Positions 1-64,000 of a stretch of DNA of 64,000 nt are shown here, one piece after another. Numbering within the stretch: the first letter of the stretch is position 1; each line of letters begins with the position of its first letter. Under the pieces are notes generated by a model. It did no database searches. It saw nothing but the letters and a program-made list of their open reading frames with translations, and was not told the origin of the DNA. The stretch comes from Escherichia phage JH2. Both the position numbers and the translations under genes were made by a program. The stretch lies in the sequence record KF055347; one strand, 5' to 3'.

Positions 1-27
1 CAATTTACAGACTTTTATCAGGCTTGT

Positions 28-261
28 CTAGTCTTTTTCAATGATAATTTCATATTGACCATCAACGCTGTCAAAATAAACGCCGTCGCTGTCTTCTGTC
101 TTAAAATAACACTGAATGTCATCACTGGCGGGGTAGTCTTGTCTTGCTATCTGACAGACCTGAACGGCATTTTCTTTACTTCCTGTAAACTCCTCAAGCC
201 CTTTAAAATCACATGAATGGCCATTACAAATAGAAAGGATAAGATAAACGGTTGTAAGCAT
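28..261 (-). CDS. hypothetical early protein, N-terminal hydrophobic segment
   Basis: 77-aa ORF; N-terminus MLTTVYLILSICNGHSC is hydrophobic; same strand as the small-gene array. Confidence 0.4.
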   Translation of the reverse strand: MLTTVYLILSICNGHSCDFKGLEEFTGSKENAVQVCQIARQDYPASDDIQCYFKTEDSDGVYFDSVDGQYEIIIEKD

Positions 262-324
262 GATTGAAGCCCTCTAAATGGCCCTGTGTGGGCCTTAAGT
301 TAAAAGTTGGTGTCTTTGTACTGC

Positions 325-888
325 TTATCCTAAAAAGTCCTTTAAATTGCGTTCTGTGAGGTTTTCCGTGATTTTATCCAGTAGGTCACAAAACACGGAA
401 CTATCACCGCTATTCTGTACAATTTTTGCAATACTCAACAAATCATCGTCAACATATCCCAAATTGCGGTTTTTCGTATCAGGTACAAAGAAAGGTGCAT
501 ACATCGCACTAAATTTCGTTGAGTGGATACTAACAATCCAATTTTTATCAAAGTATCCGGTAAAGCTGGCAATTTCGCTCATGTTGTCACAAGAATAATC
601 GTCCTCTAGTTCTTCCTCTGGGATATCCATTTCAATAACAATTACGTCCTGCGTTTCCATTTGGAAAGCTGCTGTGATAAGCCCCGACTCTAAGGCGCTT
701 TGAATGCAGCGTTCACGGATATAAGAGACTTCCTCATCTTCCAGACATTCCGTTTTGATAACCTTATTCATTGGATAAACATAGAAACAATCGTCCATGT
801 AGGAACAGTTCCAGATACCTTCAGGCTTATCGCCACCATTCAGCAGGTTTACAAAGTTTTTGAGTGTAGTTCCGTGATAGCATTTCAT
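325..888 (-). CDS. hypothetical early protein
   Basis: 187-aa ORF; start preceded on the coding strand by conserved CCTTAAACTAGGAGATTCAAAA leader. Confidence 0.5.
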   Translation of the reverse strand: MKCYHGTTLKNFVNLLNGGDKPEGIWNCSYMDDCFYVYPMNKVIKTECLEDEEVSYIRERCIQSALESGLITAAFQMETQDVIVIEMDIPEEELEDDYSCDNMSEIASFTGYFDKNWIVSIHSTKFSAMYAPFFVPDTKNRNLGYVDDDLLSIAKIVQNSGDSSVFCDLLDKITENLTERNLKDFLG

Positions 889-980
889 TTTTGAATCTCC
901 TAGTTTAAGGACTTGATTTAGTGGTAAAGCTCTTTATCTGGGGCTTACTTTATCGAACTATAAGCCCCTTGTAAAGTACT
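889..980 (-). promoter_or_regulatory. early intergenic cassette type A: GGGGCTTA..TAAGCCCC hairpin plus conserved AGGAGA leader
   Basis: near-identical ~90-bp sequence recurs between consecutive small genes; stem GGGGCTTA (940-947) pairs with TAAGCCCC (961-968). Confidence 0.55.
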
Positions 981-1184
981 TTATCGGTTATTTTTGATAA
1001 CTTTTAAAACTGCGCGGTATCCTAAGCAATAAGAATCACCGAAGAGCGACCGACCCATGAATGAATCCTCTTTGATATCCTTTGCAGTGACAGTCTTTTC
1101 TACGCCGTGAAAAAGAACTATATCGCCAACTTTGATATCTTTGATATGAGTAGTTTCAATGTTTAAACCGTTGATAATAGCCAT
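981..1184 (-). CDS. hypothetical early protein
   Basis: 67-aa ORF flanked by cassettes. Confidence 0.4.
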   Translation of the reverse strand: MAIINGLNIETTHIKDIKVGDIVLFHGVEKTVTAKDIKEDSFMGRSLFGDSYCLGYRAVLKVIKNNR

Positions 1185-1284
1185 TCTTGAATCTCCTAGT
1201 TTAAGGACTTTACTTAGTGGGGAGGTTATCCCTCCCGTTGATTAGTAATTTACTTGTTTTAAAAATCAATGTCAACAAAATTTT
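1185..1284 (-). promoter_or_regulatory. early intergenic cassette type B: GGGAGG..CCTCCC hairpin plus conserved leader
   Basis: GGGAGG (1220-1225) pairs with CCTCCC (1231-1236); same unit recurs at 2048-2134. Confidence 0.5.
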
Positions 1285-1689
1285 TTAGAGTTCTGCATAA
1301 ATTGCATCGCAGATACCACGAAAATCATGATTTGTCAAATTACGTTGTAACCAAGTGGCGAAAAAGTCAGCGATTGCAAAGTTAGCGTCATACTCGACAG
1401 ATAGCCATACTTTAACAGCAAATCTAAGCATTTTCAAATCCAGCTCTCTATTCATTACCTTAGATTTGCCTAACATGTCGGTCATTTCATATTGCGCACC
1501 GTCTAGCGTGATACCGGCTGCAACGTCAGCCAATGAGTTTTTTACGCTTTCAACGTCTAAGATAACACTTTGAATCTTCCCGATAATGTTTTGCAGTGTT
1601 TCGTCTGGCGCTGATGACGTGATAACATTAATCCGGTTGACGGTCAAACGTGCTTTTAAGATTAATAATTCGCGGTTATTAATAGCCAT
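1285..1689 (-). CDS. hypothetical early protein
   Basis: 134-aa ORF flanked by cassettes. Confidence 0.5.
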   Translation of the reverse strand: MAINNRELLILKARLTVNRINVITSSAPDETLQNIIGKIQSVILDVESVKNSLADVAAGITLDGAQYEMTDMLGKSKVMNRELDLKMLRFAVKVWLSVEYDANFAIADFFATWLQRNLTNHDFRGICDAIYAEL

Positions 1690-1774
1690 TTTTGAATCTC
1701 CAATTTAGGATTTAGTGGTAAAGCTCTTTATCTGGGGCTTACTTTATCGAACTATAAGCCCCTTGTAAAGTACT
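1690..1774 (-). promoter_or_regulatory. early intergenic cassette type A
   Basis: repeat of ctctttatctggggcttactttatcgaactataagccccttgtaaagtactttat. Confidence 0.55.
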
Positions 1775-2047
1775 TTATACTAAATGCAGCTTTTTACCTT
1801 TTACTATGATGTAACTTGATGCGCTATTGCTGCAAACATCCTGATAAATTCTGCGCAAACGGCCTTCATAGTATACTTTCCAACTAGTTGGAATCTTTTT
1901 ACCATATCCCGTAGCAGTTTTTTGGAATCCAGCAAGTTGCCAATCCAAAATATGTTGTTCAGCTTGTAAATCCTCGAAGTGCATTACACCGTTCACATAG
2001 TGGCGCAAAGTTACATTTAGAGTACGACCGTTGTTAGTAGTATACAT
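1775..2047 (-). CDS. hypothetical early protein
   Basis: 90-aa ORF flanked by cassettes. Confidence 0.45.
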   Translation of the reverse strand: MYTTNNGRTLNVTLRHYVNGVMHFEDLQAEQHILDWQLAGFQKTATGYGKKIPTSWKVYYEGRLRRIYQDVCSNSASSYIIVKGKKLHLV

Positions 2048-2134
2048 TTTCTAATCTCCTAGTTTAAGGACTTTACTTAGTGGGGAGGTCATCCCTCCCG
2101 TTGATTAGTAATTTACTTGTTTTAAAAACCAAAA
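2048..2134 (-). promoter_or_regulatory. early intergenic cassette type B
   Basis: second copy of the GGGAGG..CCTCCC hairpin unit. Confidence 0.5.
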
Positions 2135-2467
2135 TCAAGAGAAATTTTTTCGTTTGCTCAATTCTTGAACAATTACAGCGTAGTAGTCTTTTAAGTCACT
2201 GATATTTAAAGCATTTATCAGTGAATTATAATCATCGACTAACTGAAAATCATCTTTGAAGATATCACTTATCTGATAGGTTTTCGCTTTGAATCTGAAG
2301 CTCATTTCTAGCCGCTTTATTTGCTCATCACTTAAACGCTCCAGAAAGCTCATTACAAGGCTATTATTGACCTGTTGCGTGATTGCCTTACTTGCCAGAT
2401 TGTAGGCGCTGTAAGCCTTATAAAGTGCTATAATGGCGATGATTGCAGTGATGCCCATCATTAGCAT
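2135..2467 (-). CDS. hypothetical membrane-associated early protein
   Basis: 110-aa ORF; N-terminus MLMMGITAIIAIIALY is hydrophobic. Confidence 0.5.
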   Translation of the reverse strand: MLMMGITAIIAIIALYKAYSAYNLASKAITQQVNNSLVMSFLERLSDEQIKRLEMSFRFKAKTYQISDIFKDDFQLVDDYNSLINALNISDLKDYYAVIVQELSKRKNFS

Positions 2468-2757
2468 GGTGTTACCTCTCTGCGTGATACTTTACCATTT
2501 ACAGTTATCTCATAAGCTTCTAATAAATCACTTTCAGATTTAACAGGACTTTTAAAAGTATCATCATAAACATTAATTTGCAATACAGGCTTTTTATACT
2601 CCCTGCAACTATTCCATAAGCAAATTACTACGCGACGGCCTTTTATTTTGCCGTGTAACCATTCCATAACATCATGACTATTTCTTGATGTCTCGATAAA
2701 ATCAATTTTATTGAGTAATTTGCTTAGATTTTCACGCACTTGATTTGATAATTTCAT
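2461..2757 (-). CDS. hypothetical early protein
   Basis: 98-aa ORF; 7-nt overlap with the downstream gene. Confidence 0.45.
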   Translation of the reverse strand: MKLSNQVRENLSKLLNKIDFIETSRNSHDVMEWLHGKIKGRRVVICLWNSCREYKKPVLQINVYDDTFKSPVKSESDLLEAYEITVNGKVSRREVTPC

Positions 2758-2849
2758 TTTTGAATCTCCTAGTTTAAGGGCTTTATTTGATAAATCTCTT
2801 TATCTGGGGCTATCCTACCAGCTTGTTAGCCCCGTGTAAAGAAATCTAT
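2758..2849 (-). promoter_or_regulatory. early intergenic cassette, type A variant
   Basis: same leader; hairpin variant ggggctatcctaccagcttgttagcccc. Confidence 0.45.
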
Positions 2850-3362
2850 TTAGTTCTTAAAGATATTCATCACTGAATCTTTCAACGATTCCAAACGTTC
2901 TAATACTTCAGATTCTGCGTCTGCGTTGTTCACCTCTTCTTTTAGTCTATCCTCTAAATCATCGCCGTCACGATAGCGCCAATCGAAAGCGTAACCAAGA
3001 TAAAAACTTTCTAAAACCGTGCTACCGTTTGCATCCACAACTTTCGCGGCAAGGCTATACTCTGAAGCCTCTAAATCTCTTTCTAGTTCTTTCTGTAAGC
3101 TTGTGTAAGCCTCTTTCGATGGATTCTCACGGCCTTGTTTTGCATAGTCACTTGAAAGCTGCTTAAGGCTGTAATGCAAAGGGATTGCATATTTAAACTC
3201 ATTACGCTGACAGTTGGTGTTTTTAATAGTTACACCGCCTTGATGGTCATCTGTAAACTCCCAATTATCCATATTATGGCTTGCTTCGTAGCAATTAACA
3301 GCCTCATAAATGATGGAAAATTTTTCTTTTACAACTTCAAAGGTAGCGTCTACAGTTTTCAT
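2850..3362 (-). CDS. hypothetical early protein
   Basis: 170-aa ORF. Confidence 0.5.
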   Translation of the reverse strand: MKTVDATFEVVKEKFSIIYEAVNCYEASHNMDNWEFTDDHQGGVTIKNTNCQRNEFKYAIPLHYSLKQLSSDYAKQGRENPSKEAYTSLQKELERDLEASEYSLAAKVVDANGSTVLESFYLGYAFDWRYRDGDDLEDRLKEEVNNADAESEVLERLESLKDSVMNIFKN

Positions 3363-3457
3363 TTTTGAATCTCCTAGTTTAAGGACTTGATTTAGTGGTA
3401 AAGCTCTTTATCTGGGGCTTAAGATATCAACTTTTAAGCCCCTTGTAAAGTACTTTA
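3363..3457 (-). promoter_or_regulatory. early intergenic cassette type A, GGGGCTTAA..TTAAGCCCC variant
   Basis: ggggcttaagatatcaacttttaagcccc followed by ttgtaaagtactttat. Confidence 0.55.
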
Positions 3458-3730
3458 TCAGATTAAATTGCCAGTTAATGATAAGTGCATTTTATAGCCT
3501 TTTTTGGTAAAAACGTTCACTTTACCGAGTGATTTTACACCTTTAAAAATGTTGTTTGAACTGCGTTTTAAGGTTAGTTGCTTATCAGCTTTCACGCCCC
3601 ACCTTACAGCAGTTTGTTTTCCGTTGTCAACCACTTTTCCGCATAACTTTTTAGCCATAACGCGAGCGTCATCACGAGTCTTTGCAGTAATTACAACGTT
3701 TTTGATAATAGCCATTTTTAAGTTCTCCAA
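3458..3730 (-). CDS. hypothetical early protein
   Basis: 90-aa ORF, basic. Confidence 0.45.
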   Translation of the reverse strand: MENLKMAIIKNVVITAKTRDDARVMAKKLCGKVVDNGKQTAVRWGVKADKQLTLKRSSNNIFKGVKSLGKVNVFTKKGYKMHLSLTGNLI

Positions 3731-3804
3731 TTTAGGATTTAGTGGTAAAGCTCTTTATCTGGGGCTTACTTTATCGAACTATAAGCCCCTTGTAAAGTAC
3801 TTTA
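3731..3804 (-). promoter_or_regulatory. early intergenic cassette type A
   Basis: repeat copy. Confidence 0.55.
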
Positions 3805-4185
3805 TTAGTTAATTTTGAAAATTGTCACATAACCATCGCTCCCGATGATTTGTGATACCCCAGCTTTCTCTACTTGATAGCCCATATTTTCAAGATGGTA
3901 AACAGCATCATCGTAACCATATGCGCCACCCTGATAACGTCGCTTATCACATTTTATCAGGTTTTTACCGCGTCCAGCAAGTGCATTCAGTACGGCTTTT
4001 TCACTTGATAGTGTACCATCTATCATGGTTGCCGTGTAATGGTTGATTTTATTCCCATTAATATCATACTTAAAATTGAATGCGTGAACAATAATCAATT
4101 TACCGTTAAATTTTTCATCAAGTGACTTCTCCAGTGCGTTGCGGAAGTTGTCTTTATTGATGAATTTCGGTGCACGATAAGCCAT
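3805..4185 (-). CDS. hypothetical early protein
   Basis: 126-aa ORF. Confidence 0.5.
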   Translation of the reverse strand: MAYRAPKFINKDNFRNALEKSLDEKFNGKLIIVHAFNFKYDINGNKINHYTATMIDGTLSSEKAVLNALAGRGKNLIKCDKRRYQGGAYGYDDAVYHLENMGYQVEKAGVSQIIGSDGYVTIFKIN

Positions 4186-4273
4186 TTTAGAATCTCCTAG
4201 TTTAAGGTAAGTTAGTAAAGCTCTTTATCTGGGGCTTAAGATATCAGCTTTTAAGCCCCTTGTAAAGTACTTT
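4186..4273 (-). promoter_or_regulatory. early intergenic cassette type A
   Basis: repeat copy, ggggcttaagatatcagcttttaagcccc. Confidence 0.55.
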
Positions 4274-4480
4274 TTATATATCGTAATAGTAAACCGCTGT
4301 CTGTTTTATATGTCGCTTTGTATTCTTTGTTAGGTAGCAATTAGAGTTAATTGCCGTTTCTACATAGTTGCAATAATCAGCTTCTGATATTCTACGCCAT
4401 GCGCCGCACACTTGCATATAAAAACGTTTTGCCTTTGTGTTAACGTTGGTTGTAACCATCAATTCGCGACTGTACATCAT
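4274..4480 (-). CDS. hypothetical early protein
   Basis: 68-aa ORF; first gene downstream of the repeat-rich non-coding region. Confidence 0.4.
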   Translation of the reverse strand: MMYSRELMVTTNVNTKAKRFYMQVCGAWRRISEADYCNYVETAINSNCYLTKNTKRHIKQTAVYYYDI

Positions 4481-4987
4481 TTTGGATTCTCCAGTTTAGG
4501 AAGTGGGCTTGCTTGCCCGTCTGATGCAAATATTAGATAACCATACTCAAAGAGTCAATAGGAATTTTAAAAATATTTTTGCAAAAAACTGTAATGAAAC
4601 GGGCGCACGCGACTACCACAAAACAGAACTACAATCAAGAATTATTTTTCAATCCGCTACAAATTTTTCTGTTGACTTTTCTTTTCGGATGTGGTAGCCT
4701 TGTGAGAAATGGCGACATCCCCACCTACACCCACCTACCTGCACAATTCTAAAATGATTTTTCTTGCCCGACCTGAGTGGGTTCTGCACGTTTTGAAAAT
4801 GAAAAAGCTCTTTGGAGATTACCTGCACAGTTTGAAAATGAATTTTCTCTTTGGAGTTCAAAATTCTCTCTACAGATTTCTGTCCAGAACTCTACCTGCA
4901 CAATCCTGAAATGAAAAAACCCTCCTTACCTGAAAAATTTACCAGATAAGAAAGGCTTAGTCTATTGTGAATATTCTACAGAGTTTC
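4481..4987. repeat. ~500-bp non-coding region with four direct repeats of CTGCACA(A/G)TT(C/T)TGAAAATGA
   Basis: repeat copies begin near 4737, 4784, 4821 and 4894; only short low-complexity ORFs; a GGGC..GCCC hairpin near 4504-4517. Confidence 0.5.
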
Positions 4988-5773
4988 TTAGTTCTTTGCG
5001 TCTAAGAAGGTAACTTCCGGTGAAGAGAAAATTTCCTCGATATCCTCATCAGTTCTTGCATAGATATACGTATCTGCATCACTGCCAAATGTTACTGCAA
5101 TCTTGTGATTGCTCTTCGACAGGTGGGTAACTAGGGCGTTACTTAGAGACATCTTTTCAACCGGAGGGTTACTTTGATGTATCTTGCCTTTTCTTCGTCT
5201 GAAGAGGGTAACTGCATCATCAGTGAACACTACTACACCTGCAAAGTATTCTGGTTCACAGTAGTTCTTCCAACCTGAGCGTAACTTGTGGTACATCTCT
5301 CCTTCGTAGACATACAGATACACATCTACACTCTTCATCAACTGATTAATGATAACGGTGACGGCTTGAGGGTCTAGCCCACCGATACCTGCACCAATCA
5401 TAGGTAACCCAACTTTCTTCAACTGATTAACTTCACAGTATCTGTTAAGCTGTTTCAAAGATGACTCTAAAGCACTATATCGGGCATCTTTACCAGTCTT
5501 AAGCTGAGTGTAAAGATTAGCTATACGGCCTTGTTCTAAACGTGCTACAGAGAAATTGCCTAGTAAATTTTCACAGGGTTTGTTACGAATGCCACCTGCA
5601 AACAGGTAAACTTCTGTGTTAGTATCATACACTTTTGGATAACGCTTAGAAATAGTTGCTGCAATACCTGCACCCATGAAATTCATACAGTTGCAACCAT
5701 GACCAATGATATCAAATTTACCTTTATCAAAGGCGTCAAAGATATCACCTTTGATGATTTTTACAATACCCAT
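4988..5773 (-). CDS. putative macro-domain (ADP-ribose binding/processing) protein
   Basis: 261 aa; N-terminal DIIGHGCNCMNFMGAGIAATISKRYP resembles the macro-domain Gly-rich ADP-ribose binding loop; C-terminal half unassigned. Confidence 0.4.
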   Translation of the reverse strand: MGIVKIIKGDIFDAFDKGKFDIIGHGCNCMNFMGAGIAATISKRYPKVYDTNTEVYLFAGGIRNKPCENLLGNFSVARLEQGRIANLYTQLKTGKDARYSALESSLKQLNRYCEVNQLKKVGLPMIGAGIGGLDPQAVTVIINQLMKSVDVYLYVYEGEMYHKLRSGWKNYCEPEYFAGVVVFTDDAVTLFRRRKGKIHQSNPPVEKMSLSNALVTHLSKSNHKIAVTFGSDADTYIYARTDEDIEEIFSSPEVTFLDAKN

Positions 5774-6010
5774 TTAACATCTCTCCCAAGATTCTTTATC
5801 TTCTGAAGGTTTTACACGCTGTCCTTCATGGTCTACCCAGATACATCCACAACCTTCACAGATTACTGGCATTGCATAGCCAGCTTTAAAGTCGTCTTCA
5901 GTGATAAGACCTTTTAAGTCACCTGTATCACGTCCGAACATTTCGATAGCACAGTCTTTACAGAAGTCAGCCATGAATAATTGCCTCTTGAATGATGATG
6001 CCTTTACCAC
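5774..6010 (-). CDS. hypothetical Cys-rich protein
   Basis: 78 aa with CKDC..CEGCGC. Confidence 0.4.
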   Translation of the reverse strand: MVKASSFKRQLFMADFCKDCAIEMFGRDTGDLKGLITEDDFKAGYAMPVICEGCGCIWVDHEGQRVKPSEDKESWERC

Positions 6011-6200
6011 AACGACTTTTAAAATCTTCTAATGGTTCAGAGAAGAAGTTACGGAAATGGTTACTGCACTCACGTTTCATCACCTTCTTGTAAGTTAACG
6101 CATCTTCTCCTGCAAACGGAACGACTTCATGTCTCCCTTTGAATACTGCTGAACTTACAATCTTACGTGTCTTTTTATCTCTGGCTAGTATTACTTTCAT
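5967..6200 (-). CDS. hypothetical protein
   Basis: 77-aa ORF; 44-nt overlap with the downstream ORF. Confidence 0.35.
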   Translation of the reverse strand: MKVILARDKKTRKIVSSAVFKGRHEVVPFAGEDALTYKKVMKRECSNHFRNFFSEPLEDFKSRCGKGIIIQEAIIHG

Positions 6201-6507
6201 AGTTTACCTTCTCAGTTAGCTCATACAAATCAACATGCTCAATACTATCAATGTTGATACCAATCTTTTTGAAGCGTTCTATCACTTCGTTGTCAGTCAT
6301 CCATATCAGACACCAATGATTGTGGATGGATTCTTCAAGAAGGTCAACACAATCTTTAAAAGTCTTTGTGTCACTTCTTGTTCCGACTACTGCGATTGTC
6401 CCATACAACCACTTACCATTACCATATGATACTTGTGCTACGCCAACTTCTTTATCTTTCTCGTAGTAAACGGCTACAAAGTCTCTTCCATTAATCTGCA
6501 TAGTCAC
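6175..6507 (-). CDS. hypothetical protein
   Basis: 110-aa ORF. Confidence 0.45.
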   Translation of the reverse strand: MTMQINGRDFVAVYYEKDKEVGVAQVSYGNGKWLYGTIAVVGTRSDTKTFKDCVDLLEESIHNHWCLIWMTDNEVIERFKKIGINIDSIEHVDLYELTEKVNYESNTSQR

Positions 6508-6773
6508 TTCCTCGTTTTAAGAACTGCTAAGATTTCTTTAGAGTCTGGTAAGAACCATGTGTAGTGATTCTCTTTGATTTCTGGATGAGTGTCAACCTTT
6601 ATTTTACACTCTTTACCAACATGCTTAAGCTGTGCTGTGACACCTTGCATAAAGATATGACACATCACGTTGTCCATAATGGTTGGTGAGAAATCAACCC
6701 GCATATAAGTTTCTTTTGGTCGTGGTAGCAGTAAGTACCCTTCTACATAGAAAGTGTCTTCATTCTCTGTCAT
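6504..6773 (-). CDS. hypothetical protein
   Basis: 89-aa ORF, 4-nt overlaps at both ends. Confidence 0.45.
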   Translation of the reverse strand: MTENEDTFYVEGYLLLPRPKETYMRVDFSPTIMDNVMCHIFMQGVTAQLKHVGKECKIKVDTHPEIKENHYTWFLPDSKEILAVLKTRK

Positions 6774-7039
6774 TGCTGTTTGTTTCCTAATAAAATCATA
6801 TCAATAAGGTTATTAGCTTTGATTGTGCACTGGTAAAAACCATCACGATAAAACTCAAGGGCTGCTGCCACATCACTACCAGTATTACCTTTGACAGTGA
6901 ATCTTGATTCTTCTTGAGTATACTTGTCACTCTCACTTACTTGGGAGTTTTTGAATGTACTGTTCACTTTGCTCGTTGAACACCCTGACATAATTATCAG
7001 TAACACAAACATTATAAAACTCTGGCTTAGTCTTTTCAT
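6770..7039 (-). CDS. putative o-spanin (outer-membrane lipoprotein, Rz1-like)
   Basis: 89 aa; signal peptide with lipobox IMSG-C; overlaps the 3-prime end of the upstream TM protein gene out of frame. Confidence 0.45.
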   Translation of the reverse strand: MKRLSQSFIMFVLLIIMSGCSTSKVNSTFKNSQVSESDKYTQEESRFTVKGNTGSDVAAALEFYRDGFYQCTIKANNLIDMILLGNKQQ

Positions 7040-7280
7040 ACGTTAGTACCTCTTTTGTATGCTTATTCTTAGCAAGCACATCTTTCAAATCATTTTTGTA
7101 ATTGGTGCTGAGTGTGGCTAAACCTTCCTGATAAGCATCTTTGGCAACACTTATTAGTTTCTCATTATTTAGCTCAGCTTCAGCAACTTGATAATCTCTG
7201 TAAGAGTATCCTCCCCAGACACCTGCCCCAACTAAGAAAACAATTATGAAAGTAGCTTGACAAAACTCTTTAAATGTCAT
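6933..7280 (-). CDS. putative i-spanin (Rz-like, N-terminal TM plus periplasmic helical domain)
   Basis: 115 aa; single N-terminal TM ATFIIVFLVGAGVWGGY then charged helical region; overlapped by a lipoprotein gene. Confidence 0.45.
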   Translation of the reverse strand: MTFKEFCQATFIIVFLVGAGVWGGYSYRDYQVAEAELNNEKLISVAKDAYQEGLATLSTNYKNDLKDVLAKNKHTKEVLTYEKTKPEFYNVCVTDNYVRVFNEQSEQYIQKLPSK

Positions 7281-7299
7281 TTAACAATCTCCTGAAATG

Positions 7300-7320
7300 A
7301 AAAAGGCTCCCGAAGGAGCC
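7300..7320 (-). terminator. rho-independent terminator-like hairpin
   Basis: GGCTCC-CGAA-GGAGCC (7305-7320) followed by a T-run on the minus strand. Confidence 0.5.
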
Positions 7321-7332
7321 TGTATCTTAACC

Positions 7333-7812
7333 TTAACTGAGGACTTTAGCAAGGATATTCGCAGCCATCGAAGAAGCTTTTGCAGCAGCAACTACGCCAG
7401 CTTTGACAGTGCCACCCTTAATAGCAGATACCGTTGCAGCATCAGTAAAGAGATAAGTGATTGTTTTAGAACCACTTGTAAAGGAAAGCATAAGAGTAGT
7501 TTCCAGATTGAAAGAGCGATACGGAGCACCTTCTTTAACGATACCTTCAGCACCTAACTCTGAAGCCTTACCCATATCATAGATAGTCATCAGGTTTTCT
7601 TTGTGTGCAGTCGTTGAACCAGCACCTTTTACGTGCTTCTTAACATTTAACAATGCACGATATTCACGAATGCTGCCATCAGCTTTTACATTAACAGCAC
7701 GGAAAATTTTACCTTCAAAGTTACCTTGAATCATTTTACGAACTACTTCAGATTTGTTTGCCGTATCGTCCAGTGCTACCGTAATGATATTGTTCATAAG
7801 TTTTTCTCTCAA
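7333..7812 (-). CDS. hypothetical protein
   Basis: 159-aa ORF. Confidence 0.5.
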   Translation of the reverse strand: MREKLMNNIITVALDDTANKSEVVRKMIQGNFEGKIFRAVNVKADGSIREYRALLNVKKHVKGAGSTTAHKENLMTIYDMGKASELGAEGIVKEGAPYRSFNLETTLMLSFTSGSKTITYLFTDAATVSAIKGGTVKAGVVAAAKASSMAANILAKVLS

Positions 7813-8504
7813 TGTTTAACTAACATGGTTTTAATGTGTGGAAGGATTCTGTTTACCTTCTGAACATTCTTCTCTGTATCTTCTATAAAGCATACTATAT
7901 TAAAGTAAGGAAGAATGCAAGACTGTATCATCCTCACTTTTAAACTTTCTGCACTTATAGAGTTAGTTCCAAAACCACGCATAAAAAGCATGTAATCATG
8001 CTCTATGTTATGCCTTAAAAACATCTCAGTAGGTATTCTCTGAGATTCACCTCTAGCTGTCAAGAGTCCAATGGCAGCATGATTAGCAATTGCATCAATA
8101 ATACTAAAAACATATGTTGGTTTTGCTCTTACAGAGTCAAGAAGATTAGTGTACTGTGAGAATGACCCATCAGTCAATTCCGTTGAGCAATCTTCGTGAT
8201 TAAAATTTGTAAGAACACCATCAATATCTGCTAAGATGAGGTTACCTTTTTCTACAAGGTCTTTATTGACTATGACTAAACTGTCACGTCTTACACCTAT
8301 AGATTGTCCGGTCTCTTTGTCCACAACGTTCACAATTGGTTCTGATGTGTGAAACTCTTCAAGTGAACATACAACTTCTCTTGCAGTATCTTCAAAATCT
8401 CTGCACTGTTCTGGAGTCCATACACAGTAATCGAGACCTAGCTCATGAGGATGCAAGTCGTAAGCATGACACAGTACTTCATCAGACTTTCTTAATTTTT
8501 TCAT
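7809..8504 (-). CDS. HAD-superfamily hydrolase-like protein (putative phosphatase)
   Basis: 231 aa; LILADIDGVLTNF matches the HAD DxDG(T/V) phosphoryl-acceptor motif. Confidence 0.45.
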   Translation of the reverse strand: MKKLRKSDEVLCHAYDLHPHELGLDYCVWTPEQCRDFEDTAREVVCSLEEFHTSEPIVNVVDKETGQSIGVRRDSLVIVNKDLVEKGNLILADIDGVLTNFNHEDCSTELTDGSFSQYTNLLDSVRAKPTYVFSIIDAIANHAAIGLLTARGESQRIPTEMFLRHNIEHDYMLFMRGFGTNSISAESLKVRMIQSCILPYFNIVCFIEDTEKNVQKVNRILPHIKTMLVKH

Positions 8505-9030
8505 GATTTACCTTAGAAATGTTTGTTGCAAATTCACATTGAGCGATAACTTTCATATTGTTATAGACATCTTGAGAGTATTTCTTAGCTTTAGGAATTT
8601 TGTACGAATACCCAGCATTATATGACGCTAAAACTTTTTGTAAAGTCTTCTTTGACTTTGGTTGACCATGTACCTTCGTCCAAAACTCAAGCTCTTTGTG
8701 TGTTTCCTTTGCAGCATAGTCGAAGTCTTTTAAGAGTTTCTTTTTAGCCACATTAGGACTGATTTTGTTACGCTTTACAACAGTCTTCAAGTGATTCTGG
8801 AAGATACCATAGTCATGGGTCTTTTTATTCTCCATATTCAGACCTAACTCTGACTCTTGTAAGGCTATAGCAGCTAGAGTGATGCCCCACCCTTTACCCA
8901 TATTATTCTCACCATACTGGTAAGCTTTTAACATATTTACTTTTTGGCTAATTGATAGCTCTGGGCAGTCAACTGCATAAGATAAGTGTGCTGTAAACAT
9001 TAAGCACAAACCTAGAATCAATTTCTTCAT
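8482..9030 (-). CDS. signal-peptide lytic transglycosylase-like protein (candidate endolysin)
   Basis: 182 aa; Sec-type signal MKKLILGLCLMFTAHLSYA; AIALQESELG...DYGIFQ resembles the family 1 lytic transglycosylase catalytic motif. Confidence 0.5.
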   Translation of the reverse strand: MKKLILGLCLMFTAHLSYAVDCPELSISQKVNMLKAYQYGENNMGKGWGITLAAIALQESELGLNMENKKTHDYGIFQNHLKTVVKRNKISPNVAKKKLLKDFDYAAKETHKELEFWTKVHGQPKSKKTLQKVLASYNAGYSYKIPKAKKYSQDVYNNMKVIAQCEFATNISKVNHEKIKKV

Positions 9031-9061
9031 TGGTTCTCCTGTTTAGTTTATCGTGACCACA

Positions 9062-9090
9062 ATTATACAGCACTCTGCACAAAATACAAA
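9062..9090 (-). promoter_or_regulatory. sigma70-like promoter candidate (TTTGTA-N17-TATAAT)
   Basis: on the minus strand a perfect TATAAT (plus 9062-9067) lies 17 nt after TTTGTA (plus 9085-9090), upstream of the transglycosylase gene. Confidence 0.4.
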
Positions 9091-9095
9091 TAAAA

Positions 9096-9115
9096 AAGGC
9101 CGCCGAAGCAGCCTT
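9096..9115 (-). terminator. terminator-like hairpin downstream of the rIIB-like gene
   Basis: AAGGC..GCCTT stem with GC-rich interior, flanked by A/T runs. Confidence 0.45.
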
Positions 9116-9130
9116 TTAAGAAATTACTTA

Positions 9131-10240
9131 TTAGATTTCACGTTTACGTTGGGAGATGAGTTCTCCAGCAGTGCCAACGATGATATGCAAAGCTTCAGTA
9201 TTACCATCCCATGCTTTCAGCACTTTACGTTGATTATCAACGATTGCTGCAACTTCATAACGAGAGGAACGCATCTTCATATCGTTGTAATCAGTTGGAA
9301 CAGATACAACATCTCGTGGATGGACACGAACCTTCAGGATGGTATCACCTGAGAAGTAACGAACATAACCCCAAGCACCAACATGAAGACCTTGAGAGCA
9401 AGTTACGTTACGATTGTTATCAACCATCCAACGTGGCATCTCTACAATGTTACCCAAATCATTAGGTACTTTGTAGGTGTGAGAGTCAACCAGCTTGCCT
9501 TCATGAGTAGAGACTTTCTTCCAACCAATGATGTAGCCTTCTTCATCAATTTCAACATCAAGGTGAGATACAAATCCCCAAAGTTGTTCTACAGAGTCTT
9601 TAGATGGGTTTTCCATCAGTTTTTCGAAGAACATTACAAGTCGTTCAAAACCTTTATCGCCAGTCTTCATCATGTGAAGGATACGGTCAACCAGAGTAGA
9701 ACGCATCTCAACAGCACCGTAGAATAACTTATCACCTTTGATTGTGATAGCACCCTGAGTGAAGTTTTCGATAGACTTACGAATGTTCATCAGTTCAAAG
9801 GCTTTCTTGAACTCACCTTTCACAACATGAACTACAATCTCTTGATAGTTCGGATGAGTAGACTCAACAATTTCAGATTCTGAACCATAAGTCATAATTA
9901 CAGAATCACCAGTAATCATGTATTCAATCTTGTCATCTTTCTGCATAGCTTCATGCAGTTTATTTACCGGAGCTTTTTGTACAGCCTCTTTAACAACCTT
10001 TTCAACTGGTTTTCCAGCTTTCTTTTTAACTGACTTAGCAACTTGCTTCAAAGTCTTCGTAGCTGGTTTAGAAGCTGCCTTTTTCTTACCTTTTAAGGTT
10101 GCTTCATGACGCTCTACAGCACGACCAACTGAACGGGTTGAAGTATTGAACTTCTGTGCAATAGCTGTTTTAGTCAGCTTACCTTCTTTAACCAGTTTGT
10201 AAATTTCTGCGTCAATCTGTGCTTTAGTTTTAGTAGTCAT
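9131..10240 (-). CDS. rIIB: rIIB-like protein
   Basis: 369 aa directly downstream of the rIIA-like gene; C-terminal CSQGLHV...VHPRDVVSVPTDYNDMKMR resembles T4 rIIB as I recall it. Confidence 0.6.
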   Translation of the reverse strand: MTTKTKAQIDAEIYKLVKEGKLTKTAIAQKFNTSTRSVGRAVERHEATLKGKKKAASKPATKTLKQVAKSVKKKAGKPVEKVVKEAVQKAPVNKLHEAMQKDDKIEYMITGDSVIMTYGSESEIVESTHPNYQEIVVHVVKGEFKKAFELMNIRKSIENFTQGAITIKGDKLFYGAVEMRSTLVDRILHMMKTGDKGFERLVMFFEKLMENPSKDSVEQLWGFVSHLDVEIDEEGYIIGWKKVSTHEGKLVDSHTYKVPNDLGNIVEMPRWMVDNNRNVTCSQGLHVGAWGYVRYFSGDTILKVRVHPRDVVSVPTDYNDMKMRSSRYEVAAIVDNQRKVLKAWDGNTEALHIIVGTAGELISQRKREI

Positions 10241-10284
10241 CTTATTACTCTCTCTTGTTAGTTAATAAATCATTTTGTGAGGTT

Positions 10285-10314
10285 ATTCTAAGGGGCTTCA
10301 AAGCCCCTTGTCAA
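10285..10314 (-). promoter_or_regulatory. sigma70-like promoter candidate with palindromic spacer (TTGACA-N18-TAGAAT)
   Basis: minus strand TTGACA (plus 10309-10314), spacer holds GGGGCTTTGAAGCCCC, then TAGAAT (plus 10285-10290); between rIIA and rIIB. Confidence 0.45.
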
Positions 10315-10319
10315 ACACT

Positions 10320-12686
10320 TTAATCGTAAATTGTAGTCCCTTCTGGAACACACTTCACATCAAAGCCTAAGAACTTACTCACTTCGATGGGTGACACTTT
10401 ATTCCAATCTAAATGAGAAAGCAAGAAGTTTTCTTGTTTTCTTTTTGAAAGATAGTTTGTCACCTTAATGACCATACGGTCACCAGCTTTCTTGATTTTC
10501 TTGTACAGCTTTGTATCGTTGTCAAGACATTCTTTCAAAGTTTGCAATCTACTAATAGTATAAGTGTATGCAAACGGTGCAGCAACGTATTGGATTTTAC
10601 CAAACATTGCCTCAACAGCATCTTCATTACCTTCTAAGAAGATGGTTTTGTTTGTGTCTCGTGAATAGCAATAGCCACGAGAAATCTTTCTGTTATTGAA
10701 CGTAAAGTTTCTGGCAATAATCCAACTGCTTGTAAGGTCGAGGACACCATCCATATAGATACGTGTCATATATCTGTTATGATTAATCCAATGAACATCA
10801 GTTAAGCTGTCGTTCAAGAGCTTCTCATCTACTTCAATCCAGTCTTCTGGTATCTTTTTCCAATTTGCTTTTCGGAAAACATATACTGTCTTTCCAATGA
10901 CATTGGCAACTGACTTAGCTACATCTTCTGGAGATGAGCAAAAACATTCGCCATCAACTGTGTCGCCTACTGCCTTAATATAAAGCTGAGGCTCTTCAAT
11001 CGTATCTAAGTCTTCTGACACCTCTTTGTATGAAGCTACACCTTCTGCTGGAACAGCTTTCCAAAGTTTTACAACACCTCTTACAGCTTCTTTACGCTGA
11101 TAATGATGTTCCTTATCAGACATCTTCACAATCTTTAACAAGCTTTTATCAAGTTTGTGCAGATTGATTAGGTTGTCTAACTCTTTTTCAGTCGAGAATA
11201 CAAAGACAATACCATTGTACCTGTGAAACATACTTGACTCGCTGGCATAGTCTCGACATGCACCACGCAGAATCTGGTTGCGTCCTACAGTTTTCTCAGT
11301 ACCATTTTTATTGCGACGGTCATTGATAACAAACAGAAACTGTTCAATTTGGCTTTTGCGCATTGCACCAAAGATATTGAACATACTTGCCTCTTGAGTG
11401 TAGGAAAGCGATGTTGCACGAATCTTACTCTCTAAAGAGTTGAACTTGACATAAGCAACTGGATTATAAAGATAATCTACTTTAGGGATGTTGTTTCCAT
11501 TCCTATCAACCTTAATATTACCTTTGCCGTCACGTTCATAGATGACTGAGCCGTCTTCTGCGTAGATAATTCCACGACGAATGTTTAGTAATTCTTCTTC
11601 CAGAGAATCAAGCTTAACACCTCCCCACTCTAGCTTTGGACACACAGCATTAAACATCTCTCGTGAGTTCAAGCGTAACTCAGCATAAGCCTGTGCAGCA
11701 TCCATGAGTGTAGGTTGGCTATTAACTTTCTTGATAACATCCTTTGTAATTGCTTCAGTTATCTTTTTAGTAGCCTCAATGATAACATTTTTTGTCGTAT
11801 CATTCATCTGCAATGCTTCACGAGAAGCTGCAATAGCAACTGAACCAATAGGCATGTAGATGTTTACAAGGTCTACGCTCCTACGGAAAAATTCTGGCAA
11901 TACTTTGAAGAAATCATCACCAAGTAATGCTTCCATATTAACAGGGTAGGCAATGTTACCCATCACCACATTAAACTCTGTCCTGTTACCACTAGAACGC
12001 CAGCTTTGCTTATGAATCATGGCATCATAAACACCTTCTTCACGGGCAATGACGTTCATATCTGCTAATACATCGTCATACTCGATATTACTTTCTGGTT
12101 TTACAGCAAAGTATGAGTATACGTGACCAGCCTCTTCAAAGAACTTTGAGATACGATGGTCAGCAACTGCTACACGTACAGCTAAACCATTAGGTTCTTT
12201 TGTTGGGTTGGTGGTCAGCTTAGTTACTTGAGGGATACCATTCTCAAGGTAAACAGAGTACTTATTAACAACACCATCAACATAGCTAGATACTGTGAAT
12301 GACTGAGCAATTGCAAATGGAGATTTTGAGCCGATACCCATTGCACCAATGTAGTCATTAGAGTCATTCTTCGTAGAAGCTCCGTAGTTTAGATACAAAC
12401 TCATAACTTTATCATGAGTCAATCCAGTTCCAAAATCACGAACTTCAAAGTAAGGCTCAAAACGAGTAGGTAAATGCACATGGAAAGGGGTGTTCTCTTT
12501 TCCAGCTTCTTTCTGAGCATCTACTGCGTTACATGACAGTTCACGAATAACTGCCCTTTCTTTAAAGGTATATACACCAGAACTCAAAAGGCTGAACATT
12601 TCAGGTGTCATTGTAATCTGTGCTTGAGACGTCTCTAAAGAAGTTGAACTCTTAATCACTTCTGCGTGGTCGTTTACCATGCGCAT
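10320..12686 (-). CDS. rIIA: rIIA-like protein with N-terminal GHKL-type ATPase domain
   Basis: 788 aa; ELSCNAVDA, DFGTGL and GAMGIGSKSPF match Bergerat-fold N/G1/G2 boxes; size and adjacency to rIIB fit rIIA. Confidence 0.65.
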   Translation of the reverse strand: MRMVNDHAEVIKSSTSLETSQAQITMTPEMFSLLSSGVYTFKERAVIRELSCNAVDAQKEAGKENTPFHVHLPTRFEPYFEVRDFGTGLTHDKVMSLYLNYGASTKNDSNDYIGAMGIGSKSPFAIAQSFTVSSYVDGVVNKYSVYLENGIPQVTKLTTNPTKEPNGLAVRVAVADHRISKFFEEAGHVYSYFAVKPESNIEYDDVLADMNVIAREEGVYDAMIHKQSWRSSGNRTEFNVVMGNIAYPVNMEALLGDDFFKVLPEFFRRSVDLVNIYMPIGSVAIAASREALQMNDTTKNVIIEATKKITEAITKDVIKKVNSQPTLMDAAQAYAELRLNSREMFNAVCPKLEWGGVKLDSLEEELLNIRRGIIYAEDGSVIYERDGKGNIKVDRNGNNIPKVDYLYNPVAYVKFNSLESKIRATSLSYTQEASMFNIFGAMRKSQIEQFLFVINDRRNKNGTEKTVGRNQILRGACRDYASESSMFHRYNGIVFVFSTEKELDNLINLHKLDKSLLKIVKMSDKEHHYQRKEAVRGVVKLWKAVPAEGVASYKEVSEDLDTIEEPQLYIKAVGDTVDGECFCSSPEDVAKSVANVIGKTVYVFRKANWKKIPEDWIEVDEKLLNDSLTDVHWINHNRYMTRIYMDGVLDLTSSWIIARNFTFNNRKISRGYCYSRDTNKTIFLEGNEDAVEAMFGKIQYVAAPFAYTYTISRLQTLKECLDNDTKLYKKIKKAGDRMVIKVTNYLSKRKQENFLLSHLDWNKVSPIEVSKFLGFDVKCVPEGTTIYD

Positions 12687-12714
12687 AATACTTTCCTCTT
12701 AGTTTACTGTTAAA

Positions 12715-12891
12715 TTACTTATTAAACATTTTACCAGAACCGCCACACATAGGGCAACAACCTGCCCTTATGTACCCCTCTCCGTTACAGTAGTCACATT
12801 TTTTGTGCTCTGCAAAGTACTTACAAAGAAGGTAAACAAACACTGCTACACTACCAAGTGACAGTAAAATTTCTATCCAATATGCTTGCAT
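12715..12891 (-). CDS. small TM protein with C-terminal CxxC..CxxC zinc ribbon (not in ORF track, under 60 aa)
   Basis: hand translation MQAYWIEILLSLGSVAVFVYLLCKYFAEHKKCDYCNGEGYIRAGCCPMCGGSGKMFNK; overlaps the 3-prime end of the upstream ORF by 19 nt. Confidence 0.3.
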   Translation of the reverse strand: MQAYWIEILLSLGSVAVFVYLLCKYFAEHKKCDYCNGEGYIRAGCCPMCGGSGKMFNK

Positions 12892-13208
12892 GACTCACCT
12901 CTCATATTTTTGTAAAGTATAAAGCTTCTGTCATGGACGATACTTGTAGATACTGCAAAGTTACTTTCAAGCATCTGTTTGTTTGGATTGTAGAAGCTTT
13001 CTTTAAACTCGTCAAGTGCAAATTGGTGATTGTCTGGAAGACCTTTTACACACACCTTTATTGTAATTGCTGCTGCAACCTTGCCAGTCAGTTCTTCTTT
13101 AGCTGCTACTAAAATTTTGTTAAGGAACTTATGACCGTTTTCAGGTTTCTTGATGTTCTCCCAGCGTTCTTCTAAGACAATATTGATATTCATTTCTTTG
13201 ATTTTCAT
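12873..13208 (-). CDS. hypothetical protein
   Basis: 111-aa ORF. Confidence 0.5.
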   Translation of the reverse strand: MKIKEMNINIVLEERWENIKKPENGHKFLNKILVAAKEELTGKVAAAITIKVCVKGLPDNHQFALDEFKESFYNPNKQMLESNFAVSTSIVHDRSFILYKNMRGESCKHIG

Positions 13209-13225
13209 AATCTTCTCCAGAAATT

Positions 13226-13246
13226 AAAAAGGCTCCCGTAGGAGCC
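13226..13246 (-). terminator. rho-independent terminator-like hairpin after the NAMPT-like gene
   Basis: GGCTCC-CGTA-GGAGCC (13231-13246) followed by a T-run on the minus strand. Confidence 0.5.
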
Positions 13247-13261
13247 TCTTATCATATACTT

Positions 13262-15043
13262 TTAAAGCTGCTTGTCAATATTATTTCGAATATCACCAAG
13301 AGTTGTGTAACCAAACTGCTCAGAGTCACTAAAGACTAAGCGTAAAGTACAAGCTGGATGTTCAAGCGCATCTGCAAAGCTCTGGAAACCATAGCCATCT
13401 ACAGCTTTCAGCTTATCACCATCCCACATAGGCGCTACACCACCAAAAGCAGACTTCTTAACACCACTATCTGTTTTAGGGTCTTTTGCAAGCATAATCT
13501 CTTTGCCACCAATACTTGCAAGAGTTGCTTTGACAGCAAATGCAAAGGTGTCACGAGTCATATACTGGTAAGTGTAAGAGCCTACACCAAATACTACGTT
13601 AGAGCTTGCAAAACCCATTTCATACAAACGCTTCAGGATTTCGTTTGCACGTTCCAACGTGATAGAGTCACCATAGATAAGTCCAATGTGCTCATCCAGT
13701 ACCTTAAAACCTTTAGAGTTGATAGTCCCTCCAAAGATGTTATACAGGGTCTTAATAGCCCCATCAATCTCTGCTACAGGACGTGTTACAACGTTTGCAG
13801 AACCAACCATATAAGCATTTTTCAACAGCACTGTATCAGCAACTTCAAAGTCTTCTCTGTCAACAACCATTTCGTAGCCTTCTGACAGTAGCCATCCAGC
13901 AATACCATAGTTGATATCCTCAAGCTTCATGTTCAGAACAGCATTCAGCATTGTGTCGCTGGCTTCCAGCTTGCTTAGGTGTTCGTAATAAGCCTTTTTA
14001 GCACACTCTAAGTGGATTGCTTTATAACCTGTGACAATATGTACAGGGTCGCCAGAGTCAGGACGAATTACCAGTTTGCCATCACGTTCCATAATCTCTT
14101 TACGAAGTGCTGGTAAGATTTCTGATACAGTTCTCCAGAAATTATAAGTGTCTGAAACAACACTTGCAATACCTGTTGGGTAAGTTTCTGTTAAGAAACG
14201 ACGGAAGGTTTGTAACTCACCTTTAAAGCGTCTTTCTTCTTCAATCAACTCATTACCACCTTCCCAAGCAATGTTTGCACACATTACAGAGTGTTCGGTG
14301 GCTGGTACAGAGCTACCAATATCAGAGATTGGGTAGGACTGTCCATAGATGCGTTTAGCTGTATACACAGCAGGGAAGCTATCAGTTCCTTTAAAGCTGG
14401 TTAAGTGGCCTACAGCGTTAAATGCGTCATCGGTAAAGCCGGACATACCACGCATAGCAAAATCATGGCACTGATAAGGCAAATGCAAGTCGTTGTCACA
14501 AGTAAGGTCAGACCACTTCTTACAGATACGTTTGTAGTGCAATGCAATAGTTGCAATGGTACAAGCCTTCCAAATCTCAGCAGAGAAAGCATCTTCCAGA
14601 TACCCAGCTACCCAATGGAAACCTGAAACAGTGTTCTGGAAGACAATCATTGGTACACGCATAGGGACAACTGTGCCTTCTTCTACAGCGTATACTTCAA
14701 CTGGTAGATAACCTAAATCGTGGAGTGCTTCCCAATGTTCTCGACCAATAGCATCTTTACCCAGAACACCATTCATGACTTCTAAGATTTCGTCAATTGC
14801 TTCTTTTTTGTCACGTTCAAAGAAGGTAGCGTTCCAGTGGTCTATCAAGTAATCTTTAACAAAGCGTTGAATACCAAAAGCCACTACACCGTCAATTGCT
14901 AAAGGGCTGTTAAACCATTTATCGCTACGTGGTGTCAGGTTAAACATCAAGTACTCTGTTGCACTAGGGTACTGGTAAACATGACCAGATTTGTAAGCAT
15001 CTGCATTAAGACCTGCTGGTACTGCGTAAAGTGACTTACTCAT
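13262..15043 (-). CDS. nicotinamide phosphoribosyltransferase-family protein (NadV-like; possible Namat-type enzyme)
   Basis: 593 aa; family-level resemblance to NAMPT/NadV; encoded directly next to a PRPP-synthetase-family gene. Confidence 0.7.
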   Translation of the reverse strand: MSKSLYAVPAGLNADAYKSGHVYQYPSATEYLMFNLTPRSDKWFNSPLAIDGVVAFGIQRFVKDYLIDHWNATFFERDKKEAIDEILEVMNGVLGKDAIGREHWEALHDLGYLPVEVYAVEEGTVVPMRVPMIVFQNTVSGFHWVAGYLEDAFSAEIWKACTIATIALHYKRICKKWSDLTCDNDLHLPYQCHDFAMRGMSGFTDDAFNAVGHLTSFKGTDSFPAVYTAKRIYGQSYPISDIGSSVPATEHSVMCANIAWEGGNELIEEERRFKGELQTFRRFLTETYPTGIASVVSDTYNFWRTVSEILPALRKEIMERDGKLVIRPDSGDPVHIVTGYKAIHLECAKKAYYEHLSKLEASDTMLNAVLNMKLEDINYGIAGWLLSEGYEMVVDREDFEVADTVLLKNAYMVGSANVVTRPVAEIDGAIKTLYNIFGGTINSKGFKVLDEHIGLIYGDSITLERANEILKRLYEMGFASSNVVFGVGSYTYQYMTRDTFAFAVKATLASIGGKEIMLAKDPKTDSGVKKSAFGGVAPMWDGDKLKAVDGYGFQSFADALEHPACTLRLVFSDSEQFGYTTLGDIRNNIDKQL

Positions 15044-15089
15044 ATTTTATATCTCTCTCAAAATGGGGCTTTTAAGCCCCTATAAAGTT

Positions 15090-15986
15090 TTAATCAAGGT
15101 TTGCTACAGTAACTTGGGCATAATGTGTTAAGCCACGGTCTTTAGCTTCCCCTAAAGAGTTTGTAGTGTAGATGTGGTCAATACCATTGTCAAGTAAGTT
15201 TTCAACACCTTTAGAGAAGATACCATGTGTTACATAGAGTTCCACACGTTTTGCACCTGCTTCACGAAGATGTTTAGCTGCTTCTATGAAGGTTCGACCA
15301 CCATCACAGATATCATCCAGAATCATGACGGTTTTATCTGTCAAATCAACATCATCAAGGATTCGCATACCAGTAATTTCACCAGTCTTAAGGTTACGTA
15401 CTTTAGACATTGTGATGTATGGCTTATCCACCTCTTTAGCAGTCTCTTCAGTCTTCTTAGCTGCACCTGCATCTGGGGCTACCAAGAAATCAATGCGTGG
15501 GTCACTTGCAAAGTGTGCTGCCACATCTTTTTGCTTCATGCTCTGAAAGCACTTAAATAAGTTTTCTGCAACATTACTGTGAGGGTCAAGAGCACATACT
15601 GCATCAAAGCCCATTGCATTAACGAGGTTGGCAAAAGCTTTCAGTGCTGCTGAATCACCTTTGAACATATGGCGGTCATATCGAGCATTCGGTAAGAACC
15701 CGAAAACAACGGTTTTCATCGCTGATTTATATGGAACAAGACTGTCAATGGCATCCTTAGCCAAAGCTAATGCAAACAGTGTATCTTTATCATATCCCTG
15801 CACAGTAAGTATAACATTGTCAATCTTACCAGCATTACGCTCAGTAAACTTAACAAAATCTTCAGAGAAGTTTCCACCAATTTCTCCAGATGGGAATTGG
15901 ATGATATTAAATTTTTCTGTGTGGAAGAATTTCTCTTGTGCGGTGACAACGGCTTCAATAATAGTTTTCATAGTTTTCTCTCTCAA
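15090..15986 (-). CDS. ribose-phosphate pyrophosphokinase-family protein (Prs-like; possible Adps-type enzyme)
   Basis: 298 aa; FPSGEIGG resembles the Prs FPDGE motif; VMILDDICDGGRTF is a PRPP-binding loop. Confidence 0.7.
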   Translation of the reverse strand: MREKTMKTIIEAVVTAQEKFFHTEKFNIIQFPSGEIGGNFSEDFVKFTERNAGKIDNVILTVQGYDKDTLFALALAKDAIDSLVPYKSAMKTVVFGFLPNARYDRHMFKGDSAALKAFANLVNAMGFDAVCALDPHSNVAENLFKCFQSMKQKDVAAHFASDPRIDFLVAPDAGAAKKTEETAKEVDKPYITMSKVRNLKTGEITGMRILDDVDLTDKTVMILDDICDGGRTFIEAAKHLREAGAKRVELYVTHGIFSKGVENLLDNGIDHIYTTNSLGEAKDRGLTHYAQVTVANLD

Positions 15987-16520
15987 TCAAAAGTTACGTT
16001 TGTTACTGCCATTGTAAGTTGCCTTATAAACTGTCTCGAACTTCAACAGGAGAGATATTGCCAAATCTGTATAGTTGTTGTCAAGCACATCTGGCATATT
16101 ATTTTTGATATATTTCTCTTGCTCTTCATAGGTCATCTTAGGGATGCTTAGAAGACTATCTCCTTGCTTCTGATTATCAGCTTTAGTCTGAATAAACCAG
16201 TTTGCGCAGTGATGTTCACCACCTTTTGTAACAGGTTTGTGGTGACCTAATGTGAAGGACTGGTTACCTGTGTATCTACAAAGCTTATTGAGCACTGCAA
16301 TGGTGTTCTTCACAACAAAACATTCATACAGATTATCTATGGTGTAATGTGGGTAATAGCGGAATAGTGCTCTTTCACGAGTACTATCACGATTCCAGAG
16401 AATCATGTGATTAGAGTTAGAAGGGTCGTATTGGTGGGAGTCAATGAACTCTTGACGTTCTTCAAAGCTGAGTCTTAGAACTGACATTGCAACCGAACGT
16501 TTCAGATTTGACAGGTACAT
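15987..16520 (-). CDS. hypothetical protein, weak HNH-like signature
   Basis: 177 aa; GHHKPVTKGGEHHCANW is loosely HNH-like but lacks the usual Cys ligands. Confidence 0.4.
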   Translation of the reverse strand: MYLSNLKRSVAMSVLRLSFEERQEFIDSHQYDPSNSNHMILWNRDSTRERALFRYYPHYTIDNLYECFVVKNTIAVLNKLCRYTGNQSFTLGHHKPVTKGGEHHCANWFIQTKADNQKQGDSLLSIPKMTYEEQEKYIKNNMPDVLDNNYTDLAISLLLKFETVYKATYNGSNKRNF

Positions 16521-16571
16521 GTTATCTCCAAAATAAAAAGGGAACCTTTACAGTTCCCTTATAGTATCTGT

Positions 16572-16892
16572 TTACTGAGCTACTTTCAAGATGCTTGTGA
16601 ACGAGATTTCACTCTCATCCATAAACTCTTTTGCTTCTCCAGTAACTTTCACAAAGTTATCTAGGCAGATAATCTTCTTATCTTTCTTGCTGTAGGTTAG
16701 CTTAACCTTTTCAATATCTTTCTTAGAGCTTTTCTCTTCATTGAAGAGTTTTACAGCCTCTTTGAATGGTAGATATGAGCCGTCATTATCACTGATGAAC
16801 CCTGTACCGCAATAGTAGCAGTTGTACTCTTTAGCCATAAACTGGCACAGTACGAAAATCTGTAATTTACGAGTGTTATAAACTTTGCTCAT
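16572..16892 (-). CDS. hypothetical protein
   Basis: 106-aa ORF. Confidence 0.45.
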   Translation of the reverse strand: MSKVYNTRKLQIFVLCQFMAKEYNCYYCGTGFISDNDGSYLPFKEAVKLFNEEKSSKKDIEKVKLTYSKKDKKIICLDNFVKVTGEAKEFMDESEISFTSILKVAQ

Positions 16893-16894
16893 GA

Positions 16895-17161
16895 TTATTT
16901 AGCCTTCTTGTTACGTTTACGGTTACGAGCTTTCTTAGCTGCACGTTTAATTGCTGCTGCACCAGTTGGTCGATGTGCTTGTTTTTTACCACCTTTTCCA
17001 CGTCCTACGTGGATGTAAGGCTGATGTTCAATTTGGTTTGCAAGAACTTGTGCAACTGCTGAAGCATCTACACCAACCTGCTTTCCAGTCGTAGAAATGA
17101 TTGCTGCTGCTTTTGCCAGTGCCTTCAAGAAGCCAGCCTTCATATTACCTAAAATTCCCAT
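16895..17161 (-). CDS. hypothetical highly basic protein
   Basis: 88 aa; Lys/Arg-rich C-terminus KRAAKKARNRKRNKKAK. Confidence 0.45.
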   Translation of the reverse strand: MGILGNMKAGFLKALAKAAAIISTTGKQVGVDASAVAQVLANQIEHQPYIHVGRGKGGKKQAHRPTGAAAIKRAAKKARNRKRNKKAK

Positions 17162-17176
17162 TTTTAGTCTCTCTCA

Positions 17177-17533
17177 TTAAAGTTTAATACAGAACTTATG
17201 AAGTTCTTCTTCAGTGATACCTATCGGAGTGATACCTCCTCTGATATTTTGAATCCTGTAGAAGTCTCCAAACTTATCTGATTCATGAATGACAAACGTG
17301 ACATTCTTTACAATCATTGCAAGAGCACATAATGAATGTGAACCAAATTTTTCTCTAGTATAAATCATCCAAGCATCTAACTTGTTGATGTCGTAAGTCC
17401 ACTTACCAGAATAATCATTCTGCTCGCCATTGACAATCACCTTGCCACCCATACTCTTTTCTCCAGAGGTTTTGGTTATCAGAACCACGATATGGTTTAA
17501 CTGTTGGTTTAGAAGAATCATACTTACCATCAA
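17177..17533 (-). CDS. hypothetical protein (true start probably internal)
   Basis: 118-aa ORF overlapping the 3-prime end of nrdG by ~119 nt in another frame. Confidence 0.3.
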   Translation of the reverse strand: MMVSMILLNQQLNHIVVLITKTSGEKSMGGKVIVNGEQNDYSGKWTYDINKLDAWMIYTREKFGSHSLCALAMIVKNVTFVIHESDKFGDFYRIQNIRGGITPIGITEEELHKFCIKL

Positions 17534-17900
17534 TCACCACGTCAACATATTTCATCACATCTAAGTGGATTTTTTCGTGCAGTTGAAAACCTGTCCAAAG
17601 CCATATAGACTTTTCTGGATAAACAGTTTTAATACGCTTACATATGTTAGTGACCTCTTGAATGTTTCTGTCATCCAGAGGCTCCCCACCAAGTATTGAC
17701 AGCCCACTGATAGCATTATCATCCATTAACTTAATGATGCCGTAGAGGTTTGCATAAGTAAACTCTTTACCAGCATTAAACTTCCAAGACTCCCTGTTAA
17801 AGCAGCCTTCACAGTGATGTTTGCAGCCAGCTACGAAGAGGCTTACCCGAACCCCTTCACCATTAGGTGTGTCAAATGGTCGAATCTCCATGTAATTCAT
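17415..17900 (-). CDS. nrdG: anaerobic ribonucleotide reductase activating protein (radical SAM)
   Basis: 161 aa; CKHHCEGC is a CxxxCxxC cluster motif; GGEP and RGSDNQNLW resemble T4 NrdG. Confidence 0.8.
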   Translation of the reverse strand: MNYMEIRPFDTPNGEGVRVSLFVAGCKHHCEGCFNRESWKFNAGKEFTYANLYGIIKLMDDNAISGLSILGGEPLDDRNIQEVTNICKRIKTVYPEKSIWLWTGFQLHEKIHLDVMKYVDVVIDGKYDSSKPTVKPYRGSDNQNLWRKEYGWQGDCQWRAE

Positions 17901-17935
17901 ATAGTTACCTCACCAATATTATTTAAGCCTTTTAC

Positions 17936-18331
17936 TCATTCAAACACTACCTGACAAGGAACCTGTTTAGTAATAAACTCTTCACAGTGTTCTTTAATGA
18001 AGTTTTGTAATGGCACACTGTCTTGTGCACAAGTCATTAGCATAATGTACTCTGGATTCATGATATTTTCAAGGGTGTAGAAGACAACATCGTCAGATAA
18101 TTCATGACCATCTTCTTCAGACCAAGTTCCAGTGACTACAGCTAGTTTATCAAGTAACTCATTAGGCAACGCTACACCGTCTTCTACGGAATCACTTAGA
18201 ACATTGTCGCTGATGTACAATGTGAAGACTGTATGGAATGTTGAGTATTTTACGTGATTCTTTTCGCAAGAGCCACACTCTGAGGCGTAGTCTTTAACCC
18301 ACTCTAACTGTTTTTGGTTCAACTTAATCAT
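17936..18331 (-). CDS. hypothetical protein
   Basis: 131-aa acidic ORF. Confidence 0.45.
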   Translation of the reverse strand: MIKLNQKQLEWVKDYASECGSCEKNHVKYSTFHTVFTLYISDNVLSDSVEDGVALPNELLDKLAVVTGTWSEEDGHELSDDVVFYTLENIMNPEYIMLMTCAQDSVPLQNFIKEHCEEFITKQVPCQVVFE

Positions 18332-18543
18332 AATTTCACCCTAGTTGGTAATGCACTGAATGCTATAGCTAACCCTAAAAATGGTTTGAAGCATGACCAT
18401 AAATCCATTTGTCCATGATATGATAAACTCCATTGTGGGTCTGAAAAACCCCATACCATAACACTAACCCCAAAGAAGAAGATTGCTATGTGTAGTATGG
18501 GTGCTAATACCCTTAAGAGTGTTGTCATTGTTAATTCCACCAT
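18328..18543 (-). CDS. hypothetical small membrane protein
   Basis: 71 aa, two hydrophobic segments. Confidence 0.4.
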   Translation of the reverse strand: MVELTMTTLLRVLAPILHIAIFFFGVSVMVWGFSDPQWSLSYHGQMDLWSCFKPFLGLAIAFSALPTRVKL

Positions 18544-18917
18544 ATAGTTTTACCATTATCACATGTGTAAAGATACTCTACAGAAGTTTGTGGGACAAGT
18601 ATAGTGGTGTTCCCACTAAGTACACTCACAAAATAAGTAACTTCACGATGTTGATGAGTTTTTACACAATTGTTTGCCTCCATCCATATCACAGTTTTGT
18701 ATGAATAGAACACCGCCAAGACACAAAGTGTAATAACCCCAACTATCATGGCAAACTCAGGCAAAAAATCTGACTGTATGATGTCCCTAAATCTCATTAT
18801 TCCAAGAATAAATAAGATTATCAGACATACAATCCCACAAACTGCTACATAAAGCCACAAGTCCATGATGCAACTCCAAATAAAAAGGTGATGTAAGCCT
18901 ATCAAGACCCACACCAC
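18531..18917 (-). CDS. hypothetical membrane protein
   Basis: 128 aa with several predicted TM segments. Confidence 0.45.
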   Translation of the reverse strand: MVWVLIGLHHLFIWSCIMDLWLYVAVCGIVCLIILFILGIMRFRDIIQSDFLPEFAMIVGVITLCVLAVFYSYKTVIWMEANNCVKTHQHREVTYFVSVLSGNTTILVPQTSVEYLYTCDNGKTIWWN

Positions 18918-18928
18918 CTTGTCAAGTT

Positions 18929-19495
18929 TTACATAAACTTATTTTTCTTACAATTGTCAAAATGGTAACGAGTCATGTTACCAGCACCACCAGTCATGCC
19001 ACAATGAGGGCAAGTTTTCTTTTCCTTTGGCTTTTTCCCAGCTTCTGACATCTTCTTCCTTGTTTCTATAGACCTTTTACATCCTTTTGATTTTGTATTA
19101 CCTATTTGGGCTTCTCCTAACCGTCTTCGATGTTCTTCAGTGAAAACCCTACCTTTATTCACAATAGATAAAGCTTTCGAGTTTAAAGCCCTTATCTTTT
19201 CATAGTCTCTGGATGATATTTTCCTGTCTAGTCCATCATGAGCTAACCTGTGCCATGCAAACCATAACTTATGGTTGTCTGGATACATCTTAACCAGCAA
19301 TTTATGAGCTATATAATGCTCTCTAGGTGTAAGTAAAGCAATATTGTCTCCACTAATTTTATCACCACCTAAGCATACTGGTATAATATGGTGTCTTTCA
19401 TAACCTTTGCCTTGACATTTGTAGTATGTGAGAGGCACACCCCTTTCAGAATGTGCCTTCTTAATAATTGCATTATAGATTAGTTCGTAATTCAT
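18929..19495 (-). CDS. free-standing HNH homing endonuclease-like protein
   Basis: 188 aa; ERHHIIPVCLGGDKISGDNIALLTPREHYIAH is an HNH motif; lies between nrdD exon 2 and nrdG. Confidence 0.65.
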   Translation of the reverse strand: MNYELIYNAIIKKAHSERGVPLTYYKCQGKGYERHHIIPVCLGGDKISGDNIALLTPREHYIAHKLLVKMYPDNHKLWFAWHRLAHDGLDRKISSRDYEKIRALNSKALSIVNKGRVFTEEHRRRLGEAQIGNTKSKGCKRSIETRKKMSEAGKKPKEKKTCPHCGMTGGAGNMTRYHFDNCKKNKFM

Positions 19496-19502
19496 TTAGA
19501 TG

Positions 19503-20450
19503 CTACATAGAAACCCTATCCTTAATTTCTGCCATCTTAGCGTCATTCATTCGAGACTGACCTTTAATTTTTGTGAATGACAAGTACCCGCACACCCTGT
19601 TAATCACAGAGATATCATGTGAATGGCAAACCTCACATTCTTCAACATCAGCCTTTGGTCTGTTACCGCAATGCTCACAGATTGCTAAGTCAAAGTTAAG
19701 TCCCTGATAAAAACCTTTCAACATCCCTCTTGTAATACAACTTTTAAGTGCTGGTAAGTTTTCTGGGTTAGCTACCCTCACATACTGGATTCTGCCACCT
19801 CTACAGATATGGAAGAATGGCTCTTCTAAGTCCTGCTTCTCAAATGGTGAGATGTTTGCTGCAACATTCATATGGAAACTGTTTGTAAAGTATTCCTTGT
19901 CAGAGACACCTTTAATAACGCCAAACATATCTCTGAACTGTTTTAACTGAGTTCCACAAAGTGATTCTGCTGGAGTGCCATATACCGCATACAAGAAGCC
20001 ATCTTCGTTCTTAAACTCTTCAGTTTTCATGTTAATGTATGCCAGAACATCGTATGCAAAACTATAGCTTCCAACTTCATGAAGTCGTTTACCTTCAGCA
20101 AGAACAGACAACTCATCAAGAGCAGTAACCCCAAAAGAGGCTGTGAAAGACTTCACAATATCCCAGCCAACCTTGTCAGTAGGTTTCTTAGTCCCTTTGT
20201 ACAGACCACCTTGTGTGAATGCAAGAGGGTTAGAACTTGCTGGCATATTAGCAATCATCTCGTAGCGTTTCTTGTGGAAGCTGCGAATCATCTCTAGGTA
20301 CTTATCAAGCTCCTTCCAGAAATCTAAACCATTCTCTTTAGAATATTGGTAAATCATTGGTAAGTTCAAAGATACAGCACCAATGTTAGCACGACCTACA
20401 TAAAACTCTTCACCATCTTCGTTATGATATGGTGATAAGAACGCTCTACA
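19503..20450 (-). CDS. nrdD: anaerobic ribonucleoside-triphosphate reductase NrdD, exon 2
   Basis: reading frame is open upstream of the annotated Met to CRAFLSP at 20450, continuing T4 NrdD ..PMG/CRSFLS; contains TNSFH and C-terminal Cys cluster. Confidence 0.75.
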   Translation of the reverse strand, partial: CRAFLSPYHNEDGEEFYVGRANIGAVSLNLPMIYQYSKENGLDFWKELDKYLEMIRSFHKKRYEMIANMPASSNPLAFTQGGLYKGTKKPTDKVGWDIVKSFTASFGVTALDELSVLAEGKRLHEVGSYSFAYDVLAYINMKTEEFKNEDGFLYAVYGTPAESLCGTQLKQFRDMFGVIKGVSDKEYFTNSFHMNVAANISPFEKQDLEEPFFHICRGGRIQYVRVANPENLPALKSCITRGMLKGFYQGLNFDLAICEHCGNRPKADVEECEVCHSHDISVINRVCGYLSFTKIKGQSRMNDAKMAEIKDRVSM

Positions 20451-21192
20451 CTTGTTGTTCAGGTAAGTTCGCTACGCTTACCCCGCTTTATTCAAGCTGC
20501 TTACTGTCACCAGTAAGTCCAGACTATATCTTCTACTTATTTCTAAGTAGCGTACCATTTCGAGTCGCTTGACCCTACACCGCTACATTCATCACGGTTA
20601 GTCGTTCGGCATTTAAATGTACTCAAAATCATGTTCAAAGTTATTATGCTCTTTTACACACTTCAATATTGAAGAGATAGTCTTGCGATTATACCCAAGT
20701 ACATTAGATAACTCTCGTATTGACTTAGCAACAATAACTTCTTTTGTCACTTTATGTGTAGCCTTCACAGCATATGAACGCTTACAAAACTTGTAGCAAC
20801 CATTCTCATAGCCTTCTTTAACATTCTCAGAATGAGTTCCCCATTCTAAGTTAGAAGCATGGTTGTTCAGTTTGTTATCATCTTTGTGTTTTACAATTGG
20901 AAGATTGTTAGGGTTAGGTACATACTTTTCAGCAACTAACCTATGGACATACATGTCACGATTCTTCCTTCCATAAAACCTTACTTTCATATAACCAGTG
21001 TTGGATTTCCACTGCGTAAGTTCTACACCATTTTTCCTAAAGACTCTTCCGTCCTCAGTAACATGATAATTTGGCATGTAATACTCCTATTTTATATAGT
21101 TTCTTACATCGTACATCATTTAGCACAGGATTGTCTACACCTGTAGAGTTTCCCTGTTTAGGCACGTTTTAGATGAGCTATAGAGCTTGTTA
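20451..21192 (-). mobile_element. group I intron in nrdD carrying an HNH homing endonuclease ORF
   Basis: exon 1 ends ..ISPMG with a U then an in-frame stop; conserved core element AAGATATAGTC on the minus strand (plus 20522-20530); intron ends in G before TGT. Confidence 0.7.
20613..21077 (-). CDS. intron-encoded HNH-family homing endonuclease
   Basis: 154 aa; HKDDNKLNNHASNLEWGTHSEN is an HNH_3-type motif; located inside the nrdD intron. Confidence 0.65.
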   Translation of the reverse strand: MPNYHVTEDGRVFRKNGVELTQWKSNTGYMKVRFYGRKNRDMYVHRLVAEKYVPNPNNLPIVKHKDDNKLNNHASNLEWGTHSENVKEGYENGCYKFCKRSYAVKATHKVTKEVIVAKSIRELSNVLGYNRKTISSILKCVKEHNNFEHDFEYI

Positions 21193-22389
21193 ACCCATCG
21201 GTGAAATAACCTTACCAGAACGCTCAAAAGCCTCTGCTACAGCACCGTGACCAGATACACTTAAGAAATCTGGATACATTGCTTTAGAGCAACACTCAAC
21301 GGCTTTACTGTACAGGTGTCCTTGACAGATATTCTCATTGTGTCTCTTCTGGTCATGAATATAAACCAGTTTAGGGAATACAACAGGCTTCTTACTCTTA
21401 CCTTGTCCATTCATGCGAACATCAAGAATGGTGTTTGCAATCATGTATTGCAGTCGGTTGTCTTCATTAGACATATCTGAGTCAAGTAAACCAAATGTTA
21501 AAGTTGTGAATGCAAAATCACCACGGCTACAAGGTACAGTATTTAGTTTCATTTCGAGTGACTGGAAGCCTTGAGTTAATTCAATCTGTAGCTGCTCCAT
21601 GACATAATTATGGTAATGTTCTTTAGGAATACCGTAAGATGCTGCTTTCTCAGCATGATAGCGTAGAGACTTCTTAGCATACGGTACAAGCACCTTATCA
21701 ATCTCTGCTAAAGTAAATCCACCAAATTGCTGTGCAGTTGCTGAAAGAACTACATCACCGATAACTTGTAAGGCTGACAGTACAGACTTCGGTTCACAGT
21801 ATTCGATGCCAGACATTTCAAAGCCGCCTTTCAGTACTTTACCAATGTCAAACAAGCAACAGTTAATACCGCCAAAAATCAGGTCTCTCAAATCGTGGAT
21901 ATAGATAAACCCTTTTTCAATGGATTCAAGTTCCTCTGGTGTTAAATGGTACTGTTTAAAGATTTCTTTAGTCAGATAACCACGAATAATTGAACCTTTT
22001 GTAGAAATTAAACTACTGTCAAAGTTAGCATTTTCACGGTCACCTAAGAAGAGTGTGTCTTTAGTCTTTTGGTAAAGCTCATCCCAATTTTGAGCAACCT
22101 CTTTACGATAATTTCTATATGTTGAGTAAGACTCATAAATCTCGTGATTTACTTCTGCCAAAGCACCCTCAACAATACTGTGAATATCGTTTACTGAGAT
22201 GAGCAAATTATTCTGCTTAGTGGACTTTACCAGAATCCTCATAAATGCTGACTCAAGAGCTTGAGTAACATCTGGTGGAAGTTCTTTATAACCAACCCTG
22301 TTAGCTGACTTTGTGACTGCTGCTAAAACTTTTTTGATATCAGGTTCTTCGAGTGAGCCATTCTTTTTAATAATCTGTACTTTGTTCAT
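21193..22389 (-). CDS. nrdD: anaerobic ribonucleoside-triphosphate reductase NrdD, exon 1
   Basis: N-terminal ATP-cone-like region; IYIHDLRDLIFGGINCCLFD aligns with T4 NrdD HVHDIDY..NCCLVD; ends ISPMG. Confidence 0.75.
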
Positions 22390-22413
22390 TATTGCCCCTT
22401 TACATGCTAAAAA

Positions 22414-22429
22414 GGTCTCCGAAGAGACC
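22414..22429 (-). terminator. terminator-like hairpin
   Basis: GGTCTC-CGAA-GAGACC followed by a T-run on the minus strand. Confidence 0.45.
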
Positions 22430-22437
22430 CTTTCATT

Positions 22438-22644
22438 TTAAATCTTTTTAGAAAACTTCACAAAGAGTTTTCTTAACTTTTCGGTGATGCCCAGATGTAT
22501 CTCTAGGATTTCAAATATAACCCATAGTAACATGACTCCAAACAACAAACCTTGTTTAAAGTCAGTAAATAGGTTAGCAATAAGCATACCAATTACAATA
22601 ACTGGTGCATCAATAACCAAACCTTCCCAAAGGCGTTTAAGCAT
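22438..22644 (-). CDS. hypothetical small membrane protein
   Basis: 68 aa, two hydrophobic helices. Confidence 0.4.
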   Translation of the reverse strand: MLKRLWEGLVIDAPVIVIGMLIANLFTDFKQGLLFGVMLLWVIFEILEIHLGITEKLRKLFVKFSKKI

Positions 22645-22879
22645 TATTCACCTCTGCCATAAAATTCTGTAGCGTCCCAACAGGTTTTAGGTTTTGTCCA
22701 TCAGTTTTCATGATGAATGGCATCTGACGAACTGGCATCTGTGCAATGTCCATTAATTCCGATAGCTCATAGTCCTGCCCTAACATTCTCACAACATGGT
22801 CAATACCACGAGCTTTTGCAAAATTCTTTGCAGTCTCACACTGATGGCATCCAGTTTTGGAATAAATTACATAAGTCAT
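22637..22879 (-). CDS. glutaredoxin-like protein (NrdH/NrdC-like redoxin)
   Basis: 80 aa; CHQC redox motif near the N-terminus; sits between RNR genes. Confidence 0.6.
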   Translation of the reverse strand: MTYVIYSKTGCHQCETAKNFAKARGIDHVVRMLGQDYELSELMDIAQMPVRQMPFIMKTDGQNLKPVGTLQNFMAEVNNA

Positions 22880-23952
22880 TAAGGAACCTCTAAAAATCCA
22901 CTATTCAAATCATCTACAACAGTATTCAATAAATACGCACCGTTCTGTTGCTCCTGATTAGCATTCTGCTCTTTATCAATTTCCATCTTCTTAATCATAT
23001 ACTTCAAAGGTGGTTCTTTAGGAGCTACAAAATCTCTGGGAATGCCAAACATATCATACAGTGGGGCAGCATTATAGTAAACCCACTCATGAAGAAGCTT
23101 TGTATTTAACCCAACTACAGCACGTCCTTCGGAGAAGATATAATACGACCATTTCTCTTCACTTTCAACTACTTCATCTAAGATTACTTTAATCTCTGGA
23201 AGAATTTGTTGGAAAGCTTTTTGCCACTCATCATCTCTTAAAGTTTCTTTTAAAACTTCAATATCAATTTTAGTGTGAAGGATTTCGTCAAGCATAATTT
23301 TCTGGACAGCTTGAGCAATACCTTGAAATTTATCTTGAGCATCAAGTGCAAAAGTACATGCAAAGGATGCCATAAAAGAAATACCTTCAAGTGCAGTCAC
23401 TGCAAATAGACCTTTTAGAATCACTTTATGGAAGTGTAAAGGGTCTTTGTCCAGAAGCGAGTCGCGGACATAACTCAGACGATAGTTTATACCTTCATCT
23501 AGTAATTCTTCAAGAACACGGTTCACAGTTTTTAATCGGTCTTGTACAGCAATGTTCTGGTTAATCTCATCTAAGATTGTTTCAGGATTTTTAATACATT
23601 GCCTTACAATCTCTGAGTAAGTAAGAGCATGTAGGTTTTCAATCTCAGACTGCTTCATAATTGCAGTTGCATAAATGTCATCAGAGATGAATGGTGCAAA
23701 GGCAAACGCTAAGCTCTTAGCAACTTGGGTATCTGCTTCCCACTGCCACTTAAGAATCTCAAGCATTACACCTGACATTGATGCTGGTACACTCTCAAAA
23801 TCAAGACGTGATTGTTCAAAAGGGAACTCATCTTCTGACCAGTCTTGTGCTTTTTGTTGTTTATATAGTTCAAAGATTTTTGGGTAGTGTTTATTAAGTG
23901 AGTCAAACGTCTTTCTCTCACCACCTAAAAAGATTGGGTGTTGGTTAATCAT
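22879..23952 (-). CDS. nrdB: ribonucleotide reductase class I small subunit
   Basis: di-iron ligand-like ExxH spacing (LDEILH); start at internal Met 23952 (MINQHPIF) has an AGGAG RBS and avoids overlap; longest ORF runs to 24012. Confidence 0.75.
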   Translation of the reverse strand: MINQHPIFLGGERKTFDSLNKHYPKIFELYKQQKAQDWSEDEFPFEQSRLDFESVPASMSGVMLEILKWQWEADTQVAKSLAFAFAPFISDDIYATAIMKQSEIENLHALTYSEIVRQCIKNPETILDEINQNIAVQDRLKTVNRVLEELLDEGINYRLSYVRDSLLDKDPLHFHKVILKGLFAVTALEGISFMASFACTFALDAQDKFQGIAQAVQKIMLDEILHTKIDIEVLKETLRDDEWQKAFQQILPEIKVILDEVVESEEKWSYYIFSEGRAVVGLNTKLLHEWVYYNAAPLYDMFGIPRDFVAPKEPPLKYMIKKMEIDKEQNANQEQQNGAYLLNTVVDDLNSGFLEVP

Positions 23953-24206
23953 AGTGTGATTTCTCCTTTCTTTATCATCTCTAAGGCTTGTTTTCTGTCT
24001 AAAACTTCCCAATTTTCTTTGTTAAACATCTCATAAGGTCTTGCGTAGATTTTACCATCTGCTGTAGAGATGTAAGAGATACCAGCAACCCATGAGTCAT
24101 CCTTTTGTTTTATCATCATATCTGTGCTACTCACATAGTACAGCGTTTTCCGAGGTTTATGGAGCAAATATATGGGCCACTCGTGATTTGCTATTAAGTC
24201 TTTCAT
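23949..24206 (-). CDS. hypothetical small protein between nrdA and nrdB
   Basis: ORF 23949..24290 trimmed to internal Met at 24206 (GGAGA RBS); stop overlaps nrdB start as ATGA. Confidence 0.35.
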   Translation of the reverse strand: MKDLIANHEWPIYLLHKPRKTLYYVSSTDMMIKQKDDSWVAGISYISTADGKIYARPYEMFNKENWEVLDRKQALEMIKKGEITL

Positions 24207-24261
24207 AGTTTCTCCAAAGTTAATTTTAGAGGGTCTTTTACGACCCTCATAGTTATTAAAA

Positions 24262-26496
24262 CTAAACACCACAACCCTCGCAATAAGCATCTTGCAGTGC
24301 AGATTTACCTACACCAATGCGACTGTTAAGGTAGTACATGGTTTTCATACCTACTGAGTTGGCATAAATCATGTACTTCAAAGCTTGAGCCAATGATACC
24401 TTCTTAGACTTTGCATAGTCAACATAGAAATCTGAAGAGATAGCTTGACCAGTGAACTTTTGAACAATTGCATAACAATCAATCAGGTCAAAGGTGTCAA
24501 TATCCCAAGCAATTTCATAGACATACTTCAACTCTTCGTAATCTGGAACAATAAACAGTACGTTACCAGTTGCAGACTTTTTAGTTAAAATAAAGTCACG
24601 AATTGGGTACAAACCATTTGTTGTATTAGTTGCCAGTGAAGAACTCTCATTAGGCATGTAAGCTTCTAATACAGAGTTACGGATTCCACCATTTTCTTTA
24701 ATACGTTGTGCTAAGTCATCCCAATCATAACGAAGTTTTGCATCATGCTTCTCATCAATCTTCCTGTTAGCTGTTTTCGGAGGAACCCAACCTTCAGGAT
24801 ACTTAGTGAACTGCATATACTCAGGTACACCACGTTCTTTAGCAAGTCTTAAAGAAGCTTCGTGTAAGTAGTAAGAGTGCATTTCAGCAAGCTCATGAAG
24901 CTTCGTCTTACCTGCTCTTGAAGAGTAGTTCACGTAGTTTTTCGCAAGGTAATGAGCCACATTTGTAAGGCCAATCCCAACAGAACGACGCTTCTGAACA
25001 TGGTTGCGCATCGACGGATACGGATAATCCATAAGGTCGATAACGGAGTCAACCATTGCAAGAGCATAATAAGCAACGTCAGCGTATTCATCTTCTGAAA
25101 TTCTCCCTGCAACCAAACTAGCTAGGAAGCAAAGGGCTACCTCACCATCCTCTTTCACAGCATCATCTCTGTAAAGGTCTGTCTCTTTCTCAAAGCCGTA
25201 CACTGGCAACACAATTTCCATACAAAGATTTGACATCTTCAAAGGTTCTTTAAATGGTGTATGTGTGTTTGCATTATTCGTGAAGAATGGATACACACGA
25301 CCTGTTGCATAACGCTGCTGGATAAACAGTTTAGCAATTTCACGAGCCTTCACCCGTCTGTGCTTAACACCTGAATGTACTGCATGACCAACTGCCATAG
25401 CAAACTCATCAGCAGATGCTGTGTAGAACATGTCATAGAGTTTTGGCGCATCCTTGTAAGAGAATAGCAACCAGTCTGTATCATATTGAACACACTGCCA
25501 GAAATAATCATTTGTACCAAATGAGTAGTCCATCTCGTTAATACGTTTTGAAGGAACCGTTGTAGGGTGCTTCAAACGTAGTAAATCTTCAATCTGCGGG
25601 TCTAGAGCAGTGTAGAAGTTGTTAGCTGAACCACCACGACTCTTCTGTTTGTTTGCCTCTACAGATGAACGTACAAGCTTGTAATAAGGTAGTTTACCCA
25701 TGTGCTCAATAGTATTTTGACGAATACCATCACCAATAGTGCGAGTCTCCATCAACATACCAATACCAGCTTGCTTTGTAGTCATATCATAAGCAACCTT
25801 TGCAGCAATACCTAGAGATTCAGCAGTATCATTTGCCTTAATCAAACAGCATGACGCATAACCTGATTTAGTAGCTCTTAAACCATTCAGATAAGGCGTA
25901 GGAGCGTTAATCTTCAGGTCAGATAGGTAAGTGTACAGCTTGATAACATCTTGCAGTCTACGGTGCTTTGGTTGCTTCTCGAAGGCTTTCATAGCCATAC
26001 CCATAAACATAAACTGCGGTGACTCAAAAAGTCTTCCCGTTTTAATATCACGGATACCATACTTGTCTCTGAACTGTTTCAGGACTGCATAGCCGTAAGA
26101 GATATCTTTTGAGTGTACGATGTAACCTTGCAGATATTCAAGTTCTTCCTGTGAATAATCCATCTTCTCCCAAAGTCCTGCTCTCTCCATATTTTTAACG
26201 AAGGTAACCAGCGTAGGAACCTTAGTAAATCCTCCAAAGGCTTCTTTGTAGATAATACCCAGAAGTAGCCGTCCAGCCATGTCTGAGTACTCTTGAGTTT
26301 GTTTATCAACACAAACATCAATCATGGCTTGGTGCATCTCTTTTGTGGTACAACCCTCATAGACACGTTTCATAGCTTCCATAGTGACTTCTGACCAGAT
26401 AATTCCACGCTTATCTGCCCATGATGCCCACTTATTCAGTCTTTCTGGGTCAAAGCTTACTACTGTACCGTTTGATTTTTTAATTGTCTTAATCAT
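24262..26496 (-). CDS. nrdA: ribonucleotide reductase class I large subunit
   Basis: 744 aa; N-terminal ATP-cone-like region; active-site SNLCMEI motif. Confidence 0.85.
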   Translation of the reverse strand: MIKTIKKSNGTVVSFDPERLNKWASWADKRGIIWSEVTMEAMKRVYEGCTTKEMHQAMIDVCVDKQTQEYSDMAGRLLLGIIYKEAFGGFTKVPTLVTFVKNMERAGLWEKMDYSQEELEYLQGYIVHSKDISYGYAVLKQFRDKYGIRDIKTGRLFESPQFMFMGMAMKAFEKQPKHRRLQDVIKLYTYLSDLKINAPTPYLNGLRATKSGYASCCLIKANDTAESLGIAAKVAYDMTTKQAGIGMLMETRTIGDGIRQNTIEHMGKLPYYKLVRSSVEANKQKSRGGSANNFYTALDPQIEDLLRLKHPTTVPSKRINEMDYSFGTNDYFWQCVQYDTDWLLFSYKDAPKLYDMFYTASADEFAMAVGHAVHSGVKHRRVKAREIAKLFIQQRYATGRVYPFFTNNANTHTPFKEPLKMSNLCMEIVLPVYGFEKETDLYRDDAVKEDGEVALCFLASLVAGRISEDEYADVAYYALAMVDSVIDLMDYPYPSMRNHVQKRRSVGIGLTNVAHYLAKNYVNYSSRAGKTKLHELAEMHSYYLHEASLRLAKERGVPEYMQFTKYPEGWVPPKTANRKIDEKHDAKLRYDWDDLAQRIKENGGIRNSVLEAYMPNESSSLATNTTNGLYPIRDFILTKKSATGNVLFIVPDYEELKYVYEIAWDIDTFDLIDCYAIVQKFTGQAISSDFYVDYAKSKKVSLAQALKYMIYANSVGMKTMYYLNSRIGVGKSALQDAYCEGCGV

Positions 26497-26518
26497 TTTT
26501 GAATCCTACAGGTGAAAA

Positions 26519-26536
26519 GAGCCTCCGAAGAGGCTC
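26519..26536 (-). terminator. terminator-like hairpin
   Basis: GAGCCTC-CGAA-GAGGCTC followed by a T-run on the minus strand. Confidence 0.45.
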
Positions 26537-26542
26537 CGTAGT

Positions 26543-26881
26543 TTAAATCTTGAAAATTTGCTCGTTCTGCCACATATCGTAAAACTTATCACTTACCTTT
26601 ATGACTGATGAAGTGTGCATACAATTCAGGGAGAACCATGATGGTGTATTATCATCCATAAGTGTTTCAAGTTTTTGTGTAACGTCCACATCCATGTCTG
26701 CAACAACGTAATTGCCTCGCATCTTGCAAACAATTCTTCCAAACAAGATTGCACTTCTGCCTCTTCGGTCATCACAGTACATAACTGTGTCACCGTGCTT
26801 AACATCTTGTCCGATACTATCAACACCTAATTTAGCACCTGAGATAATGTCATCATAAGATAGCTTTTTTGCTTTAGACAC
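26543..26881 (-). CDS. hypothetical protein
   Basis: 112-aa ORF. Confidence 0.45.
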   Translation of the reverse strand: MSKAKKLSYDDIISGAKLGVDSIGQDVKHGDTVMYCDDRRGRSAILFGRIVCKMRGNYVVADMDVDVTQKLETLMDDNTPSWFSLNCMHTSSVIKVSDKFYDMWQNEQIFKI

Positions 26882-27206
26882 GGTATTTCTCCAAGTTTCT
26901 TTTTAGATATAACCAACCATAGTCAGTTCTTTCTACACCCATGAATAGTGGAGCCATCACAACTTTACCGAAAGTATTCCTGTGTTGGCAGATTTCAAAG
27001 GAATACTCTTTCTCGATATCAATCCCGTATTTGTACAGAACTGCTTTTAAAACTTGTTCATTATCCAGAAGTGTATCTGGAGTCTCACCATACTTCTCAA
27101 GTAACGGGTCATACATAAACACCGTCATAGAGATATTGTAGTTTGAGAAGTGGCTCTTCTGAGCCACAACCTCTTTATTAATGCTCTGTGAATCCATTAT
27201 AACCAA
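26874..27206 (-). CDS. hypothetical protein
   Basis: 110-aa ORF. Confidence 0.45.
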   Translation of the reverse strand: MVIMDSQSINKEVVAQKSHFSNYNISMTVFMYDPLLEKYGETPDTLLDNEQVLKAVLYKYGIDIEKEYSFEICQHRNTFGKVVMAPLFMGVERTDYGWLYLKRNLEKYRV

Positions 27207-27933
27207 CCCCTTTTAACCAGCACTTCAGGTTATTAGCATCATAATTCAGTTTCGGGTATGAGGTTACATGGAACTGCTCACCATCATAGTAGACAATATC
27301 TGCAATCCATAGTCCATTCTCTTTACAGAAATCTTTATCTGCTTTAGAGGTAATTGGATTAACTTCTACAAAACCATCTACACCCAAATCCTTTAAGCTA
27401 CCTACAATACCTTTGCAGATAACGCATGTCTCAGATACTACCACAAAAAGTTCTTGGCTTTCAAGCTCTACAATGTATTCACCAAGCTGTACTTTAGGGA
27501 GATTTGACTGCTTCATAATCTTCCCATCGGCTGCACGAACAATTGCATACCATTCTTTACCATCAACTACTGACATTCTGATAACACACTCTTGACCAGT
27601 ACGCTTCTCAATATCTGCAAGACGTTTCAAAGCTTCTTCATAGTCGTCTGTGTACTTCAGGTCATTATTATGGCAAACAGCTTTCATAGCACCGTTATGG
27701 TCATGTTGTGACAGATAAATCAGACCATCAAGAACATATTGCAAATCTGCCTGAGCATCCAGTGTCTCAATGGGGTCTTTCTCTTCAATTGCTTTTACAA
27801 GCTCTTTTGCTTCTTCAAGCATACACAGGGACTGGGATTTTAAAGATTCCCAATACTCATCACTGTAAGGTTGCTTTTGAGTGTTTCCACAACGAAGATT
27901 CCAGTTTTTTACTGCTTCTCTTGAGTTAAACAT
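27178..27933 (-). CDS. MazG-like nucleotide pyrophosphohydrolase domain protein
   Basis: 251 aa; LEEAKELVKAIEEKD...DLQYVLD resembles the MazG E-E-x-x-E...D signature; extra C-terminal domain. Confidence 0.5.
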   Translation of the reverse strand: MFNSREAVKNWNLRCGNTQKQPYSDEYWESLKSQSLCMLEEAKELVKAIEEKDPIETLDAQADLQYVLDGLIYLSQHDHNGAMKAVCHNNDLKYTDDYEEALKRLADIEKRTGQECVIRMSVVDGKEWYAIVRAADGKIMKQSNLPKVQLGEYIVELESQELFVVVSETCVICKGIVGSLKDLGVDGFVEVNPITSKADKDFCKENGLWIADIVYYDGEQFHVTSYPKLNYDANNLKCWLKGVGYNGFTEH

Positions 27934-28171
27934 TTGGACTCCTTAAAAATCTGTTAACCTTTAGCTCTCGTGTTTCAATATATTCCAGATGCTCACGTAA
28001 CTCTTGACGTTTGAGCATTAGGTGCTGCATTTGAGATTCAACAGCTTCAACTTCTTTAATTATTGACTCTCTGGCATTTGCAAGAATGCGCTCAAGTTCT
28101 TCAATCTTGCTGTCAACCTTTGCTACATGACTCACAGCTTTACTTTTGTTAAACATTTTATTCTCTCTCAA
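27926..28171 (-). CDS. hypothetical coiled-coil protein
   Basis: 81-aa charged helical ORF. Confidence 0.4.
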   Translation of the reverse strand: MRENKMFNKSKAVSHVAKVDSKIEELERILANARESIIKEVEAVESQMQHLMLKRQELREHLEYIETRELKVNRFLRSPNV

Positions 28172-28177
28172 TAGTTA

Positions 28178-28675
28178 TCAAGCACAGTTTGCTTTCATTA
28201 CCTTATGGATTCTTCTTTCAGCATCTTCATAAGTTTCTTTAGTGATAAACTTAATTGCTGCAATGTTGGCATTGTAGAAGAGTCTGAGCTTAGAGTCAAT
28301 CCTTTTTGTCATTACATCGAATTTATGTTGGAGGTTTGCTTCACCATAAACTAGACCACCTTTCGTGTAGTAGGTTTGGATAATGTAAAAGTCAAAAAAT
28401 TCTTTTCCAAAGCTCTCAATATCTTTTTTAACATACTCAGAAGAAGTCTCATAAGTCATCCAATCACTCTCCTTAGTGACTACCTTCTTCCGAGTCTTGC
28501 CAGCAACTTTTCTTTTGGTCACGCTATTAAACTGTTTCTTTCCTATATAATATTGTCCGGTTTTCTTACAGTATACTAAATAGACAAAACCAAAATGTTT
28601 AGTGGGGTCAACTTCCCCACATAAAGATACCCAATGACCATAGGTAGGACAATTGCCAAATCCTTTAATCTTCAT
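28178..28675 (-). CDS. GIY-YIG nuclease-domain protein
   Basis: 165 aa; FGFVYLVYCKKTGQYYIGKK matches the GIY-YIG motif. Confidence 0.6.
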   Translation of the reverse strand: MKIKGFGNCPTYGHWVSLCGEVDPTKHFGFVYLVYCKKTGQYYIGKKQFNSVTKRKVAGKTRKKVVTKESDWMTYETSSEYVKKDIESFGKEFFDFYIIQTYYTKGGLVYGEANLQHKFDVMTKRIDSKLRLFYNANIAAIKFITKETYEDAERRIHKVMKANCA

Positions 28676-29705
28676 TCATACACGGCTCCCAATTATATTT
28701 CTTAAAAGAGAAATTATCTTTTGGATTTCTCTCTTGATATGCTACCCAGAAATGCTGCTCCATTAACTCTAATGGTGTTTTTGTAACAGTCTGTCCATCC
28801 CATGATACATAGGTATAAGACTCTTTTTTAGCATAGAGTTCATATATAGCGTCAAGACACTCTTTATAGGTCTCTTTACCATCTAAAGCATTCACCACAG
28901 CTACTTTTCCAGCACCTTTAAGGCCGAAGTAGTTGTCTGCATTATCTCCAGCAACAGCCTGATAACACAAGAATTTAAAACCTACACCAACTGTTTTTGC
29001 AGCTTTTGGTTTTGATTTGATAGGACAATCCCAGATATCACCAACATTATTATCAGCGATAAAAATTAGTGGTGATTTTTCATAAGTCATATCAATACAA
29101 TAGGTTCCTTCAGCTTGTCGAAGGTCTTTGTCAATACTCATAAGAGCAGCTTTCTTACCCATCTTTTCAGCTTTAGCAATTACGATGGAATCGGCTTCGA
29201 AGCCTCCCTTTAAGAGCTTGAACTCTGGTCTGGATAAAAGATATTCACGACAAGCGACTAAGTGTGTTGGTGTGACAGCATCTTTACGGTTACCTTGATA
29301 TTGGTGCTCAAGACCTTTAATGTCTTTATGTTTATGCACACCCTTCTCTGTTAAGTAACCTACCCAAGTTCTTTCTTTACCAACAACCTTAAGCCATTCC
29401 TGAAGAACCTGCTGAGTAGCCATGATAGCTTCTTTTTCACTCTTAGCTTCTTTCCAAGTCTGCCTTTCCCATTCATCTTCATCAAATGTTAGACCAAGCT
29501 CTTCCACAAAGATTCTCTGGTCTGCTAACCATCTTGCAGCATCTTTTGCATTATCAAATGGTTCAGATTCTTCTGCTGTGAGTTTATTGACGTATTTATA
29601 TTTTGCTTTCTCAACTACACAAGCACCTTTATAGGCAATACTGTCAGAGTCAATAAAGACATGTGTAACTGAATCGGGAAGTTTTGTTAGTGTATACTTC
29701 TCCAT
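28665..29705 (-). CDS. putative 5-prime-to-3-prime exonuclease / flap endonuclease
   Basis: 346 aa; acidic N-terminal VFIDSDSIAYK region; position among replication genes. Confidence 0.45.
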   Translation of the reverse strand: MEKYTLTKLPDSVTHVFIDSDSIAYKGACVVEKAKYKYVNKLTAEESEPFDNAKDAARWLADQRIFVEELGLTFDEDEWERQTWKEAKSEKEAIMATQQVLQEWLKVVGKERTWVGYLTEKGVHKHKDIKGLEHQYQGNRKDAVTPTHLVACREYLLSRPEFKLLKGGFEADSIVIAKAEKMGKKAALMSIDKDLRQAEGTYCIDMTYEKSPLIFIADNNVGDIWDCPIKSKPKAAKTVGVGFKFLCYQAVAGDNADNYFGLKGAGKVAVVNALDGKETYKECLDAIYELYAKKESYTYVSWDGQTVTKTPLELMEQHFWVAYQERNPKDNFSFKKYNWEPCMNED

Positions 29706-29767
29706 TGTGACTCTCCATATGAAAAAGCCCCATACTAAGTACAGGGCTTTAAAGTAACTTTTAGAGA

Positions 29768-30625
29768 TTAGTCTTCTGTATCGAAGTCTTCATCTTCTTC
29801 GTCATCTGGGTCTGGCAAGTCTTCATCGTCACCATCATCAGAATCATTAGAAGGTTTGTGGTCTTTTGCGTCTTCTTCAGTGATTTCACCGTTATCTTCA
29901 ACACCATCAAGACCAAGCATAGCCAGTTCGTCTTCATCCAGTTCAGGTTCACCGTTAGCACCGTTACCACCAGTGTAAGGTACAAGGGTATCAATGATAA
30001 ACTGTTCCTGAATAGGTTTTGTCAGAACATTGTTCTCAAAAGTGTAGAAGTGAGTAGAAAGAATCACACTACCAAAAGAACCGTTACCGACTGCAATATC
30101 TGGATGAATTACATCATAGTTCTTGTCATCTTCATGTTTGTCAGATGCTTGAGCTTTGATTTTCTTCATCGGCTGTTTAACAGCTACACGCTTACCATTT
30201 ACTTCTTCAATCAGCATTACAGGGAATGACTGTTTAGCTGTCCACACAGCACCATCTTTATAAGCTGCTGCACGACTTACTTTCAAGATGTGGTAAGTGT
30301 CTGCTTCAAATGGTGGTTTGCAACCAAACTTCTCTTCGAAGTCATCTGCATCAACTGCTTCAGTAGTAACTTTATCCCAACCTTCTGGGTTTTTCTTAGA
30401 CTTAGTAAACTCTTTAAACAGCTTGTTACCATCCTCTGCCAGAATTGAAACACTGTAGTTACAATCTTTTCCTGGGAATTTCTTATCAATGGATTTACCT
30501 TTTGCCGGACGTGGTGAAGTGTTCAGGTAATAAAACCAAACATCTTTCAGCAGGTAACGCAGAGTTTGACGTTCAGTACCATTGTACTTCTCTACCGGGG
30601 CTTTCATTTTAACAACTTTAGACAT
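29768..30625 (-). CDS. single-stranded DNA-binding protein, T7 gp2.5-like
   Basis: 285 aa; long acidic C-terminal tail ..DDEEDEDFDTED typical of gp2.5-type SSB. Confidence 0.6.
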   Translation of the reverse strand: MSKVVKMKAPVEKYNGTERQTLRYLLKDVWFYYLNTSPRPAKGKSIDKKFPGKDCNYSVSILAEDGNKLFKEFTKSKKNPEGWDKVTTEAVDADDFEEKFGCKPPFEADTYHILKVSRAAAYKDGAVWTAKQSFPVMLIEEVNGKRVAVKQPMKKIKAQASDKHEDDKNYDVIHPDIAVGNGSFGSVILSTHFYTFENNVLTKPIQEQFIIDTLVPYTGGNGANGEPELDEDELAMLGLDGVEDNGEITEEDAKDHKPSNDSDDGDDEDLPDPDDEEDEDFDTED

Positions 30626-30697
30626 TATTTAAACCTCTATCTCAATTTATGAAGAGTACCAATTCTAATTTGTTGATACTCTATTGTCAAACATTAA

Positions 30698-30847
30698 TTA
30701 CTGGAAGTTGTGCTTATCTTTAGAAGCTGCTTTACGTGCAGTTTTTCCAGTTCTTACACGCTTCTCTTCATAGTATTTTGCTGGTTTACCAGCAGTGGCT
30801 TTTAAGGAATCCCCAAAAACTTTTTCAAATGCTTTAGAGTGTTTCAT
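30698..30847 (-). CDS. small basic protein (not in ORF track, under 60 aa)
   Basis: hand translation MKHSKAFEKVFGDSLKATAGKPAKYYEEKRVRTGKTARKAASKDKHNFQ; GGAGA RBS; start overlaps upstream stop as ATGA. Confidence 0.3.
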   Translation of the reverse strand: MKHSKAFEKVFGDSLKATAGKPAKYYEEKRVRTGKTARKAASKDKHNFQ

Positions 30848-31137
30848 GATATTCTCCGATATACTTGATATTCAAACCCATTTTCTTTAATTATAAACAG
30901 CCAACTAATATTATGCTGAGGCAGTGTAATGATGACTGTAATCGTGCTTTGGTAGAAATCTTCTTTTATCTCAACTTCTCCATTGCATTTCATGAGGAGC
31001 ATTCTATAGAACCTATCAACCTTTGTCAAACACTCTTCATGAAATTTATTTAAACTTTTTTCTTCAAAGAAGGGTGTGAACCCCTCTCTTTTATAACTGT
31101 CACTCAGTTTCAAATGGGCAGTCATCTGCATCCTCAC
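30844..31137 (-). CDS. hypothetical protein
   Basis: 97-aa ORF; 38-nt overlap with the primase-helicase 3-prime end. Confidence 0.4.
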   Translation of the reverse strand: MRMQMTAHLKLSDSYKREGFTPFFEEKSLNKFHEECLTKVDRFYRMLLMKCNGEVEIKEDFYQSTITVIITLPQHNISWLFIIKENGFEYQVYRRIS

Positions 31138-33091
31138 TTAATACGGGTGGAATCGTTGAGCTTTGACGCTGTTCTTCAGTATAGACTTCACCAGTCTCAC
31201 GGTCAAACACTTCATCCTCATAATGAGGTAAAGAGTCATCATAATGGTCTTCAGCTTCACCAATGCCAAACTGTTGGCGAATATTTTCTGCTGCGCCATC
31301 AATGTCAACACCACATCCCGAAGCTTTGATGAGGCGTCCTGTGTCTGGATTGTACCAAGTATGACCAGCGATACCTGTTGACTTACCATGACGACGACAC
31401 TTAGTTAACTTGATTTTTGTCAAGTTTTTCTTAACAGGGTCTGGGTCAACCTTGTTACGCATTAACAGAATGTTATTCATAGAAATCTGGAAATACGCAC
31501 CAGAACCCTTAATATCCTCTTCAGAAATATCCCCACCTTCAGAGTTAGCTTTCTGACCACCTGCACTCTTACGAACGTGACAGACGTTCACCTGTGCATA
31601 CTGGTAGCGTTTGCAACGACGCAATAGCTCAGACAAAACTTCCTCTTCATCCGTATCTGAGCGTGACAGAGCCAACGTGATAGGGTCAAGAATGATAATC
31701 TTACAGTCTAAACTGTTAACAAGATAGTCAACAAACTCCAGCAAATTATCTTGGTCAATTGCCCCTTGATGGTCAACGATATGTATACGACGGCCTTTAG
31801 ACAGTTCTGCGTGTGCTTCCTTCAATTCATCCCAATCTCGTTCATCATAAGGAATCTCAGAAATCTGCTTGCTCAGGTGAATTGCACAGAGCATCTCCAT
31901 CAACTCTTCATAGGTATCTTCAACTGGAATTACACCAATATTGTAATCGGTTTCCTTCCAAGCAGTGTAAATCATTTCACGGGTATATGCTGATTTACCT
32001 ACTGAAGATGGTGCTGCCAGAGTTGTAATCTCACCTAAACCATAACCACCATAAGTCAACCTGTTCAAATCCCCGAAAGATTCTGGGAAAGGAATCAATG
32101 GAATCTGACCACGATTCTTCATTGCCTCAAAACCATCTGCGAAGTTCTTGATACCAGCAGGGCAGTAACGAGGTGCGTTGTAGATACGCTGTTTAAATCC
32201 TTCCAGAACTGTGTCTTTCTCTTTATAGAACTTTGTCCACCATTCGTTAAGGTCTTTTACGCCTTCTGGATACTGGAATAAACGAACCTTCTCAATAGGT
32301 AGTATGCCAGCCGCCTCTTTGGTAGCTTTAGCACCTGCTTCATCGTTATCAAAGCACAAGTAAATCTCATCAAATGATGTGATGTACTGATAGTTGTCTT
32401 TGATGGACTTAATGTTTGCACCTGATGGAACAGATACGTGACAGTAATTCTTACGACGAGACTTATCTTTAATCGCCAAAGAAGTCATGTAGATAGCTGT
32501 CGCACATTCCATCTCACCTTCCCAGATGAACAGTCGGTTCCCACCTTCTGGAGCAATCCATGAACCGAACATTGCCAGTTCACCTTTAATATCTCCAACA
32601 CCACCTGAAAAGTCTTTTAACTTACCACGTAGGTGTTCTTTTGGATGGTCTTCTGGGTAACGGTGACGAACACGATAACCAACATGTTCTAGCTTGCCAT
32701 CTTCATTACGCTTGTAAGTCGGATAGAAATGTGCATCAATTTCACCGTCACTATCAATATCAACCTTGATACCTAAACGTTCAAGGACTTTTGCAGGAAT
32801 CTTCCTATCTTTCAAGTCCATTGCTTCTAGGTTTTCTTTTACATCGTCTAAATCCATTCCACGGAAAGTACGGTTTTTATTATCTGAACCAGTAGAATAA
32901 GTGCTCACGATTTGTCCTTTATCAAAATCCCACTCTGGGAAACCTTTGTTACAACTAAAGCAAGTCATCGAATAAGAATCATCGTCATGATGGTAGATTG
33001 AACCAGCATCTGATGAACCACAACGTGGACATGCACAATGACCAATAAACTGACCAGCCTCTTTCAATTTACGACCTTTAGACATTAGCAC
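31100..33091 (-). CDS. DNA primase-helicase, T7 gp4-like
   Basis: 663 aa; N-terminal zinc ribbon CACPRCG...CFSCN; helicase Walker A GLGEITTLAAPSSVGKS. Confidence 0.8.
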   Translation of the reverse strand: MLMSKGRKLKEAGQFIGHCACPRCGSSDAGSIYHHDDDSYSMTCFSCNKGFPEWDFDKGQIVSTYSTGSDNKNRTFRGMDLDDVKENLEAMDLKDRKIPAKVLERLGIKVDIDSDGEIDAHFYPTYKRNEDGKLEHVGYRVRHRYPEDHPKEHLRGKLKDFSGGVGDIKGELAMFGSWIAPEGGNRLFIWEGEMECATAIYMTSLAIKDKSRRKNYCHVSVPSGANIKSIKDNYQYITSFDEIYLCFDNDEAGAKATKEAAGILPIEKVRLFQYPEGVKDLNEWWTKFYKEKDTVLEGFKQRIYNAPRYCPAGIKNFADGFEAMKNRGQIPLIPFPESFGDLNRLTYGGYGLGEITTLAAPSSVGKSAYTREMIYTAWKETDYNIGVIPVEDTYEELMEMLCAIHLSKQISEIPYDERDWDELKEAHAELSKGRRIHIVDHQGAIDQDNLLEFVDYLVNSLDCKIIILDPITLALSRSDTDEEEVLSELLRRCKRYQYAQVNVCHVRKSAGGQKANSEGGDISEEDIKGSGAYFQISMNNILLMRNKVDPDPVKKNLTKIKLTKCRRHGKSTGIAGHTWYNPDTGRLIKASGCGVDIDGAAENIRQQFGIGEAEDHYDDSLPHYEDEVFDRETGEVYTEEQRQSSTIPPVLSEDADDCPFETE

Positions 33092-33278
33092 CTCTTCGTT
33101 GTAGTTCTGCCTTCAATCCGTTTTCAATCTTGTCCAGTTCATGAATTTCATCTGCAATCTCTTTCCTTCGTGATTCAACTCTCTTAAGACGTTCAATCAT
33201 TACCTCATTGGAAAGAGATGAGAGTTCCACTAAACGATGGTCAATAACTTTAAAATTATCTTTTACTCTCATCTTCAT
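33078..33278 (-). CDS. hypothetical coiled-coil protein
   Basis: 66-aa ORF. Confidence 0.4.
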   Translation of the reverse strand: MKMRVKDNFKVIDHRLVELSSLSNEVMIERLKRVESRRKEIADEIHELDKIENGLKAELQRRGANV

Positions 33279-33286
33279 CCTCTCTT

Positions 33287-34045
33287 TTAAATTTTCAGGA
33301 TAGCTCTTAGCTTGCTTTCAAGGTCTTCAAGAGTACCATTATTCTGAATAATGTCACGCGCATATTTGGTAGAAATTCCATTTTCTGAAACATGTGATGA
33401 AACCTTGTCCACATTGTCTCTTTTTACTTCAATAGTCTGGTGTGCAAATCTACTCAGCCACTCAGCTTCAGAGTCAAACCTTAAGTCACTGATTAAAACA
33501 ACACCTTCTTGATTCCTAAGTGAGCAAACGTCAAAGAAATTTGCCATTCGTTTTTCTAGGTCTTTAGCCCAGAACTTGTCACCCATAACTTTACGGATAA
33601 CTTCAGTACCCCAAATCTGTTGAATTTGCCTTGATGAGAATTTATACTTTTTACCAAATCCCAGACGTGTTAATAGAGTTGGTTTAGCAACCCTCTTAAG
33701 TTCCATGATTAATCGTCCGGTTAACTCAGACATAAGCTTAAAGTCCATATGGTAACGTTCATCTCTGAAGGTGAACTCCATAGCTTCCGTAACTTTACTC
33801 ATAAGTTCAGGGTATGATAAATCAAAAACCTGTGGGGTCTCTTTAGTTTCTCCGTAAAGGTCATTCCATGTCAAGTCAAATATCTTTGATGCAGATAGCT
33901 TAAGATTGTCTGCATAAGCCATTACTGCAACATTGTAGCCATACTCATCTTCTAAGATATTCTTAACAATAGAACATGAGGTGTCTTTTCCAGAACGTGC
34001 CTTTCCAGTAAATGCAATAATACTACTCATTCTATTTCCCTTCAT
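33287..34045 (-). CDS. deoxynucleoside monophosphate kinase-like protein
   Basis: 252 aa; P-loop IIAFTGKARSGKDT at the N-terminus. Confidence 0.6.
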   Translation of the reverse strand: MKGNRMSSIIAFTGKARSGKDTSCSIVKNILEDEYGYNVAVMAYADNLKLSASKIFDLTWNDLYGETKETPQVFDLSYPELMSKVTEAMEFTFRDERYHMDFKLMSELTGRLIMELKRVAKPTLLTRLGFGKKYKFSSRQIQQIWGTEVIRKVMGDKFWAKDLEKRMANFFDVCSLRNQEGVVLISDLRFDSEAEWLSRFAHQTIEVKRDNVDKVSSHVSENGISTKYARDIIQNNGTLEDLESKLRAILKI

Positions 34046-34091
34046 TACTAAAAAGCCCCCAACTAAGGAGGCTTGTAAGGTTTATAAAGAC

Positions 34092-34904
34092 TTAGTGCAG
34101 TTGGCCACTGGTAATCTGTGAATGCTCTTTTTCAGCCATAGCTGAGATTTGCTTCACAAAATCATCACCGAAGTTAATGCGTAGCTTCTCTTCAATGATT
34201 GAAGCGCCAATGTTTACCAAAACATCATTGATTGCTTGCATACTTACACCGCCAGTCATCTCCTCAACGAACTCAATGGTTACCCCCAACATCTGAGAAA
34301 GTTGGATTAGTGCAACGATATTCATCATTGTAGAGATAGCTGGAATCATCAGAGCAACCTTCACCTGTAGTGGTTCTACATCAGCTACAGAGTCATCTTT
34401 CACAGCTTCTTCTAAAGAGTCTTTAGTTTGCTGGATAATCTCTTGGATTCGTGGGTTTAACTCTTCTACACCCCAATCAAGTTTTTCATATCGTGACAGC
34501 TTCTCTTCCATTCGCTTCTCAAGAGCAGCCATAACAGAACTTGTTGATGAAATTATCATGGAAACTAACTCATTATCACCTAATGAGAGTAACAAGTCCT
34601 TTTCTTCAGAGTTAAGGGAGATATAGTCATTTTTCTGCATCTCATAAAAAATGAACTCTGCAAGAGCATCAACACCTACAACGATAGATGCTAAGGCAAG
34701 TGTTTTGTCAGACAGCATCATATTAACCTGTTCTGCAAAAGCACCGTTATCAGACTTATCTTTAGGCAAGTTATAGCTTGCAGGCATAAACTGCTCTGTG
34801 TAGTTGTTTCCACGAAGAATCATAGCCATGCTTTCTACGGCATTGATTAAGAAAGCTTCGTCAACACCTTTTTCTTTAAGCATCTGGTCTACAGTAGTAT
34901 TCAT
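34092..34904 (-). CDS. hypothetical protein
   Basis: 270-aa ORF. Confidence 0.5.
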   Translation of the reverse strand: MNTTVDQMLKEKGVDEAFLINAVESMAMILRGNNYTEQFMPASYNLPKDKSDNGAFAEQVNMMLSDKTLALASIVVGVDALAEFIFYEMQKNDYISLNSEEKDLLLSLGDNELVSMIISSTSSVMAALEKRMEEKLSRYEKLDWGVEELNPRIQEIIQQTKDSLEEAVKDDSVADVEPLQVKVALMIPAISTMMNIVALIQLSQMLGVTIEFVEEMTGGVSMQAINDVLVNIGASIIEEKLRINFGDDFVKQISAMAEKEHSQITSGQLH

Positions 34905-34905
34905 A

Positions 34906-35328
34906 TTATTTCTCTCTCAGTTGGTTAAGTTTCTTTCTAGAACATTTTAAGTTTTCAGATGAAGAAAAGTCAAGCGTCTTTTCAGAACGTGGATAGTAAT
35001 GTCTATCCCAAGAAGTTTCAACATCGTTAATCAGTGACGCTAGACTACACAGGTCTGTACCACTTTGCAACCTCTTTTTAAGAGAATCTAGTAAAGCAAC
35101 TGTGTCTTTAGCTTTACGTCTCGCTGTAGCAACATCTTTCATATGCTCAAATACAGAGCATTTTAAGTCATCTTCGTAGTTTTCAGACAACTCTATTTCA
35201 TGTTGTATATCAACCATTCTCCTGTGATGGTGAGCATATTCCCGTTGAGCAGCAATGTCAAGTTCTTCCAACTTCTGCAAAGCCCTAACAAAGTCAGCTA
35301 TGTCTGGGTGAACAAACATTTTCTGCAT
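34906..35328 (-). CDS. hypothetical protein
   Basis: 140-aa ORF; last gene before the divergent intergenic region. Confidence 0.5.
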   Translation of the reverse strand: MQKMFVHPDIADFVRALQKLEELDIAAQREYAHHHRRMVDIQHEIELSENYEDDLKCSVFEHMKDVATARRKAKDTVALLDSLKKRLQSGTDLCSLASLINDVETSWDRHYYPRSEKTLDFSSSENLKCSRKKLNQLREK

Positions 35329-35585
35329 GTAAGCCTCTTTTAAGTAACTATTAAGTTTTAATCTTTTATCTTAACGTATTCTATACGTTATACTTTAAAG
35401 CTTTTTAAAAGCTATTAAATAATCTTTTAAGAGTTTTAAAGTATCTGTATAGTTAAACTGTTAAGTAACCTTTTAAGTAAAAACCCACTTCGCAAAGATT
35501 AACACCTTGTCAAGTACATTGTCAACTTGCTTTTTATAATTTTTTGCAGTAATGTATGTGGTTAATGATTTTAGAGGGAGTAAAA
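35329..35585. promoter_or_regulatory. divergent AT-rich intergenic control region
   Basis: 257 bp between divergent gene blocks; repeated CTTTTAAG motifs, duplicated TTGTCAA, TATAAT hexamer; GAGGGAG RBS before the polymerase start. Confidence 0.45.
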
Positions 35586-37728
35586 ATGGAAAACGTAGAT
35601 TTTAAAAACTTACATTTAGTTGGCGATACAGAAACTGATGGTTTACTCCTTGAGTTCACTAAAGTGCACGTAATGGCTTTCGCAGACTATAAATCTGACG
35701 ATGAAGAGCCACCTGTATGGGTCTTTACAGATGAGCCTATCCTCGGCCACAAGTATACCAAGTACATTAAAGGTGGTTTGCGTGAAGGTGTCGAGTTTGC
35801 GTTAAAGGCAAAACGGCTTTGCATCCATAATGGTCTGGGGTATGACTGGTGGGTTTTCAATCACATTGCACCTGATTTGTGGAACTTTGATAATCCAAAG
35901 TGTAAACCGTGGAGTAATTTCTTTCAGGATTCTCTTATCCAGTCTCGTGTTCAGTGGATGGATAGACCAACTCCAAAGGGTTATAAAGGTGCTCATGGTT
36001 TGGCTGCATGGGGTGCTCGTGTTGGTGTACGTAAACCAGAGATTGAACATTGGGGTGTGTGGAATGCAGAAATCTTCACTCGTGTTGTAGAAGATATCCG
36101 TATTAACGCCAAAACTAAACGTGCACTGGATAATGAATATCTCAAGCTGAAGAAGTGTGGCGTAGATACTTATGAAACCTACATGCGAGCTAAAGAAACA
36201 TCTTTCTGGATGAGTCAACAAGCTATCAATGGTTGGAAAGCTGATAAAGAACTTATGGAGTTCCATGTAAAGGAACTTGACAAGTTGACTAATGAGCTTG
36301 CTTCAGAAGTTGAACCACATCTTCCTCCAACTATTAAGACCAAAGGTAAAGTCACTGGAGAAGAGTTTGCAAAAGCTTGGAATGAGTATGTTGAAGCATT
36401 CGGTCATGCAGATGGACTGAAGAGAATTACCAAGTACCCTAAGACAAAGTATCGTCAGCAGGTACGTAACGGTGAGATGCAGACATATGAAATTAAGCCA
36501 TTTGGTAAGCCAACTACAAAGATTTTTAACATTGAAAAGCGGAATTGCTATACACCAACCAACTCTGTAACTGGTGAAGAGTACAAGGAAGGTTTTGTAG
36601 CAATGAAGGATGCTCGTGCAATTTGCAATGAGTTGAATGCAAAGATTGGTAAGAAATGCAAAGACTGGAAGCCAGTAAAAACAGTTAAAACTGTGAAGTA
36701 CTATAACAGTCATGTTGTGAACCACTTTGAGCTTGAGTCAAGTCGCTACACAGGTTTGATTGATGCACCATATACACCAATTGAGTTTGAAGTTTCTCGA
36801 ATGACTCAGGTGGCTGTTGTGAAGGACTACTTGAAATCAGTTGGTTGGATTCCTGATGACTGGAACTATAAGAAAGACTCTGATGGTCGTCCTGTTAAGG
36901 TTTGTCGTTTCAAAGACAACAAAAAGATGATTACCAAACATCCTAAATGGGATGAGATGGTTGAACGGTGCGGTTTGAGTTATGTTGAACATGAAGGTGT
37001 ACAGTACATTGAGCATAACTGGTCTGTTAAGAAGTACACAGATTTGCTTGAACCTTGCTTAATCCGTACTTCACCAAAACTTACTGAATCATCTTATGAT
37101 ACGATTGAAGGTGAGCTTGGGCAGAAGATTGCAAAATACTATACCTTGATGCACAGACGCAGAACTATTGAGAACTCAAAGGATGATGAAAAAGGTTGGT
37201 TAAACCAGATTCGTCCTGATGGTCGCCTTAGTGCTGGTGCAATGGTGTTTGGTACTTCAACTGGACGTATGACACAATATGGTATTGTAAACGTACCGTC
37301 TGGCGCTGCTGTCTATGGAGCACCCATGAGGGAAGTTTGGACTTGTGAAGAGGGTACTAATATTGTTTCAGCCGACATGAATAGCGCCCAACTTGTGCTG
37401 CTGTGTAACTTTATGGGTGATAAAGATTTCACTAAAGCGGTGACAGAGGGTAAAGAAGAGGTTGAGTTTGTCAAACAAGAGGATGGTAGATACTATTGCA
37501 AACATTTTAACCAGTATCTAAACCCAGCTATTGACAAGTATTTACATTATGATTCTGAAAATGACTTATACGTGGTGTACTCAGGGACTGATGCACATAC
37601 TTTAAACAGTATCTACTTCAGCCTTAATAAAGAGGAAGACATCTTGACATGTCGAGCTACTCAGGATGCAAATCTTCTTCAAGAAATTAGTAAAGGCCGT
37701 AAGAAAGCCAAAAATGGCATTTATGCGT
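35586..37728 (+). CDS. DNA polymerase family A, exon 1 (3-prime-5-prime exonuclease plus polymerase through first half of motif B)
   Basis: Exo I motif LVGDTETDGL; ends ..RKKAKNGIY inside motif B; start moved to ATG 35586 with RBS. Confidence 0.75.
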
Positions 37729-38530
37729 CAGTGGCGCATGTAAAACGTTGTGAATTGCTGGAAGCCTAAGTCTGTAAAGATATGGTAATCAGCAGCGAAG
37801 TCTCTGTTAGGACTCCTAAAACAAAGGAGAGAGACAATGGCAGGTTACGAAGAGAGATTATGCACTGAGTGTGGTACGGAGTTTAAACCATATCAATACA
37901 ATCAGAAACGGTGCAGAAGTTGTGTATTAAAGTTTGACAGAAGGGCAGAACACAGGGTTCTTACTAAGAAATGCCCTAGTTGTGAGAAGGTGTTCATGCC
38001 GAGAACAGCAAGGCAAGTTTATTGTTCGTCACATTGCGGTGAGAAAGGTAGAGTTAAGAATTACTACCTAAGAACATATGGATTGGAAAGAGAAGAGGTT
38101 GAGTCTCTACTCCGTGACTGTGATTACAAATGTCAAATTTGTGGCGGCGAAGGTTTTATCATGAATGGTTCACGACACAAGGCTAAACTTGTTGTTGACC
38201 ATGACCATAAAACCGGAAAGGTAAGAGGTATGTTATGCCACAATTGCAACAGAGCTTTGGGGTTGCTTGCAGATAGTGTTGATAACATGCAAAGAGCGAT
38301 TGACTATCTAAGCAAATGATATAACTATAGAGATTCCTAACAGAGAAACGTTCAGAGACTATCGAAAAGCATACTTAACGTATGAACTGAGTAGAGTAGG
38401 GTGGTAAGCTAATGACCATCCCCAAGTGCAACGGTAGCATCACTGCTACGTGATATAGTCCGACACTCCGTAGAAATGCGGAGAAGTTCATAAGAGAACT
38501 GGTACACCTTGCGAGTGTATTGACCAGATG
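37729..38530 (+). mobile_element. group I intron in the DNA polymerase gene carrying an EndoVII-type HNH ORF
   Basis: polymerase motif B split (..KNGIY / ..LFGAGDEKFAK); exon 1 ends in U at 37728; intron ends in G at 38530; conserved GATATAGTCC at 38452-38461; boundaries inferred. Confidence 0.65.
37837..38319 (+). CDS. intron-encoded HNH endonuclease, endonuclease VII-like
   Basis: 160 aa; VVDHDHKTGKVRGMLCHNCNRALG typical of EndoVII-type HNH; several CxxC pairs; good RBS. Confidence 0.65.
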   Translation: MAGYEERLCTECGTEFKPYQYNQKRCRSCVLKFDRRAEHRVLTKKCPSCEKVFMPRTARQVYCSSHCGEKGRVKNYYLRTYGLEREEVESLLRDCDYKCQICGGEGFIMNGSRHKAKLVVDHDHKTGKVRGMLCHNCNRALGLLADSVDNMQRAIDYLSK

Positions 38531-39087
38531 TATTGTTCGGGGCTGGCGATGAGAAATTTGCTAAGACGATTAAAGCATCTACAACTGAGGAAGGTGCTTT
38601 AACTAAGCAAACATACTTTGTACGTCTCCCTAAAATTAAGAAGTTGATAGATAATTTAGAAGCAGACTTCAAAGCCACTAAGAAGGCTCTTGAAGAGGTA
38701 TTTGGTAAGACTGCCGCAATCTCTAAAGGGGGGTTTGTAAAGGTTGCTGGAGCTTGGTTGTGGTGTAAATCTCCACATAAGTTATTGAATTATTTGCTTA
38801 TGGGTTCGGAAAGTCAGGTTCAGAATGAAGCCATCAACCTCGCTTGTAGAAGAACTTGTGAAGAGGGTCTTACAAAGTTGAATGGTCGAAAACCAGCTAT
38901 TGGCGCTAGATTGCTTTTAGCATATCACGATGAGAATAGTTGGGAGTGTCCAGAAGACATGACGCAGGATGTTAAAGCAGTAATTGACTGGATGTATGGT
39001 CAAGCATCAAGAAATTTAGGGCTTAAGGAGGAAACTCTCGTAACTGGCACTGGTAAAGTTGGTAAAAATTGGCTTGAGGTACACTGA
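38531..39087 (+). CDS. DNA polymerase family A, exon 2 (second half of motif B through C-terminus)
   Basis: begins LFGAGDEKFAK aligning with T7 gp5 ..YGAGDEKIG; no ATG start, consistent with an exon. Confidence 0.7.
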
Positions 39088-39148
39088 TTAGTATTGACAA
39101 GGTGCTCATGGAAGAGTACCTTATACAATATCTTATATAGGAGGTCAC

Positions 39149-39367
39149 ATGACGCTTTCAGAGATTGAAGTTCAGTTGCAATGTGCAGGTTATTCTCAAA
39201 AAGAGATTGAAGGGATGTTTATTGTTCTTTGCAGTAGCTGTAGGAATTTGAAGGTAAAACCTGAAGTTCTACGTAGAGTCGATATCTTTATTGCTGGAGG
39301 CAAAATCGCAAAAGATAAGACGGGTTACTTAAAAGGTGAGCGTGTAAACATTGAGACTTTACTATGA
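39149..39367 (+). CDS. hypothetical small protein, paralog A
   Basis: 72 aa; AGGAGG RBS; C-terminus IAGGKIAKDKTGYLKGERVNIETLL similar to ORF 39570..39782. Confidence 0.5.
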   Translation: MTLSEIEVQLQCAGYSQKEIEGMFIVLCSSCRNLKVKPEVLRRVDIFIAGGKIAKDKTGYLKGERVNIETLL

Positions 39368-39573
39368 GCCACCGTGGAAGAACCCATGCAGCAATGATGA
39401 AAGGTGCTTCAAAGGAAACTATCAAGAATCGTAAACAGAAGTTGTTTGAGAGGATGAACAGGTTAATTGACAATTCATCTCTTTCAGGTTCTGAGAAGGT
39501 TTTCTTGAAAGGTAATCTGAAAAGCATTGCACAAGAACTTATTGACATTGAGTATTGGAGACACCAAAAATGA
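39364..39573 (+). CDS. hypothetical basic protein
   Basis: 69-aa ORF, ATGA coupling at both ends. Confidence 0.4.
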   Translation: MSHRGRTHAAMMKGASKETIKNRKQKLFERMNRLIDNSSLSGSEKVFLKGNLKSIAQELIDIEYWRHQK

Positions 39574-39782
39574 CACTTGCAGACGTTATTCAGCAACTTC
39601 ACAACAACTGCTACACTCCAGAGTTGATTCAGGAGATGCTCATTGTAGTAATACCTAGTAAGTTCGTAAAAGGTTTTAATCGTGACTCCTTAATGTCTGC
39701 ACATATCATTATTGTTGACGGTAAGATTGCAAGAGACCGTACAGGAGTCCTTAAGGGTGAACGTATTAGCATTGACATCTGA
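39570..39782 (+). CDS. hypothetical small protein, paralog B
   Basis: 70 aa from ATG 39570; IVDGKIARDRTGVLKGERISIDI parallels paralog A; upstream DNA motif repeated at 39774-39803. Confidence 0.5.
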   Translation: MTLADVIQQLHNNCYTPELIQEMLIVVIPSKFVKGFNRDSLMSAHIIIVDGKIARDRTGVLKGERISIDI

Positions 39783-39799
39783 GTATTGGAGATACCAAA

Positions 39800-39955
39800 A
39801 TGAAACGCAAAGTAAAATTCTTTAGTTTATATGGAAGAGTCGGTAAAGGTTTTGATTGGCAACTCCTACGTTCAGATGTTAAAAGCAACGAGTTAGCACA
39901 GCTTATTATAAACTATCGACGAACGTACAGAGAAGTAGAACATCGTGAACAGTAA
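39800..39955 (+). CDS. small basic protein (not in ORF track, under 60 aa)
   Basis: hand translation MKRKVKFFSLYGRVGKGFDWQLLRSDVKSNELAQLIINYRRTYREVEHREQ; preceded by the duplicated leader motif. Confidence 0.3.
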   Translation: MKRKVKFFSLYGRVGKGFDWQLLRSDVKSNELAQLIINYRRTYREVEHREQ

Positions 39956-39968
39956 CAGGAGAAGTATT

Positions 39969-40205
39969 ATGTGGAAAGCAGTAATTGTGCTTAGTGTTAT
40001 CTTTCTATCTGGCTGTAATCCCTCTTACGAGGACAAAAACGCTTCTTATAGCCTCCCACCAGAGATGCAAGATTGCAAAGTCTATAAGTTACATGGTGAT
40101 GCCATAAGCAGAGACATTGTTGTTGTCAGATGTCCAAACTCTCAAACAACAACATCTTATAGCTATGGTAAAAATGGTCAATCACACACTACTGTTATTG
40201 AGTGA
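39969..40205 (+). CDS. putative lipoprotein
   Basis: signal peptide MWKAVIVLSVIFLSG-C with lipobox; start at ATG 39969 behind AGGAGA RBS; longest ORF begins 39945. Confidence 0.5.
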   Translation: MWKAVIVLSVIFLSGCNPSYEDKNASYSLPPEMQDCKVYKLHGDAISRDIVVVRCPNSQTTTSYSYGKNGQSHTTVIE

Positions 40206-40215
40206 GGTGTTCAAG

Positions 40216-40422
40216 ATGGAAGTTCTAGTAAACTATATCTACTGTTATGATACTGTTCACTCCACTACAACGGTAGCCCAACGTAACCCAATCGTCCCAC
40301 GAGAAGGTGAGTTGGTTCGAATCGAGGGTTGGACTTACACTGTGGAAAGCATCATTCATAAGTTTGATGTTGCTGGTGATGTTCAAGTTATTGACGTAGA
40401 GATTGGTGGTAAGAGAAAATGA
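40216..40422 (+). CDS. hypothetical small protein
   Basis: ORF 40117..40422 trimmed to internal Met MEVLVNY to avoid overlapping the lipoprotein gene. Confidence 0.35.
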   Translation: MEVLVNYIYCYDTVHSTTTVAQRNPIVPREGELVRIEGWTYTVESIIHKFDVAGDVQVIDVEIGGKRK

Positions 40423-40578
40423 AACCTAAGCAAACAATGACAGATGCAACCTTCACAGTACACAGTTTCGATAGATTGCACATCAAAGACACAAAAGATA
40501 CACCAAAATGCGTTGTACATTTTATTAAAAGGCATAGTAACATGTCCTATATGAAATCTGACAAAGGCAATATCACAA

Positions 40579-40770
40579 ATGAATAAAGAAGACAAGCATA
40601 AAAATGCTGTACGGACTCCTGATGGAAAGGTTCAATCCTTCATCCTGACAGTTGGTGGAAATCCGTTTCGTTGCCACTGCGGAGCAAACTGTTTTCATAA
40701 ACCAGATAAAAATGACTTAGAGCTTTACGCATGTAATGCTTGCAATACTTGGTATCACTCAGAGGAATAA
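40579..40770 (+). CDS. hypothetical Cys-rich small protein
   Basis: 63 aa; CHCGANC...CNAC. Confidence 0.4.
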   Translation: MNKEDKHKNAVRTPDGKVQSFILTVGGNPFRCHCGANCFHKPDKNDLELYACNACNTWYHSEE

Positions 40771-40771
40771 A

Positions 40772-41875
40772 ATGACAATACTGTACAAACAAAATAAAGA
40801 CGGCTCTTTTAGCGTCTGGTCATGCGTTGCTGTAGGTGACAAAGTTGTTACCACGTATGGCAAAGAAAATGGCAAGATGATGTTTGAAGAGTATACAGCA
40901 GAACCTAAAAACATCGGTAAAAAGAATGAGCGTAACGCTGAACAACAAGCTCTCTTTGAAGTTGCTGCAAAGTATAAAAAGCAGGTTGACCGCAAAGGTT
41001 ATGCTTACACAAAAGAGTCTGCACAGAATACTGAGAAGGTAGGTGTACAGCTTGCTCATGATGCTGCAAAGGTTAGCCATGCAAAGTATCTGAAGTTCCC
41101 TGCTGATGCTCAACCGAAACTTGATGGTGTCCGTTGTAGGATTTCAAGGCACTTGAGTATTGGCAGTGTATTTACAGCATATTCTCGTGAGAATACTGTT
41201 TACAAAATCCCTACTGAACTAATACCTGACATTATGGCAATGTTAAGGCTCCACAAAGATGTTGATGAATTTGATGGAGAGATTTATGCTCATGGGTGGG
41301 ACTTAGAAGATATCGTCTCCATGATTAAAAATGAAGACAATCCTGACAGACACTTGCTCAAGTTTTACTGGTATGATATCTGCGACAGTACTAAGACGTG
41401 GCCTGAGCGTAGAGATATCATTGAGACTTCACCATTGAATGACTTTAGAGACGGCTGTAAAGTTGTTCCTGTTAAGTCTCGTCGTGTGAACTCTTGGGAA
41501 GAGTTTGATGAAGCTCATGATAAGTGGGTTGAAGCTAAGTTTGAAGGTGCAATGTACCGTTCAATCTCTGAAGAATCTTTCTACGAGTGTTGTCACCGTT
41601 CATACTTCTTGATTAAGCACAAGAAGATGCACACTGAAGAGTTTAAAGTGACTGGTGTCAAGACCGATAAACGTGGTCATGGCAAGTTCGTTGTAGAGAC
41701 TCTTCCTAACGTCTTTGTAGATGTATCATGGAAGACTACTCATGAGAAGAAACAGTATCTTGCTGAGCATCCTGAAGAGTTTATCGGGAAACCTTTAACG
41801 GTTCAGTTCCAGAAGATGACTCGTAAGGGGTCTTTACAGTTCCCTGTTGGTCTAGTTATACGAGATTATGAATAA
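40772..41875 (+). CDS. ATP-dependent DNA ligase
   Basis: adenylation motif KLDGVRC (KxDG); start at ATG 40772 after GAGGA RBS; longest ORF begins 40736. Confidence 0.75.
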   Translation: MTILYKQNKDGSFSVWSCVAVGDKVVTTYGKENGKMMFEEYTAEPKNIGKKNERNAEQQALFEVAAKYKKQVDRKGYAYTKESAQNTEKVGVQLAHDAAKVSHAKYLKFPADAQPKLDGVRCRISRHLSIGSVFTAYSRENTVYKIPTELIPDIMAMLRLHKDVDEFDGEIYAHGWDLEDIVSMIKNEDNPDRHLLKFYWYDICDSTKTWPERRDIIETSPLNDFRDGCKVVPVKSRRVNSWEEFDEAHDKWVEAKFEGAMYRSISEESFYECCHRSYFLIKHKKMHTEEFKVTGVKTDKRGHGKFVVETLPNVFVDVSWKTTHEKKQYLAEHPEEFIGKPLTVQFQKMTRKGSLQFPVGLVIRDYE

Positions 41876-41881
41876 AAGTTG

Positions 41882-41909
41882 TTGACATAGAAAATTTGGT
41901 GAGTATACT
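41882..41909 (+). promoter_or_regulatory. sigma70-like promoter candidate (TTGACA-N16-TATACT)
   Basis: TTGACA at 41882-41887 and TATACT at 41904-41909; inverted repeat GGTGAGTA / TACTCACC spans the -10. Confidence 0.45.
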
Positions 41910-42043
41910 GAGCAGCATAAACCAACGGGTACTCACCAGCATCACTTAAGAGTCTTCTAAAAGGGTTTTTAAGTGAGGTTCAGTGTTGTATGTTTTGGTA
42001 TGGTTTGGTAAGGTAGGGTTTGGTATGGAAGGATGGCAGTAGC

Positions 42044-42107
42044 CTTATAAAAATCTGCCAAATAAGCTATAAAATCTGTTGACAAGTCAGGTGTTATAGC
42101 TTATTTT
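42044..42107 (+). promoter_or_regulatory. promoter/operator candidate: TTGACA flanked by a perfect 12-bp inverted repeat
   Basis: AATAAGCTATAA (42061-42072) and TTATAGCTTATT (42094-42105) bracket TTGACA (42079-42084); direct repeats of TATAAAA(A)TCTG; TATTTT 17 nt after the -35. Confidence 0.45.
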
Positions 42108-42151
42108 TATACTCAATGTAATACAAAATTTAATATAACTTTGAGGTCATT

Positions 42152-42535
42152 ATGAAAAAGATTTTATTAGCTGCTGCAATGGTTATGGCAATGAATTTAC
42201 CAGTCAATGCAACAGAACTCCCCAATGTGGACTTATCAGGTGTTCCAGAAGACACTTGCCAGATTGTAAAAGGTGTTGCTCTATCTAATGGTGAGTTACT
42301 TAAACCAATCTCTGAAGAGTCTTTGACAGAGATGACTGATAAGGTAACTGACTATCAGTATCGCGTTCTTGCAGAGTATTTCCTGCAATCTGCAAATATT
42401 AAAGAGAAACACCATGATGATATTGATGTACAGGCTATGCTCAACCATCGTATTCAGTTTAAAGAAGATTTGATGCAAAAAGCTATGTACGGTGTTGAGT
42501 ATTTCTTAGAAAACAGAAGCTGCACAGGTATTTGA
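42152..42535 (+). CDS. hypothetical secreted protein
   Basis: 127 aa; Sec-type signal MKKILLAAAMVMAMNLPVNA. Confidence 0.5.
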   Translation: MKKILLAAAMVMAMNLPVNATELPNVDLSGVPEDTCQIVKGVALSNGELLKPISEESLTEMTDKVTDYQYRVLAEYFLQSANIKEKHHDDIDVQAMLNHRIQFKEDLMQKAMYGVEYFLENRSCTGI

Positions 42536-42536
42536 T

Positions 42537-42749
42537 ATGGCTCTTAAAAAGTTACATCCCAGAAGCGGTTATGGTAAGATAATTGATGATACAGATGGCT
42601 TTACAGTCTTTACAGTTATCTGTCAAGATGATTCACAGATTGAAAAGGCTCTTGACGATTATCTTAATGATGAACGTGAAAAGGTTAGGGCTACAAACAT
42701 AGATTCATTGATTGACACTTCACGTAAACGGAAGAAGAAAGATGAATGA
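42537..42749 (+). CDS. hypothetical protein
   Basis: 70-aa ORF, Lys-rich C-terminus. Confidence 0.4.
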   Translation: MALKKLHPRSGYGKIIDDTDGFTVFTVICQDDSQIEKALDDYLNDEREKVRATNIDSLIDTSRKRKKKDE

Positions 42750-43041
42750 GGTTTTTGACCCTTATGCTCCACAAGATGATTGGGAGGCTGACAGAGAGGC
42801 TGAAATGGAGAGTTATATTTGTCCAATGGATGTAGACGAAATGAGAGATTTCGTTGCACATCGTTTTAAGAGAGAGATTAAATCCAGAGGTCTTTCTCAA
42901 GAGCAAGTTGCTAAAATTTGTGGTATCTCTCAGGCTCGTGTATCCAACATAATCAATCTCACTGGTAATGTCTCTCTTGAGTTTATGTTGGAAGTATGTG
43001 AAAAATTTGGTGTTAATTTTAATTTAAGGTTGGCAGATTAA
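42742..43041 (+). CDS. helix-turn-helix (XRE/Cro-like) DNA-binding protein
   Basis: RGLSQEQVAKICGISQARVSNIIN is a classic HTH; acidic N-terminal region; start at internal ATG 42742. Confidence 0.55.
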   Translation: MNEVFDPYAPQDDWEADREAEMESYICPMDVDEMRDFVAHRFKREIKSRGLSQEQVAKICGISQARVSNIINLTGNVSLEFMLEVCEKFGVNFNLRLAD

Positions 43042-43042
43042 T

Positions 43043-43402
43043 ATGAAACGTGAAAACATTATCCACTCCGAAAACTTTGCATTAGGCTTTTATGGTGTAC
43101 CTACTCACCTTGAAAAGTATTATGGTGTGAAGATTCTTTCCAACCTCATTATGGCTTACAAAGATGGTAAGATTAAGCATACTGAGAAGAAACGTGTCAT
43201 GGGTTACATGGCTGTAGGTTCAGCAATCTCAAACATTAAGCTGGAAACAACTAGCAGCCAGATTGTGAAAGACCACTTCATCAAAGAGCTTTACCACAAT
43301 CTTGATGGTGTAGATGTTCAGGCTGTTTGGCTGGATGTTGACGGTCACAACTACACAAGCTTCGTTTTCAAAAACGATGACATTAAATGTTTGTTCCCAT
43401 AA
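43043..43402 (+). CDS. hypothetical protein
   Basis: 119-aa ORF. Confidence 0.45.
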   Translation: MKRENIIHSENFALGFYGVPTHLEKYYGVKILSNLIMAYKDGKIKHTEKKRVMGYMAVGSAISNIKLETTSSQIVKDHFIKELYHNLDGVDVQAVWLDVDGHNYTSFVFKNDDIKCLFP

Positions 43403-43415
43403 TAGGTGATTAACT

Positions 43416-43931
43416 ATGATTGATATCTACTTACAAGATGCTCATGCAGACTTCCTTAAAGTGATGCTTAAAAAGTTTATGGCTTCACAGTATGAGAATG
43501 AAGCATCTTTTAAAATAGTTACATGTGGCGATGAAGCTGGTTTTGTTGAGATTGAACATGAAGGTACTGGAAAGACTGTTTGCAAGTTACCTGATAGTAT
43601 GTTCTCTAGCACGTTCTTAGCAAAGACTAGTATAAATGTTAAGCTTGTTCCTCAGATTGAAACATACTCTGGTACAGATTATCCTAAAGGCTTTAAGTCA
43701 CTGATGAAGTACTTCTTAGATGACTTTGTGAGCAATCTTATTAGTGAGGTAACAGAAAGCCGTACAATATTAACTGTAGAGAATATCGGAGGGACTATCA
43801 GGATTACTTCTGACCGCTACTCTATGAGTCTCTTCGACTTCGTTCCTAAGAACTTTGATGGTATTCTGGATGAAGAAGATGACTGTGTAGACTTTATATT
43901 GGTTCTTGAACCAGTTTTTGAGGTTAAATAA
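43416..43931 (+). CDS. hypothetical protein
   Basis: 171-aa ORF. Confidence 0.45.
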   Translation: MIDIYLQDAHADFLKVMLKKFMASQYENEASFKIVTCGDEAGFVEIEHEGTGKTVCKLPDSMFSSTFLAKTSINVKLVPQIETYSGTDYPKGFKSLMKYFLDDFVSNLISEVTESRTILTVENIGGTIRITSDRYSMSLFDFVPKNFDGILDEEDDCVDFILVLEPVFEVK

Positions 43932-44192
43932 ATGAAAATTGAACACTGCTATGAGTCTGATGGAACACCCATTCGTTGTCCACATTGTGGGTGTACAGAC
44001 TTGCAAGGTGAAGTTCATATGATTGTTAATGGTCATATAGCTGAAGAAAGTACTACATGTGTTGGTTGTGGTGAGCATCTATCATTCTGGGCTTATGGTT
44101 CATACCAACCTACACCACACTTAATCTACCATAGCAATAAAGCTGTGAAGAATGTTATCAACTGGTTCATTAAGAAAGGATTTACAAAATGA
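43932..44192 (+). CDS. hypothetical zinc-ribbon protein
   Basis: 86 aa; CPHCGC...CVGCG. Confidence 0.45.
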   Translation: MKIEHCYESDGTPIRCPHCGCTDLQGEVHMIVNGHIAEESTTCVGCGEHLSFWAYGSYQPTPHLIYHSNKAVKNVINWFIKKGFTK

Positions 44193-44734
44193 TTAAATTA
44201 ATCTTTGCAAGTGGTGAAAATGGTGAGTTTGGTACTCCAACTGGTATGCCGTGGCCTCGACATAAACAGGATATGCAAGAGTTTAAGAGACTCACTAAAA
44301 ATAACTTAGTAGTGATGGGGAATGAGACTTTTAAGACTCTGGGTAGTAAACCTTTACCAGAACGTGCAAACCTCATCTTAACAAATTCTGTACCATACTT
44401 AGGCATAGACTTTGGCAAAGATGACGTAATGTATGCTAAAGCCAGTAAAGAGTCATTTGGAGCATTTTTGAAATATCTTGATAGCTCTATTGATGAAGAT
44501 ATCTTTGTAATTGGTGGTGCAGGTGTCCTTGTCAATGCTTTACCGTATGCTAGTGTGGTGTTCCATACTGTTTTCCATAAAGTTACTGAAGAAGCCACTG
44601 TGTATTTACCTTTTGAAAACTTCTTTGAGAAGCTGTATGATAACCGTGTATTTACAAAGGTACAGTCAAAACCATCAGAGGATGGTAAAGCAACTTTTGA
44701 AATTTATGTTCCACAAGTAAAAGGACACTTTTGA
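44189..44734 (+). CDS. frd: dihydrofolate reductase
   Basis: 181 aa; N-terminal IFASGENGEFG..GMPW resembles the DHFR fingerprint; immediately upstream of thymidylate synthase. Confidence 0.75.
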   Translation: MIKLIFASGENGEFGTPTGMPWPRHKQDMQEFKRLTKNNLVVMGNETFKTLGSKPLPERANLILTNSVPYLGIDFGKDDVMYAKASKESFGAFLKYLDSSIDEDIFVIGGAGVLVNALPYASVVFHTVFHKVTEEATVYLPFENFFEKLYDNRVFTKVQSKPSEDGKATFEIYVPQVKGHF

Positions 44735-44735
44735 T

Positions 44736-45635
44736 ATGTCACAAGCAGATACAAGTTACAAAAATATCCTGAACCATGTTTTATCCGTTGGTGAACTGCG
44801 TACTACACGAACTGGAGATGTTATCTCTGCATTTGCTCCACCTCAGTTTCGTTTTGATATGCGAACTGGTTTCCCGCTCTTAACATCTAAACAGGTGTTT
44901 ACACGGCAAGTTATTGGGGAAGCTTTATGGTTCCTGAATGGTGAGAATAAGCTTGGTGAACTCCGTTATCGTACTTGGGGTGAAAATGATGGGGAACGCT
45001 GGACTATCTGGTCAGATGATTTTAAACGCTGGTTAAGCTCTAATTATTCTTCTGAACAAGATTGGTTAGAAGATGCAGGTGGAAGAATCTATGGGGTTCA
45101 GTGGAGAAACTTTGAAGGCCATAACGGTTGTGTTGTAGACCAGTTAGATGCCTTAGTAACAAAGATGAAGGGTGATATCACAGACCGTTACATGCTTGTT
45201 AATGCTTGGAATGCAGCAGACATTGCAGCAAACTCAATGGCTTTAGCACCTTGTCATGTTCTGTTTCAGATTTATATCACTAATGAGGGTGAAGTTGACT
45301 TACAATGGTATCAGCGTTCAGTAGACACCTTTTTAGGACTTCCATTTAATATTGCATCTTATGGTTTTATTCTGGAAGTTCTTTGTAAGATGACTGGATA
45401 CACTCCACGGTACTTGATAGGTGTCTTTGGGGATACTCAGATTTATCAGAACCATATGAAACAGGTTTATGAACTGATGAACAATGAAGAGTTCCATGCA
45501 CCAACTTTTGAGATTGGTCTACAACTTAATACTTTAAGTGACCTAAAACATCTCACTGCAAGTGACTTTATCGGTGGCATTAACAACTACCAACATGCAG
45601 GAAAGATTGAAGCACCTTTATCAGTAGGTAAGTAA
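44736..45635 (+). CDS. thyA: thymidylate synthase
   Basis: 299 aa; catalytic-Cys context ALAPCHVLFQ; adjacency to DHFR; a dCMP hydroxymethylase-type relative cannot be excluded. Confidence 0.7.
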   Translation: MSQADTSYKNILNHVLSVGELRTTRTGDVISAFAPPQFRFDMRTGFPLLTSKQVFTRQVIGEALWFLNGENKLGELRYRTWGENDGERWTIWSDDFKRWLSSNYSSEQDWLEDAGGRIYGVQWRNFEGHNGCVVDQLDALVTKMKGDITDRYMLVNAWNAADIAANSMALAPCHVLFQIYITNEGEVDLQWYQRSVDTFLGLPFNIASYGFILEVLCKMTGYTPRYLIGVFGDTQIYQNHMKQVYELMNNEEFHAPTFEIGLQLNTLSDLKHLTASDFIGGINNYQHAGKIEAPLSVGK

Positions 45636-45644
45636 AACAAAAAA

Positions 45645-45664
45645 GGCTCCTTTTTATGGGAGCC
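45645..45664. terminator. bidirectional terminator-like hairpin between convergent blocks
   Basis: GGCTCC (45645-45650) pairs with GGAGCC (45659-45664), A/T-rich flanks. Confidence 0.5.
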
Positions 45665-45671
45665 TTAAATT

Positions 45672-46043
45672 TTACTTTTCAGTATTCTTTGTGTTCTTTT
45701 CAGTAATAGCTTGGAGGGCTGATACTGATTGAGCCAGATTGTTCACACTATCAGAGAATTTATCAAGGGTCTTAGTAAGTTTTGCGTTCTCACCCTTAAC
45801 ATTCTCTAACTGGACTTTCTGGTTCTCCATCCCTAGCTGAAGCAGCCTCATATCAGACTGTAAATCACGAATAGCTGAATAATTACTTTTGGAATAATTA
45901 TCTAACTGCTGTAACTTTGTTGTGATAGACACTTCTTGTTTACCACTTGCAACCTGCATTGTGGTATACATCCCAATAACACTAAAAATACCAACTACAA
46001 TTGCACCAATATTGTTTTTAAAAGCTTCCTCTAGCCACTTCAT
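45672..46043 (-). CDS. hypothetical membrane-anchored coiled-coil protein
   Basis: 123 aa; N-terminal TM IGAIVVGIFSVIGMY then helical region; last gene of the late block. Confidence 0.45.
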   Translation of the reverse strand: MKWLEEAFKNNIGAIVVGIFSVIGMYTTMQVASGKQEVSITTKLQQLDNYSKSNYSAIRDLQSDMRLLQLGMENQKVQLENVKGENAKLTKTLDKFSDSVNNLAQSVSALQAITEKNTKNTEK

Positions 46044-46237
46044 TTATTCTCCCCCTTAAAAGCTTTTTCTAAGTTATCTACGAACTCATCATCAATAGGT
46101 GTGTCTGTTTTACTCGCAAGGTATCTTGCAAGTCTAAAGAACACTTTCTCAATCATGTATTCACTTAGAAGGGATAAAATGAGTTTCCAGAAGAAGCTAC
46201 CTAGATTTTTTAGAAGAATTGCTAGGATTGTAGGCAT
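46040..46237 (-). CDS. hypothetical small hydrophobic protein
   Basis: 65 aa; hydrophobic N-terminus then acidic tail. Confidence 0.4.
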   Translation of the reverse strand: MPTILAILLKNLGSFFWKLILSLLSEYMIEKVFFRLARYLASKTDTPIDDEFVDNLEKAFKGENK

Positions 46238-46316
46238 TTAATCACCTCATCAGCCAAGATGGTGAGAATACCCATAAAGAATATTAACACCATCTTAACA
46301 ATCAGTCAACAAGGGA

Positions 46317-48662
46317 TTAAGCAGTTCTCACCCAAGCCATTAACTTATAGAACTGGTTAATTACACTAAATGCTGAACCAGAACCTGTACCACCAGTGTT
46401 ACCACTTACTGTGTGGCTGTGAGCACCAATACCAACTGAGTGAGCGTGGTTACCATTTGATGCAGCAGTACCACTTACTGAGTGTGAGTGATTCCCAGCA
46501 CTACCCGTTTGTACGGTATTTCTGTTACCATCAGAATCCCAATCACCCCTTGTACCACTTGGTTGCGCACCAGTAATATAACCATGTGTATGAGCACCTG
46601 TTGTATTCGTTGAACCACTCACTGAGTGGGTGTGAGCACCAGTAGTGTTAGTGGTTTTAGTACCGTAGTCAAAGCTAGAGGTTGTCGCAGAGAAACTATG
46701 CGTGTGTGAAGGTAAGTTACCAACAGCTAACGTCACAGAATCTGAACCACCTGTTGTAGCAACATCTGAACCGTTTGCTGCTGCAATTCTGATAGTTCTA
46801 CCAACACCATTGTTGAGGTACGTCCAAGTTAGACCAGGAAGTGCTGTATTAGGGTTAACATTGCTGTTAAACCAAGTTACAATACCTACTGGATAGATTT
46901 TATTAAGGTCTGTAGAGTCACTAATTGCCTGTGCAATCTTCTGGTCAGTTTCAGCTTTAGTGTATGCACCAATATCTGAAGGGGTTGGTTTAAAATCAGT
47001 TGTGTAAAGCTGTGCTTCCCCAGCATATCTGCCGTCTTTGTCATAGGCATAGGTGAATGTTGCCAGTCCATTTGAGCCATACACAAAAGAGATTCCTCTT
47101 GCATGTGCAGCAGTCTTATTAGAGTGAGCAACATGAATTGCCAACTCTTTCAGTCCACTAGTAACAGCATTGTTTCTGACAAAACCTGAGTACCCAAGAT
47201 TAAACCCTGAAGGGTTTTCAAGGTTATCTACAGATAATGTCATTAAGGATTGGTTTAATAACTGAGTTTTAACAAAATATCTAGCATCTAAGTTAGAAAA
47301 GTTCGAAGGTTGAACTTGACCAGTGATTGCTAAATTCTTATTCGCAACAATTGCTGATGGTTCAAGGGCAATTTGAGTACCAGAGTAACTATTGTTTAAG
47401 GTTACCACATTAGAGTTTGGGCCACCTACACCTAACCACCACCTCGATACGTTCGCGGTATCCACACCACGGATATATAGCGGTTGCCCCTGTGTCAAGT
47501 TTCTTAATACTAAACCTTCGTTATTTGATACGATAGTCTGCACATTCACGAAAGTGTTTGCCACATTAAGTTTAGGGAGATTACTCAAAGTAGCTGCTGG
47601 AATATATCTAGAGTCAATATTAGCCCAATCAGAAGGTTGAACTTGACCAGTGATTCTGAAGTCCTTGTTTACTGCGACATGCCCATTGTCAAGTCTAAGA
47701 TAAGAACCATACACATAGTTGCTGATGAATACAGCAGGTGTATTATCACCATTTCCTACATACCACTTACCAGAACCATCATTAGCTTCGGCTTTAACGT
47801 ATAGTGCAGCATTTGCTACAGTATTTTTCAACCTTAAAGCAGCACTGTCACTAATAATAAGTAGGTTTCTGCTAAACGTGTTAGTGCCAGTGAAATTGTT
47901 ATTAGCAGCTAACTGTGCAAATCTCTGATTAGCAACTGTCTGTGTGAAGTATCTAGCATCTAAGTTAGAGAAGTCAGAAGGTTGAACTTGACCAGTGATT
48001 GCTAAAGACTTATTAACAGAGACATTGCTTGCAATAGTCAAAGCTGAGTCATATTTATTATTGTACAGTTGCACTGCATCAGAGCCATTTTTACTAATAC
48101 CAACCAACCATCTAGCTGAACCATCTAGGTTTACACCTTCAATATATTGTGCATTGTTTGCATTTTGGTTTCTAAGGCGAAGTAAGTTAACATCACCTTG
48201 AATGTTCTGAGTTCCAGAGAATGTGTTTGTGACAGCAAGCCTTGCATATCTTGCATCATTCTCTTCATTAGTTCTCATACCAAGCTCATTAGGGCTTGGC
48301 TTATTCAGAGTATGATAAACAGTTGCCGACCTTGAAGCATCTGCAATAGTTAGTTTAAGACCATTTGCGTTGATTTTAAAAGTCTTTAAAACATCCCCAA
48401 TATTAATCTCAGAAGAACCTGTAGGGTCAAAGACTGCCTTACCACCATAAAGTAACTTAACAATACCTAAGTCACCCGTCATAGTACTACCAGCAATCTG
48501 AACAAATCTCTCAAGTTTAAAAGACGCTAAGAAGTCTTGATAGGTCATTCGACGGTCTTCATCACCTAGCATTTCAGGTCTCTTTTTAACCCTGACATGA
48601 AGAAGGTCATCTGAACGGATTGTGTCGATTGAGTTTAATTCACTCAACTTGTAATCTGCCAT
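46317..48662 (-). CDS. long tail fibre protein with triplicated internal module and His-rich C-terminal tip
   Basis: 781 aa; ITGQVQPS(D/N)(F/W)(S/A)N(L/I)D(A/S)RY occurs three times; C-terminal HTHS/HSHS/HAHS motifs shared with the neighbouring fibre gene. Confidence 0.7.
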
Positions 48663-48682
48663 TATAAATTTTCCTCTTAAAA

Positions 48683-48698
48683 GGGGCTATAAAGCCCC
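48683..48698 (-). terminator. hairpin between the two fibre genes
   Basis: GGGGCT-ATAA-AGCCCC followed by a T-run on the minus strand; preceded by TTTACA. Confidence 0.4.
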
Positions 48699-48708
48699 TG
48701 TAAAGAAA

Positions 48709-49878
48709 TTAAGCTGTTCTTTGCCATACATAAACTACAAAAGATGGTTGCTCAACACTAAATGCTTGACCAGCACCAACAGACCCTGTAGTTCCTGAAT
48801 GGGTGTGTTCTCCAACTCCAGTAATGCTAACCGTTACATTGTGTGAATGTGCCCCGATAGCAACAGTGTGTGAGTGCGAGCCAATAGCCACCGTGTGATT
48901 ATGATTACCATTAGACGCAGCAGTACCACTGATGGAGTGAGAGTGGTTACCAGCACTATCTGTCTGAACAGTATTCCTGTGCCCATCCCTATCCCAGTCC
49001 CCTGACGCACCAGTATCTTGGTAACCAGTGACATATCCATGCGTGTGAGCACCTGTTGTATTTGTTGAACCACTCACAGAGTGTGTATGAGCACCAGTAG
49101 TGTTTGTGGTCTTAGTACCGTAATCAAATGACGAGGTTGATTTAGTACCATAATCAAACGCACTAACTGAGACATTTGCACCATGACTATGATTTCCACC
49201 TGTTAGGTAGATAGAATGACTGTGTGATGGTAAATTGTTGCTAGACAAACTAACACTACTAGAGCCAAAGTTACTACCGACTGGCCTTGAGTTATCACTG
49301 TAGCCTACTAATGCCCGACCTTTTGATACCAACTCCCAAGTACCTCCACAAATTAGGTAGGTAGCTGGGTTAGCAGAGTTCATCGAAAGGTGCAATGTAC
49401 CAACAGGATAAGAAGCCTGAACAGCCTTATACAAGTTATTTACTGCTCTTGCTGTAGCGTACTTATCTGCATCCTCATTATAAAGGTTAGATGTTGTCCA
49501 GTTCTGGACATTACTTAAACCAACCTGCGCCTTAGTTGTATTGTGTGGGTTGCTCTTGTCATTAATATGCTGTTGAATAAGGCTATTAACCTCTTCTGAA
49601 GACATAATCTGTAGATTTGCTCTTGCCTCAGCTACATTAACAATATCTGATAAGTTATTTGCAGCAACTAACTGAAGAGCATTAATAACATTGTCTAGAC
49701 CAATTTGTGTCTTAGTAACACCATGAGGGTTATTTCTTAGGCTTGAGTGTGGAGCAAGTAGTTGCTCAAGAGTACATCTCTTATCCTCAATACCCTGCTT
49801 AAGATGGAAGATATCACTAAGGTCAATTGGTAAGGCTGCTTGAGGCAAGGCACTAATTTGAATTTCACCTACTGCCAT
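48709..49878 (-). CDS. tail fibre protein with His-rich C-terminal tip
   Basis: 389 aa; C-terminal ~120 aa near-identical to the long fibre tip with repeated HxH motifs. Confidence 0.65.
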   Translation of the reverse strand: MAVGEIQISALPQAALPIDLSDIFHLKQGIEDKRCTLEQLLAPHSSLRNNPHGVTKTQIGLDNVINALQLVAANNLSDIVNVAEARANLQIMSSEEVNSLIQQHINDKSNPHNTTKAQVGLSNVQNWTTSNLYNEDADKYATARAVNNLYKAVQASYPVGTLHLSMNSANPATYLICGGTWELVSKGRALVGYSDNSRPVGSNFGSSSVSLSSNNLPSHSHSIYLTGGNHSHGANVSVSAFDYGTKSTSSFDYGTKTTNTTGAHTHSVSGSTNTTGAHTHGYVTGYQDTGASGDWDRDGHRNTVQTDSAGNHSHSISGTAASNGNHNHTVAIGSHSHTVAIGAHSHNVTVSITGVGEHTHSGTTGSVGAGQAFSVEQPSFVVYVWQRTA

Positions 49879-49880
49879 TA

Positions 49881-57911
<8,031 letters not shown>

Positions 57912-57912
<1 letters not shown>

Positions 57913-58151
57913 TACATTTTTCCTGCTCTTCTAAGTTCGTTGTAAGCAATTTCCTCTTTATACGACCTCTGAATTTCAAGAAATTGTCTCAATGATAATA
58001 AATCAGAGAATGTCATAGCAAAGAGTTGGTCAAGTGTTTCTTTACACCCTTCCATACCATAAATAGCAAGCACAAATTTCATCTCGTCTGCTTCTTCATA
58101 GGTTGACTCTACAGCAGCATCAGTTAGTGGTGTCTGTAGAGTGTTACCCAT
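57912..58151 (-). CDS. tail assembly chaperone ORF 2 (possible frameshift extension)
   Basis: 79 aa; its frame stays open upstream into the 3-prime end of ORF 58154..58552, offset -1. Confidence 0.45.
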
Positions 58152-58153
58152 GT

Positions 58154-58552
58154 TTACTGAGAAGTTAGGCTTTTGAAAATGCTTGCTTCGAAAAAACTTC
58201 CGAAGTTTGCCTCCAGCGCAAATGCTAAGTAATCAATAAATTCACCATAGTTTGCTTGGAAGTATGTATCAATATTAAGTGGGAAGTCATCAACAGTTGC
58301 CCCTTGAAATAACATGGTAGCCATTTCTTCAAGGTTAATTTCTTCAATTCTGTCAAAACAAGCTTCAACAAGTTCTTTAAATGGAACCATTGGAACATCT
58401 TTCTTACCTTTATCAGTCAGACTTGATAGCATCTGTGCAAAAGTTGGAACAACAATTTTACCCAACTTCATAGACATCTTAATACCATCTCTTGCCCCAA
58501 GCAGAATGATATTTACTTTCTTACCATTAATTACTCTAGATTCTGTTTTCAT
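58154..58552 (-). CDS. tail assembly chaperone
   Basis: 132 aa between tube and tape measure; slippery U_UUU_UUC heptamer near its 3-prime end. Confidence 0.55.
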   Translation of the reverse strand: MKTESRVINGKKVNIILLGARDGIKMSMKLGKIVVPTFAQMLSSLTDKGKKDVPMVPFKELVEACFDRIEEINLEEMATMLFQGATVDDFPLNIDTYFQANYGEFIDYLAFALEANFGSFFEASIFKSLTSQ

Positions 58553-58625
58553 TGTGATTCCTTAATACTTTTAAAAGAAACAAAAAAGGGGAAGACCTTT
58601 TAAAGTCTCCCCCTTATAGGATATA

Positions 58626-59072
58626 TTAAACACTTGACGCTGGAATTGTAGAAGTGTAGTCTAGCTTCTCACAACCAAAAATCCAAGTTTTAGAGTTCTG
58701 GTCACGACCAAGTTCAATCTGTGGTAATTCCTGCAACCAAGCATTAATACCAGTTGCCAGAACAGAGCCTGATGGGTCGTAGATTACGAAGTTAGAAGAG
58801 ATATCTTCTTCAAGTTCCATATTGTCTTGTTTAGCTTGAATTGCAGAAAGCATCTGGTTAGAGAGAGAAGTCTGCATTAGCTCAATCTCAATAGTACCTG
58901 TCTTGTCTGCATTTCTTGTCAGAGCAACTTGACCACCTGCACCTACAACTGGTGTAATAAGTGGTGATGTTCTCTGTAGACGTAAGAATGAGTCTGGGGC
59001 AAAGCCTTCAATAGCAATGCCGTTCCAGCTACATACAACGTCTTTAGGGGAATATTGCTGATACATAGCCAT
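58626..59072 (-). CDS. tail tube protein
   Basis: 148 aa immediately after the sheath gene. Confidence 0.6.
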   Translation of the reverse strand: MAMYQQYSPKDVVCSWNGIAIEGFAPDSFLRLQRTSPLITPVVGAGGQVALTRNADKTGTIEIELMQTSLSNQMLSAIQAKQDNMELEEDISSNFVIYDPSGSVLATGINAWLQELPQIELGRDQNSKTWIFGCEKLDYTSTIPASSV

Positions 59073-59087
59073 TCCAATTTACCTCTA

Positions 59088-60440
59088 TTATTCGTAAGCC
59101 ACTGTACCTTTCAAGTCAACATCCAAGATAGCGCCTGCTAAGATACCTGCAAAGGTAATGTCTTTCAGGATACGAGCTTTCTTGTCTGCCAAAGCAACTT
59201 GAGAGGCTTTAGGAACATTAACTGTGTAAGATGACAGGAAGTTTCTGTTGACTGCTCTTTGTAGAGAGGTTTCAATGACTTGACGAATACGAGTAATACC
59301 AGTATCATCATAAGTAATCTTACCACCCTTCTGGTTAATTAGCAAGTCTCTCAGAGAAGTTTTCAGGTCTGATTCTAACCAGTCAACACCACGGATGATA
59401 TCAATCCATTCCCCACCAGAAGTAATCCCTCTACGAACCACTGGAACACCACCATCAAGGTCAATAAAGTTACAGTGACGTGCATCTAAAGCTGACTTCT
59501 GAATACTTGTCAGAGGTCTCTGATTAGATGGTTGTAGAGAAGCAGCTACACCAGTTAACTGTGCGTTACCCCAAGCAATTGAACCTGCATCATATGGAGC
59601 ACCATAAGCAATGTATGCCATTTCTGGATAATCTTCTGCTGCTGTGTGATGCCATAAGCAAACTGTACGAGTGTACTTATTCTTAGCAAGTTGTGCTGGA
59701 ACATCATTTGCACTGGCTAATTCTGTACCTTGCAGTGCTGCTACATCAGAGTTAGCTGTAAAGAAAATCTTCTTGCGAGCCTGAATCTCAGAAGCCATTG
59801 CTAAGACAAACTGTTGAGTTCTATCTTCTGCTGCAATGAAATACCAGTCGGTAGAATAAGCTTCGATGGCTGCCAGAGCAGTTGATGCTGTATCAGCAGT
59901 TGTGCTTGCAATAAATACAGTCTGTGCTATAGTTGTTACTTTCACGAAATCATTGTCACCAGCTTTGGTAATAATCATTGTGGCAGAACCAGCACTACCA
60001 GTTACGTTCACAGAAACCTTATCTTTGATTGTTGGGTCAGCTTCAATCTGTGTTTTAAACTGTTGCAATACTTTTTCAGCAGTGTCTGAGCTTTTCGCTG
60101 TATACTGATATGGTTGAGAAACTCCACCGCCCACAGCTACAGTTAAAGAATAATCGGTACTTTCAGTAACAGAGTCAGGAATTGATACAGTATACTGCAT
60201 AGCACGTCTACCAATATAAAGCTGAGTTACTTTAGGAGTTTGACTCCAAAGTTGTTTAGCAGCCTTATATGCAGCAGACTTCTCATCGAAATCTTCAGCA
60301 ACTTCAGTTAAGGAAGTGTAACCACGCACTCTTTCTTCAAAGTTATCTGTTGAAGCTAAGAATAGTGGCAAACCAAAACCTTCTCTTGTAGTTCCTGCGG
60401 TGTTCAATGTAATATCTACATTAACAATTGGATTCCACAT
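59088..60440 (-). CDS. tail sheath protein
   Basis: 450 aa immediately before the tube gene. Confidence 0.65.
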   Translation of the reverse strand: MWNPIVNVDITLNTAGTTREGFGLPLFLASTDNFEERVRGYTSLTEVAEDFDEKSAAYKAAKQLWSQTPKVTQLYIGRRAMQYTVSIPDSVTESTDYSLTVAVGGGVSQPYQYTAKSSDTAEKVLQQFKTQIEADPTIKDKVSVNVTGSAGSATMIITKAGDNDFVKVTTIAQTVFIASTTADTASTALAAIEAYSTDWYFIAAEDRTQQFVLAMASEIQARKKIFFTANSDVAALQGTELASANDVPAQLAKNKYTRTVCLWHHTAAEDYPEMAYIAYGAPYDAGSIAWGNAQLTGVAASLQPSNQRPLTSIQKSALDARHCNFIDLDGGVPVVRRGITSGGEWIDIIRGVDWLESDLKTSLRDLLINQKGGKITYDDTGITRIRQVIETSLQRAVNRNFLSSYTVNVPKASQVALADKKARILKDITFAGILAGAILDVDLKGTVAYE

Positions 60441-61040
60441 TTATTTTACCCCTTTGGAGTCTACATCTAGATGGATAGTATATTCTGGTGGCTCTTGTCC
60501 TTCTTCATAAACTAACTCACCATCAACAATGACACGCTCAATAATACTTCCACGTTCATCTTTCAGGACTGAGTTTTTTACAAGAGTTACAACAAGAGGT
60601 GCAGAATTTTCGAAATCTGTATTGAGATAAGTGTAATCATTCGGGATTGCTCCAGTGTCTAGTACTGTAGCTCCTGTCTCTTCAAGAATTAAATCTCTGA
60701 CTGAACTCATCTCTAATCGTTGTTTAAGCTCAAGCATAATACTGTGAGCACCTTTACCATTCACCGTAATCAATACAGGAATCTGAAAAGCAATTCTGTA
60801 GCAAACTACATCATCCTCAACAAACTTATCAAGAACCCAACCATAAGGTGTTGCAGCATCTTGACAATATACGGTGATAAATGGCTGGTCAGGTTTTAAA
60901 CCTTTGTCATTTGAGTTATCAGAAGGGTAAGCTCTAATTACATTTGGTCTATTATTTTTATCACGAGCTAGTCTGTGACCAATAACATCCACTAAGGTTC
61001 TAACTAGACCTTTTTCAAGTTCTGCTGTTTCTAACTGCAT
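60441..61040 (-). CDS. putative neck / tail completion protein
   Basis: 199 aa between head genes and sheath. Confidence 0.4.
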   Translation of the reverse strand: MQLETAELEKGLVRTLVDVIGHRLARDKNNRPNVIRAYPSDNSNDKGLKPDQPFITVYCQDAATPYGWVLDKFVEDDVVCYRIAFQIPVLITVNGKGAHSIMLELKQRLEMSSVRDLILEETGATVLDTGAIPNDYTYLNTDFENSAPLVVTLVKNSVLKDERGSIIERVIVDGELVYEEGQEPPEYTIHLDVDSKGVK

Positions 61041-61416
61041 TCATTTTATCCCTTCTAATAATGATATATTCATAATGGGACGTATGGGCTAATTGCTGTG
61101 ACCAATCCATAGTCATAAATACTTCATACTCATGACCATCAATCATAACAATGTCAGACTCATTCCACTCTACATCGTCTGAAGTTCTAAGTTTGTATGT
61201 AGTATACAGGATTCTTGTGTCGGTAAGTCTAATACCTTCCGGTAAAGCAATCTGTGTACCATTCTTTACAGAACCTTTGATATATGGCTGGATATTACCT
61301 TTACAGTTAACCTCTACAATATCTTGTGAAGCTACCCAATCACCATCATCATTATAATAACCGTCTTCAGAGACTTTACGCTTTACTACAAAGCTGTGCC
61401 TGTTTAAGAGTCTCAT
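61015..61416 (-). CDS. putative head-tail joining protein
   Basis: 133 aa; small overlaps with neighbours. Confidence 0.4.
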   Translation of the reverse strand: MRLLNRHSFVVKRKVSEDGYYNDDGDWVASQDIVEVNCKGNIQPYIKGSVKNGTQIALPEGIRLTDTRILYTTYKLRTSDDVEWNESDIVMIDGHEYEVFMTMDWSQQLAHTSHYEYIIIRRDKMNAVRNSRT

Positions 61417-61895
61417 TTTTTAATACCCTTCTTAGTAGAAATTTTATAAGCAAGGTTATCCCTTAAGTCACCTGTCTCAACAAGAGGTGCGTTAAAGCCT
61501 TTTTTCTTGACTGTGGAAGGTGCGTTAGGAGGGAGGATAGCAGAATTACCAAAACCTCTTTTAATTGCCTTCTGAGCATTCTTTGCAAATGCTTCTAAGG
61601 TATTTGAAGGGTCTGTGTTGAGACTGCTAAGTTGCTTATATAGATTCTTCTTAGTCTGCTCTAACAAGGTCTGTTTGTTTAGCATCATAGTGATTTCAAA
61701 CAACCTACGATATACTTTACCAGAAGCTGAAGGAACCCCAATAACTTCTTGTAAATACATTAAAGCAGGATAAGAAAAACCAGAGCTATGTTGACCTTGT
61801 TCTTGAAAATACCCAACTTGAGCATTAGCCGTGTGCAAGTTCTTCATAGCCCCGACTAATTTTGCTCTAGCGGGGTGAATAACCCTTTTAACCAT
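61413..61895 (-). CDS. putative head-tail joining protein
   Basis: 160-aa ORF. Confidence 0.4.
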   Translation of the reverse strand: MVKRVIHPARAKLVGAMKNLHTANAQVGYFQEQGQHSSGFSYPALMYLQEVIGVPSASGKVYRRLFEITMMLNKQTLLEQTKKNLYKQLSSLNTDPSNTLEAFAKNAQKAIKRGFGNSAILPPNAPSTVKKKGFNAPLVETGDLRDNLAYKISTKKGIKK

Positions 61896-62344
61896 TATTC
61901 ATCTCGCTCGATAATAAATACGCCATTAACACGGTTGCAGTAATCTCTGCCTTCGTATCTGGCAGCATCACCATATTCTGTGTATTTCTTGACAGAGCAA
62001 GGATTCTGACGACGCATGTCAATATCACACTGGCTAATACCACCCGCATAGGGTAGTCCTGAAACAGAGCTTTTAATAAGGTCGTCATAAACAGCTTTCA
62101 GAGATTTGAATCTGGAAGAGTTACGTAAGTAAACACCACCAACTTTCTCATCTCCCATCTTGGCTACTTGAAAGAGTAAATATTTAAGAGCTTTGATGGC
62201 TGCTTTCTTTTCATCCTTTCCAGATTCTAGATAGAACCACTCTAGCACAGACTGCTCAATAAGAATTTCATCATTATTGGTGTCTGTGCAGAGGATTCTT
62301 ACTCTATCAAGAGGGTTATTGGCTGGGTCGCCTGTATAACACAT
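61895..62344 (-). CDS. putative head-tail adaptor protein
   Basis: 149 aa directly after the capsid gene. Confidence 0.4.
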   Translation of the reverse strand: MCYTGDPANNPLDRVRILCTDTNNDEILIEQSVLEWFYLESGKDEKKAAIKALKYLLFQVAKMGDEKVGGVYLRNSSRFKSLKAVYDDLIKSSVSGLPYAGGISQCDIDMRRQNPCSVKKYTEYGDAARYEGRDYCNRVNGVFIIERDE

Positions 62345-62364
62345 TCATAACCCTCCTAAGTTTA

Positions 62365-63471
62365 TCAGCCACCTTGAGCGTCAGCGCGAACATCTACCAG
62401 CAACTGAGGGCGAGTGCAGTATGGCAGCATGTAAGAGTGAGCTTCGAAGTCAATACCTTCGTCACGGTCTTTTTCGTATTCAAATACGTACAGTTCCTGA
62501 CCAAGTGTATTTGCATAACCCATCTTAGGACATGGGCCATATGCCACTTCGAAGATGTTGTTAGCTTCACCCAGCATAGATACGTTAGGGAAGGCATGAC
62601 CAACACCAACAGTTGCTGCTACATCATCAATGCCCACCAGAGTGTGAACCTTACCACGCTTGTCTTTGAACTTACCGTTGTACTGGACAAACTTAACACC
62701 ACCGTAGTAGAAGGTGTTCATGTGAGCCTGAACGCCGTCAGTACCACCAGTTCTCAGAGAACCAGTAATCTGTTGCCAAGCCAGCGGAGTCTGCTGTGCA
62801 AGATAAGCGTCACGAATCTTAGGATGCTTAACCAGTTTGCTGAAGAATACACGGTCAACAACTACGTGAATTTCTTCGCCGTTGATTACAGTGCCAGTCT
62901 TAGCTTCGTCTTCCATGTGCATACGCAGTTCTTCGATAGAAGCGTCGATGTCAGCATTAGGGTTGGCAAGGTCGAAGTAAACAGTCTTCTTCTCAACGTC
63001 GAACTGCTTGTACAGGTCAGCGTACAGAGTACCACGAGCATCAACAACTTTACCCTTCAGAGCTTGCATAAACAGGAACTCACGAGTAATATCGAACTTG
63101 GTACGAATCTTCATCAGCTTCTTAGCACGTACTACAGCTTCAGTAGTCAGTTCGTTTGCAGTGCCTGGCTGACGTACACCCTGAATCTCATCAGGAGTAA
63201 TGCTTTCAACTTCTTTGAAGTACATCATTGGGAAGCTGATTTGACGAACACGCTCAGGTGCGCTAGTCTCTGCTTTACGGCTATCACGGTCTACCGCATC
63301 AAGTAAGCTAACATCCCAATCAGTCAAGTCCATAAGGAAAGTGGTTTGGGTGATTGGTGCTGAACGGAACAGACCTAAGTTGGAAATATACCCATAAGTA
63401 TTTGGGATAGACTGGACTTCACCAGTCAGGTCAGCAAGGAAAAATCTGCTTTTTTCAGAATTAGTCAACAT
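62365..63471 (-). CDS. major capsid protein
   Basis: 368 aa; size and position after a decoration-like gene. Confidence 0.6.
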   Translation of the reverse strand: MLTNSEKSRFFLADLTGEVQSIPNTYGYISNLGLFRSAPITQTTFLMDLTDWDVSLLDAVDRDSRKAETSAPERVRQISFPMMYFKEVESITPDEIQGVRQPGTANELTTEAVVRAKKLMKIRTKFDITREFLFMQALKGKVVDARGTLYADLYKQFDVEKKTVYFDLANPNADIDASIEELRMHMEDEAKTGTVINGEEIHVVVDRVFFSKLVKHPKIRDAYLAQQTPLAWQQITGSLRTGGTDGVQAHMNTFYYGGVKFVQYNGKFKDKRGKVHTLVGIDDVAATVGVGHAFPNVSMLGEANNIFEVAYGPCPKMGYANTLGQELYVFEYEKDRDEGIDFEAHSYMLPYCTRPQLLVDVRADAQGG

Positions 63472-63504
63472 TGTAAAATTCTCCAGAATGTCTTATTATT
63501 GTTA

Positions 63505-63882
63505 TTACAGGCCAGTTGGTACGAAATCAATACCTTTAGCAGCCAGAGCTTTCTTGACTTCAGCAGCATCAACGCTTGATTCAAGAATTAGCAGGTCTTT
63601 TAGCTCTGCATCACGGTGGATACCAACAACTTTCAACTGACCGTGGTAAGACAGTTGCAGGTCTGCATAAAAGTTAACGATACATACAGAATCAGCCTGA
63701 GATTCTTCTCCTGCTGCAACTTTAGAGCCATCTGCTTTCAGAACTTCACCTACACGGTATTCTGTAGAAGCTTTTGGAGTATACTCTTTACGAGAGTGGC
63801 CTGTTGGGGTAACCTGTTCCCAAAGAATGATATCATTCAGAGGTTCTCTTTTACCTAGCTTAGTAAAACCTTCATATGCCAT
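63505..63882 (-). CDS. putative head decoration protein
   Basis: 125 aa immediately upstream of the capsid gene. Confidence 0.4.
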   Translation of the reverse strand: MAYEGFTKLGKREPLNDIILWEQVTPTGHSRKEYTPKASTEYRVGEVLKADGSKVAAGEESQADSVCIVNFYADLQLSYHGQLKVVGIHRDAELKDLLILESSVDAAEVKKALAAKGIDFVPTGL

Positions 63883-63893
63883 TATTGTGTTCC

Positions 63894-64000
63894 TTATTTA
63901 ATAAGAGATTTTAGAGCATTCTGGAGAGCCAGTTTGCGTTGTTCAGCGGTGTCTTCGGAAGCATTCTTAGCTGGTTCTTTTTCTTCTTCAACCAAATCAG
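63894..64000 (-). CDS. 3-prime fragment of a gene running off the window (possibly scaffolding protein)
   Basis: open frame to the window edge; hand translation ..LVEEEKEPAKNASEDTAEQRKLALQNALKSLIK then stop at 63894-63896. Confidence 0.35.
   Translation of the reverse strand, partial: DLVEEEKEPAKNASEDTAEQRKLALQNALKSLIK

What the first reader, a model, noticed from the sequence alone, without database searches (positions are those of the whole stretch)
889..4520. Array of nine ~90-bp conserved intergenic cassettes separating the early small genes
Every gap between the first ten minus-strand ORFs carries one of two related units. On the coding strand each reads roughly ATAAAGTACTTTACAA, then a GC hairpin (GGGGCTTA..TAAGCCCC, or GGGAGG..CCTCCC in two copies), then AGATAAAGAGCTTTACCACTAAATCAAGTCCTTAAACTAGGAGATTCAAAA-ATG. 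The hairpin is not followed by a U-run, and a -35-like TTTACA sits just upstream of it. The unit may be a promoter with a palindromic element, an RNA processing site, or a translational control element. The same TT(T/G)ACA-GGGGC..GCCCC arrangement recurs at 10285-10314 and 48683-48698.
Basis: seen in the sequence. Interest (0 to 1): 0.6.

Follow-up and report, generated by a model that had tools for sequence, protein, structure and literature searches.

The report
Repeated promoter-hairpin cassettes between early phage genes
Each small early gene of this Felix O1-like phage is preceded by a near-identical ~90-bp unit combining a host-type promoter, an RNA hairpin and a standard ribosome site, the same kind of unit ("PeSL") known from T4-like phages, where it also lets genes be gained and lost as modules.

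Summary
The window is a Felix O1-like phage (Felixounavirus). Between the small minus-strand ORFs from 4560 to 889 lie nine units: six "type A", two "type B" and the first promoter unit.

Type A reads: stop codon, TTTACA, 17 nt, TAnnnT, AGATAAAG box, then a conserved leader with GGAG and ATG. The -10-like hexamer sits in the loop of the GGGGCTTA..TAAGCCCC hairpin. As RNA the unit folds into a two-part hairpin of about 20 bp. This fold shows compensatory changes across four genera, and G.U pairs occur on the sense strand only.

Type B and the first unit are a promoter (TTGACA-17-TAAATT) followed about 10 nt later by a small hairpin, so the hairpin lies at the 5' end of the unit's own transcript.

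Relatives differ by whole "gene + unit" modules, with breakpoints inside units. All ten genes have no known function.

This anatomy matches the PeSL cassettes of T4-like phages (RB49/phi1). I found no paper that describes it for the Felix O1 group; the Felix O1 genome paper only listed the repeats.

Promoter activity and the hairpin's role (RNase III-type processing or stabilisation versus attenuation) are inferred from sequence, not shown.

Verdict: a new member of a known kind, of moderate interest.

The parts
4481..4560 (-). Unit 0, the first early promoter unit. -35 TTGACT at 4558-4553, 17-nt spacer, -10 TAATAT at 4535-4530. Small hairpin GGGC-AAGCAA-GCCC at 4518-4505. Leader CTTCCTAAACTGGAGAATCCAAA, then the ATG at 4480.
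   Evidence: Orthologous units in relatives keep the promoter but carry other hairpins (GGGGAGGGAATGACCTTCCCC, GGGAAGCAATCCC), which is structural compensation.
4186..4273 (-). Type A unit 1. -35 TTTACA at 4266-4261, -10 TATCTT at 4243-4238 preceded by TG, upper hairpin at 4259-4231, AGATAAAGAGCTTTAC box, leader, GGAG, ATG at 4185.
   Evidence: 82.6 bits.
3716..3804 (-). Type A unit 2. -35 at 3796-3791, -10 TAAAGT at 3773-3768, upper hairpin at 3789-3761. Short leader variant (CCTAAATTGGAGA). ATG at 3715.
   Evidence: 85.7 bits.
3363..3457 (-). Type A unit 3. -35 at 3449-3444, -10 TATCTT at 3426-3421 preceded by TG, upper hairpin at 3442-3414. ATG at 3362.
   Evidence: 85.8 bits.
2758..2849 (-). 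Type A unit 4 (variant). -35 TTTACA at 2840-2835, -10 TAGGAT at 2817-2812 preceded by TG, upper hairpin GGGGCTA..TAGCCCC at 2833-2806. The lower stem has 13 contiguous pairs (ATAGATTTCTTTA / TAAAGAGATTTAT), compensatory relative to the main type.
   Evidence: 70.6 bits.
2048..2138 (-). Type B unit 1. -35 TTGATT at 2138-2133 (overlaps the stop codon of the upstream ORF), -10 TAAATT at 2115-2110, hairpin GGGAGGG-ATGA-CCTCCCC at 2099-2082, leader ACTAAGTAAAGTCCTTAAACTAGGAGATTAGAAA, ATG at 2047.
   Evidence: (family D5).
1690..1774 (-). Type A unit 5. -35 at 1769-1764, -10 TAAAGT at 1746-1741, upper hairpin at 1762-1734. ATG at 1689.
   Evidence: 84.2 bits.
1185..1284 (-). Type B unit 2. -35 TTGACA at 1275-1270, -10 TAAATT at 1252-1247, hairpin GGGAGGG-ATAA-CCTCCCC at 1236-1219, shared leader, ATG at 1184.
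   Evidence: (10 of 12 matches). The orthologous site is annotated as a promoter in the AYO145A record.
889..983 (-). Type A unit 6. Full two-part hairpin at 983-925, -35 at 975-970, -10 TAAAGT at 952-947, upper stem at 968-940, box at 939-924, Shine-Dalgarno AGGAG at 901-897, ATG at 888.
   Evidence: MFE -26 kcal/mol, z -3.7; 83.3 bits.
325..4480 (-). The ten small ORFs served by the units (68, 126, 85, 170, 98, 110, 90, 134, 67 and 187 aa), all of unknown function.
   Evidence: No Pfam match. All PHROGs matches are 'unknown function' families.
4917..4958 (-). Canonical intrinsic terminator (17-bp stem followed by a T-run) that closes the upstream macro-domain/'phosphatase' gene and bounds the array on its upstream side. 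It equals Felix O1 terminator t13.
   Evidence: and Table 2 of the Felix O1 genome paper.
10285..10314 (-). Solitary related unit. TAAAGTGT, then TTGACA at 10314-10309, an 18-nt spacer that consists of the hairpin AGGGGCTTTGAAGCCCCT, then -10 TAGAAT at 10290-10285. The layout resembles RB49 PeSLs.
   Evidence: score 11 of 12; E=0.0025; E=2.
2..30 (-). Start of the next type-B unit (TAGACA-17-TAAATT), cut by the window edge.
   Evidence: The complete unit is seen in phage mio downstream of the orthologous gene.

Best explanation
The units are PeSL-type composite expression cassettes (early promoter + stem-loop + ribosome site), one per small early gene. Four functions are proposed.

1. Promoter (DNA level). 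Each unit is a host sigma-70 promoter.
- Type A is TTTACA, 17 bp, TAnnnT (often preceded by TG). The likely start is at the A of the invariant CCCC-AGATAAAG, 7-8 nt after the -10.
- Type B and unit 0 are TTGACA-like, 17 bp, TAAATT/TAATAT. The likely start is in the conserved ATCAAC.

2. Leader. The transcript carries a standard leader of about 50 nt ending in GGAG, 8 nt, ATG.

3. Hairpin (RNA level).
- Type A: only RNA arriving from an upstream promoter contains both arms. It folds into a two-part hairpin of about 20 bp: an A/U-rich lower stem of 11 bp, a 3x3 internal loop, a G/C upper stem of 9 bp, and an 11-14-nt loop. I propose that this marks the 3' boundary of the upstream cistron. Most likely it acts as an RNase III-type processing site and/or a barrier to 3' exonucleases. 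Partial attenuation of read-through is less likely.
- Type B: the small hairpin lies 3-5 nt from the 5' end of the unit's own mRNA. That is the position expected of a 5' stabiliser. It cannot be an efficient terminator without killing its own transcript.

4. Recombination. The ~90-bp units are near-identical and in the same orientation. They therefore serve as homology for recombination, so 'gene + unit' modules are inserted, deleted and converted among relatives.

Shown here: the sequence anatomy, its conservation pattern, RNA-level covariation, and the module-wise indels. Inferred: promoter activity, the start sites, the fate of the hairpin RNA, and the recombination mechanism.
For: Promoter:
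- All six type-A units in the window carry TTTACA-17-(TAAAGT|TATCTT|TAGGAT).
- Across about 60 distinct type-A units from 15 genomes in four genera, TTTACA is exact in all but one.
- The spacer is 17 nt, and 18 nt in three units.
- Positions 1, 2 and 6 of the -10 hexamer are T, A, T in all but one unit, while positions 3-5 vary freely across 10 hexamer types.
- TG precedes the hexamer in 24 units.
- TTTACW-N17-TAYWAT is the published consensus for T4/PST PeSL promoters (PMC4122927).
- All 45 distinct type-B units keep a -35-like hexamer (TTGACA, TTGCAA, TAGACA, TTGACG or TTGATT) 17 nt from the -10. This holds even when that -35 lies inside the upstream coding sequence.

RNA hairpin:
- The minimum-energy fold of each type-A unit is the same two-part hairpin, at -22 to -26 kcal/mol with z -2.7 to -4.2.
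- 89% of cells are paired. The covariation score is 0.131, against 0.066 in shuffles (0 of 500 reach it) and at most 0.044 when partners are slid.
- Compensatory changes: GC<->UA (51/8), UA<->AU (47/11), six pair types at one position, and GC<->UA (50/7) in the lower stem.
- There are 107 G.U pairs but only 6 A.C pairs inside the stems, so pairing is selected on the sense strand.
- The model scores 70-86 bits on the sense strand and 27-38 bits on the antisense strand.

Hairpin is not a classical terminator:
- There is no T-run, and the loops are 11-14 nt. Every terminator-like site elsewhere in the window that ends in a T-run has a shorter loop of 4-10 nt, mostly 4-5.
- The type-B hairpin lies downstream of its own promoter.

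Processing-site geometry:
- The T7 intercistronic regions R0.3, R0.5 and R1.3 fold into the same lower stem / internal loop / GC upper stem shape, at -24 to -26 kcal/mol.

Modules:
- XTG1 has an extra gene flanked by two A units.
- Felix O1 lacks two genes, with a single unit left whose 5' flank matches one window unit and whose 3' flank matches another.
- ESh21 lacks one gene. phiEa21-4 has a different gene order.
- Loop classes differ at orthologous gaps in close relatives.

Context:
- The genes have no known function.
- Felix O1 ORFs 16, 20, 21 and 22 peak at 5 min after infection (PMC3185647).

PeSL match:
- The published description matches: an AT-rich region with the stop codon, a sigma-70 promoter, a G/C stem-loop most often between the -35 and -10 or over the -10, a Shine-Dalgarno sequence and ATG, about 100 bp in all, located in variable regions next to orphan genes (PMC2839356).
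- RB49 units read directly show the same layout, e.g. TAAAAAGTTGTTGACAGGGGATC..GATCCCCTATACT...GGAGAATCAAAAATG.
Against: - No transcript mapping exists for any member of this phage group in the searchable literature, so promoter use and RNA ends are unverified.
- The type-A -10 hexamers match the consensus at only 4 of 6 positions. The generic promoter scan is not significantly enriched in the region (27 sites found, 18.7 +/- 4.3 expected).
- The invariance of TTTACA and of the AGA start region could partly reflect constraints of the RNA hairpin rather than of the promoter.
- For RB49, the authors reported that a PeSL stem-loop lacking a U-run reduced downstream lacZ as strongly as rrnB T1. 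Attenuation may therefore be the main hairpin function, contrary to my preference for processing.
- The apical loop (11-14 nt) is much larger than in T7 RNase III sites (3-5 nt).
- nhmmer and the covariance model find no sequence homology with RB49 PeSLs, so the relation to PeSLs is one of architecture.
- The sequences used for covariation are related to one another and partly homogenised by conversion, so the counts overstate the number of independent events.
Confidence: 0.72

Rival explanations
1. The hairpins are mainly transcription attenuators or terminators, as proposed for RB49 PeSLs. Each unit stops most RNA polymerases coming from upstream and restarts transcription at its own promoter, so every small gene is a separate transcription unit.
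For: An RB49 PeSL stem-loop placed between a promoter and lacZ reduced expression like rrnB T1 (PMC2839356). RB49 stem-loops read here also lack a U-run. In type A, the promoter is placed so that its own transcript lacks the 5' arm. This fits an element that would be harmful inside its own 5' UTR.
Against: There is no U-run and the loops are 11-14 nt, unlike the terminator-like sites with T-runs elsewhere in this genome. TransTerm found no terminator between t13 and t23 in Felix O1. Type-B and unit-0 hairpins lie downstream of their own start sites, so efficient termination there would abolish expression of the gene they serve. The covarying A/U-rich lower stem of 11 bp is not needed for an intrinsic terminator.
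Confidence: 0.25
2. The region is one long polycistronic early RNA made from unit 0 only, as in the T7 early region. The units are purely RNase III (or other) processing sites, and the promoter-like hexamers are incidental.
For: The two-part ~20-bp hairpin geometry equals that of T7 R0.3, R0.5 and R1.3. RNA-level covariation and the G.U asymmetry support it. No canonical terminator lies within the array.
Against: T, A and T at hexamer positions 1, 2 and 6 are conserved inside an otherwise freely varying apical loop. They always lie 17-18 nt from an invariant TTTACA, with frequent TG. This is the signature of a sigma-70 promoter and is not required for a hairpin loop. Type-B units are near-consensus promoters (10 of 12 matches). 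In phiEa21-4, 'type C' units keep -35-17-GATTAT but lack the lower stem and the box.
Confidence: 0.1
3. The palindrome is a DNA operator for a dimeric phage or host repressor that shuts off the early promoters. An alternative DNA-level version is a cruciform that makes the promoter sensitive to supercoiling.
For: The inverted repeat flanks the -10, where a bound protein would block RNA polymerase. All early units share it, which would allow coordinated shut-off.
Against: Pairs vary by compensation within single genomes (CTTA/TAAG, CTA/TAG, TTATC/GATAG, GGTG/CACC), and the spacing between arms varies. There are 107 G.U against 6 A.C, so the symmetry holds on one strand only, which neither a duplex-DNA operator nor a cruciform predicts. 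The lower-stem halves in the variant unit are complementary to each other but are not each palindromic.
Confidence: 0.04
4. The units are selfish or neutral repeated palindromic elements (REP- or MITE-like) that spread into intergenic gaps without a regulatory role.
For: There are many near-identical copies per genome: about 1959 places in 288 phage records. There is evidence of conversion between copies.
Against: Every copy has the same orientation and spans exactly from the stop codon to the ATG. Each supplies the only Shine-Dalgarno sequence of the downstream gene, and none interrupts a gene. The conservation pattern is function-like: promoter positions and paired positions are kept while the loop interior varies.
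Confidence: 0.03

Closest known systems
PeSL (promoter-early stem-loop) cassettes of T4-like phages RB49/phi1, PST/T4 and nt-1/KVP40 (Arbiol et al. 2010, PMC2839356; Comeau et al. 2014, PMC4122927)
   Same: - Unit of about 90-100 bp running from the stop codon to the ATG.
- A/T-rich start (TAAAAAGT..), then a sigma-70-type early promoter with a 17-bp spacer.
- A G-run/C-run stem-loop placed in the spacer or over the -10.
- No U-run after the stem-loop.
- A standard ribosome site (GGAGAATCAAAAATG in RB49; GGAGATTCAAAAATG or GGAGAATCTAAAATG here).
- Many copies in a variable early region in front of orphan genes.
- Indels and replacements between close relatives with breakpoints in the units.
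Sources.
   Different: - The host lineage is different: Ounavirinae, a Felix O1-like myovirus of about 87 kb, not Straboviridae.
- No sequence homology to RB49 units is detectable by nhmmer or the covariance model.
- The type-A hairpin is much longer. It has an extra covarying lower stem of 11 bp that pairs the -35 region with a conserved box at the transcript start, and an 11-14-nt loop holding the -10. RB49 stems are 7-8 bp with 3-6-nt loops.
- The unit sequence is conserved across four genera.
- Promoter or terminator activity and mini-circles were shown for RB49 and are untested here.
RNase III processing sites of the phage T7 early region (R0.3, R0.5, R1, R1.1, R1.3)
   Same: They sit between early cistrons. 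The hairpin is two-part: an A/U-rich lower stem, an internal loop and a G/C-rich upper stem of 9-10 bp. Stability is similar, at -24 to -26 kcal/mol. In T7, minor E. coli promoters (B, C) and phage promoters lie in the same intergenic spaces.
   Different: T7 sites have 3-5-nt apical loops and asymmetric internal loops, and they do not contain a promoter within the hairpin. Cleavage of the Felix O1-type hairpin by RNase III is untested. The positions of the T7 sites were taken from my own knowledge of Dunn and Studier (1983), not from the record's annotation.
5'-terminal stem-loops that stabilise E. coli mRNAs (ompA-type; from my knowledge of Emory, Bouvet and Belasco 1992)
   Same: Type-B and unit-0 hairpins begin about 10 nt after the -10, which is 3-5 nt from the predicted 5' end. 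Structure is conserved while sequence is not.
   Different: The start site is predicted, not mapped. The same hairpin is also present in read-through RNA, where it would be intercistronic.
Promoter-coupled terminators in bacteria (Fletcher et al., bioRxiv 2026, 10.64898/2026.08.19.745784)
   Same: One stretch of DNA encodes both an RNA stem-loop for the upstream unit and promoter elements for the downstream unit.
   Different: In the semi-synthetic example read, the stem-loop DNA supplies the -35 and the -10 lies just after the terminator T-tract. Here there is no T-tract and the -10 lies in the loop.

Membership tests
PeSL cassettes (T4-like phages) | Sigma-70-like early promoter (-35, ~17 bp, -10) inside the unit | tested here: met
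   TTTACA-17-TAnnnT in 6 of 6 window type-A units and in about 60 units from relatives. TTGACA-like-17-TAAATT in type B. This is sequence and conservation evidence only.
PeSL cassettes (T4-like phages) | Stable G/C-rich stem-loop within or next to the promoter (most often between -35 and -10, or over the -10) | tested here: met
   The upper stem starts 1 nt after the -35 and encloses the -10. Covariation supports the pairing. The layout was compared directly with RB49 units.
PeSL cassettes (T4-like phages) | A/T-rich 5' part with the upstream stop codon, and a Shine-Dalgarno sequence plus start codon at the 3' end; about 100 bp | tested here: met
   The gaps are 85-100 bp and begin with TAA/TGA followed by AAAGTAC. 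They end with GGAG, 8 nt, ATG.
PeSL cassettes (T4-like phages) | Many copies clustered in a variable region, in front of genes without known homologues | tested here: met
   Nine units lie in 3.7 kb, and only one related unit is found in the remaining 57 kb. The ten genes have no Pfam match and match only PHROGs families of unknown function.
PeSL cassettes (T4-like phages) | Insertions, deletions and replacements between close relatives with breakpoints in the units | tested here: met
   Gene maps of 15 genomes and the junction sequences for XTG1, Felix O1 and ESh21.
PeSL cassettes (T4-like phages) | Demonstrated promoter and terminator/attenuator activity; formation of mini-circles by recombination between units | not testable with these tools
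   Needs reporter fusions, transcript mapping and inverse PCR.
PeSL cassettes (T4-like phages) | Sequence homology with RB49/phi1 units. The authors do not require this; they include non-homologous PST and nt-1 units. | tested here: not met
   nhmmer with a type-A profile and the covariance model R1 find nothing in 22 kb of the RB49 variable region. Only short motifs are shared: TAAAAAGT before the -35, and GGAGAATCAAAAATG.
RNase III processing sites (T7 early type) | Intercistronic hairpin of about two helical turns with an internal loop | tested here: met
   Type A has 11 + 9 bp around a 3x3 internal loop. T7 R0.3, R0.5 and R1.3 folded with the same tool have the same shape.
RNase III processing sites (T7 early type) | Specific cleavage by host RNase III | not testable with these tools
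   Needs an in vitro cleavage assay, or 5'/3'-end mapping in wild-type and rnc hosts.
Intrinsic (Rho-independent) terminators | G/C-rich hairpin with a short loop, followed directly by a U-run | tested here: not met
   None of the nine hairpins passes the terminator scan. The tails are AGATAAAG or ACTAAGTA, and type-A loops are 11-14 nt. The terminator-like sites with T-runs elsewhere in the window have 4-10-nt loops, mostly 4-5.
Rfam RNA families | Match to any curated covariance model | tested here: not met
   Nothing relevant at E<=1 in 1-6500.

The most novel reading that the evidence does not exclude
The type-A unit is a doubly coded element. The same ~60 nt would be a sigma-70 promoter as DNA and an RNase III-type processing or stabilising hairpin as RNA, with the -35 in the lower stem, the -10 in the apical loop and the transcription start in the internal loop. 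Cleavage of read-through RNA in the internal loop and fresh initiation at the promoter would then give mRNAs with nearly the same 5' end. Each early gene would be expressed as the same mature monocistronic message whatever its position. That would make 'gene + unit' modules freely portable across the Felix O1 subfamily.
Probability: 0.25. Interest if true: 0.6.

Novelty: new member of a known kind. Interest (0 to 1): 0.45.

Why it matters
- It assigns promoters, RNA structures and ribosome sites to about ten early genes per genome in a widely used group of therapeutic and typing phages (Felix O1, wV8 and relatives). [quoted passage not shown]
- It extends the PeSL concept of portable regulatory cassettes that drive modular gene shuffling from T4-like phages to an unrelated myovirus subfamily. 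This suggests a general solution for early, host-takeover gene sets.
- The units are compact, self-contained expression signals for E. coli and Salmonella. Their covarying hairpin is a clean test case for how one sequence can satisfy promoter and RNA-structure constraints at once.

Tried and rejected
- Rfam scan of 1-6500: no relevant family.
- Literature searches for transcript mapping or any earlier interpretation of these repeats in Felix O1-like phages. Only the Felix O1 genome paper lists them, as uninterpreted 57-bp and 39-bp direct repeats. No paper combines 'PeSLs' and 'Felix'.
- Public annotation. Type B is marked as a promoter in AYO145A. The type-B hairpins are marked as terminators on the wrong strand in XTG1. 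A 14-bp repeat_region is marked before the ribosome sites in Mordin. Type A is never annotated.
- A second promoter formed by CTTTACC plus TAAACT downstream of the hairpin. Rejected because the spacing is 15 nt and drops to 9 nt in the short-leader variants.
- Operator, cruciform, terminator-only and selfish-repeat readings. Rejected for the reasons given under the rival explanations.
- Homology to RB49 PeSLs by nhmmer and covariance model: none.
- IMG/VR pattern scan with TTTACA-N29-31-GATAAAGAG. Most hits were chance single matches. The few true Felix O1-like contigs added no new pair types.
- MAFFT placed the 1-nt length difference inside the 3' arm. I therefore repeated the pair counts on an alignment anchored at both arms.

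Full report
**What the window is.** Region 800-4600 is 98.5% identical to Escherichia phage mio. It matches 248 phage records, almost all of them Felix O1-like myoviruses of Escherichia, Salmonella, Shigella and Citrobacter. The finding lies in a block of small minus-strand ORFs. The block sits downstream of a macro-domain/'phosphatase' gene (4988-5773) and its canonical terminator (4917-4958).

**The observation.** The repeats are real and not due to chance.
- The repeat finder returns 94-103-nt families with 4-6 copies, and a 117-nt pair.
- The 18-nt leader occurs 6 times against 0.05 expected.
- Reading every gap on the coding strand gives six 'type A' units, two 'type B' units and the first promoter unit upstream of the first ORF.
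- ORFs 2461-2757 and 2135-2467 overlap and have no unit between them.
- A covariance model built from relatives finds exactly six type-A units in the 64 kb, all on the minus strand.

**Anatomy of type A.** The order is:
- stop codon (often the TAA of TAAAGTAC);
- TTTACA;
- 17 nt beginning with GGGGCTTA;
- a hexamer TAAAGT, TATCTT or TAGGAT;
- (A)AGCCCC;
- AGATAAAGAGCTTTAC;
- a leader ending in CCTTAAACTAGGAGATTCAAAA-ATG.

The promoter scan picks TTTACA-17-TAnnnT in all six units. The hexamer lies in the loop and 3' arm of the hairpin.

I collected about 60 distinct type-A units from 15 genomes of four genera: Felixounavirus, Mooglevirus, Suspvirus and Kolesnikvirus.
- TTTACA is exact in all but one.
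- The spacer is 17 nt (18 nt in three units).
- Hexamer positions 1, 2 and 6 are T, A, T in all but one, while positions 3-5 vary over ten hexamer types.
- TG precedes the hexamer in 24 units.

This is the conservation pattern of a sigma-70 -10 element, not of a hairpin loop. The -35 equals the TTTACW consensus of T4/PST early promoters. The likely start is the A after the invariant CCCC.

**The hairpin is an RNA structure.** Each type-A unit folds into one two-part hairpin. The lower stem of 11 bp pairs AAAGTACTTTA (including part of the -35) with TAAAGAGCTTT of the box. Above it come a 3x3 internal loop, an upper stem of 9 bp and an 11-14-nt loop. The energy is -22 to -26 kcal/mol and z is -2.7 to -4.2.

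On the alignment of 59 units:
- 89% of cells pair.
- The covariation score is 0.131, against 0.066 in shuffles (0 of 500 reach it) and at most 0.044 when partners are slid.

The alignment tool put a gap inside the 3' arm, so I recounted on an alignment anchored at both arms:
- GC<->UA 51/8 at upper pair 3;
- UA<->AU 47/11 at upper pair 7;
- six pair types at upper pair 9;
- GC<->UA 50/7 in the lower stem.

Inside the stems there are 107 G.U pairs but only 6 A.C pairs. Pairing is therefore selected on the sense strand, which means RNA rather than duplex DNA or a protein operator. The model scores the sense strand about 45 bits higher than the antisense strand. Only RNA that starts upstream of a unit contains both arms, so the hairpin must act on read-through transcripts.

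**Type B and unit 0.** These are near-consensus promoters (TTGACA-17-TAAATT at 1275-1247; TTGACT-17-TAATAT at 4558-4530). About 10 nt after the -10 comes a small hairpin (GGGAGGG..CCTCCCC; GGGC..GCCC), and then the shared leader.

In 45 distinct type-B units from relatives, the -35 and -10 are kept even where the -35 lies inside the upstream gene. The hairpin changes with compensation: GGGGAGGG/CCTTCCCC, GGGCAAGCAAGCCC, GGGAAGCAATCCC, GGGGCAAGATAAAGCCCC.

The hairpin sits 3-5 nt from the predicted 5' end of its own mRNA. It therefore cannot be an efficient terminator. Its position is that of a 5' stabilising stem-loop; this is an inference from my own knowledge of ompA-type elements.

**Terminator or processing site?**
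- None of the nine hairpins is followed by a U-run. The terminator-like sites with T-runs elsewhere in the window have 4-10-nt loops, mostly 4-5.
- In Felix O1, TransTerm found terminators before and after the array (t13, t23) but none inside it.
- The type-A shape equals that of the T7 early RNase III sites R0.3, R0.5 and R1.3 folded with the same tool, apart from a larger apical loop.
- I therefore favour processing and/or 3'-end protection.
- The RB49 authors reported strong reduction of downstream expression by a stem-loop that also lacks a U-run. Attenuation therefore remains a serious alternative.

**Modules.** Gene maps of 15 genomes show that differences come as 'gene + unit':
- XTG1 has an extra gene between two A units.
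- Felix O1 goes from the first gene directly to the fourth.
- ESh21 lacks the third gene.
- AYO145A and Mushroom lack the first gene.
- phiEa21-4 has a different gene order.

Junction sequences show a single unit left at each deletion. Its 5' flank is that of the upstream gene and its 3' end is that of the downstream gene. At orthologous gaps, close relatives carry different loop classes, which indicates conversion between units.

All ten window genes lack Pfam matches and fall in PHROGs families of unknown function. In Felix O1, ORFs 16, 20, 21 and 22 of this block peak at 5 min after infection.

**Comparison with what is known.** The anatomy, location and evolutionary behaviour match the PeSL cassettes described for T4-like phages.

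I read RB49 units directly. They run TAAAAAGTTG-TTGACA-GGGGATC..GATCCCC-TATACT...GGAGAATCAAAAATG, or have the -10 in the loop (GGGGGTAGTAATATACCCCC). This is the same plan and the same short motifs at both ends as the Felix O1-type units.

Profile and covariance searches nevertheless find no homology. The long covarying lower stem is specific to the Felix O1 group.

The Felix O1 genome paper listed the 57-bp and 39-bp repeats without interpretation and named none of these promoters. No searchable paper links PeSLs to this phage group.

**The remote sites.** The site at 10285-10314 is a related solitary unit with the hairpin entirely in an 18-nt spacer between TTGACA and TAGAAT. The site at 48683-48704 is a hairpin followed by TTTT without a -10, so it looks like a terminator.

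**Verdict.** The best explanation is that these are PeSL-type promoter/hairpin/ribosome-site cassettes of the Felix O1 subfamily.
- The promoter and the RNA hairpin are well supported by conservation and covariation.
- The molecular role of the hairpin and the recombination mechanism are inferred.
- This is a new member of a known kind, of moderate interest.

Noticed in passing
window 4736-4921 (read on the minus strand): Four copies of TCATTTyAnAnyGTGCAGGTA lie 39-84 bp apart inside the ~500-bp non-coding gap between the terminator at 4917-4958 and the first early promoter. Three to four copies at the same place are conserved in Felixounavirus, Suspvirus and one Mooglevirus (ESh21), and the gap length is 505-522 bp in all Felixounavirus loci examined. 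The function is unknown; binding sites or iterons are possible.
   Followed up: partly
window, every unit, e.g. 893-910 (minus strand): The conserved leader folds into a weak 3-4-bp hairpin (UCCU..6 nt..AGGA) that covers part of the Shine-Dalgarno sequence. phiEa21-4 keeps the pairing with other bases (CCUU..AAGG). The Mordin record annotates the 14 bp before each ribosome site as repeat_region.
   Followed up: partly
L010 (Felix O1) 3440-3490: The annotated start codon of Felix O1 ORF19 is the ATG inside the loop of a type-B hairpin (GGGGAGGGAATGACCTTCCCC). The true start may lie further downstream, after the usual leader.
   Followed up: no
window 262-324 (minus strand): The gap between the 187-aa and 77-aa ORFs has a different hairpin (GGCCC-ACACA-GGGCC) and no promoter-like hexamers. 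It is a unit-free junction inside the array.
   Followed up: no
L016 (RB49) versus window units: RB49 PeSLs and the Felix O1-type units share the ribosome-site string GGAGAATCAAAAATG (Felix O1 type: GGAGATTCAAAAATG or GGAGAATCTAAAATG) and the start TAAAAAGT before the -35. phiEa21-4 'type C' units share GTCGAAAC after the hairpin with RB49 (ATCGAAAC). The gene just upstream of the array resembles RB49 Tk.4, according to the phiEa21-4 annotation. This may reflect old exchange between the two phage groups or convergence.
   Followed up: partly
window 13227-13250 and 16538-16560 (minus strand): Two hairpins with T-runs (terminator-like) lie about 28 nt downstream of the start of good promoter-like sites (TTGACA-16-TATGAT; TTGAAA-17-TACTAT). 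Here a promoter is followed almost at once by a terminator-like hairpin.
   Followed up: no
L002 (XTG1) 1825-1845, 2690-2710: The public XTG1 record annotates the type-B hairpins as Rho-independent terminators on the strand opposite to the genes. This looks like an annotation artefact.
   Followed up: no

What the first reader, a model, noticed from the sequence alone, without database searches (positions are those of the whole stretch)
4481..4987. 500-bp non-coding island with four direct repeats at the head of the early gene array
This is the largest gap in the window. It holds at least four copies of CTGCACA(A/G)TT(C/T)TGAAAATGA at irregular spacing (starts near 4737, 4784, 4821, 4894), two of them extended by ..CTCTTTGGAG. 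The only ORFs are short and repeat-derived. Possible roles are an iteron-type replication origin, a cluster of regulator binding sites for early transcription, or a small RNA locus.
Basis: seen in the sequence. Interest (0 to 1): 0.6.

Follow-up and report, generated by a model that had tools for sequence, protein, structure and literature searches.

The report
Conserved non-coding repeat array, Felix O1-like phage
A 507-bp gene-free island in a Felix O1-like phage carries four copies of a 19-24 bp DNA motif that selection has kept in place across the whole phage subfamily; it most likely binds a protein (possibly at a replication origin), but its function is untested.

Summary
Window 4481-4987 is the largest real intergenic gap. 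It holds four same-orientation copies of TGCAC-N7-AAATGA-W5, with CTGCAC starting at 4739, 4784, 4823 and 4896, and the motif occurs nowhere else in the 64 kb.

The window is a Felixounavirus. The array lies downstream of the macro-domain gene in Felixounavirus, Suspvirus, Mooglevirus, Kolesnikvirus and a distant uncultured relative, with 3-5 copies. About 16% of columns vary in the unit cores, against 44% at third codon positions of the neighbouring gene.

It is not coding: there is no codon-position bias, and the ORF is broken in several lineages. It is not a structured RNA: there is no Rfam hit and no covariation, and the A5/T5 tract swaps strand between copies. It is not the terminal repeat, which lies about 6 kb away.

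The best reading is an array of asymmetric protein-binding sites on the DNA. The function is unresolved. I favour a replication origin (about 0.3). The rivals are a transcriptional boundary or regulator sites, a plus-strand RNA, and a T5-like injection-stop site. This would be a new member of a known kind, of moderate interest.

The parts
4481..4987 (.). Whole non-coding island between the macro-domain/'phosphatase' gene (4988-5773, minus) and a 68-aa gene (4274-4480, minus)
   Evidence: The homologous gap of about 460-530 bp is present in Felixounavirus, Suspvirus, Mooglevirus and Kolesnikvirus records.
4739..4762 (+). Unit R1: CTGCAC-AATTCTA-AAATGA + TTTTT
4784..4817 (+). Unit R2: CTGCAC-GTTTTGA-AAATGA + AAAAG + CTCTTTGGAG tail
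4823..4856 (+). Unit R3: CTGCAC-AGTTTGA-AAATGA + ATTTT + CTCTTTGGAG tail
4896..4919 (+). Unit R4: CTGCAC-AATCCTG-AAATGA + AAAAA. Its A-run is the T-run of the minus-strand terminator.
4914..4958 (-). Intrinsic terminator of the rIIA-to-macro operon. The arms are 4955-4942 and 4933-4920 and the T-run is 4919-4914. The G-U pairs make it work only on the minus strand.
   Evidence: only U-G to C-G one-sided changes. The Si3-like lineage keeps a hairpin with both arms changed.
4681..4733 (.). Hypervariable cassette with two alleles. Allele A (this window) is C-rich on the plus strand and supplies the -10 hexamer TAGCCT. Allele B (Felix O1, wV8 and most relatives) carries a canonical G-quadruplex motif, GGGGAGAGGGGGAGTAAGAGGGGGAGAGGGG, on the plus strand.
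   Evidence: 83% of columns variable; 12 allele A and 21 allele B among 33 distinct sequences.
4672..4700 (+). Predicted plus-strand sigma-70 promoter TTGACT-17-TAGCCT, reading into the repeats. The predicted start is about 4707, directly at the ATG of the spurious 66-aa ORF.
   Evidence: PWM score 12.1, above the 99.99th percentile of the window. The -35 is about 100% conserved. The -10 is weak in allele B (scores 4.6-5.3).
4601..4680 (.). Almost invariant A/T-rich block between the two divergent promoters
   Evidence: 13.8% variable columns.
4530..4558 (-). Minus-strand sigma-70 promoter TTGACT-17-TAATAT for the first small gene, with an A/T-rich upstream stretch at 4560-4600
   Evidence: score 10.0. 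The equivalent in phiEa21-4 is TTGACT-17-TATATT.
4709..4909 (+). Repeat-derived 66-aa ORF, judged non-coding

Best explanation
The island is a conserved, non-coding, cis-acting control region of Felix O1-like (Ounavirinae) phages.

The four repeats act as double-stranded DNA, not as RNA or protein. Each is an asymmetric bipartite site, TGCAC-N7-AAATGA followed by a 5-bp A- or T-tract. I infer that a sequence-specific DNA-binding protein, phage or host and not yet identified, binds each site. Two conserved blocks about 12 bp apart suit a protein that contacts two successive major grooves, with the narrow-groove A/T tract alongside.

My preferred function, which is inferred and not shown, is a replication origin. 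In that model the site array sits beside divergent promoters and an A/T-rich block. Local transcription and/or bound protein would open the DNA for the phage's T7-like primase-helicase and family-A polymerase.

Shown: uniqueness, conservation, non-coding status, and the DNA-level pattern of constraint. Inferred: protein binding. Speculative: the origin function.
For: The motif is unique in 64 kb. It is absent from E. coli genomes, plasmids and bacterial reference genomes.

The array keeps the same place and orientation, downstream of the macro gene, in four genera. It is also present in a distant uncultured relative, L064, which has only 45-60% amino-acid identity in flanking genes. In Erwinia phages, blastn similarity to the island survives only over the repeats.

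Variable columns are 15.6% in the unit cores and 13.8% in 4601-4680. In the adjacent macro gene, across the same phages, they are 43.9% at third codon positions and 13% at first positions.

The blocks TGCAC and AAAATGA are near-invariant over 34 units from 9 lineages, and the N7 length is fixed. The tract after AAATGA is A5 in some copies and T5 in others, and this differs between lineages. Such a swap is neutral for DNA shape but not for RNA.

Copy number varies from 3 to 5, as it does for iterons.

Features that fit an origin:
- The location is unique.
- A/T-rich stretch 4528-4600 is the fifth least stable 50-bp stretch in the window.
- Divergent promoters flank the region.
- The replisome is T7-like and has no dedicated initiator gene. 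From my own knowledge, T7 and T4 start such replisomes from promoter-plus-A/T-rich origins.
- Units in Kolesnikvirus and L064 read CTATGCACA or TTATGCACG, one mismatch from the DnaA box TTWTNCACA.
Against: No protein binding has been shown, and no candidate binder lies next to the array. The neighbours have no known domains.

Unit spacing is irregular and differs by lineage: 45/39/73, 45/41/75, 39/37/37 and 38/38/110/38. The units are therefore not helically phased as in classical iteron origins.

The GC skew does not turn at the gap.

The least stable DNA in the window lies elsewhere. Region 35329-35555, next to the DNA polymerase gene, carries its own repeats and a 27-nt palindrome and is an equally good origin candidate.

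In this window the units match the DnaA box at only 6 of 9 positions. One-mismatch DnaA boxes are common in this A/T-rich genome (176 in 64 kb).

The replication genes are 25-30 kb away.
Confidence: 0.32

Rival explanations
1. Transcriptional boundary or regulator sites. A protein bound to the array would act as a roadblock or insulator behind the macro-operon terminator. Alternatively it would control the local divergent promoters and so help time early versus middle expression.
For: R4 overlaps the terminator T-run in four genera. The array sits between a long operon and the first promoter of the early array. The phage encodes a Cro/C1-type HTH protein at 42712-43041. In Felix O1, non-strand-specific RT-PCR for the ORF in the gap peaks at 25 min, while both neighbours peak at 5 min.
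Against: The motif is absent from all other early promoter cassettes and from the rest of the window. The minus promoter is more than 180 bp away, beyond a hypervariable cassette, and the gene it drives is itself replaced in many relatives. The sites are asymmetric direct repeats, unlike typical HTH_3 operators. The palindromic CTTTTAAG repeats at 35.4 kb fit that regulator better. L064 has the array but no recognisable terminator.
Confidence: 0.22
2. A plus-strand non-coding RNA. In the window allele it would start at about 4707. Its four unstructured repeat motifs would act in RNA, for example as a sponge or as an antisense RNA running into the macro gene.
For: A strong predicted plus-strand promoter lies at 4672-4700 (score 12.1). 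phiEa21-4 has a comparable one, TTGACG-18-TATACT (12.3). The plus-strand RNA is predicted to be less structured than shuffled controls (z = +1.29). RT-PCR in Felix O1 detects RNA over the gap.
Against: The -10 hexamer is poor in allele B, which accounts for 21 of 33 distinct sequences and includes Felix O1 itself. There is no plus-strand terminator, because the hairpin has four C-A mismatches on that strand. There is no Rfam match and no covariation (covariation term +1.75). The A5/T5 swap changes the RNA sequence drastically. L064 has no comparable promoter.
Confidence: 0.13
3. An injection-stop or membrane-anchoring site like the T5 iss. This would be a conserved untranslated repeat region at about 8-9% of the genome from the left physical end. 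It would halt DNA entry or tether the DNA after the small takeover genes have entered.
For: The terminal repeat maps about 6 kb from the island. In JLBYU28 the gap lies at 7.4-7.9 kb of 86.8 kb, or 8.6-9.1%, against 7.9% for the T5 first-step-transfer DNA. Like the T5 iss, it is better conserved than the neighbouring ORFs. The T5 iss is proposed to work through DnaA boxes (bioRxiv 10.1101/866236), and the Kolesnikvirus and L064 units are near-DnaA boxes.
Against: No two-step injection is known for Felix O1-like myoviruses. It is unknown which end enters first. The DnaA-box match is poor in the window. The T5 model is itself a hypothesis. The resemblance is positional only.
Confidence: 0.07
4. 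A small protein gene: either the plus-strand 66-aa ORF at 4709-4909, possibly translated from a leaderless mRNA, or the minus-strand 50-aa ORF at 4749-4901 that is annotated in some records.
For: The plus-strand ORF is open in most Felixounavirus and Suspvirus sequences, because the 45- and 39-nt spacings are multiples of 3. Its ATG sits at the predicted transcription start of allele A. Annotators have called ORFs here in wV8 gp13, SME50_072, Mijalis_118 and mistaenkt_18.
Against: Variable sites by codon position are 15/13/17 for the plus ORF and 12/15/11 for the minus ORF. The macro-gene control, across the same phages, gives 34/15/115. The frame is broken in wV8 (a 2-nt deletion), Mooglevirus (a stop after R2), Kolesnikvirus (37-nt spacings), the Si3-like three-unit variants and L010 (a 10-nt deletion). 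R3 and R4 nevertheless stay conserved in those lineages. Allele B has no ATG. L064 has no ORF of at least 50 aa across its array.
Confidence: 0.04
5. The terminal repeat or packaging (pac) site of the genome.
For: Felix O1-like phages have direct terminal repeats of about 580-610 bp, close to the size of the island (PMC4837284, PMC8303462). Three IMG/VR contigs end inside the island.
Against: The published Bal31/SpeI end fragments of UAB_Phi87 (4322 + 2819 bp, DTR 608 bp) fit only the SpeI fragment 13014-19582. That places the repeat at about 15.3-15.9 kb, while the island is at 21.9-22.4 kb. Many records open in that terminal non-coding region. The contig ends are assembly breaks at the G-rich cassette: one runs into a Nextera adapter and one is chimeric. 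The contig that ends in the island does not carry the motif at its other end.
Confidence: 0.02

Closest known systems
Iteron-type origins (phage lambda ori with four 19-bp iterons; plasmid P1, F and R6K origins)
   Same: There are three to five direct repeats of about 19-24 bp in one orientation, inside a non-coding A/T-rich control region. The location is unique in the genome. Copy number varies between relatives.
   Different: Spacing is 37-75 bp and is not helically phased, whereas iterons sit at about 20-24 bp regular spacing. No initiator gene overlaps or adjoins the array. No Rep, O or DnaA-like protein was found nearby. No replication data exist.
Transcription-activated phage origins (T7 primary origin; T4 oriF/oriG; lactococcal phage c2 ori). 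Comparison from my own knowledge.
   Same: The replisome is T7-like (gp4-type primase-helicase and family-A polymerase). A promoter reads into an A/T-rich non-coding segment. In most alleles a G-rich tract lies just downstream of the promoter and could stabilise an R-loop.
   Different: Those origins need no repeated specific motif. Here the plus-strand promoter is strong in only one allele, and in the window allele the G-rich tract is on the other strand.
T5 injection stop signal (iss) region (Davison, bioRxiv 10.1101/866236)
   Same: It is an untranslated repeat region that is better conserved than the surrounding ORFs. It lies about 8-9% of the genome from a terminally repeated end, behind a block of small early genes. 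Some lineages have DnaA-box-like cores.
   Different: The T5 region is more than 1 kb, with inverted repeats, palindromes and paired canonical DnaA boxes. Here there is a simple direct array with a different motif. Two-step injection is not known in this group.
DnaA-box clusters (oriC, datA)
   Same: The core TGCACA contains the TNCACA half of TTWTNCACA. Kolesnikvirus and L064 units are 8/9 matches, with four in one orientation.
   Different: Units in the window and in all Felixounavirus, Mooglevirus and Suspvirus sequences are 6/9 matches (ACCTGCACA). The second conserved block, AAATGA plus the W5 tract, has no counterpart in DnaA boxes.
phi29 p4 site array at the early/late switch region. 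Comparison from my own knowledge.
   Same: Four binding sites in a region of about 200 bp between divergent promoters, rich in A/T tracts.
   Different: p4 sites are inverted repeats. The phages share no homology. The motif here does not overlap the promoters.

Membership tests
Iteron-type replication origin | At least three direct repeats of about 17-24 bp in one orientation | tested here: met
   Four units in the window and 3-5 in relatives.
Iteron-type replication origin | Regular, helically phased spacing (about 2 turns) | tested here: not met
   Spacings are 45/39/73, 45/41/75, 39/37/37 and 38/38/110/38 nt.
Iteron-type replication origin | Adjacent DNA-unwinding element (the least stable A/T-rich DNA) | tested here: inconclusive
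   Stretch 4528-4600 ranks fifth at 50-bp scale. It is not prominent at 100-bp scale, where 35340-35460 is the minimum.
Iteron-type replication origin | Cognate initiator gene overlapping or next to the repeats | tested here: not met
   The neighbours are a macro-domain protein and proteins of unknown function with no DNA-binding or Rep domains. The replication genes lie at 28-39 kb.
Iteron-type replication origin | Replication initiates there, or the segment supports or perturbs replication | not testable with these tools
   This needs marker-frequency or nascent-strand mapping, or plasmid interference assays.
DnaA-box cluster | Matches to TTWTNCACA with at most 1 mismatch | tested here: not met
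   Window units are ACCTGCACA or TTCTGCACG, with 2-3 mismatches. The feature is met only in phiEa21-4 (CTATGCACA three times, TTATGCACG once) and partly in L064.
Small regulatory RNA / Rfam family | Match to a curated covariance model | tested here: not met
   No hit in the island even at E <= 10.
Small regulatory RNA / Rfam family | Conserved secondary structure with covariation, plus its own promoter and terminator | tested here: not met
   Plus strand z = +1.29. Minus strand z = -1.97, due to the terminator alone. The covariation term is unfavourable. The promoter is allele-dependent. There is no plus-strand terminator.
Protein-coding gene | Excess of third-position substitutions, and a reading frame kept across relatives | tested here: not met
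   15/13/17 and 12/15/11 variable sites against 34/15/115 in the control gene. The frame is broken in several lineages.
Direct terminal repeat / pac site | Coincides with the physical genome ends | tested here: not met
   The published end fragments of UAB_Phi87 place the DTR about 6 kb away. Records that open at the end start 7.4 kb from the island.
CRISPR-like mini-array | Regularly spaced identical repeats with unique spacers of constant length | tested here: not met
   Spacing is irregular. The repeats are 62-86% identical. The 'spacers' are conserved between phages.
Tandem sigma-70 promoters | Each unit supplies a -35 and a -10 at 16-18 bp spacing | tested here: not met
   This holds for only two unit junctions in phiEa21-4 (TTGCCA-17-TAAAAT and TTGCCA-17-GAAAAT). 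In the window, wV8, Mijalis and L064 the scores are 6.7 or lower.
T5-type injection stop region | Conserved untranslated repeat region about 8% from a terminally repeated end | tested here: met
   7.4-7.9 kb of 86.8 kb in JLBYU28. Conservation exceeds that of the neighbouring ORFs.
T5-type injection stop region | Two-step DNA transfer that pauses at the site | not testable with these tools
   This needs interrupted-infection experiments.

The most novel reading that the evidence does not exclude
The array is the core of a previously unrecognised kind of origin or entry-control element in lytic phages that use host RNA polymerase. In this reading, 3-5 bipartite sites recruit a host factor, such as DnaA or another membrane- or replisome-associated protein. 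The adjacent exchangeable cassette (G-quadruplex allele versus promoter allele) sets how the DNA is opened, either by an R-loop/G4 or by transcription. The same element could also mark the boundary of a first-entering 'takeover' segment, as the iss is proposed to do in T5.
Probability: 0.1. Interest if true: 0.7.

Novelty: new member of a known kind. Interest (0 to 1): 0.45.

Why it matters
Felix O1-like phages are classic Salmonella-typing phages and widely used biocontrol and therapy phages. Their origin of replication, temporal control and DNA-entry mechanism are all unknown.

This island is one of very few non-coding segments kept across the whole subfamily. It therefore gives a precise, testable handle: a 24-bp bait, four sites to mutate, and two natural alleles of the neighbouring cassette. 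If it proves to be the origin, it would show how a T7-like replisome is started without a phage RNA polymerase. It would also mark a site that phage engineers must not disrupt.

The analysis also shows that the ORFs annotated inside the gap in many GenBank records are almost certainly spurious.

Tried and rejected
1. Terminal repeat or pac site: rejected. I reconstructed the SpeI map of UAB_Phi87 against the published Bal31 data. The 542-bp duplicated ends of the RefSeq record are an assembly overlap in the tRNA region. LF110P4 is simply opened at terL.

2. IMG/VR contig ends inside the island as physical ends: rejected. One runs into a Nextera adapter, one is chimeric, and the breaks fall at the G-rich cassette.

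3. Protein coding on either strand: rejected by the codon-position test with a control gene, and by frame breaks.

4. Structured RNA or a known RNA family: rejected.

5. Host transcription-factor sites. I compared the unit by eye with the consensus sites for IHF, Fis, CRP, the sigma-54 promoter, the MarA/SoxS box, PhoB, TorR, CpxR, LexA and NtrC, and with Type I restriction sites. None fits both conserved blocks. This is inference from recalled consensus sequences, not a database test.

6. DnaA boxes: convincing only in Kolesnikvirus and L064.

7. Tandem promoters: only two junctions in phiEa21-4 qualify.

8. GC-skew inflection: none.

9. Host or plasmid origin of the sequence: no match in E. 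coli genomes, plasmids or GTDB genomes. Three unrelated tandem arrays turned up in MAGs.

10. Literature: nothing on this element or on an Ounavirinae origin or sRNA. The PhageMaP study of Bas63 reports gene scores only, and no supplement was available.

11. Neighbouring proteins as the binder: no domains found.

Full report
**What the window is.** Megablast of 4200-5300 finds 249 phage records, almost all Felixounavirus (Felix O1-like myoviruses of Escherichia, Salmonella and Shigella), at 90-98% identity. All genes from 1 to about 35.3 kb are on the minus strand. The island 4481-4987 lies between a macro-domain gene often annotated 'phosphatase/Tk.4' (4988-5773; Pfam Macro) and a 68-aa gene (4274-4480). 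Downstream lie about ten small genes of unknown function. These are separated by repeated hairpin-plus-promoter cassettes of about 100 bp.

**The observation.** Four direct repeats are real. The unit is 19 nt, CTGCAC-A-N-TT-Y-K-R-AAATGA, at 4739, 4784, 4823 and 4896. The corrected pattern finds the four copies at 0-1 mismatch and only two 3-mismatch chance hits elsewhere in 64 kb. The expected number is 0.79, and no shuffle reached 6. R2 and R3 carry the CTCTTTGGAG tail. With the short ORFs discounted, this is the largest intergenic gap; the next is 276 bp.

**Anatomy, read along the minus strand (the direction of transcription).**
- Macro stop codon at 4990-4988.
- A long hairpin with arms 4955-4942 and 4933-4920, in which all positions pair only if G-U is allowed. 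It therefore works on the minus strand only.
- A T6 run at 4919-4914. This is an intrinsic terminator.
- Unit R4 overlaps its T-run.
- R3, R2 and R1 follow.
- A 53-bp hypervariable cassette at 4681-4733.
- An almost invariant A/T-rich block at 4601-4680.
- An A/T-rich stretch at 4560-4600.
- The sigma-70 promoter TTGACT-17-TAATAT at 4558-4530, which drives the first small gene.

On the plus strand a position-weight scan gives TTGACT-17-TAGCCT at 4672-4700. Its score of 12.1 is above the 99.99th percentile of all sites in the window. This promoter reads into the repeats.

**Conservation.** A distant-mode BLAST of the island finds 287 records. They include Suspvirus, Mooglevirus and, over the repeats only, 28 Erwinia phages of Kolesnikvirus. 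Four same-orientation units follow the macro-gene terminator in:
- wV8
- Mijalis (spacing 45/41/75)
- mistaenkt
- phiEa21-4 (spacing 39/37/37)

Pattern scans of IMG/VR and of metagenomes added two more arrangements:
- A Si3-like sub-lineage has three units.
- L064, an 88-kb uncultured phage, has five units (one degenerate).

L064 shares only 45-60% amino-acid identity with the window in collinear genes and has no close GenBank relative.

Over 34 units from 9 lineages, TGCAC and AAAATGA are near-invariant and the N7 distance is fixed. The following 5-bp tract is always A/T. Among 17 Felixounavirus sequences, the share of variable columns is:

| Region | Variable columns |
|---|---|
| Unit cores | 15.6% |
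| Block 4601-4680 | 13.8% |
| Cassette 4681-4733 | 83% |
| Macro gene, codon positions 1 / 2 / 3 | 13% / 5.7% / 43.9% |

The array is therefore under purifying selection about as strong as that on non-synonymous sites.

**Not coding.** A 66-aa plus-strand ORF (4709-4909) runs through R1-R3, because 45 and 39 are multiples of 3. It stays open in most Felixounavirus sequences. However:
- Variable sites fall 15/13/17 across codon positions (12/15/11 for the annotated minus-strand ORF), against 34/15/115 in the control gene.
- The frame is broken in wV8, Mooglevirus, Kolesnikvirus, the three-unit variants and L010, while the downstream units stay conserved.
- Allele B has no ATG.
- L064 has no ORF of at least 50 aa across its array.

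The ORFs annotated here in several GenBank records are best regarded as spurious.

**Not a structured or known RNA.**
- Rfam gives nothing in the island even at E <= 10, and there is no tRNA or tmRNA.
- The plus strand folds worse than shuffled sequence (z = +1.29). The minus strand gives z = -1.97, because of the terminator.
- RNAalifold finds support only for the terminator hairpin (U-G to C-G changes) and gives an unfavourable covariation term.
- The tract after AAATGA is A5 in some copies and T5 in others, and which copy carries which differs between genera. That swap is neutral for a DNA minor-groove feature but not for an RNA motif.

**Not the genome end.** Felix O1-like phages have terminal repeats of about 580-610 bp (PMC4837284, PMC8303462). 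I therefore tested whether the 507-bp island is that repeat.
- The published Bal31-sensitive SpeI fragments of UAB_Phi87 are 4322 and 2819 bp, with a 608-bp repeat. Together these require a circular-map SpeI fragment of about 6.53 kb.
- The only candidate is 13014-19582 (6568 bp). That puts the repeat at about 15.3-15.9 kb, inside a 1.7-kb non-coding region. The island is at 21.9-22.4 kb.
- Several records open in that terminal region, for example JLBYU28, where the island lies at 7.43-7.94 kb.
- IMG/VR contigs that end inside the island are assembly breaks at the G-rich cassette. One runs into a Nextera adapter and one is chimeric.

**What it most likely is.** The motif is unique, deeply conserved, asymmetric and bipartite. 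It carries an A/T tract that does not care about strand, and it occurs in a variable number of copies. All of this points to recognition sites on duplex DNA for a sequence-specific protein. I hold that much with roughly 0.75 confidence, although binding itself is inferred.

**Which process it serves is open.**
- Regulator sites for early transcription fit poorly. The motif is missing from every other early promoter cassette. The nearest minus-strand promoter is more than 180 bp away, beyond a hypervariable cassette. The gene that promoter drives is itself swapped among relatives.
- A replication origin fits the uniqueness, the A/T-rich flank and the flanking promoters.
- It also fits a T7-type replisome that lacks any recognisable initiator.
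- The near-DnaA-box cores in two lineages point the same way.
- Against an origin are the unphased spacing and the lack of any GC-skew turn.
- No adjacent initiator gene was found.
- There is also a rival candidate at 35329-35555. That region holds the least stable DNA of the window, with CTTTTAAG repeats and a 27-nt palindrome next to the polymerase gene.

I therefore rate the origin at about 0.3, a transcriptional boundary or regulator role at about 0.2, a plus-strand RNA at about 0.13, and a T5-iss-like entry-control site at about 0.07.

**The plus-strand promoter and the cassette.** The -35 hexamer and its upstream A/T block are essentially invariant. The -10 hexamer lies in the exchangeable cassette. 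Among 33 distinct upstream sequences:
- 12 carry allele A, with TAGCCT (one TAGTCT), a good -10 and a C-rich downstream stretch.
- 21 carry allele B, with TAAGAG or TAATAG, a poor -10. Nineteen of these have a canonical four-run G-quadruplex motif on the plus strand.

phiEa21-4 has a different strong plus-strand promoter, and a G-rich tract upstream of its array. Whether these are alternative ways of opening the DNA or just an unconstrained spacer cannot be decided here.

Felix O1 RT-PCR, which is not strand-specific, detects RNA across the gap ORF ('gene 14'). I fixed that gene numbering from the positions of the published 57-bp repeats. This RNA peaks at 25 min, whereas the macro gene and gene 16 peak at 5 min. 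That is compatible with late read-through or a separate transcript, but it is not decisive.

**Comparison with known systems.** The array works most like iterons or other repeated initiator or regulator sites, but it fails the membership tests for spacing and for an adjacent initiator. It resembles the T5 iss region only in position and in being better conserved than its neighbours. No paper in the searchable library describes it. wV8 annotates only a repeat, DR_6, at the other end of the gap, plus the terminator. It is absent from E. coli genomes, plasmids and bacterial reference genomes.

**Verdict.** This is a real, strongly constrained, non-coding DNA element specific to Ounavirinae, and its function is still to be shown. 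I file it as a new member of a known kind: repeated protein-binding sites in a phage control or origin region. Interest is moderate (0.45).

Noticed in passing
window 883-985, 1680-1778, 3357-3459, 3706-3812, 4183-4273: Cassettes of about 100 bp are repeated between the small minus-strand genes. Each has a GC-rich hairpin (for example GGGGCTTAA...TTAAGCCCC) sitting inside the spacer of a sigma-70 promoter (TTTACA-17-TATCTT at 4266-4238). This resembles the promoter-early stem-loop (PeSL) modules that shuffle small genes in T4-type phages. The downstream gene types are indeed swapped among relatives.
   Followed up: partly
window 35329-35555: This divergent intergenic region sits upstream of the DNA polymerase gene and is the least stable (most A/T-rich) DNA of the window. 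It carries several CTTTTAAG-type repeats and an imperfect palindrome with 27-nt arms. It is an alternative candidate for an origin, or for the operators of the Cro/C1-type HTH protein encoded at 42712-43041.
   Followed up: partly
window 35556-39087: The family-A DNA polymerase gene is split. An N-terminal part (35556-37769) and a C-terminal part (38533-39087) are separated by an Endonuclease VII/HNH-type ORF (37837-38319). This looks like a homing-endonuclease insertion.
   Followed up: partly
L098 (JLBYU28) 1-1722; UAB_Phi87 L048 about 14590-16246 (outside the window): The 1.7-kb non-coding region that holds the terminal repeat contains many copies of a short motif, (C)TTAACA(R); I counted more than 40 by eye. 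The distant relative L064 has about ten copies of the reverse complement, TGTTAA, at L064 610-760, directly beside its five-unit array.
   Followed up: partly
window 4681-4733 and homologous positions in relatives: There are two sharply distinct alleles of a 53-bp cassette between invariant flanks. One has a good -10 hexamer and a C-rich tract. The other has a canonical G-quadruplex motif on the plus strand. Both occur within Felixounavirus, independently of the type of downstream gene.
   Followed up: partly
L026/L027 (NC_027360.1 ends): The RefSeq record of UAB_Phi87 begins and ends with the same 542 bp, inside the tRNA region. This is an assembly overlap, not the experimentally determined 608-bp terminal repeat.
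   Followed up: yes
L017 4084-4122; L020 after position about 4007: One IMG/VR viral contig ends in Nextera adapter sequence (CTGTCTCTTATACACATCT...). Another switches to unrelated sequence inside the island, so it is a chimeric assembly.
   Followed up: yes
L076 880-1030; L078 1930-2100 (minus): MAG contigs from Ignavibacteriales and Bacteroidetes carry non-coding tandem arrays with a 20-21-bp period and the form TTGCAC-N7-AATGA. They look like iterons and superficially match the unit pattern. They are probably unrelated.
   Followed up: no
window 5734-5756 (+): A terminator-like hairpin with a T-run lies on the plus strand, inside the start of the macro gene and antisense to it. A transcript from the plus-strand promoter at 4672 would end there after about 1 kb, making a full antisense RNA of the macro gene. 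It may well be a chance match: 3 such sites were found against 1.5 expected.
   Followed up: no
window 19503-22389: By homology with the UAB_Phi87 annotation, the anaerobic ribonucleotide reductase gene nrdD appears split (19503-20369 and 21190-22389) by a homing-endonuclease ORF (20613-21077).
   Followed up: no

What the first reader, a model, noticed from the sequence alone, without database searches (positions are those of the whole stretch)
4988..5773. Macro-domain-like protein as a possible ADP-ribose-handling counter-defence factor
The N-terminal DIIGHGCNCMNFMGAGIAATISKRYP segment resembles the Gly-rich ADP-ribose binding loop of macro domains, fused to an unassigned C-terminal half. 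Macro domains can reverse ADP-ribosylation or process ADP-ribose-derived signals. With the NAMPT/Prs pair, this would make two ADP-ribose/NAD-related functions in one phage segment. The motif match is by eye only.
Basis: inference. Interest (0 to 1): 0.5.

Follow-up and report, generated by a model that had tools for sequence, protein, structure and literature searches.

The report
Phage macrodomain enzyme, likely anti-DarT
This Felix O1-like phage gene really does encode a macrodomain (ADP-ribose-removing) protein. It belongs to the same phage family as two recently described enzymes that strip ADP-ribose off phage DNA to defeat the bacterial DarTG2 defence, so it is a new member of a known kind, with an extra tail domain of unknown role.

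Summary
Window 4988..5773 (minus strand) is an intact 261-aa ORF. Its first ~156 residues are a macrodomain by three tests: Pfam PF01661 scores 29.7 bits against a cut-off of 22, a PDB profile search gives E = 5e-17, and a confident AlphaFold2 model (pLDDT 90.9) matches TARG1, DarG and Poa1p (Foldseek E = 1e-10, TM 0.8).

The window is a Felixounavirus. The protein falls in PHROG 335, usually mis-annotated "phosphatase". That family also holds T4 Tk.4 (34% identity) and PhiKZ gp104, both recently named AdfM, which counter the DarTG2 defence. The only hits in the PADLOC defence-protein and NCBIfam libraries are the DarG macrodomain.

The catalytic lysine of TARG1 and DarG is replaced by an invariant Gln (Q90), as in SCO6735. 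SCO6735 cleaves thymidine-linked ADP-ribose on DNA.

The most likely function is an early-expressed DNA ADP-ribosylglycohydrolase that reverses DarT2 modification. This rests on homology and was not tested.

The C-terminal ~105 residues are a real domain under purifying selection (dN/dS 0.18). It has no match in Pfam, the PDB or the viral structure library, and no homologue outside this fusion among 1.84 billion proteins. Its role is unknown.

The nearby "NAMPT/Prs" pair matches the known NARP1 NAD+-rebuilding operon. Verdict: ordinary to moderately interesting.

The parts
4988..5773 (-). Complete CDS, 261 aa plus stop: two-domain macrodomain protein (PHROG 335)
   Evidence: ORF list. PHROG 335 E = 8e-113. 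Intact and the same length in 20 related contigs.
5306..5773 (-). N-terminal macrodomain, residues 1-156 (TARG1/DarG/SCO6735 class, Tk.4/AdfM-type)
   Evidence: Pfam PF01661 29.7 bits against cut-off 22. Foldseek TARG1 E = 1.4e-10, TM 0.81. PADLOC DarG 5e-14 and NCBIfam DarG 1.4e-13. 34% identity to T4 Tk.4.
5660..5701 (-). Loop-1 / active-site motif H25-G-C-N28-C-x3-M-G-A-G-I-A38. N28 corresponds to SCO6735 N27 and PhiKZ AdfM N23; H25 corresponds to SCO6735 H24.
   Evidence: Invariant columns in the family alignment. Alignment to solved and characterised macrodomains. Mutant data in PMC9411070 and PMC13309987.
5504..5518 (-). Invariant N86-L-Y-T-Q90 motif. Q90 occupies the position of the catalytic Lys of TARG1 (K84) and DarG (K80), and of the essential Gln85 of SCO6735.
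   Evidence: PMC9411070: Q85A abolishes activity.
5372..5404 (-). Loop-2 diphosphate-binding motif P124-M-I-G-A-G-I-G-G-L-D134. The TARG1 D125 position is Gly131 here.
   Evidence: Invariant P124, G127 and G129. Alignment A4.
4991..5305 (-). Linker helix plus C-terminal beta-rich orphan domain, residues 157-261. It has six strands and a C-terminal helix. It includes a basic hairpin, R192-RRKGKIH-199, and the conserved segment SNPPVEK.
5781..5786 (-). Shine-Dalgarno GGAGAG, 7 nt upstream of the ATG. It lies inside the end of the upstream ORF.
   Evidence: Read directly from the sequence.
5774..6010 (-). Upstream 78-aa Cys-rich (CxxC...CxGCGC) ORF, PHROG 2210, unknown function. Its stop codon abuts the macro ATG, so the two are probably co-translated.
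4917..4958 (-). Terminator-like hairpin followed by a T-run, 30 nt downstream of the stop codon
   Evidence: Consensus scan only.
13262..15986 (-). Context only, same strand, 7.5 kb upstream: a 'NAMPT'-like gene (13262-15043) and a 'Prs'-like gene (15090-15986). This is the probable NARP1 operon (Namat + Adps).
   Evidence: Pfam NAPRTase/NAMPT_N and Pribosyl_synth. The pair is conserved in 250 Felixounavirus-type records. NARP1 was shown in the Felixounavirus Bas63.

Best explanation
The gene encodes an early-expressed, phage-borne 'orphan antitoxin'. It is a macrodomain ADP-ribosylglycohydrolase of the Tk.4/AdfM family.

Proposed mechanism: when a host DarTG2 toxin-antitoxin system is triggered, DarT2 ADP-ribosylates thymidines in single-stranded phage DNA and blocks replication. 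This protein binds the ADP-ribose moiety through loop 1 (H25-GCN28-C...MGAGIA) and loop 2 (P124-MIGAGIGG). It then hydrolyses the thymidine-ribose bond, releasing free ADP-ribose and restoring replicable DNA.

Catalysis most likely follows the SCO6735-type route. Gln90, held by Asn28, positions the distal ribose, and a backbone-held water acts as the proton donor. This differs from the Lys-dependent route of TARG1 and DarG.

The C-terminal ~105-residue domain is a lineage-specific accessory module. It may target the enzyme to its substrate or bind a partner. Its role is unknown.

Shown here: the ORF, the macro fold, family membership, conservation of the active-site residues, and purifying selection on both domains. 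Inferred: ADP-ribose binding, hydrolase activity, DNA-thymidine specificity, and the anti-DarTG2 role.
For: Fold and family:
- Pfam Macro scores above its cut-off.
- The AF2 model has pLDDT 90.9.
- Top Foldseek hits are TARG1, M. tuberculosis and T. aquaticus DarG, and Poa1p.
- The only hit in the PADLOC defence-protein library is DarG (5e-14).
- The best NCBIfam hit is antitoxin_DarG, macro part only (1.4e-13).
- The best PDB hit with the family profile is SCO6735 (5e-17). SCO6735 cleaves DarT-made thymidine-ADPr DNA (PMC9411070).

Link to characterised proteins:
- The protein shares PHROG 335 with T4 Tk.4 (1.3e-65) and PhiKZ gp104 (8e-43).
- It is 34% identical to T4 Tk.4 over the whole macrodomain (E = 2e-23) and shares the HGCNC, NLYTQ and P-x-IGAGIG motifs.
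- A T4 tk.4 deletion is sensitised to DarTG2.
- PhiKZ AdfM removes DarT2 ADP-ribose from DNA in vitro, and its N23A mutant is impaired. N23 aligns with N28 here.

Active site and selection:
- Q90, N28 and H25 are invariant in 28 homologues. They align with SCO6735 Q85, N27 and H24.
- dN/dS of the macrodomain is 0.076.

Context: the gene lies in the early region alongside a second anti-defence module, NARP1.
Against: - No biochemical or genetic test exists for any Felix O1-like member. No paper in the searched library links Felixounavirus to DarTG or macrodomains.
- Identity to the characterised homologue is only 34%.
- The T4 evidence is genetic and comes from a preprint. No Tk.4-type (Gln) phage member has been assayed in vitro. 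The in vitro data are for the Lys-type PhiKZ protein.
- Macrodomains of this class can also act on protein Asp/Glu-ADPr, O-acetyl-ADPr, ADPr-1''-phosphate or RNA ends, so substrate specificity cannot be read from sequence.
- One relative (P0020) is fused to a cyclic-phosphate-processing cREC_REC domain, which hints at RNA-end chemistry for part of the family.
- The extra C-terminal domain is absent from Tk.4. It may redirect the function.
Confidence: 0.6

Rival explanations
1. It is a general ADP-ribose-metabolite or RNA-end processing enzyme. Examples are an ADP-ribose-1''-phosphate phosphatase like yeast Poa1p (the origin of the 'phosphatase' annotation) or an O-acetyl-ADPr deacetylase. Such an enzyme would clean up by-products of RNA repair or NAD+ consumption and would not reverse DNA modification.
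For: - Poa1p is among the top structural hits (E = 3e-9, TM 0.75).
- T4 Tk.4 is annotated 'contains A1pp phosphatase motif'.
- A polynucleotide-kinase-like gene lies 2 kb upstream.
- A family member (P0020) is fused to the cyclic-phosphate-processing cREC_REC domain.
- NARP1 in the same region consumes free ADP-ribose.
Against: - The phosphatase annotation is a transferred motif label, not an assay result.
- The only genetic phenotype known for the family is DarTG2 sensitivity.
- Sequence profiles rank DarG, SCO6735 and TARG1 at or above Poa1p.
- The T4-type PNK/ligase repair pathway does not generate Appr-1''-p (established knowledge of the T4 Pnk/Rnl pathway).
Confidence: 0.12
2. It reverses ADP-ribosylation of proteins or RNA rather than DNA. 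It would counter another ART-based defence, or a toxin such as an mRNA- or protein-modifying ART, or it would tune a phage-encoded ART.
For: - TARG1 and SCO6735 also de-modify Asp/Glu-linked proteins.
- TARG1 is the top structural match.
- The added C-terminal domain could provide a different target specificity.
Against: - No ADP-ribosyltransferase is annotated in the first 45 kb of a close relative's record. No ART domain was found in the flanking ORFs tested.
- TARG1's catalytic K84/D125 pair, used for ester hydrolysis, is absent: the positions are Q90 and G131.
- The characterised phage homologues act against DarT2.
Confidence: 0.13
3. It binds or degrades ADP-ribose-derived immune signals (gcADPR, His-ADPR and the like) from TIR/Thoeris-type systems. 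It would act as a sponge or signal hydrolase.
For: - Macrodomains can bind His-ADPR; ThsA of type II Thoeris does.
- The phage carries another NAD+/ADPR-directed counter-defence, NARP1.
Against: - There is no similarity to known anti-Thoeris proteins, and PADLOC gives no ThsA-macro hit, only DarG.
- The hydrolase-type residues (N28, Q90) are invariant. That fits an enzyme acting on a glycosidic ADPr linkage.
- No member of this family has been linked to Thoeris in the papers read.
Confidence: 0.05

Closest known systems
T4 Tk.4 = AdfM (anti-DarT factor Macrodomain), NP_049723.1; PHROG 335
   Same: Same PHROG family. 34% identity across the whole macrodomain (E = 2e-23). The same signature motifs are present: HGCNC, NLYTQ (Gln in place of the catalytic Lys) and P-x-IGAGIG. 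Both are early-region genes of virulent E. coli myoviruses.
   Different: Tk.4 is a 155-aa single-domain protein. The window protein carries an extra ~105-aa C-terminal domain and a ~10-residue insertion around residues 58-70. The anti-DarTG2 phenotype is shown for T4 only.
PhiKZ gp104 AdfM (chimallivirus DarG2-like antitoxin)
   Same: Same PHROG 335 and the same macro class. The conserved active-site Asn (N23) aligns with N28. It is a phage-borne orphan antitoxin that removes DarT2 ADP-ribose from DNA in vitro.
   Different: gp104 is a true DarG-type macrodomain with the P-T-K...W motif, and it hits M. tuberculosis DarG at E = 9e-25. The window protein has Gln at that position and hits DarG only at ~1e-13 with profiles. 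gp104 is imported into the phage nucleus, and Felix O1-like phages have no such compartment.
Streptomyces coelicolor SCO6735 (PDB 5E3B)
   Same: It is the best PDB hit of the family profile (5e-17). It shares the Gln-for-Lys active site: Q85 aligns with Q90, N27 with N28 and H24 with H25. It cleaves thymidine-linked ADP-ribose on DNA, and Q85A and N27S mutants are inactive.
   Different: It is a bacterial cellular enzyme. It has a five-residue longer mobile loop with K89, which is absent here, and no C-terminal domain. Identity is about 22%.
DarG antitoxin of DarTG2 (NCBIfam NF048014; PDB 5M3I, 5M3E)
   Same: It has the same overall architecture: an N-terminal macrodomain followed by a second C-terminal domain. 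It is the only PADLOC hit and the best NCBIfam hit, with structural TM 0.78-0.80.
   Different: The score is 50.8 bits against an equivalog cut-off of 250. Only model positions 2-153 of 338 match. The catalytic Lys80 and Trp83 are absent. The C-terminal domain is unrelated to DarG's DarT-binding domain by sequence. There is no adjacent darT gene.
Human TARG1/OARD1 (PDB 4J5Q/R/S)
   Same: It is the top structural match (E = 1.4e-10, TM 0.81-0.85) and has an identical MGAGIA loop. It can also reverse DarT DNA ADP-ribosylation.
   Different: The K84/D125 catalytic pair is replaced by Q90/G131. Identity is about 24%.

Membership tests
Macro domain superfamily (Pfam PF01661) | Profile score at or above the Pfam gathering threshold | tested here: met
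   29.7 bits against a cut-off of 22, E = 6.7e-7, profile positions 2-117 of 118. The precomputed Pfam assignment is the same for the homologues.
Macro domain superfamily (Pfam PF01661) | Three-layer alpha/beta/alpha macro fold | tested here: met
   The AF2 model has pLDDT 90.9. Foldseek against the PDB gives 238 hits at E <= 0.001. All 50 listed hits are macrodomains or proteins designed on a macro scaffold. The top hit is TARG1, TM 0.81-0.85.
Macro domain superfamily (Pfam PF01661) | Binding of ADP-ribose in the cleft formed by loop 1 and loop 2 | not testable with these tools
   The loop motifs are conserved, but binding needs ITC, DSF or a co-crystal.
ALC1-like / TARG1-DarG class of macrodomains | Closest sequence and structure neighbours are TARG1, DarG, SCO6735 and Poa1p, rather than the MacroD, PARG or MacroH2A types | tested here: met
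   Viral MacroD-type domains (nsP3, Nsp3) rank lower.
ALC1-like / TARG1-DarG class of macrodomains | Catalytic lysine (TARG1 K84, DarG K80) | tested here: not met
   The position is an invariant Gln (Q90), as in SCO6735 Q85. The TARG1 D125 position is Gly131.
SCO6735-type (Gln) thymidine-ADPr DNA hydrolases | The Gln85, Asn27 and His24 equivalents are present | tested here: met
   Q90, N28 and H25 align and are invariant in 28 homologues. Their functional importance is taken from PMC9411070.
SCO6735-type (Gln) thymidine-ADPr DNA hydrolases | Extended mobile loop carrying Lys89; hydrolysis of dT-ADPr | tested here: not met
   The five-residue loop extension (GMKTGS) is absent. Hydrolysis itself is not testable here.
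DarG antitoxin (NCBIfam NF048014 equivalog) | Full-length match above the curated cut-off, including the C-terminal DarT-binding domain | tested here: not met
   50.8 bits against 250, and only positions 2-153 of 338 match. In PADLOC, positions 5-146 of 329 match.
DarG antitoxin (NCBIfam NF048014 equivalog) | Encoded next to a darT toxin gene | tested here: not met
   The flanking ORFs have no Pfam hit. Relatives annotate only hypothetical proteins there.
Phage AdfM / Tk.4 family (PHROG 335) | Membership of the same profile family as T4 Tk.4 and PhiKZ gp104 | tested here: met
   PHROG 335 scores: window protein 8e-113, T4 Tk.4 1.3e-65, PhiKZ gp104 8e-43. Pairwise comparison with Tk.4 gives 34% identity, E = 2e-23.
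Phage AdfM / Tk.4 family (PHROG 335) | Protects the phage from DarTG2 and removes DarT2 ADP-ribose from DNA | not testable with these tools
   Shown for T4 genetically and for PhiKZ both genetically and in vitro. No data exist for Felix O1-like phages.
PH-domain-like fold (considered for the C-terminal domain only) | Significant profile or structural match to PH or PH-like domains | tested here: not met

The most novel reading that the evidence does not exclude
The orphan C-terminal domain may be a second, non-catalytic neutralisation module. It could bind DarT2 (or another ADP-ribosyltransferase toxin) directly, or it could clamp single-stranded DNA. In that case Felix O1-like phages would have independently assembled a two-pronged 'hydrolase + binder' antitoxin analogous to full-length DarG, built from an unrelated, fast-evolving domain of a fold not yet seen in solved structures.

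Five observations fit this reading and none proves it:
- The architecture parallels DarG.
- dN/dS is 2.4-fold higher than in the macrodomain.
- The domain diverges much faster between genera.
- It carries a conserved basic hairpin.
- It has no detectable homologue anywhere else.
Probability: 0.2. Interest if true: 0.5.

Novelty: new member of a known kind. Interest (0 to 1): 0.3.

Why it matters
The practical value is a better annotation. Hundreds of Felix O1-like genomes, including therapeutic and biocontrol phages of E. coli and Salmonella, label this gene 'phosphatase' or 'hypothetical'. It should read 'macrodomain ADP-ribosylglycohydrolase, AdfM/Tk.4 family (putative anti-DarTG2)'.

This predicts that these phages resist DarTG2-carrying hosts. 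It also shows that one early region holds two counter-defences centred on ADP-ribose: the macrodomain, which releases ADPR from DNA, and NARP1, which turns ADPR back into NAD+.

The Gln-for-Lys active site shared with Tk.4 and SCO6735 suggests that most enterobacterial phage AdfM proteins use the water-mediated SCO6735 mechanism rather than the DarG mechanism.

The only truly open element is the lineage-specific C-terminal domain.

Tried and rejected
- **C-terminal domain related to the cREC_REC domain of the macro fusion P0020.** hhalign probability is 0.2%. Rejected.
- **C-terminal domain in other architectures.** An exhaustive HMMER search of 1.84e9 representative proteins found only the same fusion, two fragments of it, and one spurious repeat-adhesin hit, P0030.
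- **C-terminal domain fold in viral predicted structures (BFVD).** Only its own orthologue from phage SUSP2 was found.
- **AFDB50 fold search.** The library was not available.
- **True DarG orthologue.** Rejected: the score is far below the equivalog cut-off, there is no C-terminal DarT-binding match, no Lys80 or Trp83, and no darT neighbour.
- **Regulator of a phage-encoded ADP-ribosyltransferase (as with T4 Alt/Mod).** No ART is annotated in the first 45 kb of the relative mio or found in the tested neighbours. This is not excluded for the rest of the genome.
- **Literature on Felix O1 or Felixounavirus macrodomains or DarTG.** Nothing relevant was found.
- **Locating Bas63 by guessing an accession.** The guess failed; MZ501111 is Bas51.
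- **Interdomain interface.** The AF2 coordinates are not exposed, so the interface could not be examined.
Full report
**1. The observation**

Window 4988..5773 holds a 261-codon ORF on the minus strand, ATG to TAA. The upstream 78-codon ORF ends in TAA immediately before the ATG, and a GGAGAG Shine-Dalgarno sequence sits 7 nt upstream. The gene is therefore part of a tightly packed, probably translationally coupled, minus-strand block. A terminator-like hairpin follows the stop codon.

The ORF is intact and of identical length in 20 related IMG/VR contigs. At least 80% of it is covered in 256 phage records.

**2. Where the window comes from**

Megablast places the region at 93-96% identity in Escherichia, Salmonella and Shigella phages of the genus Felixounavirus (Felix O1-like, Ounavirinae). 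In those records the gene is annotated 'putative phosphatase', 'macro domain-containing protein' or 'hypothetical protein'. It lies in the early region, among many small hypothetical genes, upstream of a 500-bp non-coding gap. On the same strand are the spanins, a PNK-like gene, rIIB/rIIA and the 'NAMPT/Prs' pair.

**3. The N-terminal half is a macrodomain**

- Pfam PF01661 scores 29.7 bits against a cut-off of 22 (E = 6.7e-7, residues 25-141).
- phmmer against PDB sequences finds human TARG1/OARD1 first (E = 2e-6), then a Thermus protein, DarG, Poa1p and viral macrodomains.
- A profile of 28 homologues raises this to E = 5e-17. SCO6735 comes first, followed by TARG1, BT1257, Poa1p and DarG.
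- AlphaFold2 with that alignment gives a confident two-domain model (pLDDT 90.9, pTM 0.89).
- Foldseek against the PDB returns TARG1 (E = 1.4e-10, TM 0.81-0.85), M. tuberculosis DarG, Poa1p and T. aquaticus DarG as the best matches.

**4. Which macrodomain**

In the PADLOC defence-protein library the only hit is DarG (5e-14). In NCBIfam the best hit is the DarG antitoxin equivalog (1.4e-13). That match scores only 50.8 bits against a cut-off of 250 and covers only the macro part, positions 2-153 of 338.

In PHROGs the protein is a clear member of PHROG 335 (8e-113). T4 Tk.4 (1.3e-65) and PhiKZ gp104 (8e-43) fall in the same PHROG. Pairwise, the window protein is 34% identical to T4 Tk.4 over the whole macrodomain (E = 2e-23). 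tblastn finds such homologues in about 2,800 phage records.

**5. What is known about those relatives**

A 2025 preprint using transposon sequencing in T4 found tk.4 as the single gene required on a DarTG2-expressing host. A clean knockout confirmed it, and the authors named the gene adfM (10.1101/2025.11.20.689424).

A 2026 paper independently named PhiKZ gp104 AdfM. It showed that gp104 removes DarT2-made ADP-ribose from DNA in vitro, that N23A impairs this, that it neutralises DarT2 toxicity, and that its loss lets DarTG2 restrict the phage (PMC13309987).

DarT2 ADP-ribosylates thymidine in ssDNA. DarG2 reverses this with a macrodomain and additionally binds DarT2 through a second domain (PMC11825919; PMC9967889).

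**6. Active-site anatomy**

In the 28-sequence family alignment the invariant residues are H25, G26, N28, C29, M33, G36, A38, G72, N86-L-Y-T-Q90, P124, G127 and G129.

Alignment to characterised macrodomains gives these correspondences:

| Window protein | SCO6735 | Other |
|---|---|---|
| N28 | N27 | PhiKZ N23 |
| H25 | H24 | – |
| Q90 | Q85 | TARG1 K84, DarG K80 (catalytic Lys) |
| G131 | – | TARG1 D125 |

T4 Tk.4 has the same HGCNC and NLYTQ motifs. PhiKZ gp104 has the DarG-type P-T-K...W motif.

For SCO6735, Q85A abolishes and N27S nearly abolishes cleavage of thymidine-linked ADP-ribose. The proposed mechanism is water-mediated, with Gln positioning the distal ribose (PMC9411070).

The window protein and Tk.4 are therefore Gln-type members of the TARG1/DarG class. 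The residue equivalence was tested here. The mechanism is inferred.

**7. The C-terminal half**

Residues ~157-261 form a helix (158-167) followed by six beta-strands and a short C-terminal helix, modelled with pLDDT ~85-94 in the full-length context.

- There is no Pfam family. PH gives E = 0.064, below the cut-off.
- Predicted alone, the domain model is weaker (pLDDT 76).
- Foldseek against BFVD finds only the orthologue from phage SUSP2.
- A profile of the domain, searched with HMMER over 1.84 billion representative proteins, finds only the same fusion protein, two fragments of it and one spurious repeat protein.

The domain is nevertheless a real, selected coding region. Among 19 distinct Felixounavirus alleles, dN/dS is 0.18, against 0.076 for the macrodomain.

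Between genera it diverges much faster than the macrodomain: 46-54% against 74-79% identity in Suspvirus-level relatives, and 11-19% against 42-47% in Pectobacterium-phage proteins. Homology of the domain to the Pectobacterium-phage proteins is only weakly detectable (hhalign E = 2e-4, probability 45%).

The domain is mildly acidic (pI 5.8) against pI 9.1 for the macrodomain. It carries a basic hairpin (RRRKGKIH) next to its best-conserved segment (SNPPVEK).

Its function is unknown. A substrate-targeting or toxin-binding role, parallel to DarG's second domain, is a hypothesis only.

**8.

ORFs 13262-15043 and 15090-15986 do carry NAPRTase/NAMPT_N and Prs-type domains. The pair is conserved across about 250 Felix O1-like records.

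In the Felixounavirus Bas63 (taxonomy) this operon was shown not to make NMN. It pyrophosphorylates free ADP-ribose (Adps) and condenses it with nicotinamide (Namat) to rebuild NAD+. This is the NARP1 pathway, which counters NAD+-depleting defences (10.1101/2024.02.11.579819).

I did not align the window genes directly to Bas63, so orthology rests on genus-wide conservation.

No ADP-ribosyltransferase or DarT is annotated in the first 45 kb of a close relative's record or detected in the neighbours tested. This argues against a role in tuning a phage-encoded ART in that region.

**9. Explanation and rivals**

The best-supported reading (about 0.6) is an early phage DNA ADP-ribosylglycohydrolase that reverses DarT2 modification, that is, an AdfM.

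The rivals are:
- a metabolite or RNA-end processing enzyme of the Poa1p type (about 0.12; it is supported weakly by the historical annotation, the nearby PNK-like gene and a cREC_REC fusion in one relative);
- reversal of protein or RNA ADP-ribosylation (about 0.13);
- binding or degradation of ADPR-derived immune signals (about 0.05).

None can be excluded without assays.

**10. Novelty and verdict**

The macrodomain identity is already in public annotation, and the family has two characterised members, so this is a new member of a known kind. Three points go beyond the existing record:
- the family-level re-annotation, from 'phosphatase' to AdfM-type;
- the Gln-type active site shared with Tk.4 and SCO6735;
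- the lineage-restricted orphan C-terminal domain.

Interest is modest (0.3). The most novel reading not excluded is that the C-domain is an independently evolved toxin- or DNA-binding module (probability about 0.2).

Noticed in passing
window 4480-4988: A ~500-bp non-coding gap lies downstream of the macro gene. It holds 3-4 direct repeats of about 30 nt (TACCTGCACA[A/G]TT..GAAAATGA..., starting at 4736, 4784/4820 and 4893). A gap of similar size is present in relatives pEP20 and mio. The repeats could be a promoter or regulatory array for the next gene block. No significant sigma-70 match was found.
   Followed up: partly
window 5774-6010 (-): A 78-aa Cys-rich ORF (CxxC ... CEGCGC, Zn-ribbon-like) has its stop codon abutting the macro ATG. 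It belongs to PHROG 2210 (unknown function, E = 2e-40) and has no Pfam hit. It is possibly co-expressed with the macrodomain protein.
   Followed up: partly
window 13262-15986 (-): The 'NAMPT' and 'Prs' genes correspond to the operon shown in the Felixounavirus Bas63 to be NARP1 (Namat + Adps), which rebuilds NAD+ from ADP-ribose and nicotinamide. The common GenBank annotations (nicotinamide phosphoribosyltransferase, ribose-phosphate pyrophosphokinase) are therefore probably wrong in function. In several relatives an HNH homing endonuclease is inserted in or near this pair.
   Followed up: partly
P0020 (metagenomic protein): A macrodomain of the same subfamily is fused to Pfam PF20274 cREC_REC, the cyclic-phosphate processing receiver domain. 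This is a different C-terminal partner from the one in the window (hhalign probability 0.2%). It suggests that some family members work in RNA-end or cyclic-phosphate chemistry.
   Followed up: partly
window 4000-7000 compared with relatives (H3, H5, H11): Several close relatives span about 3.9 kb where the window has 3.0 kb, and the match splits into 2-3 pieces. This indicates a ~0.9-kb insertion or deletion polymorphism (extra small ORFs) in this early region.
   Followed up: no
window 7809-8504 (-): A 231-aa ORF is annotated 'polynucleotide kinase' in relatives, but it has no Pfam hit at E <= 0.01. The annotation may rest on weak similarity.
   Followed up: no
T4 NC_000866 58352-58534 and 58819-59205 (L024): The RefSeq product names 'molybdopterin-guanine dinucleotide biosynthesis protein MobD' for mobD.4 (60 aa) and 'starvation-inducible transcriptional regulator' for rI.-1 look like name-driven mis-annotations.
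   Followed up: no

What the first reader, a model, noticed from the sequence alone, without database searches (positions are those of the whole stretch)
6770..9030. Candidate lysis cassette: signal-peptide lytic transglycosylase plus overlapped spanin pair, no holin identified
The 182-aa protein at 8482..9030 has a Sec signal and a lytic transglycosylase-like ES...GxxQ motif. Downstream, a type II membrane protein (6933..7280) is overlapped out of frame by a lipoprotein gene (6770..7039), the architecture of i-/o-spanins. No holin-like small protein with several TM segments is nearby. Export could be Sec-dependent, or the holin may be one of the small membrane proteins elsewhere in the window (18328..18917, 22438..22644, 46040..46237).
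Basis: partly seen in the sequence, partly recalled or inferred. Interest (0 to 1): 0.45.

Follow-up and report, generated by a model that had tools for sequence, protein, structure and literature searches.

The report
Felix O1-type spanins plus exported transglycosylase
This stretch of a Felix O1-like phage carries an already catalogued pair of overlapping spanin genes and, in a separate transcription unit, a secreted cell-wall-cutting enzyme related to phage T4's uncharacterised Vs.1 protein; it is not a lysis cassette, because the phage's real endolysin lies outside the window.

Summary
In detail: all three ORFs sit at the stated coordinates on the minus strand. The window is a Felixounavirus, 97% identical to AYO145A, EC6 and JN01.

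- **Spanins.** 6933..7280 and 6770..7039 form a two-component spanin overlapped by 107 nt in the +1 frame. The first has an N-terminal TMD; the second has the lipobox MFVLLIIMSGC. The pair is annotated in Felix O1 RefSeq and listed in the 2018 spanin census.
- **Not a cassette.** Two genes and an intrinsic terminator separate the enzyme from the spanins. The enzyme has its own sigma-70-like promoter beside rIIB.
- **Endolysin and holin.** The canonical T4-lysozyme-type (GH24) endolysin maps outside the window. The gene that other records label "holin" is about 38 kb away.

Verdict: known components, partly misread. The only open point is the role of the Vs.1 family.

The parts
8482..9030 (-). 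182-aa exported GH23/SLT-like lytic transglycosylase, a homolog of T4-type Vs.1. Predicted catalytic Glu59; Cys22 and Cys165 are a probable disulfide pair.
8974..9030 (-). Coding region for the predicted Sec signal peptide (residues 1-19, predicted cleavage SYA|VD).
   Evidence: Sequence heuristics. AF2 pLDDT is below 50 for residues 10-19. 150 of 166 family members have a comparable N-terminal hydrophobic segment.
9062..9090 (-). Putative sigma-70-type promoter of the SLT gene (TTTGTA, 17 nt, TATAAT), followed by the RBS AGGAGA at 9035..9040.
   Evidence: Read from the sequence. A promoter is annotated at the equivalent place in AYO145A. It was not reported by the strict consensus scan because the -35 hexamer matches only 3 of 6.
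9094..9117 (-). Intrinsic terminator between rIIB and the SLT gene.
   Evidence: 10-bp stem with 5 GC pairs plus a T-run. Annotated in AYO145A.
7809..8504 (-). Intervening gene of 231 aa, labelled 'polynucleotide kinase' in relatives. Only residues about 85-228 resemble PNK-family phosphatase domains. Not a lysis gene.
   Evidence: phrog_3970 at 3e-134, with weaker PNK phrogs over residues 84-219. No Pfam hit.
7333..7797 (-). Intervening gene of unknown function (154 aa from the ATG used in relatives). Not a lysis gene.
   Evidence: phrog_2267, unknown function. Annotated as 465 nt in JN01 and AYO145A.
7304..7321 (-). Intrinsic terminator directly upstream of the i-spanin gene. It separates the SLT unit from the spanins.
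   Evidence: 7-bp stem with 5 GC pairs plus a T-run. Sequence. Annotated in AYO145A.
6933..7280 (-). i-spanin: 115 aa, N-terminal TMD at residues 6-24, periplasmic Cys92, RBS AGGAG.
   Evidence: phrog_1152 'Rz-like spanin' at 9e-42. Labelled i-spanin or Rz-like spanin in Felix O1 RefSeq and many other records. Listed in the JH2 family of the spanin census. 27% identical homolog in a Kolesnikvirus.
6770..7039 (-). o-spanin: 89 aa, lipobox MFVLLIIMSGC, Cys20, Ser at +2, conserved Cys71. It overlaps the i-spanin gene by 107 nt in the +1 frame.
   Evidence: Lipobox rule, overlap and frame. phrog_4180 at 1e-50 and phrog_456 'Rz-like spanin' at 7e-5. Labelled o-spanin in JN01, CL1 and others. 34% identical homolog with lipobox TASC in an unannotated overlapped ORF of phi63_307.
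45672..46043 (-). Gene labelled 'holin' in many Felixounavirus GenBank records: 123 aa, one N-terminal TMD plus a coiled-coil-like region. Unverified, and about 38 kb from the spanins.
   Evidence: Record labels. No holin family support in PHROGs or Pfam.

Best explanation
The region holds two independent, already described pieces of a Felix O1-type phage whose lysis genes are scattered, as they are in T4.

(1) Spanins. 6933..7280 and 6770..7039 encode an overlapped two-component spanin. The i-spanin is anchored in the inner membrane by its N-terminal TMD. The o-spanin is lipidated at Cys20 and sorted to the outer membrane (Ser at +2). The complex spans the periplasm and disrupts the outer membrane once the wall has been degraded. 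The mechanism is inferred from the lambda Rz/Rz1 paradigm.

(2) Exported enzyme. 8482..9030 encodes a member of the T4 Vs.1 family.
- It is a small GH23 (SLT / goose-lysozyme fold) enzyme, probably exported by Sec.
- It is probably cleaved after Ala19 and stapled by a Cys22-Cys165 disulfide in the periplasm.
- It probably cleaves glycan strands using Glu59.
- It is probably transcribed from its own sigma-70-like promoter in the rII-adjacent region.

The enzyme acts as an accessory periplasmic peptidoglycan-cleaving enzyme. It may pre-weaken or remodel the sacculus, but it is not the phage's principal endolysin. That role belongs to the cytoplasmic GH24 lysozyme encoded outside the window.

What is shown: the ORFs, the motifs, the fold, the homology, the gene order and the absence of the endolysin from the window. 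What is inferred: export, cleavage site, disulfide, enzymatic activity, early timing and the physiological role.
For: Phage identity: the window is 97% identical to AYO145A, EC6 and JN01.

Spanins:
- TMD, lipobox, 107-nt overlap and +1 frame.
- PHROG spanin families.
- GenBank and RefSeq labels, including Felix O1 itself.
- Census listing under JH2 (Felix01, WV8, EC6).
- Both frames conserved in a Kolesnikvirus, with the lipobox and Cys retained.

Enzyme:
- Motifs E59-S60, G75xxQ78, SYNAG and Y151.
- 28 of 45 relatives hit Pfam SLT.
- EtgA profile hit with the catalytic Glu aligned.
- AF2 pLDDT 84.
- Vs.1 homology.
- Signal-like N-termini in 150 of 166 relatives.
- The N- and C-terminal Cys co-occur: 72 with both, 81 with neither, 13 mixed.

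Not the main endolysin:
- The GH24 endolysin is at AYO145A 21125..21589, outside the window, and gives no tblastn hit in the window.
- That lysin was studied experimentally.
- The Felix O1 paper names gp35 as the lysin.
- A further phage contig carries both PF00959 and the SLT homolog.

Separate units: terminators at 9094..9117 and 7304..7321, and six intervening genes in phi63_307.
Against: - No experiment on any Vs.1-family member was found in the searchable literature, so the accessory role is only an inference.
- The protein itself is below Pfam's SLT threshold.
- Signal-peptide cleavage rests on heuristics.
- The promoter has a weak -35 hexamer and expression timing is unmeasured.
- A signal-peptide SLT enzyme does serve as the true endolysin in Campylobacter phage F352, so an endolysin-type contribution cannot be excluded.
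- GH23 includes hydrolytic g-type lysozymes, so lytic transglycosylase versus muramidase chemistry is undecided. Asp73 aligns with an Asp of EtgA and occurs at that position in 55 of 166 relatives.
Confidence: 0.72

Rival explanations
1. The 182-aa protein is the phage's endolysin of the signal-peptide type. It is exported by Sec, kept quiescent in the energised envelope and unleashed when a distant holin collapses the membrane potential. Together with the spanins it forms a holin-less lysis cassette.
For: - The layout (signal peptide plus SLT, about 180-190 aa) matches Campylobacter phage F352 Lys. That protein needs Sec and a holin, and its lysis genes are also scattered.
- UniRef names close homologs 'Lysin'.
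- The catalytic Glu is invariant.
- The spanins lie 1.2 kb downstream on the same strand.
Against: - A canonical GH24 endolysin exists in this phage group and was studied experimentally.
- There is no detectable homology to F352 Lys.
- The enzyme gene is separated from the spanins by two genes and a terminator, and it has its own promoter next to rIIB.
- The spacing is not conserved in a relative.
- From established T4 genetics (my own knowledge, not checked here): T4 e-minus mutants fail to lyse although they carry vs.1.
Confidence: 0.12
2. The enzyme has a role unrelated to lysis. It is an early periplasmic effector that remodels peptidoglycan. Possible purposes are hindering superinfecting phages, tolerating cell enlargement or lysis inhibition, or releasing anhydromuropeptides for recycling or signalling.
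For: - It sits beside rIIA/rIIB here and within about 2 kb of rI in RB69.
- It has its own sigma-70-like promoter.
- The family occurs in 2129 phage records, mostly large virulent phages that also carry other lysins.
- It is not among the Felix O1 virion proteins.
Against: There is no direct evidence for any such role. The neighbourhood is not conserved between phage groups: regB/vs in T4-likes, rIIB and a phosphatase-like gene here. No literature support was found.
Confidence: 0.2
3. The protein is a virion-associated transglycosylase that opens the wall during DNA injection, like T7 gp16, PRD1 P7 or phiKZ gp144.
Against: - A cleavable signal-peptide-like N-terminus would send the protein to the periplasm, away from cytoplasmic virion assembly.
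- It is a small single-domain protein.
- It is absent from the Felix O1 structural proteome list.
- It sits among rII and nucleotide-metabolism genes, not tail genes.
Confidence: 0.03
4. The domain is catalytically dead and serves as a peptidoglycan-binding or inhibitor-type periplasmic protein.
For: It is below the Pfam SLT threshold. Its function has never been tested.
Against: Glu59, Tyr137, Gly140 and Tyr151 are invariant, and Ser60 is near-invariant, across 166 diverse relatives. That pattern is what is expected of an active site.
Confidence: 0.05

Closest known systems
Felix O1 / wV8 / EC6 overlapped two-component spanins (the 'JH2' i-spanin and o-spanin families of Kongari et al. 2018, PMC6139136)
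   Same: These are essentially the same genes. The i-spanin is 97-100% identical to those of Felix O1, CL1 and others, with the same overlapped architecture, TMD and lipobox.
   Different: Nothing of substance differs. Some records mis-start the o-spanin (AYO145A RefSeq, 198 nt, lacking the lipobox) or omit it altogether (phi63_307).
Lambda Rz/Rz1 and T4 PseT.3/PseT.2 spanins
   Same: The same topology logic applies: a type II inner-membrane protein plus an outer-membrane lipoprotein, with periplasmic Cys residues. As in T4, the pair lies far from the endolysin and the holin. The T4 layout is from my own knowledge.
   Different: The architecture is overlapped, not embedded (lambda) or separated (T4). 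The o-spanin has no proline at all. No sequence relation to Rz/Rz1 was tested.
T4-type Vs.1 (conserved ORF next to regB and vs; noted as SLT-like by Nolan et al. 2006, PMC1524935)
   Same: Homologous: 34% identity over 172 aa to RB69 Vs.1, E 6e-20. Similar length, a signal-like N-terminus and the same catalytic motifs.
   Different: The neighbourhood differs (rIIB and a phosphatase-like gene here, regB/vs there). The Felix-type proteins carry the Cys22/Cys165 pair that RB69 Vs.1 lacks.
Family 1 lytic transglycosylases and specialised small LTs (Slt70, MltE, MltC, MltF; EtgA/IagB of type III secretion)
   Different: It is phage-encoded. Sequence similarity is marginal: Pfam SLT below threshold for this protein, and IagB is hit by only 1 of 45 relatives. 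No secretion-system context.
Signal-peptide endolysins (Campylobacter phage F352 Lys; Oenococcus phage fOg44 Lys44)
   Same: Signal peptide plus muralytic domain. In F352 it is an SLT domain of nearly the same size, in a genome with scattered lysis genes.
   Different: No detectable sequence homology to F352 Lys. Here a separate canonical endolysin exists.

Membership tests
Two-component spanin, overlapped architecture | The i-spanin is a type II inner-membrane protein with a single N-terminal TMD. | tested here: met
   One hydrophobic segment at residues 6-24 and none elsewhere.
Two-component spanin, overlapped architecture | The o-spanin is an outer-membrane lipoprotein precursor with a lipobox and a non-Asp residue at +2. 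| tested here: met
   MFVLLIIMSGC matches the PS51257-like rule. K2 and R3 lie in the n-region and Ser is at +2.
Two-component spanin, overlapped architecture | The o-spanin gene starts inside the i-spanin gene in another frame and extends beyond its stop. | tested here: met
   107-nt overlap with a frame offset of +1. The o-spanin ends 163 nt past the i-spanin stop.
Two-component spanin, overlapped architecture | Homology to catalogued spanin families. | tested here: met
   phrog_1152 at 9e-42 and phrog_456 at 7e-5. JH2 family listing. Record labels.
Two-component spanin, overlapped architecture | Required for outer-membrane disruption (spherical-cell arrest when absent). | not testable with these tools
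   This needs phage genetics. No experiment on this spanin family was found.
GH23 / SLT family 1 lytic transglycosylase | A catalytic Glu in an E-S motif at the end of a helix. | tested here: met
   E59 in 166 of 166 and S60 in 160 of 166 relatives. It aligns to the Glu in the WNES motif of EtgA.
GH23 / SLT family 1 lytic transglycosylase | The further motifs: GLMQ-like, AYNxG-like and a conserved Tyr. | tested here: met
   G75xxQ78 (Q in 93 and H in 65 of 166), S136-Y137-N138-A-G140 and Y151.
GH23 / SLT family 1 lytic transglycosylase | Pfam PF01464 at its gathering score. | tested here: not met
   16.7 bits against a cut-off of 21.3, E 0.0055. 28 of 45 relatives match at E <= 0.001, so membership is by transitive and structural evidence.
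GH23 / SLT family 1 lytic transglycosylase | The goose-lysozyme/SLT fold. | tested here: met
GH23 / SLT family 1 lytic transglycosylase | Produces 1,6-anhydroMurNAc ends (transglycosylase chemistry, not hydrolase). | not testable with these tools
   This needs muropeptide analysis. Asp73 aligns with an Asp of EtgA but is not conserved in the family.
T4 Vs.1 family | Full-length sequence homology to Vs.1 of T4-type phages. | tested here: met
   RB69 Vs.1: 34% identity, E 6e-20. tblastn hits across T4-like phages labelled vs.1.
T4 Vs.1 family | Conserved position next to regB and vs. | tested here: not met
   Here the neighbours are rIIB and a phosphatase-like gene. The context is lineage-specific.
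Signal-peptide (SP) endolysin | A cleavable N-terminal Sec signal peptide. | tested here: inconclusive
   The n, h and c regions and the -3/-1 rule fit, and the segment has low AF2 confidence. No dedicated predictor or experiment was available.
Signal-peptide (SP) endolysin | Is the phage's muralytic enzyme responsible for lysis from within. | tested here: not met
   A separate canonical GH24 endolysin is present in the phage group and was studied experimentally. No homology to F352 Lys.
SAR endolysin | An uncleaved, weakly hydrophobic N-terminal TMD rich in Gly, Ala and Ser. | tested here: not met
   The hydrophobic core is only about 13 residues and is followed by an SYA cleavage motif.
Lysis cassette | Contiguous, co-transcribed holin, endolysin and spanin genes. 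| tested here: not met
   Two unrelated genes and a terminator lie between the SLT gene and the spanins. The endolysin is outside the window. The gene labelled 'holin' is at 45672..46043.

The most novel reading that the evidence does not exclude
The Vs.1-family enzyme may not be a lysis protein at all. It could be an early, Sec-exported periplasmic effector, conserved in more than 2000 large virulent phage genomes, that reshapes the host wall during infection. Possible purposes include superinfection exclusion, tolerance of lysis inhibition, or muropeptide release. That role has never been described for any phage.
Probability: 0.2. Interest if true: 0.55.

Novelty: already known. Interest (0 to 1): 0.15.

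Why it matters
It matters little for discovery. The spanins are textbook-type and already catalogued, and the SLT likeness of Vs.1 has been in print since 2006.

The practical value is corrective. The region should not be read as a lysis cassette. The true endolysin lies elsewhere, and several public records mis-start or omit the o-spanin.

The residual scientific interest is that a very widespread family still has no assigned role. It is an exported, apparently active wall-cleaving enzyme found in 2129 phage records and about 1080 clusters at 50% identity. A simple knock-out in T4 or Felix O1 could settle its function.

Tried and rejected
- **Direct PDB sequence search** with the 182-aa protein gave no hits. 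A 12-sequence profile gave only marginal hits to g-lysozyme and spurious hits to a kinase. The 45-sequence profile was needed to reach EtgA.
- **Link to a tested endolysin.** I tried to connect the protein to Campylobacter phage F352 SP-SLT Lys. BLASTP and hhalign found no homology, so it is an analogue only.
- **Bacterial homolog for context.** The 'Campylobacter coli' homolog P0016 turned out to sit next to a chimallin gene, so it belongs to a jumbo phage. Its tblastn hits were all phages.
- **NCBIfam** gave nothing useful: IagB for 1 of 45 relatives.
- **Holin search.** PHROGs and Pfam scans of eight small membrane-protein ORFs in the window found no holin family. The 'holin' label in GenBank for 45672..46043 is therefore unverified.
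- **Literature on Vs.1 function.** Searches found only Nolan et al. 2006. The T4 genome review (PMC150520) is not held.
- **Lipoprotein reading of the SLT protein** (Cys9 in LGLC) was rejected: Leu at -1 and no PS51257 match.
Full report
**What the window is.** The region 6500..9300 is 97% identical over its full length to Felix O1-like myoviruses (Felixounavirus: AYO145A, EC6, JN01, H12). 254 phage records cover at least 80% of it. rIIA (10320..12686) and rIIB (9131..10240) lie upstream on the same minus strand. Using rIIA as the anchor, window position x corresponds to AYO145A position 12612 minus x. The window therefore covers AYO145A 1..12611 and about 35984..87372.

**Check of the observation.**
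- The 182-aa protein begins MKKLILGLCLMFTAHLSYA|VD. It has two Lys, a 13-residue hydrophobic core, and Ser and Ala at -3 and -1.
- 6933..7280 encodes 115 aa with a single hydrophobic segment at residues 6-24.
- 6770..7039 starts within it, with 107 nt of overlap and a +1 frame. It encodes 89 aa whose N-terminus (K2, R3, MFVLLIIMSGC) satisfies the PS51257-type lipobox rule, with Ser at +2.
- No other small membrane-protein ORF on the coding strand lies between about 4.6 and 12.7 kb.

**The spanin pair.**
- The i-spanin hits phrog_1152 'Rz-like spanin' (9e-42). The lipoprotein hits phrog_4180 (1e-50) and, weakly, the spanin family phrog_456 (7e-5).
- GenBank and RefSeq records, including Felix O1 itself, label the pair i-spanin/o-spanin or Rz-like spanin.
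- The 2018 spanin census lists Felix01, WV8 and EC6 in the overlapped 'JH2' family for both subunits. That family also contains phiEco32-type podophages, which matches my tblastn spread.
- The overlapped ORF is real. In Kolesnikvirus phi63_307 the i-spanin (27% identity) is again overlapped by a 91-aa ORF (34% identity). That ORF keeps a lipobox (TASC), the internal Cys and the C-terminal LEYWRD...C...LIDVIL motif, although it is not annotated in that record.
- Each subunit keeps one periplasmic Cys (i-spanin C92, o-spanin C71). This is compatible with the disulfide-linked complexes known from lambda Rz/Rz1 (my own knowledge).
- The mechanism, membrane-spanning complex and outer-membrane disruption after wall degradation, is inferred from that paradigm and was not tested.

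**The 182-aa protein.**
- On its own it is below Pfam's SLT threshold (16.7 against 21.3 bits). It belongs to phrog_600, 'unknown function'.
- A profile of close and distant homologs finds about 1080 cluster representatives at E <= 0.001, mostly 160-200 aa. Of 45 sampled, 28 hit Pfam SLT, the best at 1.5e-11.
- The 45-sequence profile matches the type III secretion transglycosylase EtgA (8urn, 3.5e-5), with Glu59 aligned to the Glu of EtgA's WNES motif.
- Across 166 relatives, Glu59, Tyr137, Gly140 and Tyr151 are invariant and Ser60 is present in 160. This argues for an active enzyme.
- 150 of 166 relatives have a signal-like N-terminal hydrophobic segment ahead of the domain.
- A Cys just after the predicted cleavage site co-occurs with a Cys near the C-terminus: 72 have both, 81 have neither and 13 are mixed. 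These counts are not corrected for phylogeny. The pattern fits a disulfide staple in an exported protein; here the pair is Cys22 and Cys165.
- Whether the chemistry is that of a lytic transglycosylase or a muramidase cannot be decided in silico. Asp73 aligns with an Asp of EtgA but is Ser in most relatives.

**It is a Vs.1 homolog.** tblastn finds the protein in 2129 phage records. These include T4-type phages, where the hit is the conserved ORF vs.1 next to regB and vs (RB69, RB43, T2, Aeromonas phage 65), as well as Kuttervirus and Vibrio schizo-T4 phages. Identity to RB69 Vs.1 is 34% over 172 aa (E 6e-20), and RB69 Vs.1 also starts with a signal-like segment. Nolan et al. 2006 already reported the marginal but consistent match of vs.1 to SLT and suggested 'some role in cell lysis'. 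I found no functional study of it. Two apparently bacterial or metagenomic homologs also sit on phage contigs: one beside a chimallin gene, and one on a contig with DHFR, Mom, Gad2 and a PF00959 lysozyme.

**Why this is not a lysis cassette.**
1. The canonical endolysin of the group (Felix O1 gp35; cd00737/PF00959 lysozyme) is AYO145A gp040 at 21125..21589, in the part of the genome the window does not cover. tblastn with it finds nothing in the window even at E 10. The identical-type lysin of the Felix O1-like phages C600M2 and CL1 was expressed and purified as an N-acetylmuramidase.
2. The SLT gene forms its own unit. A strong terminator (9094..9117) follows rIIB. Then come TTTGTA-17-TATAAT (9062..9090) and AGGAGA, then the gene. 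AYO145A annotates a promoter and a terminator at the same place.
3. Two unrelated genes (7809..8504 and 7333..7797) and a second terminator (7304..7321) lie between the SLT gene and the i-spanin. The i-spanin start follows that terminator by 24 nt.
4. In phi63_307 the order rIIA-rIIB-...-SLT-phosphatase-like-orf is kept, but six genes separate the SLT gene from the spanins. In T4-type phages vs.1 is not next to the spanins at all (plus my own knowledge of pseT.3/pseT.2).
5. The Felix O1 genome paper states that holin-lysin cassettes are absent and that the holin is unidentified.

Many later records label the 123-aa single-TMD protein at window 45672..46043 'holin'.

**Most likely function and rivals.**
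- I take the spanin assignment as secure (about 0.9).
- I take the biochemical identity of the 182-aa protein, an exported and active GH23 enzyme of the Vs.1 family, as likely (about 0.85).
- Its physiological role is inferred. The best guess is an accessory periplasmic wall-cleaving enzyme made from a host-type promoter, not the principal endolysin.
That protein shows no detectable homology to this one, and here a canonical endolysin exists. I give that reading about 0.12.
- A non-lysis periplasmic role (about 0.2) is the most novel reading not excluded.
- A virion-associated role is unlikely, given the signal peptide and the protein's absence from the Felix O1 structural proteome.
- A dead-enzyme role is unlikely, given the invariant active-site residues.

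**Novelty and verdict.** Everything observed is already in public records or papers: the spanins (RefSeq and the 2018 census), the SLT likeness of Vs.1 (2006) and the scattered lysis genes of Felix O1 (2010). The finding is real but ordinary, and its 'cassette' interpretation is only partly right. The one loose end worth an experiment is the unknown role of the very widespread Vs.1 family.

Noticed in passing
window 4736..4929: A noncoding stretch of about 500 bp (roughly 4480..4988) holds three to four direct repeats of 29-34 nt (TACCTGCACA[A/G]TT..GAAAATGA...) spaced 39-84 nt apart. They lie upstream, in minus-strand terms, of the 4274..4480 ORF and downstream of the macro-domain gene. They could be regulatory sites.
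   Followed up: partly
window 7809..8504 (-): The gene labelled 'polynucleotide kinase' in relatives matches PNK families only over residues about 85-228. That part contains a DxDG motif (ILADIDGVL), typical of HAD phosphatases. There is no Pfam hit, and I saw no P-loop in the sequence. The kinase label looks over-stated.
   Followed up: partly
window 39945..40205 (+): An 86-aa ORF has a lipoprotein-type N-terminus (MNSNRRSIMWKAVIVLSVIFLSGC...) and hits phrog_902, unknown function. It is a second predicted lipoprotein in the window, unrelated to the spanins, and could be an exclusion-type lipoprotein.
   Followed up: partly
window 12715..12891 (-): A 58-aa ORF just upstream of rIIA has an N-terminal TMD followed by a CxxCxGxG...CPxCxGxG zinc-finger-like motif (phrog_3931, unknown function).
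   Followed up: no
window 45672..46237 (-): Two small genes follow the tail-fibre genes. The first is 65 aa (46040..46237). The second is 123 aa with one TMD and a coiled-coil-like tail (45672..46043). The second is labelled 'holin' in many GenBank records without any family-level support. Its single-TMD topology is unlike class I or II holins.
   Followed up: partly
L002 (AYO145A RefSeq) 3271..3468; L007 (phi63_307) 7437..7712: There are annotation errors in public records. The AYO145A o-spanin is called from an internal GTG (198 nt), which removes the signal and lipobox, and is named hypothetical. The phi63_307 record does not annotate the o-spanin at all.
   Followed up: yes
L010 8001..8582 and 10019..11953: A 193-aa SLT protein filed under Campylobacter coli (GCA_053226485.1, 215-kb contig) lies 1.4 kb from a chimallin (phiKZ nuclear-shell) homolog. 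The contig looks like a jumbo phage inside a bacterial assembly.
   Followed up: partly
hits H83/H22 (PV390658.1) and H73/H107 (GU169904.1): Two records look mislabelled. The 88-kb Felix O1-like phage vB_EcoM_P54 is filed under Tequatrovirus. 'Staphylococcus phage SA1' (147 kb) contains Felix O1-like sequence at about 97% identity to part of this window, which suggests a chimeric or contaminated record.
   Followed up: no
window 4988..5773 (-) and L005 3374..3838: The 261-aa protein downstream of the spanins is a homolog of T4-type Tk.4 (macro/A1pp domain). In RB69, Tk.4 sits two genes from vs.1. Several T4 early-region genes therefore recur in this Felix O1 region (rIIA, rIIB, vs.1-like, tk.4-like).
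   Followed up: partly
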